Source: an uncultured virus (IMG/VR IMGVR_UViG_3300017773_000003)
Lineage: Duplodnaviria; Heunggongvirae; Uroviricota; Caudoviricetes
IMG/VR virus record: IMGVR_UViG_3300017773_000003
Length of the DNA stretch: 20,000 nt
Direction: 5' to 3' (one strand)
Shown here: in pieces, positions 1-20,000 of the stretch
Layout of the letters: every line of letters begins with the position of its first letter
Numbering within the stretch: position 1 is the first letter of the stretch
Notes under the pieces: generated by a model
Database searches by the model: none
Seen by the model: the letters and a program-made list of their open reading frames with translations, nothing else
What the model was told of the DNA's origin: nothing
Translations under genes and position numbers: made by a program

Positions 1-2
1 GT

Positions 3-1370
3 CTTGCTAATGCTCTGTTGTCTAAGCCTACTGAATTGTCACCAATCATTACCCATTTAGCGGGTAAAGAAGATAAACGTTTTCCACTTTCTTTCTTAAC
101 TGAAGGTGTTGGTAACGTAAAATCCATTGATCGATTGGAATACGAATACCGTGTTAAGACTCATTCTTTAAAGACTAGACCACTAGCAGCAGCAGCAGCA
201 GGTAGTAACCACGGATTAGGTGGTGGAACTTTTAAATTAGTATTCCCAGATAAATGGTTTGTATTTCCTTACGTTTTAGTAAACGGAGCAGGAGAACAAG
301 TACGAATTATGGCGGAACCTAAGCAAGTTGCAAATGGCTATGAGTATTTAGTACGATTAGTTAACCCAGACGTAACAGCTAAATTAACAGCTGGAAATAC
401 AGTGGGATCTCTTTGGGCGCAAATGTATGCACCAGTAGGAGTTGACTTCTCGCGTGGGAACGCAGCTAACTGGGAGACTCCAGGTAGAGTTCGTAACAAG
501 ATTGGTACAATTCGTAAATCATACCACATGTCTGGTAACGCTAAAGATTTTGTAGCAGAATTCTCTCTTCCTAAGAAAGGTGGCGGATCTACAAAACTTT
601 GGATGGACTACGAAGAGTATACTCACATGCTTAACTTTAAAGAAGAGTGTGAAATGTACTACTGGTACGGACAAAAAACTTATGACGCAAAAGGTTCAAC
701 TCAAATGAAAGATGAGAATGGACAACCCGTTGTAATTGGACCAGGTCTATTAGAGCAAATCGTAAATCGCGATACTTACTCTACTTTGACTGAGTCTAAA
801 ATTAAAAATATCATTGGTGACTTATTCTACGGAATGTCAGACGCCAATGCTAAGCAAGTTACTTTGTACACAGGTACTGGTGGGGCTCGTGAATTTGACG
901 AAGCTCTTAAAGGACACTTTGGTGACAATGCTAACTCGTGGAAAGTAGGTGGTGAAAATCGTTTCATCACAGGTTCCGGTCGTTCTTTAGGTATGTCTGG
1001 TTACTTTACTTCTTATGAGCACATTGATGGTCATACAGTAAATGTAGTTAAATTACCTTTATTCGATCACGGTCCTATCGCACAAGCTCGTGCAAAGCAC
1101 CCTGTTACAGGTTATTCTCTTGAATCTTACCGTATGGTATTTGTTGATCAATCTAATTACGATGGTCAATCAAATCTACAAATGATCTCTAAGAAAGGTC
1201 GTGAGATGATGAGATGGTGTGTAGCTGGTTCTGTTGTACCTCGTGGATTTGACTCTGGTTCTGCTAGAGCTTCTGACGTGGATGGTGCATCGGTACATAT
1301 GTTGAAAACAGCAGGTATTATCTTGAAGAGATTTGATACTTCGCTTGACATCACATGTGTAGCATCTTAA
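3..1370 (+). CDS. Major capsid protein, crAss-like phage type (HK97 fold); 5'-truncated by the window edge
   Basis: The frame is open from position 3 (LANALLSKPTELSPIITHL...), so the TTG at 18 is probably not the start. Motifs RNKIGTIRKSY, LWMDYEEY, EECEMYYWYG, IGPGLLEQI, LYTGTGGAREFD, HIDGHTVNVVKLPLFD, HPVTGYSLESYRMVFVD and ASDVDG match my recollection of crAss-like MCPs. It ends TAA TAA and is followed by a terminator. Confidence 0.9.
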   Translation, partial: LANALLSKPTELSPIITHLAGKEDKRFPLSFLTEGVGNVKSIDRLEYEYRVKTHSLKTRPLAAAAAGSNHGLGGGTFKLVFPDKWFVFPYVLVNGAGEQVRIMAEPKQVANGYEYLVRLVNPDVTAKLTAGNTVGSLWAQMYAPVGVDFSRGNAANWETPGRVRNKIGTIRKSYHMSGNAKDFVAEFSLPKKGGGSTKLWMDYEEYTHMLNFKEECEMYYWYGQKTYDAKGSTQMKDENGQPVVIGPGLLEQIVNRDTYSTLTESKIKNIIGDLFYGMSDANAKQVTLYTGTGGAREFDEALKGHFGDNANSWKVGGENRFITGSGRSLGMSGYFTSYEHIDGHTVNVVKLPLFDHGPIAQARAKHPVTGYSLESYRMVFVDQSNYDGQSNLQMISKKGREMMRWCVAGSVVPRGFDSGSARASDVDGASVHMLKTAGIILKRFDTSLDITCVAS

Positions 1371-1414
1371 TAAGGCGTTAATCGCGTGTCTATATATTGG
1401 TTTTTGGTTGAGTT

Positions 1415-1447
1415 GTGGGGGAGTGATCCCCCACTTCTTTAACTTTT
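1415..1447 (+). terminator. Rho-independent terminator after the MCP gene
   Basis: Perfect 8-bp stem GTGGGGGA (1415-1422) / TCCCCCAC (1427-1434) with a GTGA (GNRA) tetraloop, followed by an interrupted T-rich tail TTCTTTAACTTTT. Confidence 0.8.
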
Positions 1448-1502
1448 AAATAGAGGGACGTATTCTTTGTACCTCATCCTAACAAGTAAAGAACATAAAA
1501 TT

Positions 1503-2312
1503 ATGAGTAAAAAAATTGTTATTCGACGTAAGGAGATTCATAATCACTTACCGAAAGAGATAAGAGCGGAAGCTATATCAAAGTTAAGTAGTGTCTTTGT
1601 AAATAGACAACCACTTAAAGGGTTTAACCCAACAGATGAAAAAAAATATTTGAACGGAATTTTAGATGTTACACCAGATCATGTTGACTGGCCGAAACAT
1701 ACAAAGTTATTCTGGGCAGAGCTAACAATTCCAGTAGGATTTACAGGAGTTGAATTAGAAATAGGAAAGCATGAAAATGGAGATCCTATTAATATAATGG
1801 ATTTTATTAAGTATAGTTTTGCTATTAAGCATCCTCAAGTAGGAATGACTGAAAACGAAATGAATAATAAAGGTGGTAGATTTTATATCTACGATACTAA
1901 TAGAGACGAAATGAAACGTTTCAATGATATTCAAGTACGAAAAGATGCAGATAAAGAATATATCAAAGTATCTTCAGATTTGAAAAACATGAAAAGAATC
2001 TTACGTCTAATGAGCAAAAATGTTAATCCTGACACTTTGGGTCATGAACAAGTAGAAAACGCCTTATATGATCTAAAATCATCTGATCCTAAGAAATTTT
2101 TAAAGATAGCTCAGGATAAGAACTTAGAAATGAAAGCTGAAATAGATGAAATGATTTCTTCTGGAATTTTAAGACGTATTGGAAATCAAGTTATTTTTAT
2201 AGATGAAATACTTGGTGAAACAACAGAAGATACTGTGATCTATTTGAAAAACAAAAAGAACTCAGGAAAACTAACAACTTTAAGAGCAAAACTTAAAGAA
2301 GTAGCAATTTAA
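1503..2312 (+). CDS. Conserved crAss-like protein encoded immediately downstream of MCP (crAssphage gene 75-like), function unknown
   Basis: ATG at 1503 (MSKKIVIRRKE, A-rich upstream) is preferred over the TTG at 1467, giving 269 aa. Motifs FWAELTIPV..G.ELEIG, PINIMDFIKYSF...HPQV, P.KFL....D..LE.K..I, and GILRRIGN plus position directly after MCP support the call. Confidence 0.7.
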   Translation: MSKKIVIRRKEIHNHLPKEIRAEAISKLSSVFVNRQPLKGFNPTDEKKYLNGILDVTPDHVDWPKHTKLFWAELTIPVGFTGVELEIGKHENGDPINIMDFIKYSFAIKHPQVGMTENEMNNKGGRFYIYDTNRDEMKRFNDIQVRKDADKEYIKVSSDLKNMKRILRLMSKNVNPDTLGHEQVENALYDLKSSDPKKFLKIAQDKNLEMKAEIDEMISSGILRRIGNQVIFIDEILGETTEDTVIYLKNKKNSGKLTTLRAKLKEVAI

Positions 2313-2332
2313 TGTAATGGAATAATATACTA

Positions 2333-3061
2333 ATGGATATTGAGCAAATGCATTTGGCGGTTCAGCAAGGAGTGGATAAGATTAATTCATTCCAAGCTGA
2401 CACGCTTTTATCTGAAGAAATAGATTTAGAGCTTAATAAAGCTATTGATAAATTTATTAATCTTAAGTATGGAAAAAATAATCTATATAACAAAGGGTTT
2501 GAAGAATCTCAAAAAAGAATAGATGATTTAAAAGAACTAGTTGTTACTGCAGAATTAGCAAGTACGTATGATAGCATATCTGTAAACAACTCATTTGTTT
2601 ATATATCTGAAGATTTACCTAAAAATTACAGGTATTTAGTTAAATCATTAGTTACTACTAAATATGAAAGATCTTGCGCGAGTTTATCAAAAAGAGAGCA
2701 GCAATTAATAGATAAAGTGCCAAATGCGGTTAATAAATTAGGATCTCTTAAAATTGTTCAGCAAGATGATATTCACACATTACTAGGGGATCCATTCAAT
2801 ACAACTAAAAAAAGTAAACCTTTAGCTGTTTTTGAAAATGGTAAGTTGTATATGTATACTAATGATATATTTATAATACACAACCTAATATTAACTTACA
2901 TAAAAAATCCTTCTAAAGTTTCATTATCTTTGGAGATCAATTGTGAGCTTTCAGAGCACACGCACCAAGAAATAGTAGATATGTCGATTAGTAGCATCTT
3001 GGAAGGTATTTCGGACCCAAGATACAAGACTCAGCAAATCGAGTTAGGTAAAAACGAATAA
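2333..3061 (+). CDS. Tail ring / head-tail connector protein (crAss-like gene 74 / ring-protein family)
   Basis: 242 aa. Motifs MH......DK.....EEID..LNKA..KFI..KY, GFEESQKRIDDLKELV, LPKNYRY, YIKNP and CELSEHTHQEIVDM match crAss-like ring proteins as recalled. Synteny agrees. Confidence 0.78.
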   Translation: MDIEQMHLAVQQGVDKINSFQADTLLSEEIDLELNKAIDKFINLKYGKNNLYNKGFEESQKRIDDLKELVVTAELASTYDSISVNNSFVYISEDLPKNYRYLVKSLVTTKYERSCASLSKREQQLIDKVPNAVNKLGSLKIVQQDDIHTLLGDPFNTTKKSKPLAVFENGKLYMYTNDIFIIHNLILTYIKNPSKVSLSLEINCELSEHTHQEIVDMSISSILEGISDPRYKTQQIELGKNE

Positions 3062-3098
3062 AGTTAAAATATATTTATAATTTAAATTTTTGTCACAT

Positions 3099-4043
3099 AT
3101 GAGACATGTTATAGTGAGTAAAGACGTCGCAGGACCAGCTGGAACAGCTGCTGCAGGCGCATTAGTTGGAATTGTTCAAGATGCTAACGGACAACCAACT
3201 TTAATGAATAGAACAACAGCGGCTGCTGCAAAACTAGCAGATTCGCCAGTTAAATTTGGTGTTTTAAAAGAAGCAGCTTCAGTAAGTTTAGCACTTTTAA
3301 ATGAAACTCCATGGCTAAAGCCATCGGAAATAGTTGCACAAGGTAATTTTTATCCACGTGCTTATGTAGCTGCACTACCTCAAATTTTTAAGAAAGATTG
3401 TACAGGAGCTGGTACTGAAGGTAAAGCAGCAACAATTAAAATTATCATTGAAGATAATCATTCAATGTTTAATTCTTATTCTTTTGAATTTAAAGCTGGT
3501 TCAGGTGTAGTTGCTACAGCACAAGCAGCTATTGATGCAATTCAAGCTCGTTTAGATAAAGGAGCTTGCCCTGAGATTGCAAGTGTTGCTTTAGCAGCTA
3601 CTGACGAAGTTCACATTACAATGGCAGCTGGTATTCGAGCTACATATATTTTTGATGCACAAGATTCAGGAATAGTTTTAGCTGAAGATTCTTCACAAGC
3701 TTTTGTTTTTGGTCACGGTACTTATGACGAAGTTGTTAAGAAAGAAAAAGAGCAACTTGGTAGAGATGTAGGTAACTACGATCGTTACACAGCATTACCT
3801 GCTGAAGAAGTTCTTAATGCAGAAGTTGGAAAAACTTATAATTCTTATTCATTTACAGCTAAGAATAATGCTGAAGGGCAAATTCGCGGTGTAGATAATA
3901 TGAGAAGCTATCAATTATATATTCCTTTTGGAGGAACTTATTTAGATGGTGAAGCTACTAGCGAGCACGGTGGTACTGAAGAAGAATTTCCAGCAATTAT
4001 GATTGCATTAGGTGTAACAGCTTACACAGAATTACAAGCATAA
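3099..4043 (+). CDS. Putative auxiliary capsid (decoration) protein, similar to the crAss001 gp36 type
   Basis: ATG at 3099 (MRHVIVSKD) is preferred over TTG at 3090, giving 314 aa, Ala-rich. The C-terminal pattern GHGTYDEV...EKEQLG..G..DR...P........KTYNSY resembles this family. It follows the ring gene and has its own terminator, as expected for a high-copy virion protein. Confidence 0.6.
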   Translation: MRHVIVSKDVAGPAGTAAAGALVGIVQDANGQPTLMNRTTAAAAKLADSPVKFGVLKEAASVSLALLNETPWLKPSEIVAQGNFYPRAYVAALPQIFKKDCTGAGTEGKAATIKIIIEDNHSMFNSYSFEFKAGSGVVATAQAAIDAIQARLDKGACPEIASVALAATDEVHITMAAGIRATYIFDAQDSGIVLAEDSSQAFVFGHGTYDEVVKKEKEQLGRDVGNYDRYTALPAEEVLNAEVGKTYNSYSFTAKNNAEGQIRGVDNMRSYQLYIPFGGTYLDGEATSEHGGTEEEFPAIMIALGVTAYTELQA

Positions 4044-4056
4044 TTCTAACTAACAC

Positions 4057-4098
4057 AAAGGATGTAAGGGGACTGGTTCCCCTTATACCCTTTTTTTT
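4057..4098 (+). terminator. Rho-independent terminator
   Basis: Stem TGTAAGGGGA (4063-4072) / TCCCCTTATA (4078-4087), with one G-U pair and a CTGGT loop. It can extend through AAAGG/CCTTT and is followed by T8 (4091-4098). Confidence 0.85.
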
Positions 4099-4109
4099 AA
4101 ATTCAACTT

Positions 4110-4613
4110 ATGGCAGTTATAATGAACGCGGCTCCTAGCGGAGATTGTAAAGCAATGATTGTATCCTTTCAAGGATTAAAATCAAACACAAAATATTATG
4201 TTGATTTAAAGCATGTTGAAACTGGGCAAACTTTTACTCAAGGTCAAGTTCAGCCTGATAGTGACGCTTTTTCTTGGAGTGGACTTACTACTGGAGGAGT
4301 ATATGAAGTTACATTAAAAACTAAAACTTTAACAGGAGAAACATTTGAATTAAAACGCTATGTAGTGTCTACATGTTCTGTAGATAAATGCATGGTACTT
4401 TTAACTGATCAATTATTAAGCTGTGATTGCACATCACCAGCTTGTTCTGCTTTATTGCAAAAAGCTCAAAAAATATTATTACTAATTAGATCTTCGGAAG
4501 CTACGGCAGCTAGAATTACTAGACCAGAAGATAATGTGCTAGTTACTGACGCTCAAGCTCAGTACAAAAAAGCTGTACAATTCTGCGATAACGATTGTGA
4601 TTGCGGATGTTAA
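4110..4613 (+). CDS. Putative tail hub / fibre-docking structural protein (beta-sandwich N-terminus, Cys-rich helical C-terminus)
   Basis: 167 aa. The N-half is Ig/FN3-like (WSGLTTGGVYEVTL). The C-half is helical with CSVDKC, SCDC...C and terminal FCDNDCDCGC. Its position after the auxiliary capsid gene matches crAss-like tail hub genes. Confidence 0.5.
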   Translation: MAVIMNAAPSGDCKAMIVSFQGLKSNTKYYVDLKHVETGQTFTQGQVQPDSDAFSWSGLTTGGVYEVTLKTKTLTGETFELKRYVVSTCSVDKCMVLLTDQLLSCDCTSPACSALLQKAQKILLLIRSSEATAARITRPEDNVLVTDAQAQYKKAVQFCDNDCDCGC

Positions 4614-4637
4614 TAACAATATAAAGTAATTTAAATA

Positions 4638-7600
4638 ATGGCTATAGTATTAGCGAAACCTTTTATACATAATACTGGTATAATTGAAGTTCAACCTGGA
4701 GATAGAACTGGTTATGAAAATCCAGTACTTGGTAAAATTTATAAATTTATAATTACTGATAGAGGTAGTGATGTACTATCTTTAGAAACTTTAGGTTTAC
4801 ATAGATGCTATAGTTCAGATAACGGCTTACAGCATGTCCGTATAAAAGTTAATGCTGAGTTAGGTTCAAATAAATACGGATGTACAATACTGTATGGTGA
4901 TGCAATATCATCATGGCCATGCACAGACACTGAGCCTGTAGGGGTAAATTCTTATACTGAAATAAAGCAATCAAAAAGCCCTGAAGAACATGTAATAGAA
5001 AGTTCACCAGCTATTCCAAAAGGAACTATTTTAGTTGAGTTAGCGCATGTAGTAGGAACTAGCGTAAGTACAGCAGCTAATTTTACTCCGACTACTTCTG
5101 ATTATTCTGGTTATACTGGAAATAATATACATTCTGCATCTTATGCTAGAGCATGTTCAGATGATTTAGCATTTAACTATGACTCTAGAGCTCCAAGGGG
5201 CCCTTTTACTTATTGCAATTATGATAATATATCTAAATTATCTGATCGGGAAATACAAGCGAGAACAGGACAAGTAGATGATACTGTAACTTATATATCT
5301 TTAGAGTATGCGTTAGTCCCTGGAACTAATGATACATATGTATTTTGGGTTGACATGTCTCCTCAAGTATGGGTAATGTATCAGGCTATTCTTTGGGATA
5401 TGACTTATGAGCAAACAGGGGCTTTAGGAAGTAATTTTAATCTTGAATTATATTCTATAAATGGCCCTACACAAACTTATGGACCAGGAACTCATACAAT
5501 TTGTGTTCAAGTAAATACAGGGTATGCAGTATTTATTGATACTGTTACAATCACAGTTGACGCTCAAGTAGATGGTTGTACTGATCCAGAAGCTGCAAAT
5601 TATAACGCAGCCGCTAACAACGATGACGGTTCATGTACATATAAAATTATAGGTTGTACAGATGCTACTGCTACTAATTATGATTCATTAGCTACTAATG
5701 CTTGTGGGAGTGCTTCTGATACTAATTTTTCAGGAGAAGAAGAAAATTTTTGTTGTTTATATAGTGGGTGTATAGATCCTATAGCATTAAATTATAACCC
5801 TCAAGCAAATGTCGATGATGGTTCTTGCCAATATGAAACTGCAGTGTATGGGTGTACGGATGCTAGTGCTTGGAATTATAATCCAAATGCTACTGTAAAC
5901 GAAACAAGTATAACAGACCCAAGAAATCCTTGTATTGATAAGCACTTTGGGTGTATGGACCCAGTAGCTTCAAATTATGAAGAAGAAATAGCTGACGGTG
6001 TTAATATGCACAAGATTACAGATTGTGATTACGAAGCATGTACTGACGCTAGTGCAACTAATACAAGTACTGGAATAACTGTTGCAAATTACACTAACAC
6101 TCAAAATACTGTATCTGGTGTGTATGGGTATTGGCCGCAACCAGCAGGATCAACTTCTACTGTATTAATTTCGTCTTCAGGTAATGATCCAAACGGAGAT
6201 AGTATACCAGACTTAGTTAATAATTCTGACTTGTGTACATACTCAATACCTGTAACAGAGCCTTGCCCTGCTGACAATTGGGATTTAGCTACTAACGTAG
6301 GTACTTTAGATTATAATTACATTTACGATGCAACACCTCTTAATGATGGTACATTCCAGTTAAATACAGATGCAGGCAAAGCTTGTATTTCTCAGTTAAC
6401 TCAATATACTACAGAAACTTGGGCAGGTATTTCATATAAAAAATATACAGAAGAACGAGTAAGAGTTCAAAGAATAACATGTGATACTACTGAGCTACAA
6501 TTACATACTCCTAATGTGTATGGAGAAGTAGTTTATAAAACTACAGGATTAACAGATCCTTCTGGAGCTCCTACAGCAACAGCTGGAGGTAATGCTCTAA
6601 CTAACATTTACACTAAAGATAGTGCGCTTGCTATTGCTGATGCTGCGGCTACAGCTGGGTGGGCAGGTACTATTACGTCTACAGTATACTATTATTTTGT
6701 TATTATTAGTACAGTTGAAGATCCTATATCTGGTATGTTAATAAATACAGATATACCTCAACCTGTAGCAAATTTATTCTCTGGAAATAATATTAGTAAA
6801 GTTACTTATCATGGAGGTTATTATGAGCCTTCTACTGGTAATTCAAGTTTATTTCAAACAGCAGCTGTAAATACAACAATACTTTCAGGATATAGAGCAG
6901 GTACAGATCCTAATGGATTAATATATAATAATGCATCATCTAGTTGTGGAGCAGCAGCTTCAGATAAGATGTACAATGTTTATAAAGTAGAAGTAATAGA
7001 TCCATGTGTGTCTGCAACAGTTGACTTTTCTAGTGTGTTTAATTGCTCTGTAATTGGATGTACAGATCAAACAACTACAAACCCTCAAACTGGATTAACA
7101 ATAAATGAAGATAATTATAATTCTAATGCTACTGCATCTAATGTAACTTCTTCAATTACAGGATTAACTGCTGACACTATAGTAGGTTCTTCTTACGAAC
7201 TAGAAGGTGGGTGCTATCATTTAGCATGTACTGATTCTAACTATGTAGAATACGATTCTAGCGCAACTGCTGTTACTGATTCTACAAAATGTCTTAATTT
7301 AAAATCGTTTGGATGTACAGATCCTAACGCATCTAATTATGATCCAAATGCAAATATAAATCAAACTGGGCTAGTTAGTATTATTCCAGGAGATTTTAAT
7401 AATCATACAGGATTATCTGAAGATACTTTTGCAACTTGGAGCAGTGATACTGCCCAGTCATTTAATGGTTGGCTAACTACATCAGGATGGACAGTTAATG
7501 CTAATGGGTTGGAGTTAAGTCTTGGGCAAAATAATAGCGCTTTAACTTACTTAGCTTTTACAGTTAACCCTAGCTCAACTTATAAATTAGAAATTAATCT

Positions 7601-10600
7601 TACACATTATAGTGGGCCTAAAAATGCCTTTCTAAAATTTAGCCCTTATTCTGGGGCTGCAGATATTATACCGGCAGGTACAAATAGCACAGCTATAGGA
7701 GCGATAGTTTCTGGTACTCCTACCGTGTTTACACAAACTAATATATCTTTTAGTGAAAATACATTTGGAATATCTTTTAAGCCTTCTAATAATTCTAATA
7801 TATTAGTACATTGGATAAAATTAACTCCAGAAAATAGTTTAGTAGATCCGTGTGTATATAATTTAGAAATACCACCGCTACACGATCATTGTTCTCCAGG
7901 ACTGTTTGAAGATGTATATAATTCTGATACTTCTGCGTTTTCTAACGCAATGACAGAGTATGATAATTATGAAAGAAATGTATCACATAATAATGCTAAC
8001 TATGGGGCTACTCCTGGATTATTTAATAGTTCTAATATATGTTTAGGAGATTTTTACAGTTTGTACACATCTGAGTCAGCATCTATTCATTCAGGAGCAT
8101 TTACTTTTACATATAATAAAGAGGTTAGCGAAGTTTTTGATAAAACTCTTGTAATTAATTCTTCTAATAAAGTATTATATCTTAACTCTAAAACTTCTAC
8201 AAATTATTATAACTTAAATAATTTTAAACATAACAATTCAAATGTAGGAGGGAATGTAGATAAAGTAGATCCTGTAGGCCTTCAACAAACATTAGATAAT
8301 TTAACTGCTAATGGGTATACAGCAGAAATTACATTATTCGAGAGCTTCCATATTAGATTTGATAAATCTATTAGATTTAAAATAAACCCAGAAAGGTGTG
8401 ACACCCCAAATGCTTGTACAGACAACGAAGAGTGGACTAACGAAAAAGCTTACACTCTTGAAGAAATAGCATCTCTTACAGCTCTTGGGGAGTTTGTGAT
8501 TGAAAACAATGAGGCTGACACTTTGTGGACTCGATTTGGATTTAATGGTCTTCCTGACGATACTAGTAATTTTTTAACTGGCCCTCACGCAAACTCATTT
8601 ATACCTGCAGTAGGCACTCCTGAAGCCGCTCAATATCCTGATGGGTATGTATATTCTGATAGTTCTGTGTCTCCGGATTGTGATGCTTCTTTTAAAAGAC
8701 CTGCATATAATGTTCTTAAAGTAGTAAAAGATGTGTATTACGGAGATTGCAGTTTTCACTCAATAAACTTAAGTCCATACATTGAAGATACACCTTCTTC
8801 ACAAATATTAGGTTGTACAGATCCCGCGGCAGCTAATTACAATAGTAATGCTACTGCAAATACTCCTGGGTTTTTAGGCAACACTGAATGTGTTTATTTT
8901 GTTACTGGACCTACAGGTGGTGATCCAACAATAGATGATACACCAGTTCCAACAGACGGATGCTCATATGATGTTTTGTTACAATTTATAGGAGCAGAAA
9001 CTGGCCCTAATTCTAATACCGTTCAAGCTGCTGTAACTATTATTTTATATCAAATATACATTGATGGTTTAGGTCAAACGCAATATGATGAGATAGGTAC
9101 AATAGCAGATTGGGAAGCTTGTGAAGACGGTTTTCAAGCAGGAGAAAATGGAATATATTTTGAACAACCTGTTAGTTATGATCCTTTTGATACAACTAGT
9201 CAAAATGTAATTACTGAATTAATACCTACAGGAGATAACGCAATAGCGGGAGCAACATGGTTAAACGAACAAAATCAAGCTGAGTTTGTAATAGAAATTA
9301 CACAATCTTATCCTGAATTAACTTACGTAGATTCAAATGGAGAAACAGTTACAGGGCTAACACAAACAGTGTCTCACAATTTCTTTATACCATTAGTTGT
9401 TGAAGGGTGTACAGCCGCACTATCTTTTAATTATAATCCAGATGCTACATGTAATGTAGAAGTTGGAGTAGAAGGTCAATGTATACCAGTTATAGAAGGG
9501 TGTGAAGCTGAAGGTAATTTTAATTCAAATAACGGGATTTTAAGCTCTGTAGGAGGAACAGGAAATCCATTAGCAGTTGTAGGGAATCCATTTACAGGCA
9601 ATACTTTGCTAGATGTAAACACTGATAATGGAACGTGTATACCTCTAATTAGCGGATGTATGGATCAAACAGCAACTAATTACAATAACGCTTTAACTGA
9701 CAATGGTGAAAACATAGATTACAGTGCTGCAGGACTAACTTCATCTTCTTATAATTTACCTTTTAATGTAAATGTTTCCGATCCAAGTTTTTGTTATTAT
9801 TGTCCAGTTTCTGGTATTACTGGGATAGACACTTTAACAGAAAATTTTGTTGTTACAGCTGATGAAGAAGGTACTGATAATGATATATCATATTCATTTG
9901 AAACTGCAGGACAATTTGATGTTCCAGGATTTTTAGTAGATAATACTACAGAATATGAAGTAACTTATAATTACATTAATACAACTACTTTAGCTACTGC
10001 TAGTCCGGCAATTACTCAGGTTTTTCAATCTACTACTAGTTCTGATCATGGTAGTTTTTATTTAAATAATCAAGCAGTAACAGCTCCATACTACAGATCA
10101 AATGGTACTTTAGTATTGTATAGTATTTCTGTAACTTATGAATATAATCAAGGTCCTGCGTACGATGGTACAGATACTACAATAAATAGATGTACAGGAA
10201 GTAATGCGCATACACTTACGTTCCTTATTAATCATTCAGGAGCTCCTTCTTTTGAGTTAGGGTGTATGGATTCTACAGCATTTAACTTTAATGTTAATGC
10301 AACTGTAGATAATGGAGCACAATGTATTCCATATATTTATGGATGTCTTAATCAAAACGCTGCAAATTATAATAATTATAATATTGGAAATGTAACTGAA
10401 ATAAGTGCAGGACCAGGTGTAGATGTTAATGTGCAAATAACAGCTGATAATGACCCTTCTAATTTTAACGATTTCCAATGTCAATTTTTAGGTTGTACAG
10501 ATTCTGCTGCTGATAATTATAATCCTCAAGCAACTGCAGGAGGATTAAATGCAGGAGTTAGTACAGAATCTACTGCTCCTAATTTTTGTGAGTTTAACGG

Positions 10601-13600
10601 TTGTACTGATTCTAATGCAAGTAACTACCTAAGCTATGCTAATGTAGATGATGGTTCTTGTCTTTTCCCTGGGTGTACAGATGCGGCTGCAGATAACTAT
10701 GATTCTAATGCAAATCTTAACGATGGTAGCTGTATTTTAACAGGCTGCATGGATCACGGGCAGTGGCCAGAAATAGCTACAGGAACTTTAACAGGTATTT
10801 CAAATGATATATTAGCAACTTATAATCCTCAAAATGTTACATCACCTATACCAGGAGTAGCTGCAAATAATTATAATTCAAATGCTAATGCACATAACGC
10901 AGCTACTTGTATTTATGAAGGGTGTAATGATCAAAACGCTAATAACTATGATGAAGTATTTACTGTTAACGATGGCAGTTGTATTTATTCAGGATGTATA
11001 GATACTTCTACACCTACAATTGTAGGAAGCGGGTTAGATATAGATATTTTAGGAGGATTTACTAACTACAATTCATCTGCAAATAGTGATGATTGTTTAG
11101 GGTCTTCTATAGCTTTAACTGGGCATTTACCTGTAGCAGGTTTACCGTATGGGTCTCAGCCAATAACATGGTTAGGAGCATCTCAGCCAGGAGGGTGGAT
11201 ACCTAGTAATGGTGGAGCAATAAATGTTTATCCAGACACTAGTAGTGGGTATAATAGCGGGGTTAAATTTGTTAGAAAGCCAGGATCAACAATAGCGTCT
11301 GACGTTTCGTTAGTTAGTTTACCTTTAACAGAAGATACTACAATTACTCAAGGACCTCAAATATCTGCTATAGGAGGCAGAAAATTATTACCAAATAGTT
11401 CTTATAAAATTACAATAACAGCTACAACTGATCAAGCAAGTGGTGTTAAATTCACTGTAGGACAAAGTCTTGGCTTGACCGCGTGGACCCCTACTGTTGA
11501 CGCAAACGCTAATTACAAAATAAATTACACTTCATTAAATCTAAGTAACCCTGGAGACTCAGATACTACAACAGTTCCGCTGCCAGGAATAAATCTGCCG
11601 TTAACATTTGGTGGAAGTAGTTCTGGGCAATTTTACACTACTGTTTTGTCAGAAGTTACTACGGTAGCTGCAGATCAAAATACATTATCTACATTTATTA
11701 TAGAATTTAACACAGGAGTAAATCATACTAATAGAAATATTAATCTTGTTATTAAAAATTTAAATGCAGGTAAAAATGTAATTATTCATGATATAAATAT
11801 TCAAAGAGATTTTTGTCCAGATGTTACAAGTACTACAGCTGATAATTCAATTGTATGTTATTTACATGGTTGCGGTATAGATGGATTGTATCCAGATGGA
11901 CATGTTAATGCAGGACAGCCTTGGGCTACTAATTATAATAACTTAGTTACGTATAGTATACCTAGTGGATCTTTTGGACCTAATAATGAACCTGGTTGCA
12001 CTAGAGGTGGATGTACAAATCAGTATGCAGATAATTACGACCCTTTTGCAACATTTGATAATGGTACTTGTACTATTTCTATATGTACAGATACTGCTGC
12101 AACTATAGATGGTAATAATGCATCTAATTATTATACAGCAGATGCAGATAATCCTAATTTAGTTGCTGGAACAATAGTAGATCCTACGCATTCAGATTAT
12201 AATGGAATTACTTTTAATGATGCAGGATGTGTATGGTTAGGTTGTACAAATAGCGCATCGTTTAATTATGATTCGCAAGCAACTACAGACACTACATTAA
12301 ATCCTGTACATACTAGTTCTTGTGAAGCTGTAGTGTTAGGTTGTACAGACACTTATGCTTATAATTATAATGATACAAATGGAGATGGTGTTGCTAATGA
12401 TCCTCCTGTAAATACAGATAATGGTAGTTGTTGTGATAATTTATATTACCCAATTAATGGTGTAGGAAAATTAAATGTAGAAGGTATTGGTTCTCAAGGT
12501 CCTCAATTATTTGATTCTGCAAAATTATATCAACTTGTTGACCCTTATGAGCCTAATACAGTAACTAGTACATCTACTTCATATACAATAACTTGTCCTG
12601 CTTCAGGAACACATCAGAAGGGAGGAAGACTTTATTTAGGATTTATTGGTAATACAAATCCAAATGATATATATGGAATAGGTAATGTAGGTTTAGAGCC
12701 TAATAATATTTATAATTTAAAAGCAACTGTTGTATATACAAACGAAACAAATGCATCATTTAGATTAAACCGTACTCCTGTTAGTGGTATAACTTATGAA
12801 GTAGAGCAAGTTGCTTATTCTGCCACACAAAATATTAACATAGATTTTGAGTATGAGTCTGATAATTGGAATTATTTTATTGAATTCTATGCTCTTAGTA
12901 ATAATGCTACTGTAACAGTTAGTAATTTAGAAATTAAAAAACATACAGCAGTTTTTCCTTTATTGTCTCAATATAATTGTGCGGGAACTGCAACAGTTGA
13001 TTTAGCTTTTGATTCTTTATATGATTTAGATCCTTTAGGAGATGGAGGTGAATCTACAATGACAATTACTAGTCATCCAGCTACTAGTGCGGGAAGTGGC
13101 GTACCTGATTATGGTACAACTATATTTACTTATAGTAATGTAGATTGGGGCCATTTAGATTCTTATTACAGAGATGAGTTATTCCATCCTACTGAAACTT
13201 ATACAGCTTCTAGATGGACAGCAGCTGCTAATTGTACTATTAGTAATCCTACAGCTGACTCAATAAAAGTAACTGCAGGAACAAGTGCAGGAGATACTGG
13301 AATGTCTACAGTGTTAAAAGCCTCATGTATTGATGGTACAGGAATTTTAACTTCGTATACTCCTAATGAAGATCCTCAATGTCCAACAATTTTAGTAGCT
13401 GGTGGGGGATTAAACCACATGAACACTGGTTATTTAGATAATGATAATGGAGCTATATCACAACAAACTACTTCTTATACTTTAGAGTTTGTATTAGATA
13501 CTGATGACAGTAATGTAGAAGTTGACGTTACAGATGGGGCAGGTAATATATTAGCTACTAGTACTGCAGGCCCTGGCGTAGAAGTTCGTAGAATGATATT

Positions 13601-16600
13601 TAGTGTTCCTACAGGAAAAGAAAATGAGTGCACATTACAACTTGATGCGTTATCTGATAATAAATATGCAACAATAAGTGGTCTTAGTTTAAAACGAGGA
13701 TTCCCTATTGGTATTTATGATACTCTAAATAGTGGTAAAGGTGTTGCATCGCATATTAGAATAATATTTAATTATCCTAATGCAAGTGGAGCGTTGACTG
13801 GATGTACTTATGATCAAACTGTAGTAGTGGCACCTCCTTGTCTAGTTCAAAGTGGATGTACTGACAATGGTTTAGAGGTTAATGGTGCTGGACTTGTAAA
13901 TGATCTTACCAGCGATAGTATGTCTGCAGTTAATTACAATCCACTAGCCAATACAGATGATGGATCTTGCGTTGCAAGAGTTTTAGGTTGTACTGATAGC
14001 ACAGCAAAGAATTATAGCGCTGCTGCTAATACAAACTGGACAACTGCAACTAATCACACATCTCCATGTTACCCTAAAGTGCACGGATGTACTGATCCAA
14101 CGGCTTGGAATTATAATAACTATTGGATGAATAATGTTGGTGGTGGAACATTTAACCAAGCTTTCCATAACACTATGGCTACTGAAGACTGGGTAAGTGG
14201 GACAGATCTTGGAACAGAATATACTGGAAGTGAAAAATTCTTAATACAGTCAGAATTAGGTCCAGGCAGTACAATGACTACTCAATTACAAAATGTTGAT
14301 GGATTTGAATATAGTGAACTTGTACCTGCACCTGATTCTCCATATTCTCAATACCCTGGTGCATTTGGTGATTACCCTCAAGCAGTAACAGGAGTTCTTG
14401 GTATTGATGTAAACGAGTCTATATCTAGCGGGCCAGGATCATGTATAGCAAAAGTATTTGGATGTACAGATTCAACAGCTACTAATTATAGTTCGGCAGC
14501 TAATACAGAATATGTACCATCTAATTGTTGTTACGATTTAGCTGCGGATGATCCATATATTGGACCTCTACCATTTATTACAGAAGAAGTTTGTGACTTA
14601 AGACCTTATGTAGCAGCTGATGGTGCATACTCTGCAAACATACAAGTAAATGTTAGATTAGCAAATGACAATATTGTAAGCGAATTAAAACTTGAATCAA
14701 CATTATATACTCTTACTTCTAAAAACAGAGCAGGGGTTACAATAGATACAACTACTGCTAGTTTTGCAACTTTATTAGATGCCGGTGTAAATCTTAAAAC
14801 TTATAAATACGCTCTAGATGCAGACGCTACTTTAGAAGCAGCGTACTTGAATAGTAACGTTACTAATAGCGCATTTGTTACAGCGCATATCGGTAATGAT
14901 GATAACAGAGCATCTAAAATAACAGTAGATGTTTCTTATCAATCTGCATATGAGCAAGGTCAAGCAGGGACTACATTATGTACAGGAGTTACACAAGACG
15001 TATCTTTGTTGCCAGCAATTGGTACTGAAACTGCTGGAGGGTTAGTATACAAAACAGATGCTGCAAATGATTATTCGTATATAGTAAAAACACAAACATT
15101 AGAAGACTCTGTGTTTGGGTGTAGAGGAACAAACATTTCTGGAGCTGTTGGAGCAAACATAGGAGACGGTATTGCAAATACACTTGCAATAGAGGCTGCG
15201 TGTACAACTGCAAATACAGCAGCTGATAGAGCTGCTAATTTAAATGATGCAGGATTTACTGATTGGTATTTACCATCTCAAGGAGAGCTAGTAGAAATAT
15301 ATAACGCTTTAGTAAATACAAATTTATATTCTGCTTTTGCTAATGGAGAGTATGTGTCATCTACTCAAGCAAATGCTAACGAAGTTAAAGCTGTTAATTT
15401 TGCAAATGGAACTGTTTCTAATATAAGTAAAGAGTCTACTTTTAAAGTGCTAGCTGTAAGAAGAACAAACTCTAGCCATATAGGGCAAGGAGATCCTTCA
15501 TGCAAATCGCTTTATGGTTGTACGGATCCTGGTTTTACAGAATATTACGCTAATCCTTCTGTTAATACAGACAGTGCAGGCGCCTTAATAGATAATGGTA
15601 CGTGTTTAACTCCTGCTGTAATAGGATGTACAAATGCAAACTATACAGAGTCCTATACTACTGTTAATGAAAATATAGTATCAGCAGCTAACTCTCCATT
15701 TGACTACAATATAACAACATATAGTGTAAGTGGGTCATCTACAATAAATGTAAACGATCCAACTACGTGTCAAACAGTTTTGATTCCAGGGTGTACAGAT
15801 CCAGATTATGCAAACTTTTATGGACCAGTTCAATCTTCAATAGGCCCAGACGGCCAAGATTTTTATGGAGGTAGCAATGGTCTCCCTAATAATATAACGT
15901 ATACTTTTACAAACGCTTATGGAGTTTCTGAAACTATTACTGCAGATCATTATAATAAAGATAACGGAACTTGCACAGTATCAGCAGAAGCAGGATGTAG
16001 AGATAAATTTTCAGATAGTGTAACATACACAGATATTCAAACAGGGTTACCTACAACTATTACTCCGACATTTTGTTTATACACGCCTACTGTTAATGTA
16101 GCATTGCCAGGCGCATGTGAAGGTGTTCACGGATGTACAGACACTGAATATGCAGAATCTAGTTATTACACTGCTGAGTGTGATGCAGAAAACGGAACAG
16201 AAGGTGTAGTTTGTGAAAATCTAGCTATATCTGCGTGTACAGATCCAAATTATTTAGAATATGATTCTAATCCTTTTGCAATAAGCAATCAAGATTTATG
16301 TGTAACTTTTAAAGTTGAAGGATGTACAGATTCAACATATGCTGAATATTACCAAGTAATAGCTGCAGGAAATTCTGTTCCTAATTTTGATCCTTTACCA
16401 GGAACTAACACAACAAGTGATAGTTCTTTAAACAATGGTAGTTGTATTAATTTAATAGGATGTGTAGATGCTACTAATACAGCTGCATATAATCCTTCTG
16501 ATTACACTACAATAACAGGAGATGGGGTATCAATTGCAAATGGTGGTAACGGTTACGCAGCTGGTGAATTAATTTACATAGGTATACAAAATGCTACGCC

Positions 16601-18569
16601 TATTTATACAGAGTCTATGTATTCTGCTAGTAATGGTTTATATGGAACCCCAAGTACTGGGTGTGACGGCGACACAATTGTTTCAGGGTGCGCTTTAACT
16701 AATTCTACTAATTATAATTATTTAGCAAATAACCCTTGTAATGTTCAAGGCGCAGACAATGATTGTTGTTACGAATCTATACTAGGATGTACTGATGCGA
16801 CAGCAGTTAATTTTAATCCTGCAGCAACTAATGACGATGGAAGCTGTGAAGATCACATAAATGGGTGCACAAATCCAGAGTCTCCTTCTTATAACCCCCA
16901 AGCAACTGAAGGTAACCCAGATGCTGCAACCGCTTGTATTAAAGTTATATATGGGTGTATTACTCCTACTGTAACTACATTAGATGGAGGAAGTGCTCCT
17001 TCATTCCCTTGTACTGAAGATAATACTCCTGGGTGCTATCAACAAGGATATGAACTTGGAAACGGAGTTGCTGTAACAGCTCCAAATACAGATTTTAGTG
17101 ATCCGTCTTATCAAGGAGACTTACATTGTTATCCTGTAATTGAAGGCTGTATGGATGCAACTGCTATAAACTACAATAATCCAGATCCAACGCAATCCGT
17201 AGTTATCCCATTAGATACTAGTGATAATGCGTTATTTATAAATGTAAATACTGCATGCAATGGTTGTTGTATAGCAAATGTAAATGGATGTACGGATTCA
17301 ACTGCAAGTAATTATAATCCACTAGCTACTGTTGATGATGGATCTTGTACATATGTAGATGGATGTATGGACGCTGCAGCATGGAATTATAATGCAGCAG
17401 CTACAAATAATAATGGAAGCTGCAGTTATTGTCAACAGTTTACTGTAAAAGCTACTATTACTAAACCTACAACAGATGAATCTTTGGATGGTATTATTGA
17501 GTTAACTGTAACTCCCGCTACTGGATTTAATATTTCTTGGACAGTTGGAGGGGTAGCTAATTCAGACTACGATGGATTAACTATTATTACAGGTTTGTCT
17601 GTAGGAGATTACGCATATACTATTTATGACACAACAGATACAAGCTCTGGTCCAAGCCATGAAAATCCAGCTACATTCTGTCAATTAGATGATAATATTA
17701 CTTTTGATATTATAGAGCTGTCTCCAGATGATTTTGGATGTACTGATGAAACAGCTTTTAATTATGATTCTTCTGCAATTGTTGATGATGGCTCTTGTAT
17801 AATTTACGGATGTACAGACCCAACGTCTTCTACATATAATCCTTTAGCTAATACAAATGACGGAACTTGTATATATATAGAAGGATGTACAGATGCTACA
17901 GCATGTAATTACAACTCAGACGCAATACTTGATAACGGAACTTGTACTTACCCAGTAGGATATTATAATTGTGACGGAGAATGTAATAATCCTATAGATC
18001 CATTAGTATATCCGCATCTTGCAGGGTACTGTGAAGAGCAAGTAGCAGAAGATTGTTTAGATGTAAATGCATTTAATTTTATTGGTAGAACAAGAACTTC
18101 AAGAATAAATATTAACCCAGAATCACCAAGTCAAATTGCAGCTTTACCAATAGCTGTTAGAGATGATGGGTCTTGTGTGTACTTAAACGAATGTGTTCCC
18201 CATGATATATATGATATTCAAGATGCATTAAAAAGAACAATTTCTGATCACAGTAAAACAGTTTACACTCAAATGCGTACTGGTATGCTAGAGCCAACTG
18301 ATATGGAAATATTATGGAAACTACAATTAGTAGACTATGCTCTAAATAGAACAGGAAATGACACTTTATTTAATTGTCAAGACTATGATCATTTAGGTCA
18401 AGTAACTTATTCAGAAGGTACAGTAACATCTACAAATTATTTAGATAGATTCCTTACATTTGCATTTAAACATGGAGATCAGCATTTTGTACAAGTTAGA
18501 AATGCACGAACTGCTCAATTAAATGTGGATAAATTTAAATCAAATAGAAACAAAAGACAAAGATCATGA
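4638..18569 (+). CDS. Giant (4643 aa) Cys-repeat multidomain protein, putative virion-associated adhesin/fibre
   Basis: A single uninterrupted 13.9-kb ORF, rich in T/N/S/G/D/C, with roughly 45-50 GCxDxxAxNY-type repeats interleaved with globular beta-rich domains. It has no obvious signal peptide and is embedded in the structural operon. The ORF is certain; the function is inferred. Confidence 0.8.
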   Translation: MAIVLAKPFIHNTGIIEVQPGDRTGYENPVLGKIYKFIITDRGSDVLSLETLGLHRCYSSDNGLQHVRIKVNAELGSNKYGCTILYGDAISSWPCTDTEPVGVNSYTEIKQSKSPEEHVIESSPAIPKGTILVELAHVVGTSVSTAANFTPTTSDYSGYTGNNIHSASYARACSDDLAFNYDSRAPRGPFTYCNYDNISKLSDREIQARTGQVDDTVTYISLEYALVPGTNDTYVFWVDMSPQVWVMYQAILWDMTYEQTGALGSNFNLELYSINGPTQTYGPGTHTICVQVNTGYAVFIDTVTITVDAQVDGCTDPEAANYNAAANNDDGSCTYKIIGCTDATATNYDSLATNACGSASDTNFSGEEENFCCLYSGCIDPIALNYNPQANVDDGSCQYETAVYGCTDASAWNYNPNATVNETSITDPRNPCIDKHFGCMDPVASNYEEEIADGVNMHKITDCDYEACTDASATNTSTGITVANYTNTQNTVSGVYGYWPQPAGSTSTVLISSSGNDPNGDSIPDLVNNSDLCTYSIPVTEPCPADNWDLATNVGTLDYNYIYDATPLNDGTFQLNTDAGKACISQLTQYTTETWAGISYKKYTEERVRVQRITCDTTELQLHTPNVYGEVVYKTTGLTDPSGAPTATAGGNALTNIYTKDSALAIADAAATAGWAGTITSTVYYYFVIISTVEDPISGMLINTDIPQPVANLFSGNNISKVTYHGGYYEPSTGNSSLFQTAAVNTTILSGYRAGTDPNGLIYNNASSSCGAAASDKMYNVYKVEVIDPCVSATVDFSSVFNCSVIGCTDQTTTNPQTGLTINEDNYNSNATASNVTSSITGLTADTIVGSSYELEGGCYHLACTDSNYVEYDSSATAVTDSTKCLNLKSFGCTDPNASNYDPNANINQTGLVSIIPGDFNNHTGLSEDTFATWSSDTAQSFNGWLTTSGWTVNANGLELSLGQNNSALTYLAFTVNPSSTYKLEINLTHYSGPKNAFLKFSPYSGAADIIPAGTNSTAIGAIVSGTPTVFTQTNISFSENTFGISFKPSNNSNILVHWIKLTPENSLVDPCVYNLEIPPLHDHCSPGLFEDVYNSDTSAFSNAMTEYDNYERNVSHNNANYGATPGLFNSSNICLGDFYSLYTSESASIHSGAFTFTYNKEVSEVFDKTLVINSSNKVLYLNSKTSTNYYNLNNFKHNNSNVGGNVDKVDPVGLQQTLDNLTANGYTAEITLFESFHIRFDKSIRFKINPERCDTPNACTDNEEWTNEKAYTLEEIASLTALGEFVIENNEADTLWTRFGFNGLPDDTSNFLTGPHANSFIPAVGTPEAAQYPDGYVYSDSSVSPDCDASFKRPAYNVLKVVKDVYYGDCSFHSINLSPYIEDTPSSQILGCTDPAAANYNSNATANTPGFLGNTECVYFVTGPTGGDPTIDDTPVPTDGCSYDVLLQFIGAETGPNSNTVQAAVTIILYQIYIDGLGQTQYDEIGTIADWEACEDGFQAGENGIYFEQPVSYDPFDTTSQNVITELIPTGDNAIAGATWLNEQNQAEFVIEITQSYPELTYVDSNGETVTGLTQTVSHNFFIPLVVEGCTAALSFNYNPDATCNVEVGVEGQCIPVIEGCEAEGNFNSNNGILSSVGGTGNPLAVVGNPFTGNTLLDVNTDNGTCIPLISGCMDQTATNYNNALTDNGENIDYSAAGLTSSSYNLPFNVNVSDPSFCYYCPVSGITGIDTLTENFVVTADEEGTDNDISYSFETAGQFDVPGFLVDNTTEYEVTYNYINTTTLATASPAITQVFQSTTSSDHGSFYLNNQAVTAPYYRSNGTLVLYSISVTYEYNQGPAYDGTDTTINRCTGSNAHTLTFLINHSGAPSFELGCMDSTAFNFNVNATVDNGAQCIPYIYGCLNQNAANYNNYNIGNVTEISAGPGVDVNVQITADNDPSNFNDFQCQFLGCTDSAADNYNPQATAGGLNAGVSTESTAPNFCEFNGCTDSNASNYLSYANVDDGSCLFPGCTDAAADNYDSNANLNDGSCILTGCMDHGQWPEIATGTLTGISNDILATYNPQNVTSPIPGVAANNYNSNANAHNAATCIYEGCNDQNANNYDEVFTVNDGSCIYSGCIDTSTPTIVGSGLDIDILGGFTNYNSSANSDDCLGSSIALTGHLPVAGLPYGSQPITWLGASQPGGWIPSNGGAINVYPDTSSGYNSGVKFVRKPGSTIASDVSLVSLPLTEDTTITQGPQISAIGGRKLLPNSSYKITITATTDQASGVKFTVGQSLGLTAWTPTVDANANYKINYTSLNLSNPGDSDTTTVPLPGINLPLTFGGSSSGQFYTTVLSEVTTVAADQNTLSTFIIEFNTGVNHTNRNINLVIKNLNAGKNVIIHDINIQRDFCPDVTSTTADNSIVCYLHGCGIDGLYPDGHVNAGQPWATNYNNLVTYSIPSGSFGPNNEPGCTRGGCTNQYADNYDPFATFDNGTCTISICTDTAATIDGNNASNYYTADADNPNLVAGTIVDPTHSDYNGITFNDAGCVWLGCTNSASFNYDSQATTDTTLNPVHTSSCEAVVLGCTDTYAYNYNDTNGDGVANDPPVNTDNGSCCDNLYYPINGVGKLNVEGIGSQGPQLFDSAKLYQLVDPYEPNTVTSTSTSYTITCPASGTHQKGGRLYLGFIGNTNPNDIYGIGNVGLEPNNIYNLKATVVYTNETNASFRLNRTPVSGITYEVEQVAYSATQNINIDFEYESDNWNYFIEFYALSNNATVTVSNLEIKKHTAVFPLLSQYNCAGTATVDLAFDSLYDLDPLGDGGESTMTITSHPATSAGSGVPDYGTTIFTYSNVDWGHLDSYYRDELFHPTETYTASRWTAAANCTISNPTADSIKVTAGTSAGDTGMSTVLKASCIDGTGILTSYTPNEDPQCPTILVAGGGLNHMNTGYLDNDNGAISQQTTSYTLEFVLDTDDSNVEVDVTDGAGNILATSTAGPGVEVRRMIFSVPTGKENECTLQLDALSDNKYATISGLSLKRGFPIGIYDTLNSGKGVASHIRIIFNYPNASGALTGCTYDQTVVVAPPCLVQSGCTDNGLEVNGAGLVNDLTSDSMSAVNYNPLANTDDGSCVARVLGCTDSTAKNYSAAANTNWTTATNHTSPCYPKVHGCTDPTAWNYNNYWMNNVGGGTFNQAFHNTMATEDWVSGTDLGTEYTGSEKFLIQSELGPGSTMTTQLQNVDGFEYSELVPAPDSPYSQYPGAFGDYPQAVTGVLGIDVNESISSGPGSCIAKVFGCTDSTATNYSSAANTEYVPSNCCYDLAADDPYIGPLPFITEEVCDLRPYVAADGAYSANIQVNVRLANDNIVSELKLESTLYTLTSKNRAGVTIDTTTASFATLLDAGVNLKTYKYALDADATLEAAYLNSNVTNSAFVTAHIGNDDNRASKITVDVSYQSAYEQGQAGTTLCTGVTQDVSLLPAIGTETAGGLVYKTDAANDYSYIVKTQTLEDSVFGCRGTNISGAVGANIGDGIANTLAIEAACTTANTAADRAANLNDAGFTDWYLPSQGELVEIYNALVNTNLYSAFANGEYVSSTQANANEVKAVNFANGTVSNISKESTFKVLAVRRTNSSHIGQGDPSCKSLYGCTDPGFTEYYANPSVNTDSAGALIDNGTCLTPAVIGCTNANYTESYTTVNENIVSAANSPFDYNITTYSVSGSSTINVNDPTTCQTVLIPGCTDPDYANFYGPVQSSIGPDGQDFYGGSNGLPNNITYTFTNAYGVSETITADHYNKDNGTCTVSAEAGCRDKFSDSVTYTDIQTGLPTTITPTFCLYTPTVNVALPGACEGVHGCTDTEYAESSYYTAECDAENGTEGVVCENLAISACTDPNYLEYDSNPFAISNQDLCVTFKVEGCTDSTYAEYYQVIAAGNSVPNFDPLPGTNTTSDSSLNNGSCINLIGCVDATNTAAYNPSDYTTITGDGVSIANGGNGYAAGELIYIGIQNATPIYTESMYSASNGLYGTPSTGCDGDTIVSGCALTNSTNYNYLANNPCNVQGADNDCCYESILGCTDATAVNFNPAATNDDGSCEDHINGCTNPESPSYNPQATEGNPDAATACIKVIYGCITPTVTTLDGGSAPSFPCTEDNTPGCYQQGYELGNGVAVTAPNTDFSDPSYQGDLHCYPVIEGCMDATAINYNNPDPTQSVVIPLDTSDNALFINVNTACNGCCIANVNGCTDSTASNYNPLATVDDGSCTYVDGCMDAAAWNYNAAATNNNGSCSYCQQFTVKATITKPTTDESLDGIIELTVTPATGFNISWTVGGVANSDYDGLTIITGLSVGDYAYTIYDTTDTSSGPSHENPATFCQLDDNITFDIIELSPDDFGCTDETAFNYDSSAIVDDGSCIIYGCTDPTSSTYNPLANTNDGTCIYIEGCTDATACNYNSDAILDNGTCTYPVGYYNCDGECNNPIDPLVYPHLAGYCEEQVAEDCLDVNAFNFIGRTRTSRININPESPSQIAALPIAVRDDGSCVYLNECVPHDIYDIQDALKRTISDHSKTVYTQMRTGMLEPTDMEILWKLQLVDYALNRTGNDTLFNCQDYDHLGQVTYSEGTVTSTNYLDRFLTFAFKHGDQHFVQVRNARTAQLNVDKFKSNRNKRQRS
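15018..15464 (+). other. DUF1566 / Lcl-like C-type-lectin-fold domain inside the giant ORF
   Basis: Pattern IG....GGLVY ... IGDG..NT..I...C.....AA.....L...GFTDWYLPSQGEL..IY ... EYVSSTQ ... VNF.NG......K.....VLAVR. Confidence 0.8.
17430..17705 (+). other. SprB-repeat-like Ig module inside the giant ORF
   Basis: TITKPT.....DGIIELTV......ISW......ITGLSVGDYAYTIYD......C matches the SprB repeat pattern DG.I...V......YSW......L.GL..G.Y.VTV.D..GC. Confidence 0.65.
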
Positions 18570-18991
18570 CACAAGGAACAATTACACTTACGCAAACTAA
18601 AGGTGAATTTTTAGAATTACTAAAAGGTTTGTGGAGCGCATCACACTTAAAAGGTAAAGAACTAAGTGTGTTAATTAATGATAATGCAGCAGTAATTAAA
18701 AATTTATTAGAAAATTTATTGTGGGTAAATCCTAGTAATGAATTTGCAACTGTAGCTCGTCAAATATCTAGACTTCAAAAAGCAAAAGCAGACGGATGGG
18801 AAGCAGAAGTCATAGCATTAGAAGATGCTAATAAAGATATTATTGATGCTAGAAACACAGAAGTAGCAAATATGAAAACAGCTCTAGAAGAAGAAGTTGC
18901 ATTAGAATTAAAATTAATTCCTGATGAACTTTTTACAGATGAAGTAACAGCAAATATACTATTTTCTTTAAATTCGATTATAAAAAAATAA
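18566..18991 (+). CDS. Small acidic helical/coiled-coil phage protein, possibly a fibre assembly chaperone (loosely DUF1617-like)
   Basis: 141 aa. Its start overlaps the giant ORF stop (ATGA at 18566-18569). It is predicted helical by eye and ends EEEVALELKLIP.......TANILFSL..II. It lies directly upstream of a fibre gene. Confidence 0.55.
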   Translation: MTQGTITLTQTKGEFLELLKGLWSASHLKGKELSVLINDNAAVIKNLLENLLWVNPSNEFATVARQISRLQKAKADGWEAEVIALEDANKDIIDARNTEVANMKTALEEEVALELKLIPDELFTDEVTANILFSLNSIIKK

Positions 18992-18992
18992 A

Positions 18993-20000
18993 ATGCGAGT
19001 AGGGCAAAGCTACATAACATCAGGCAATAAAACTGTACAGATTAGTGATAACACTTCTCCTTTACAAGAAATTAGCTTTTTAAGTTTACTTAATAAAACT
19101 GATTATACTTGCCGTGTAGTTATTAGGCTTAGCACTACTGATACATCAACATTTCCAGATGGATATAAACATTTGTATGAATTTAAATTAGAGCCTGCTG
19201 AAACTAGAAATTTTGGCTTAGAAGATTTCCCATCAGGAGCTACAGGTGCTACACACTTTGGCGGTAGCGCTACAACAAATAAATTAGAAGTTTACAGTGA
19301 AGACGAATTTCCACATTTATTTGTTTTTTATTCAGTTCATGATATGTCTAATCCAAGATCTTTAACAGGAGTACAAACAAACTTTGTAGGAGATTCTGGT
19401 TCAGGTGGAGCTCAAGGTTTAGTTCCTCCCCCAAGTGCAGGAGACGCTGCAGCAGGTAAATATTTAGATTCTGATGGGACATGGACTACTCCTCCTGACA
19501 CAAATACTACTCCAGATGCAACTAATGTAGCTGCAGCAGGGGCATTGATGGATTCAGAAGTTACTAATTTAGCACAAGTTAAAGCTTTTTCTTCTGCTGA
19601 TTACGCTACTGCAGCACAAGGTACTAAAGCTGACACAGCTCATGGCTGGGGTAATCATGGTAGTGCCGGATATAGCACAGCTACAAGTGTAGAGAATAAT
19701 GCAGACGTTACTGATACAACTAATGTTACTTCGGCTGGAGCTCTAATGGACTCTGAATTGACAGACCTTGCTGGCGTAAAAGGCGTTACAATATCAACTC
19801 TTCAGGTTAAGCCTTCAGAGGGTGCTTTCGCCAATGGAGATAAAACCAAACTCGATGGCATCGCTACAGGTGCAGAAGTTAATGTACAAAGTGATTGGAA
19901 CTCTTCAAGTGGAGATAACCAAATACTTAATAAACCTACTGTAACCGCATTTGCTGGCGCAGTTTCTACGGGAAATATATTATGGAAGCAAGCTAAAGTA
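18993..20000 (+). CDS. Tail fibre protein, 3'-truncated (not in the supplied ORF track)
   Basis: Translated by hand: ATG at 18993, open for 336 codons to the window end (MRVGQSYITSGNKTVQ...ILWKQAKV). It carries common phage fibre shaft motifs GLVPPPSAGDAAAGKYLDSDGTW, DATNVAAAGALMDSE (two copies), YATAAQGTKAD, AHGWGNH and DKTKLDGIATGAEVNVQSDWNSSSGDNQILNKP. Confidence 0.85.
   Translation, partial: MRVGQSYITSGNKTVQISDNTSPLQEISFLSLLNKTDYTCRVVIRLSTTDTSTFPDGYKHLYEFKLEPAETRNFGLEDFPSGATGATHFGGSATTNKLEVYSEDEFPHLFVFYSVHDMSNPRSLTGVQTNFVGDSGSGGAQGLVPPPSAGDAAAGKYLDSDGTWTTPPDTNTTPDATNVAAAGALMDSEVTNLAQVKAFSSADYATAAQGTKADTAHGWGNHGSAGYSTATSVENNADVTDTTNVTSAGALMDSELTDLAGVKGVTISTLQVKPSEGAFANGDKTKLDGIATGAEVNVQSDWNSSSGDNQILNKPTVTAFAGAVSTGNILWKQAKV

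What the first reader, a model, noticed from the sequence alone, without database searches (positions are those of the whole stretch)
4638..18569. Giant (~0.5 MDa) multi-lectin Cys-repeat scaffold protein inside a crAss-like virion operon
Seen: a 4643-aa ORF between a tail-hub-like gene and a tail fibre gene, built from about 45-50 GCTD..A.NY..DDGSC repeats with many inserted globular domains. It has no evident signal peptide, transmembrane segment or T9SS sorting tail. Knowledge: I recall this repeat mainly from secreted surface proteins of marine Flavobacteriales and marine archaea, and the known giant crAss-like proteins are ejected cargo/RNA polymerase proteins of different composition. 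Inference: this is a very long virion appendage displaying several different glycan-binding heads, possibly for binding host capsule, particles or algal polysaccharide. It is the best candidate here for an undescribed system.
Basis: partly seen in the sequence, partly recalled or inferred. Interest (0 to 1): 0.88.

Follow-up and report, generated by a model that had tools for sequence, protein, structure and literature searches.

The report
Giant cysteine-repeat fibre of marine crAss-like phage
A marine relative of the gut crAss phages encodes a real 4,643-residue, cysteine-stapled protein among its particle genes, most likely a very long sticky appendage held on by its conserved tail end; the kind is familiar, but the protein family, its size range and its predicted docking partner have not been described.

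Summary
The ORF (4638-18569, +, 4643 aa, 494.6 kDa) is real and is not an assembly artefact. Three colinear full-length homologues exist (74, 57 and 44% identity), and contigs from four other public runs bridge both ends. It lies in a divergent marine crAss-like structural operon, after the capsid gene, a gp33-like gene and a ring 3/4 gene, and before a tail-fibre gene. It is not the muzzle protein and does not lie in the cargo block: two related 65-kb contigs carry a separate muzzle gene about 11 kb downstream. The body holds 31 confident (up to 47) two-cysteine mini-repeats that no library names. 145 of 156 cysteines are conserved. About 16 cysteine-free domains lie between the repeats or are nested inside them. 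"Multi-lectin" is only partly supported: one sequence-level Lcl_C adhesin domain and one weak fold-level CBM-like domain. The family's constant part is a C-terminal helical domain of about 130 aa. A complex model (score 0.66, best control 0.01) predicts that it binds the small Cys-rich protein encoded directly upstream in 7 of 7 loci. Among phages whose capsid proteins are 81-92% identical, the protein in this slot ranges from 1390 to about 5204 aa. Best reading: an expandable, C-terminally anchored virion adhesin fibre. Presence in the virion, site of attachment and ligands are inferred.

The parts
3..1370 (+). Major capsid protein (5'-truncated by the window edge)
   Evidence: PF23898 Crass_capsid E 9.3e-79; phrog_11589 E 4.3e-86. 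At most about 32% identical to any capsid gene among 50,697 deposited phage records, but 81-92% identical to those of seven fetched loci from six IMG/VR contigs.
1467..2312 (+). 281-aa protein, gp33-like
   Evidence: hhalign against crAss001 gp33: probability 56%, E 1.1e-4, 202 colinear columns. No Pfam or PHROG hit.
2333..3061 (+). Tail barrel ring protein 3/4 homologue (242 aa)
   Evidence: PF25710 CrAss_Ring_3_4 E 4.3e-5, 23.3 bits, below the 27-bit cut-off; phrog_15924 E 3.3e-12. The G002 orthologue passes the cut-off (31.5 bits).
3090..4043 (+). 317-aa protein at the position of crAss001 gp36 (auxiliary capsid protein); identity not shown
   Evidence: No hit in Pfam, PHROGs, PDB sequences or hhalign against crAss001 proteins. 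Assigned by position only.
4110..4613 (+). 167-aa Cys-rich small protein (beta-rich N-terminal half; helical C-terminal half ending CDxDCDCGC): predicted docking partner of the giant's C-terminal domain
   Evidence: Directly upstream of the slot gene in 7 of 7 loci. hhalign to the distant L007 and L008 copies gives 98.8-98.9% probability. 29 homologues, none with a Pfam domain. Complex model: its residues 88-126 contact the giant's C-terminal domain. FN3/Ig-like N-terminal half is a weak lead only.
4638..18569 (+). Giant ORF, 4643 aa (P0001)
   Evidence: Colinear homologues P0003, P0004 and P0005. Contigs of four other public runs cover 29-30 of 30 bins and bridge both ends.
4638..5573 (+). 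N-terminal region, aa 1-312: the least conserved part; aa 215-312 is an Ig/PKD/FN3-like beta-sandwich
   Evidence: Identity to P0003/P0004/P0005 is 56/36/32% for aa 1-214. Fold matches for aa 217-312: Z 7.9-8.3; PrtV PKD1 4l9d, TM 0.73 on the target. Model pLDDT here is 51-69. No hit in deposited phages or IMG/VR.
5574..6062 (+). First array of Cys mini-repeats, aa 313-475
   Evidence: Six units by HMM. Cys and the G-C..D/N-Y columns are invariant across 10 family members.
6063..7055 (+). Domain A, aa 476-806: the only internal globular domain shared by all nine family clusters
   Evidence: BLAST hits in P0003-5, P0010-11, P0019, P0021, P0023 and P0026. Best-predicted part of the model (pLDDT 65-84 for aa 590-810). 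No fold match was listed for it.
7314..7853 (+). One mini-repeat (Cys893 to Cys1072) with a whole CBM-like jelly-roll domain nested in its loop
   Evidence: Repeat head GCTDPNASNYDPNAN at 892; no Cys for 178 residues; closing DPCVY at 1072, with C1072 and Y1074 invariant in the family. aa 940-1067 match CBM36, CBM22, CBM4, SGBP-B and EclA at Z 6.9-8.1.
14088..14444 (+). Second repeat with a nested domain (Cys3151 to Cys3269, 117 Cys-free residues)
   Evidence: Head GCTDPTAWNYNNY at 3150, closing GPGSC at 3269. Fold not predicted.
15201..15461 (+). Lcl_C domain, aa 3522-3608
   Evidence: PF07603 E 8e-9, 36.3 bits (cut-off 34.9); 39.9 bits in a 400-aa window. Homologous domains sit at the extreme C-termini of crAss muzzle-family proteins P0052, P0050, P0045 and P0066.
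15516..16784 (+). Array of variant repeats (GCTD..Y.EY type) with loop insertions, aa 3627-4049
17736..17945 (+). Three canonical repeats in tandem, aa 4367-4436
   Evidence: HMM i-E 1.7e-12 to 3.4e-10.
18168..18569 (+). Conserved C-terminal helical domain, aa 4511-4643, with a basic tail (KFKSNRNKRQRS): the signature of the family and the predicted docking module
   Evidence: The most conserved part (89/80/75% identity). Only 17 hits among 1.84 billion representatives. Helical core of the model at pLDDT about 90. Predicted to bind the 167-aa protein. Encoded as a separate ORF in G003.
18566..18991 (+). 141-aa helical protein whose start overlaps the giant's stop (ATGA)
   Evidence: Conserved downstream in all lineages. 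No family hit. It did not account for the complex score: the score fell to 0.00 when the 167-aa chain was replaced.
18993..20000 (+). Tail fibre (3'-truncated) with a conserved N-terminal domain of about 120 aa
   Evidence: phrog_24456 E 1.3e-20 and three further tail-fibre PHROGs. N-terminus conserved, remainder variable across loci.

Best explanation
The gene encodes a structural appendage of a marine crAss-like (Crassvirales) phage, probably of Flavobacteriales. It is a roughly 0.5-MDa, strongly acidic chain of small two-cysteine modules, presumably each closed by a disulfide. These modules carry about 16 different Cys-free globular domains, some between the repeats and at least two inside repeat loops. 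Shown: the gene is real and conserved, and it sits in the particle-gene block between capsid/ring genes and tail-fibre genes. It is separate from the muzzle and cargo genes. Its constant element is a C-terminal helical domain of about 130 aa, and the small Cys-rich gene always lies directly upstream. Inferred: the C-terminal domain docks the protein onto that small protein, which lies where crAss001 has its fibre-docking hub genes. The variable body and N-terminus then project outwards. Lcl_C, CBM-like and Ig-like modules give weak, multivalent binding to polysaccharide (host capsule or slime, or algal and particle glycans), as a first reversible adsorption step ahead of the ordinary tail fibres and muzzle. 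Disulfides would form after lysis in oxic seawater. The body grows and shrinks by gain and loss of repeat-plus-domain cassettes.
For: Reality: three colinear homologues of 4619-4630 aa from other sources. Contigs from four non-source runs cover 29-30 of 30 bins and bridge the start (X14 4037-8333; X6 3615-6319) and the stop (X14 11121-19499; X6 16311-18736). The stretch is held by 20 runs of 11 studies labelled viral, seawater or marine metagenome. Context: capsid, gp33-like and ring 3/4 genes upstream, tail fibre downstream. The order capsid, ~270 aa, ring 3/4, ~310 aa, ~165 aa, giant, ~140 aa, fibres recurs in G002, G003, G004 and G005. G002 continues with a lysis cassette, R2, R1 and a 1996-aa muzzle gene. 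Not muzzle or cargo. Anchor polarity: the C-terminal domain is the best conserved part (89/80/75%) and the N-terminus the worst (56/36/32%). The same C-terminal domain ends the 1447- and 1390-aa slot proteins of L008 and L007, whose N-termini are unrelated. Docking: three-chain model, median ipSAE 0.66 (runs 0.51-0.71), best of 3 controls 0.01; the mark was reached by 116 of 157 solved complexes and 2 of 215 mismatched pairs; runs agree in at least 32% of contacts; partner pLDDT at least 57. The score fell to 0.00 when the 167-aa chain was replaced. The interface uses the most conserved segments of both proteins. My own alignments were used, so the calibration holds only roughly. Gene pair present in 7 of 7 loci. 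Extracellular, adhesive character: 145 of 156 Cys conserved. The repeat is shared with T9SS-secreted giants of Flavobacteriales and with true crAss muzzle proteins of 2600-3700 aa, some of which end in an Lcl_C-like domain. Lcl-CTD binds sulphated glycosaminoglycans (abstract of PMC11162425). CBM-like and PKD-like folds. Fast evolution typical of host-contact proteins: capsid 81-92% identical, slot protein 28-64% identical and 1390 to about 5204 aa.
Against: No virion proteomics or imaging exists for this lineage, so presence in the particle is inferred. No search identifies the 167-aa partner as a hub, collar or capsid protein. hhalign of the C-terminal domain against crAss001 THB gp39 is negative, and its fold matches are generic helical bundles (best Z 7.3; crAss001 7qoj_I at Z 6.1 is within noise). 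A C-terminal anchor is the reverse of the usual fibre polarity; the ordinary fibre next door has the usual conserved N-terminus. In G003 the C-terminal domain is a separate ORF, which an anchor model has to explain by non-covalent or disulfide association. Glycan binding rests on one borderline Pfam domain and on fold-class matches from a model with mean pLDDT 48.7. A chain with about 78 potential disulfides has to be made in a reducing cytoplasm. The complex score is a model's confidence, not a measurement.
Confidence: 0.55

Rival explanations
1. Same appendage, opposite role for the ends. The C-terminal helical domain is an assembly chaperone or folding module, working in cis or in trans together with the 167-aa protein. 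The N-terminus is what attaches to the virion, as in most tail fibres.
For: In G003 the C-terminal domain is a separate 167-aa ORF with its own ATG two bases after the giant's stop, and P0077 is a stand-alone 154-aa copy. Fibre chaperones are often encoded beside the fibre, or fused to its C-terminus (established knowledge of endosialidase and T5 pb1 chaperone domains, recalled). Within the giant subfamily the first 35 or so residues are recognisably conserved (MA.ILAK.F).
Against: The N-terminus is the least conserved region, and it is replaced by unrelated acidic sequences in the L007 and L008 slot proteins. No Peptidase_S74 or other chaperone family hit was found. The predicted interface with the 167-aa protein looks like a stable helical pairing.
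Confidence: 0.15
2. It is a head (capsid) fibre or decoration rather than a tail fibre. The 167-aa protein is then a capsid-bound adaptor, and the giant chain projects from the head, in the manner of Hoc-like adherence to mucus or particles.
For: The gene block from the capsid gene to the giant also holds gp33-like and gp36-position genes, which are capsid-associated in crAss001. The 167-aa protein has a weak FN3/Ig-like signal (E 0.14; Atlas 0.84-0.85), as capsid decoration proteins often do (recalled). crAss-BACON repeat ORFs near head genes have been proposed as capsid-decorating binders (passages of PMC6949934).
Against: The gene is followed at once, with an overlapping stop and start, by the 141-aa gene and then the tail fibre. 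No similarity to crAss001 head fibre gp29 was found.
Confidence: 0.15
3. It is not part of the particle. It is a late protein released at lysis that acts outside the cell, for instance by sticking cells, debris or polysaccharide together or by decoying receptors.
For: It has no signal peptide or T9SS tail, so release would need lysis. Its nearest non-phage relatives are secreted bacterial surface proteins. A related phage contig encodes a 745-aa T9SS-tailed protein with 10 of the same repeats, so these phages do carry non-virion repeat proteins.
Against: Its position is conserved inside the structural operon in all loci, its stop overlaps the next gene's start, and it is predicted to pair with a conserved small neighbour. 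14 kb of a genome of about 90-100 kb is a high price for a non-essential moron, yet length is kept within 0.5% among homologues down to 44% identity.
Confidence: 0.1
4. It is an internal cargo or ejected protein, like crAss001 gp45-gp50.
For: Giant size. Crassviruses are known to package very large proteins (passages of PMC10172136).
Against: Cargo genes follow the muzzle gene in crAss001, whereas this gene lies about 11 kb upstream of the muzzle gene in G002 and G003. 156 mostly conserved cysteines and adhesin or CBM-like domains do not fit a protein that must unfold to pass through the tail. No RNA polymerase or TM features were found.
Confidence: 0.03
5. It is this phage's muzzle protein, hugely expanded.
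For: Other marine crassviruses have muzzle proteins of 2600-3700 aa with the same repeats and an Lcl_C tip. The top BFVD match is a muzzle C-terminal-domain protein of Virus NIOZ-UU157 (E 1.3e-11, TM 0.08).
Against: No PF25731 or PF25729 hit in the whole protein or in 23 windows. The N-terminus is unlike the muzzle consensus. BLASTP against crAss001 gp44 gives E 2.7 at best. Both 65-kb contigs that carry a giant also carry a separate 1996- or 2006-aa crAss_MUZ gene next to R1; 2 of 5 records had a muzzle match, and the other 3 are 17-23-kb fragments that end before that region.
Confidence: 0.02

Closest known systems
Muzzle proteins of marine crAss-like phages carrying the same repeat (crAss_MUZ PF25731 / crAss_MUZ_C PF25729; e.g. 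P0044, P0045, P0060; Virus NIOZ-UU157 protein A0A7S9SUA2)
   Same: Same Cys mini-repeat arrays. An Lcl_C-like domain as a terminal module in several. Same virus order and habitat. External tail structure.
   Different: They have the muzzle N-terminal ring-joining motif and beta-propeller profile, which the giant lacks. The giant has its own C-terminal helical domain, its own slot in the genome, and co-exists with a separate muzzle gene.
Giant T9SS-secreted Cys-repeat surface proteins of marine Flavobacteriales and Saprospiraceae (P0006-P0009, P0012-P0018; 4400-7700 aa; PF18962 C-terminal sorting domain)
   Same: The GCTD..NY..DDGSC mini-repeat, 26-31% identity over 9-20% of the query. Beads-on-a-string build with interspersed domains.
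   Different: Most carry the T9SS sorting tail (three listed here do not: two are records marked partial, and P0018 carries CBM domains instead) and lie on large contigs of 35-234 kb. None of the giant's 13 globular segments has a match in them beyond one 24-residue stretch. The giant has no sorting tail and ends in the phage-specific helical domain.
crAss-BACON tandem-repeat ORFs of gut crAss-like phages (PMC6949934)
   Same: A crAss-like phage protein built from a tandem array of a domain borrowed from host surface glycan-binding systems. Proposed to be tail-associated and to evolve by repeat expansion (passages seen).
   Different: A different domain (BACON, of Ig-like size), a different phage lineage and habitat, no cysteine stapling, and no nested domains. 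Function equally untested.
Legionella collagen-like adhesin Lcl (PF07603 Lcl_C; NF046116)
   Same: One domain (aa 3522-3608) matches Lcl_C above the Pfam cut-off. Lcl-CTD binds sulphated glycosaminoglycans (abstract of PMC11162425).
   Different: No collagen-like region. The NCBIfam equivalog score is 26 bits against a cut-off of 500. Lcl-CTD works as a trimer at the end of a collagen stalk; here it is one internal module.
crAss001 tail-fibre docking system (THA gp38, THB gp39 and the N-terminus of fibre gp22; PMC10172136)
   Same: Small proteins encoded between the auxiliary capsid gene and ring protein 2 hold a fibre's terminus. The hubs are disulfide-stabilised (passages seen). The 167-aa gene and the giant occupy that stretch of the gene order.
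   Different: No sequence or profile similarity of the 167-aa protein or the C-terminal domain to gp38 or gp39. Docking here would be by the fibre's C-terminus, not its N-terminus.
Earlier finding of this scan, e1-5869927 (3,591-residue appendage of another marine crAss-like phage)
   Same: A string of small Cys-stapled modules of an unannotated family, with whole domains spliced into their loops.
   Different: Another genome; its nested domains were reported as propellers and a protease. I did not compare the sequences, and it is an unchecked AI note.

Membership tests
Crassvirus muzzle protein (PF25731 crAss_MUZ / PF25729 crAss_MUZ_C) | Match to the muzzle profile | tested here: not met
   No hit at E<=0.01 for the whole protein or at E<=1 in 23 overlapping 400-aa windows. 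As positive controls, P0044 scores E 1e-130 and the G002 muzzle E 7.6e-56.
Crassvirus muzzle protein (PF25731 crAss_MUZ / PF25729 crAss_MUZ_C) | N-terminal ring-joining motif (MPE.K..F..GKMNKDLDERLVP or MAK.NK....T.PQGFTHGMISD in the 13 muzzle-family hits) | tested here: not met
   The giant starts MAIVLAKPFIHNTGIIEVQPGD; by inspection it is unlike all 13.
Crassvirus muzzle protein (PF25731 crAss_MUZ / PF25729 crAss_MUZ_C) | It is the genome's muzzle gene, next to ring protein 1 | tested here: not met
   G002 and G003 have R1 followed by a 1996- or 2006-aa muzzle gene about 11 kb downstream of their giants. The window itself ends before that region.
Lcl collagen-like adhesin (PF07603 domain; NF046116 equivalog) | Lcl_C domain | tested here: met
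   36.3 bits against a cut-off of 34.9 for the whole protein; 39.9 bits in a window. P0003-P0005 score 20-31 bits, below the cut-off.
Lcl collagen-like adhesin (PF07603 domain; NF046116 equivalog) | Full-length equivalog with a collagen-like region | tested here: not met
   NF046116 scores 26.4 bits against a cut-off of 500. No Collagen hit.
T9SS cargo proteins of Bacteroidota | C-terminal sorting domain (PF18962 Por_Secre_tail) | tested here: not met
   No hit. As a positive control, the 745-aa ORF of G002 scores E 1.9e-12.
T9SS cargo proteins of Bacteroidota | N-terminal Sec signal peptide | not testable with these tools
   No signal-peptide predictor was available. By eye the N-terminus has only a 5-residue hydrophobic run.
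Carbohydrate-binding modules (beta-jelly-roll CBM4/6/22/36 class) | CBM fold | tested here: inconclusive
   aa 940-1067 align to CBM36 (1w0n, Z 7.4), CBM22 (4xuo, Z 7.1), CBM4 (1gui, Z 6.9), SGBP-B (7kwc, Z 7.4) and EclA (6yf6, Z 7.3). Z is in the range the tool calls middling, and the model pLDDT there is about 55-75. Weak Pfam DUF642 (E 0.11) and an Atlas CBM_4_9 lead (0.87) for aa 2584-3072.
Carbohydrate-binding modules (beta-jelly-roll CBM4/6/22/36 class) | Ligand-binding residues or measured glycan binding | not tested
   Needs a confident model or an experiment.
Phage tail fibre families (PHROGs 'tail') | Profile match | tested here: inconclusive
   No PHROG at E<=0.01 for the whole protein, and none at E<=0.1 for the N-terminal part; the C-terminal part has only phrog_26291 (unknown function, E 0.023). 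PHROGs holds little from marine crAss-like phages.
Unnamed family defined here: slot proteins of marine crAss-like phages ending in the C-terminal helical domain | C-terminal domain (..NEC.P.DI...TGM.....W.L.L..Y....G....NC.DY......NY.D.F..F) | tested here: met
   17 hits among 1.84 billion representatives. 13-sequence alignment with 14 invariant columns.
Unnamed family defined here: slot proteins of marine crAss-like phages ending in the C-terminal helical domain | The gene lies directly downstream of the 162-177-aa Cys-rich gene, after capsid and ring 3/4 genes | tested here: met
   7 of 7 loci.

The most novel reading that the evidence does not exclude
This is a previously unrecognised class of phage appendage with three features. 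First, it is anchored by its C-terminus through a dedicated two-protein docking pair (helical domain plus small Cys-rich adaptor) that has no counterpart in the solved crAss001 virion. Second, its shaft is a disulfide-stapled 'socket' repeat shared with host T9SS adhesins, into whose loops whole binding domains are plugged. Third, this lets closely related phages (capsids at least 81% identical) rebuild a fibre of 1,400 to 5,200 residues with different sets of glycan-binding heads. On this reading it would serve to hold virions on algal or particle polysaccharide where Flavobacteriales hosts feed, rather than for host recognition proper.
Probability: 0.2. Interest if true: 0.8.

Novelty: new variant of a known kind. 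Interest (0 to 1): 0.6.

Why it matters
Flavobacteriales are the main degraders of algal polysaccharide in the sea, and crAss-like phages are among their abundant viruses, yet none of these marine lineages has a solved particle. This slot gene takes up about 14 kb of a genome of roughly 90-100 kb (the longest contigs that carry homologues of the neighbouring 167-aa gene are 90-93 kb). It evolves much faster than the capsid, and its length varies nearly four-fold between close relatives, which marks it as a likely determinant of where and how these virions stick. It also supplies three testable items. One is an unnamed, widespread two-cysteine repeat that can hold whole domains in its loops. 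One is a rare C-terminal domain with a predicted partner. The third is how a cytoplasmically assembled virion acquires about 78 disulfides. The kind itself, a long modular phage adhesin fibre, is familiar, and this scan has already met a similar protein.

Tried and rejected
Muzzle identity was rejected.

Cargo identity was rejected on gene order and composition.

Chimeric assembly was rejected. The many 'joints' have short sides of 20-35 bases at the repeat-coding stretches, where depth also peaks. I read them as assembly-graph cross-talk between repeats, not as variants.

C-terminal domain as a THB (gp39) homologue:
- hhalign probability 0.1%.
- The fold match to 7qoj_I at Z 6.1 lies among 111 chains with Z>=5 and is not distinguishable from a generic helical bundle.

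The 167-, 141- and 317-aa neighbours against nine crAss001 structural proteins by hhalign gave nothing above 1% probability; the first attempt timed out.

PDB sequence searches:
- Whole protein: only 8q4e at E 0.69 over the Lcl_C region.
- A3: fibronectin at E 0.14.
- A1: E 0.64.
- 317-aa protein: none.

NCBIfam windows gave only the weak Lcl equivalog.

tblastn of the N-terminal 311 aa and the C-terminal 209 aa against 50,697 phage records found no match. The last 1044 aa gave one record at 6% coverage. The N-terminal domain in IMG/VR gave 0 of 7 candidates confirmed.

AlphaFold2 of aa 1-1200 with 10 sequences had mean pLDDT 48.7, so the repeat fold, domain A and the extreme N-terminus remain unresolved. 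Foldseek against the PDB gave no match at E<=0.001. BFVD matches have TM scores of at most 0.29 (most under 0.2) and mostly reflect repeat sequence.

Atlas searches scored below 0.9, so they are leads only.

No RNA holder was listed among the public runs.

The window's own assembly is not held; G001 is a 4.35-kb fragment covering window 1-3485 only.

Paper searches for the motif and for any description of such a protein in marine Crassvirales found nothing relevant: 'DDGSC' (12 unrelated papers), (0 papers).

Full report
**1. The observation**

The window has one ORF from 4638 to 18569 on the + strand: ATG start, 4643 codons, 494.6 kDa, pI 4.05. All large ORFs of the window lie on the + strand with short or overlapping junctions. 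The giant's stop overlaps the next start (tcATGAca at 18566-18569).

A literal search finds 11 canonical C.D..A.NY..A..DDGSC units and 47 GCxD-type starts. A repeat HMM iterated once finds 31 units at i-E<0.01 and 47 at domE<=10. The distance from the first Cys of a unit to the next Cys is 17-22 residues in 16 of 52 heads, 23-60 in 21, over 60 in 6, and under 17 in 9.

There is no TM-like stretch (maximum 19-residue Kyte-Doolittle mean 1.31). There is no T9SS sorting domain.

**2. It is a real, conserved gene**

Searching 5.8 billion clustered proteins gave 73 hits. Three are colinear over the full length:
- P0003: 74% identity, 4630 aa.
- P0004: 57%, 4619 aa.
- P0005: 44%, 4625 aa.

Six further clusters (P0010/11, P0019, P0021/23, P0026; 3552-5304 aa) share one or both termini: all six the C-terminal part, and four of them also the N-terminal part in the first BLAST (three when the N-terminal segment was run alone).

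145 of 156 cysteines are identical in all four full-length proteins, against 31% of other residues.

The DNA of 4638-14637 is held by 20 public runs of 11 studies, labelled viral, seawater or marine metagenome. Contigs of four runs not flagged as possible sources cover 29-30 of 30 bins of the window with few differences and bridge both ends of the ORF. A chimeric assembly is excluded.

**3. Context**

- The 5'-truncated first ORF is a crassvirus major capsid protein (PF23898 E 9e-79).
- The 242-aa ORF is a ring 3/4 homologue, below the Pfam cut-off here and above it in the G002 orthologue.
- The last ORF matches tail-fibre PHROGs.
- The 281-aa ORF resembles crAss001 gp33 (hhalign 56%, E 1e-4).
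- The capsid protein is only about 32% identical to that of any deposited phage, so this is a divergent lineage. It is 81-92% identical to the capsid genes of seven fetched loci from six IMG/VR contigs.

In the four contigs with a giant or 3,500-aa slot protein (G002-G005) the order capsid, ~270 aa, ring 3/4, ~310 aa, ~165 aa, slot protein, ~140 aa recurs. In L007 and L008 the ring gene is larger, one small gene is added, and a ~480-aa gene separates the slot protein from the ~140-aa gene.

In the two 65-kb contigs (G002, G003) the series goes on with fibres. In G002, whose ORFs I scanned, the following come next: a collagen-like protein, a 745-aa protein with a T9SS sorting domain, a thioredoxin-like protein, an M15 peptidase, a holin, ring protein 2, ring protein 1 and a 1996-aa muzzle protein. 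G003 has a 2006-aa muzzle gene at the matching place.

In crAss001 the corresponding order is MCP gp32, gp33, R4/5 gp34, R3 gp35, AUX gp36, THA gp38, THB gp39, R2 gp40, R1 gp43, muzzle gp44, cargo gp45-50 (passages of PMC10172136). So the giant with its fibre and lysis neighbours sits where crAss001 has its fibre-docking hub genes. It is neither the muzzle nor a cargo gene.

**4. What the protein is made of**

Pfam finds one domain, Lcl_C (aa 3522-3608). Twenty-three overlapping windows add nothing above noise in Pfam or NCBIfam. PHROGs and PDB sequences give nothing.

The 13 inter-repeat segments are not paralogous to each other. All 13 are found in the three full-length homologues; their presence in the six more distant clusters varies. 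Only the N-terminal region, domain A (aa 476-806) and the C-terminal domain are widely shared: domain A and the C-terminal domain by all nine family clusters, and the N-terminal region by six. The Lcl_C-containing segment also matches the extreme C-termini of crAss muzzle-family proteins.

What is shared with bacterial proteins is the mini-repeat itself. The bacterial proteins are giants of 4,400-7,700 aa, most with T9SS tails, from Flavobacteriales and Saprospiraceae metagenome bins. The same repeat occurs in true muzzle proteins of 2,600-3,700 aa of other marine crassviruses and in the T9SS-tailed phage ORF of G002 (10 units). No library names it, and a full-text search for 'DDGSC' found nothing relevant.

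I tested this here:
- Cys893 opens a normal repeat head. The next 178 residues have no Cys. The unit closes with DPCVY at the family-invariant Cys1072.
- Cys3151 to Cys3269 does the same with 117 Cys-free residues.

So at least two whole domains are nested. Most others lie between units or carry their own cysteines.

**5. Folds**

AlphaFold2 of aa 1-1200 with a 10-sequence alignment was poor (mean pLDDT 48.7). Two parts gave consistent fold-class matches in three searches:
- aa 217-312: Ig/PKD/FN3-like (Z 7.9-8.3; 4l9d TM 0.73 on the target).
- aa 940-1067, the nested domain: CBM-like jelly roll (CBM36/22/4, SGBP-B, EclA; Z 6.9-8.1).

These Z values are in the range the tool calls middling. 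The Atlas gave a CBM_4_9 lead at 0.87 for aa 2584-3072.

'Multi-lectin' is therefore plausible but thinly supported: one sequence-level adhesin domain, one fold-level CBM and one lead.

**6. The constant part and its partner**

Identity to P0003/P0004/P0005 is highest in the C-terminal domain (89/80/75%) and lowest in the first 214 residues (56/36/32%).

An exhaustive HMMER scan of 1.84 billion representatives with the last 207 residues found only 17 proteins. They include proteins of 723-1416 aa that end in the same domain, and a stand-alone 154-aa copy.

In two more distant contigs (L008, L007; capsid 81-86% identical) the same slot holds 1447- and 1390-aa proteins. These have 5-7 repeats, the same C-terminal domain and unrelated acidic N-termini. 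So the slot protein ranges from 1390 to about 5204 aa among close relatives and diverges to 28-34% identity while the capsid stays above 81%.

The C-terminal domain models as a helical bundle (core pLDDT about 90, whole model 57) with only generic fold matches.

The 162-177-aa Cys-rich gene lies directly upstream in 7 of 7 loci. It has no family assignment.

A three-chain complex model was run with the 167-aa protein, the 141-aa protein and the C-terminal domain as partner:
- Median ipSAE 0.66 (runs 0.51-0.71), against 0.01 for the best of three controls.
- The score fell to 0.00 when the 167-aa chain was replaced.
- The mark was reached by 116 of 157 solved complexes and 2 of 215 mismatched pairs.
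- The runs agree in at least 32% of contacts; partner pLDDT is at least 57.
- My own alignments were used, so the calibration holds only roughly.

The interface joins residues 88-126 of the small protein (its most conserved, Cys-rich helical part) to giant residues of about 4557-4578 and 4601-4608 (its most conserved motifs). The model supports binding; it does not show it.

**7. Reading**

Shown:
- The gene is real and fast-evolving.
- It sits in the structural block.
- It is distinct from the muzzle and cargo genes.
- Its C-terminal domain is constant.
- The gene pair with the upstream Cys-rich gene is conserved.
- Its repeats are those of extracellular host adhesins and of phage muzzle tips.

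Inferred:
- It is in the virion.
- It is held by its C-terminus on the small Cys-rich protein, whether on the collar or on the capsid is unresolved.
- It projects a long flexible stalk of disulfide-closed units carrying varied binding modules for reversible attachment to polysaccharide.

Problems:
- The polarity is unusual.
- G003 encodes the C-terminal domain as a separate ORF (TAA-G-ATG junction). That would also fit a chaperone-like role.
- Nothing identifies the partner.
- No proteomics exists for this lineage.

I put 0.55 on the main reading. The rivals are a polarity/chaperone variant (0.15), a head fibre (0.15), a non-virion released protein (0.10), cargo (0.03) and muzzle (0.02).

**8. 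Novelty**

The kind, a long modular phage adhesin or fibre with Ig- and CBM-like modules, is known. crAss-BACON repeat proteins are the nearest published parallel within crAss-like phages (passages of PMC6949934).

New here:
- The protein family and its C-terminal domain.
- The predicted docking pair.
- The unnamed socket-like repeat on a crassvirus.
- The nearly four-fold size range among close relatives.

My paper searches found no description. I saw only listings and abstracts for most hits, and I read passages of PMC10172136 and PMC6949934 and the abstract of PMC11162425. Supplements were not consulted. This scan has already recorded a similar protein in another genome, which lowers the surprise.

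Noticed in passing
L016:3498-5735 (IMG/VR contig G002, downstream of its giant gene): A phage ORF of 745 aa carries a T9SS C-terminal sorting domain (Por_Secre_tail, E 1.9e-12) and 10 of the same Cys mini-repeats. This phage seems to encode a protein for export by its host's type IX secretion system.
   Followed up: partly
L016:7110-7451 (G002): A 113-aa thioredoxin-like ORF (PF00085 E 3.4e-4, below the cut-off) lies in the same fibre and lysis block. It is a candidate helper for the many disulfides of the giant and the hub proteins.
   Followed up: no
L017:19627 / L018:129-632 (G003): The giant ends early (4835 aa), and its C-terminal domain is a separate 167-aa ORF that starts two bases after the stop (TAA-G-ATG). 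P0077 is the same stand-alone form. This is either a real split or a frameshift in one lineage.
   Followed up: partly
L016:7875-8728 (G002): A lysis cassette (M15 peptidase, then a 3-TM holin) is embedded between the fibre genes and ring protein 2, inside the tail module.
   Followed up: no
window 4110-4613: The 167-aa protein has 11 cysteines and ends in CDNDCDCGC. This ending and the CxxxKC...SCxCxSPxCS block are conserved even in the distant L007 and L008 copies. It could be a metal- or disulfide-cluster motif.
   Followed up: partly
P0044-P0047, P0045, P0052, P0054, P0056, P0060, P0063, P0064, P0066, P0070, P0072 (metagenome proteins): Crassvirus muzzle proteins of 2600-3700 aa, twice the crAss001 size, are extended by the same Cys repeats, and in some cases by an Lcl_C-like tip. 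Two different N-terminal muzzle motifs occur among them.
   Followed up: partly
window 5337-6003, 10006-10672, 13341-14007, 17343-18009: Summed contig depth peaks 3- to 8-fold in X6 and X8 (less in X12 and X14), and many short-sided 'joints' fall at the stretches coding canonical repeats. This probably comes from repeat-coding DNA shared with other genes and organisms in the samples.
   Followed up: no
L016:2796-3287 (G002): A 163-aa collagen triple-helix repeat protein (E 1.8e-9) lies among the fibre genes. It is notable because Lcl_C normally sits on a collagen stalk.
   Followed up: no
window 18993-20000 and its orthologues (L003, L005, L016, L018): The ordinary tail fibre has a conserved N-terminal domain of about 120 aa and a variable remainder. 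This is the opposite conservation gradient to the giant next to it.
   Followed up: partly

Follow-up and report, generated by a model that had tools for sequence, protein, structure and literature searches.

The window, by which we mean the entire 20,000-nucleotide stretch of DNA analyzed here, begins within a gene for a crAss-type major capsid protein (MCP; positions 3..1370, open at its 5' end; PF23898, E=9.3e-79), whose product is about 32% identical to the MCPs of gut crAss phages. It is followed on the same plus strand, like all the features described below, by a tail ring protein 3/4-like gene (2333..3061) with a PF25710 match below the cut-off (E=4.3e-05), the homologue of which in the related record G003 scores above it (36.9 bits), and by a 317-aa gene (3090..4043) that is placed at the crAss001 auxiliary-capsid position by position and size only and gives no Pfam match and no PDB profile match. 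Further downstream lie a gene for a 167-aa Cys-rich protein (4110..4613), a giant ORF of 4643 aa taken from the ORF list (4638..18569), a gene for a conserved, helical and cysteine-free protein of 141 aa, recognized by family alignment (18566..18991), and a conventional tail-fiber-like gene that runs off the window (18993..20000; PHROG tail fiber families, best E=1.3e-20).

The giant protein consists of a variable N-terminal region, Cys repeats, further modules and a distinct C-terminal module. Its interior holds about 23 Cys repeats of the GCxD..A.NY / DDGSC type, with larger modules interspersed and a single Lcl C-terminal domain (Lcl_C, PF07603; residues 3522-3608, 15201..15461), which Pfam detects at E=8e-09 with 36.3 bits, exceeding the cut-off of 34.9. 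The final repeat motif, DDGSC at residue 4509, just precedes the C-terminal module, within a linker plus last half-repeat (ALPIAVRDDGSCVY; 18084..18191) delimited by the module alignment and by the split junction described below. Translation of 18192-18566 gives the last 125 residues of the ORF. They comprise a helical core (residues 4519-4618; 18192..18491), defined by alignments and AlphaFold2 helices, and a basic tail (residues 4619-4643, with the TGA stop; 18492..18569), defined by composition and the ORF coordinates; the TGA overlaps the ATG of the downstream 141-aa gene (ATGA). Three metagenome records (L009-L011) contain this end of the protein with 100% identity.

The first-pass annotation had described an abrupt switch after the last repeat to a charged, helical and basic-tailed stretch, and the composition bears this out. 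K+R make up 12.8% of the last 125 aa versus 2.9% for the protein mean, an extreme reached in only 0.04% of all 125-aa windows; K+R+D+E rise to 24.8% (14.0% for the protein) and S+T+N+G fall to 25.6% (37.8%). The last 30 aa carry a net charge of +6 and the last 19 aa are 32% K+R. The helical character is supported by an AlphaFold2 model that predicts helices at construct residues 42-66, 71-89, 98-104, 119-130 and 136-160 (construct residue 1 being residue 4483 of the giant protein); the model was built on 27 sequences and has a mean pLDDT of only 62, with a block of 79-86 at construct residues 41-80.

Module family, size series and the Cys-rich neighbor

Searches with the module recovered 13 genuine matches among 1.84 billion representatives, and viral and metagenome contigs contributed 45 more module loci. 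A fourteenth listed match, P0011, was judged spurious and dropped because it is a repeat protein matching over only 28 residues. In uncultured marine crAss-like phages, the core of about 100 aa recurs at the C-terminal end of proteins ranging from 171 to 5204 aa, with invariant alignment columns W, N-C, Y, D and F..F. In every one of the 46 sources the module is at the end of the ORF, a count that takes in a single 400-aa fragment and the split form (three loci, two of them from the same contig); six loci (L003, L017, L019, L021-L023) have a Cys-rich extension of 70-110 aa after the module. Throughout the giant-protein group the tail stays basic in kind, and the group of shorter proteins often has other endings, commonly a basic patch and then an ...IDGIxGLEI motif. 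We conclude that the module encoded by 18192-18566, a helical core of about 100 aa with a short basic tail, had not been described before and that it is a true conserved domain, not a product of chance composition.

Relatives in which the module stands nearly alone or carries shorter extensions, which the first pass proposed to look for, do exist, from 171 up to 1620 aa, along with a module encoded on a separate 167-aa ORF. Module-bearing proteins fall at 171, 316, 392-393, 723-731 and 1044-1620 aa, and the giants at 4548-5204 aa. In the same genomic slot, the series runs through 171 aa (L059), 316 aa (L061, L062), 392-393 aa, 1044-1620 aa and 4643-5204 aa (the window, G003, G002). The 171-aa relative has just one 22-residue repeat before the module and the 316-aa relative has one extra module; L059 and L061 have their first 30 residues in common and near-identical modules, and differ by one 145-aa insert between these.

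Another arrangement is seen in a split lineage (L004, L025, L026), where the module is encoded by its own 167-aa ORF, of which the linker and last half-repeat form the N-terminal leader. Two strains of this form share 93% DNA identity; in them the module ORF begins 1 nt past the stop of the giant ORF, and 10 of its 11 codons that differ are synonymous. The separated module ORF is under purifying selection.

The gene directly upstream of the giant ORF is a constant companion of the module. Its family was found in 81 loci, with members of 165-187 aa beside module genes, and it was recognized in the family search as the constant upstream neighbor of the latter. In 42 of 45 loci the module is on the ORF directly after the gene of this family (a complete ORF there); in the other three a single ORF comes in between, and in one of these the module ORF is cut by the contig end. 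The N-terminal domain of the 167-aa protein is variable and of beta type, its C-terminal half is helical and rich in cysteine, and 12 Cys columns are invariant in the family, except that the giant group is without two of them. On the other side of the module, the 141-aa gene is present in 41 of 46 module-carrying sources, the contigs of the other five stopping 5-1443 nt past the module gene.

Comparison with the crAss001 tail hub

The first-pass annotation read 4110-4613 as hub A and the module as hub B, on the ground that in crAss001 gp38 (tail hub protein A, THA) and gp39 (tail hub protein B, THB) lie downstream of the auxiliary capsid gene (AUX). That placement in crAss001 is correct, with the two hub genes immediately behind AUX: its gene order is ring 3/4, AUX, THA, THB, R2. 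The order found here is ring 3/4-like, 317-aa, 167-aa, module gene, 141-aa, fiber, lysis genes, R2, R1, MUZ. The 167-aa gene takes the THA position, in that it follows the gene at the auxiliary-capsid position (the 317-aa gene, whose AUX identity is unproven). Like the gene for THB (gp39, PF25711, 7qoj chain I), the module gene comes directly after a small Cys-containing gene and lies downstream of the capsid module and upstream of ring 2.

Such a parallel permits a reading in which the 167-aa protein is THA, the module is THB with an extension, and the giant protein is a collar subunit around R1/R2, presumably in 12 copies as in crAss001; we regard this as unlikely. Several features besides gene order are consistent with it. 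The crAss001 hub sits on the R1/R2 rings, and both rings are found in all five relatives rated 97-100% complete (R2 at E 8e-30 to 6e-41, R1 at about 1e-58) and also in two rated 70-74% complete; yet a six-frame search at E<=10 of these seven related records gave no match to canonical THA or THB (the crAss001 control scored 189 bits), so no separate hub B gene was found elsewhere in any of the seven. PMC10172136 further describes the crAss001 hubs as held together by disulfides, a property that the 12 conserved cysteines of the 167-aa family would suit, and THB as a compact part whose C-terminal arm extends into the neighboring hub, so that THB and the module are both small helical units with a C-terminal arm or tail.

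Against this, no homology signal emerged at any level tried. With hmmscan against Pfam, neither the module nor the 167-aa and 141-aa proteins matched crAss_THB (PF25711) or crAss_THA (PF25724) at E<=1, and the same held for 40 members of the 167-aa family, which showed no Pfam, PHROG or THA likeness. In hhalign, two module alignments reached probabilities of 0.13% and 0.17% against THB homologues (19 sequences, each at least 46% identical), two alignments of the 167-aa family reached 0.7% and 1.3% against THA homologues, and the 141-aa protein resembled neither hub. All comparisons with the crAss001 hub families fell at 0.06-1.3%, although the THA and THB alignments are shallow, every member being at least 46% identical to crAss001, such that distant homologues may escape them. 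Structure searches with the model of mean pLDDT 62 placed neither the THB chain 7qoj_I nor any other crAss001 chain among the 50 matches listed by Foldseek and the 50 listed by VIA. Further, the conserved Cys pattern of THB has no counterpart in the module, and THB stands alone as a protein of 114 aa, in contrast to the module, which is the C-terminal part of proteins of 171-5204 aa. The 141-aa protein, for which no Pfam family was found among its Atlas neighbors, is by its size a rival hub candidate, or a candidate assembly protein.

Hence, of the first-pass assignment of hubs A and B, gene position stands for both proteins, and likeness to the crAss001 hubs is not supported for the module, by sequence or among the fold matches listed, nor by sequence or profile for the 167-aa protein. 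If the pair nevertheless were a highly diverged marine-crassvirus collar, which seems to us improbable, hub B would be an open-ended platform grown N-terminally, by Cys repeats and lectin-like modules, from about 170 to over 5000 aa, the collar itself would bear a crown of half-megadalton, C-terminally attached adhesins, and one lineage would have re-split the hub part.

Conservation polarity and proposed attachment of the giant protein

The distribution of conservation along the giant protein bears directly on which of its ends is held. Relative to P0003, its closest full-length relative, the module core is 84% identical as against 58% overall, placing it within the top 0.5% of 100-aa windows, and residues 1-250 are the lowest at 34-38%. 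The same gradient is seen in 59 pairs of 1300-1700-aa relatives, with identity of 0.22 in the first decile and 0.48 and 0.38 in the last two. The module is common to proteins whose N-termini are wholly unalignable by BLAST. Ordinary fibers have a conserved N-terminal attachment region and a variable distal C-terminus, a pattern that the giant protein does not show.

Most phage fibers are anchored N-terminally with a distal functional tip, and the N-terminal 870 aa can be aligned between giants; both points fit a module that serves as a distal tip, for instance in receptor or substrate binding, of an N-terminally anchored protein. We consider this very improbable: variability is usually highest at distal tips and the module is the most conserved part, binding tips are not typically small, helical and partly basic domains, and the lectin-like modules (Lcl_C) are interior.

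A doubtful possibility is that the module is no attachment point and is instead a chaperone-like C-terminal element for folding or oligomerization of the repeat region. Its C-terminal place, its conservation behind widely differing upstream regions and its capacity to function from an ORF of its own downstream are all typical of fiber chaperones; intramolecular chaperones and tail-fiber assembly proteins likewise take the form of a conserved C-terminal element or a small gene just after a long fiber gene, and the predicted helical hairpin would suit a coiled-coil-like oligomerization element. However, the module matches neither peptidase S74 nor any chaperone family in Pfam or PHROGs (phrog_26291, of unknown function, is touched by only 2 of 27 module members, best E=0.0025), and the N-terminus would have to be the anchor, yet it is the least conserved part. 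Moreover, the 316-aa relative leaves little to fold or bundle and the 171-aa relative, almost without a fiber, has next to nothing for a chaperone to fold; therefore, the module itself looks to be the functional core.

Since the module is constant at the C-terminus of relatives of 171 to 5204 aa, it looks like a fixed end bearing an added extension. Accordingly, the explanation we favor, holding it with about equal belief and doubt, is that marine crAss-like phages carry a modular, adhesin-like appendage grown by N-terminal accretion, with the module as its virion-proximal end. The ancestral unit would have been a protein of about 170 aa with one Cys repeat and the module, encoded right after the gene for the 165-187-aa Cys-rich partner. 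Repeats and lectin-like modules joined to its N-terminus would then have lengthened it to more than 5000 aa; the giant protein would thus be held by its C-terminus, with the fast-evolving N-terminus displayed outwards. Two ideas of the first-pass annotation, attachment by the C-terminus and N-terminal accretion onto a small protein, gain good support here from the conservation of the core relative to the N-terminus, the gradient in the paired relatives, the size series, the 145-aa insert and the split form. We infer that the module contacts the virion and that the 167-aa protein is its partner. The site may be a collar around rings R1/R2, a guess from gene position, and a capsid site is equally possible.

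This docking polarity would be opposite to that of the crAss001 head and tail fibers, which likewise are crassvirus appendages projecting binding domains outwards: PMC10172136 places their docking in N-terminal residues (1-26 of the tail fiber gp22, 1-38 and 1-58 of the head fibers gp21 and gp29). The giant protein, conserved at its C-terminus and most variable at its N-terminus, would therefore be unusual for the order. A possible parallel is Hoc of phage T4, whose C-terminal domain binds the capsid and whose N-terminal Ig-like domains are displayed. The polarity would be the same and in both cases the genes are near the head module, but the present module is helical and its gene is paired with one for a Cys-rich protein, and the scale is far larger, up to 5204 aa.

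To our knowledge, what is known of crassvirus virion architecture comes from a single gut phage. In the marine relatives the capsid, rings and muzzle are retained and the hub genes are unrecognizable; a conserved pair of small genes occupies the hub slot, and one of the two has become thirty times longer, with the same C-terminal end throughout. The size series represents a rare, well-documented natural case of protein growth by one-sided domain accretion, and the 171-aa and 316-aa relatives, along with the split form, are natural minimal constructs for probing module binding. The module and its partner thereby offer a concrete candidate for how marine crAss-like phages attach accessory adhesins.

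The C-terminal module and the genes around it

All long ORFs of the window lie on the + strand. They begin with a crAss-type major capsid protein (3-1370; PF23898, E=9.3e-79), with some 32% identity to the capsid proteins of gut crAss phages, followed by a 281-aa gene (1467-2312), a ring 3/4-like gene (2333-3061; PF25710, E=4.3e-05, under the Pfam cut-off), a 317-aa gene (3090-4043), a 167-aa gene (4110-4613), the giant ORF of 4643 aa (4638-18569), a 141-aa gene (18566-18991) whose ATG overlaps the TGA of the giant ORF, and a tail-fibre-like gene starting at 18993 (PHROG tail fiber, E=1.3e-20). The 317-aa gene had no match as an auxiliary capsid protein in Pfam or by profile against the PDB. 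The TTG start listed for the 281-aa gene is probably too early; the Met start of its homologue in the related locus L006 corresponds to an internal MSKKIVIRR. Within the giant protein we recognized an Lcl C-terminal domain (15201-15461; PF07603, 36.3 bits). Several of its stretches, ~110-150 aa long and closed by motifs like WIKLTPE or ISGLSLKRG, look like carbohydrate-binding modules, and these matched no Pfam family.

The translation of 18192-18566 is exactly the 125 residues that the first-pass annotation had quoted, and the abrupt switch it described to a charged, helical and basic C-terminus was confirmed by composition and by an AlphaFold2 model. Beyond the last DDGSC motif (residue 4509), lysine and arginine make up 12.8% of the last 125 residues, against a protein mean of 2.9% (0.04% of 125-aa windows are equally extreme), serine, threonine, asparagine and glycine drop from 37.8% to 25.6%, and the last 30 residues carry a net charge of +6. 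A single-sequence AlphaFold2 fold of this module was unusable (pLDDT 39); with a 27-sequence alignment the mean pLDDT was 62.2 and the pTM 0.51, the model displaying a helical hairpin (construct residues 42-66 and 71-89, block pLDDT 79-86), three more helices (98-104, 119-130, 136-160) and, from the last half-repeat, a small beta-hairpin. With such a fold the module might be an element for folding or oligomerisation, a reading that we consider unlikely.

When all 1.84 billion representatives were scanned with HMMER, 14 proteins matched at E<=0.001; P0011 was dropped from these, its match being driven by repeats. The remaining 13 (40-5180 aa, several of them contig-end fragments) all have the match at or near the C-terminus. 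Pattern scans added five viral and 40 metagenome loci, and by the alignment-derived HMM the domain ends an ORF in all 46 sources (the window and 45 loci). The core of ~100 aa has invariant columns W, N-C, Y, D and F..F. Members of the giant-protein group end in KHGDxHF and a basic tail; those of the 1044-1620-aa group have five extra cysteines, a ~100-aa insert within the central loop and, at the very end, often a basic patch followed by IDGIxGLEI. In some giant-group relatives (L003:10001-10657, L017, L021, L022, L023 and P0005) a further 70-110 aa follow the module, with a cysteine cluster (CxCxC ... CxxCC ... C) and a basic RN(R/K)NY at the end.

The module, 167-aa and 141-aa proteins, and likewise their profiles, found nothing among PDB sequences under E=0.2, and tblastn of the three against 50,697 GenBank phage records gave no match at E<=1. 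Scanning 27 module proteins and 40 proteins of the 167-aa family against PHROGs produced no consistent family, and a titles-level literature search on giant fibre genes in marine crAss-like phages yielded nothing relevant. On these searches the module family is absent from Pfam, from PHROGs and from the phage records examined; beyond this we make no claim as to its publication status.

A size series with a constant C-terminus

The first-pass annotation had suggested looking for relatives in which the domain stands alone or bears shorter extensions, and such relatives, near-alone or shorter, do exist from 171 aa upward. Module-terminated proteins in the same slot measure 171 aa (L059), 316 aa (L061, L062), 392-393 aa and 1044-1620 aa, and the giants 4643 aa (the window), 4835 aa plus 167 aa on an ORF of its own (G003) and 5204 aa (G002); the representative search added 723, 731, 1287, 4548, 4619 and 5180 aa. 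The 171-aa and 316-aa proteins have their first 30 residues (one Cys repeat) in common and near-identical modules; what sets them apart is one 145-aa insert lying between repeat and module. A word-index search with the 171-aa protein for short stand-alone forms gave one weak, repeat-only match.

BLAST alignments of the window protein with shorter relatives are confined to the repeats and the module and never include the N-terminus. P0003, the closest full-length relative, is 58% identical over 4643 aa; its module core is 84% identical, tying for the best 100-aa window (top 0.5%), and residues 1-250 are the least conserved anywhere (34-38%). Relatives of 1300-1700 aa, compared in 59 random pairs, have a mean identity of 0.22 in the first decile, 0.48 in the ninth and 0.38 in the tenth, where the variable loop insert sits. 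It is here that the converse orientation, with the module as the distal tip, has to be weighed, and we regard it as very improbable.

The end of the giant gene is 100% identical in three metagenome records (L009-L011). In two contigs that share 93% DNA identity, L025 and the one listed as L004, L026 and G003, the giant ORF ends in GDNIII-stop, and an ATG 1 nt past that stop opens a 167-aa ORF comprising the linker, the last half-repeat and the module; 10 of the 11 codon differences in this ORF are synonymous. P0007 provides a third instance. Programmed frameshifting was rejected for the split: the junction, ATA TAA G ATG, is without a slippery run and there is an upstream stop in the new frame. 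The sequence of the junction suggests a pair of coupled genes. The last Cys repeat is divided by the break, and it is there, we infer, that the two chains re-associate.

Conserved neighbours of the module-bearing gene

A homologue of the 167-aa gene lies directly upstream in all 10 sources that show the start of the module gene (two of them the same contig). A search with the 167-aa family recovered 80 viral loci. Among 81 sources with a gene of this family, the next ORF is absent from view in nine, cut by the contig end in 27 and complete in 45, and in 42 of these 45 it has the module at its C-terminus. In the three exceptions (L089:8325-14707, L114:5778-12782 and L110) an ORF of 1729-1927 aa that lacks the module intervenes, and the module is on the ORF after it (393 aa in L089, 392 aa in L114, truncated in L110 where the contig stops); as this protein stands between the 167-family gene and the module protein, the slot can hold two appendage genes.

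Of 40 aligned members of the 167-aa family, 38 retain all twelve conserved cysteine columns, and both giant-group members (the window and G003) lack the same two cysteines (positions 93 and 109). The module of the giant-group lineage is likewise down five cysteines. The virion genes of the relative L003 are unusually cysteine-rich. L003 also has, beside its lysis genes, a 113-aa ORF (16668-17009) that weakly matches the thioredoxin fold (PF00085, E=3.4e-4, under the cut-off) and may serve disulfide formation. A paralogous origin of the module and the 167-aa protein's helical half was rejected (hhalign probability 2.2%), and the ESM Atlas offered weak (<0.9) fn3/Ig-like leads for the 167-aa protein.

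The 141-aa gene has a homologue in 41 of 46 sources, the other five contigs ending 5-1443 nt past the module gene; it is retained wherever a related locus extends far enough downstream. In the giant group it comes immediately after the module gene; elsewhere one fibre gene separates the two. Its helical, cysteine-free product had no match in Pfam, PHROG, the PDB or GenBank phage records, and only unnamed viral neighbours in the ESM Atlas. Another ORF in L003 (13056-15293, 745 aa) carries at its C-terminal end a type IX secretion sorting domain (Por_Secre_tail, E=1.9e-12), which points to a Bacteroidota host and is odd for a gene of a phage structural region.

The tail hub and the proposed attachment of the appendage

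As the first-pass annotation had stated, the crAss001 gene order places two adjacent hub genes after the auxiliary capsid gene: tail hub proteins A (THA; gp38, 215 aa, PF25724) and B (THB; gp39, 114 aa, PF25711) lie between that gene and ring 2. The hub is described as a disulfide-stabilised A2B trimer on rings 1 and 2 that holds residues 1-26 of the fibre gp22 (PMC10172136). The proposal that the module is hub B and 4110-4613 hub A found no likeness to sustain it: no window protein matched THA, THB or the auxiliary capsid protein by hmmscan at E<=1; hhalign of the module, 141-aa and 167-aa families against THB (19 sequences) and THA (23), both shallow alignments, gave probabilities of 0.06-1.3%; and Foldseek of the moderate-quality module model against the PDB and BFVD returned nothing at E<=0.001. 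With alignments this shallow and a model of this quality, a remote likeness may have gone undetected.

Capsid, muzzle, ring 1, ring 2 and ring 3/4 genes score well in the relatives. The muzzle homologue of G003 (L051:11061-17081) measures 2006 aa, against 1371 aa in crAss001, and its strong Pfam muzzle match (E=6.5e-50) is limited to the first ~350 residues. In all five relatives rated 97-100% complete, ring 2 is found at E 8e-30 to 6e-41 and ring 1 at about 1e-58, and neither THA nor THB is found at E<=10; both are also missing in two relatives rated 70-74% complete. Nor was a separate canonical hub B gene, which would speak against the proposal, found elsewhere in the relatives searched. These viruses have either no collar or a collar of proteins beyond current profiles. 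With both rings present, the hub proteins unrecognised and the collar slot occupied by the 167-aa and module-bearing genes, a hub-like role has something in its favour, but as these comparisons showed no THA or THB likeness we consider it improbable that the module is hub B specifically. The docking site could equally be on the capsid: the two genes also come after the head module, and the crAss001 authors point out that in other groups the place of head fibres may be taken by uncharacterised proteins (PMC10172136).

The best-supported reading, which we hold with middling confidence, takes the module to be a fixed end, proximal to the virion, of a modular adhesin-like appendage, which would have grown by N-terminal additions onto this constant C-terminal domain.
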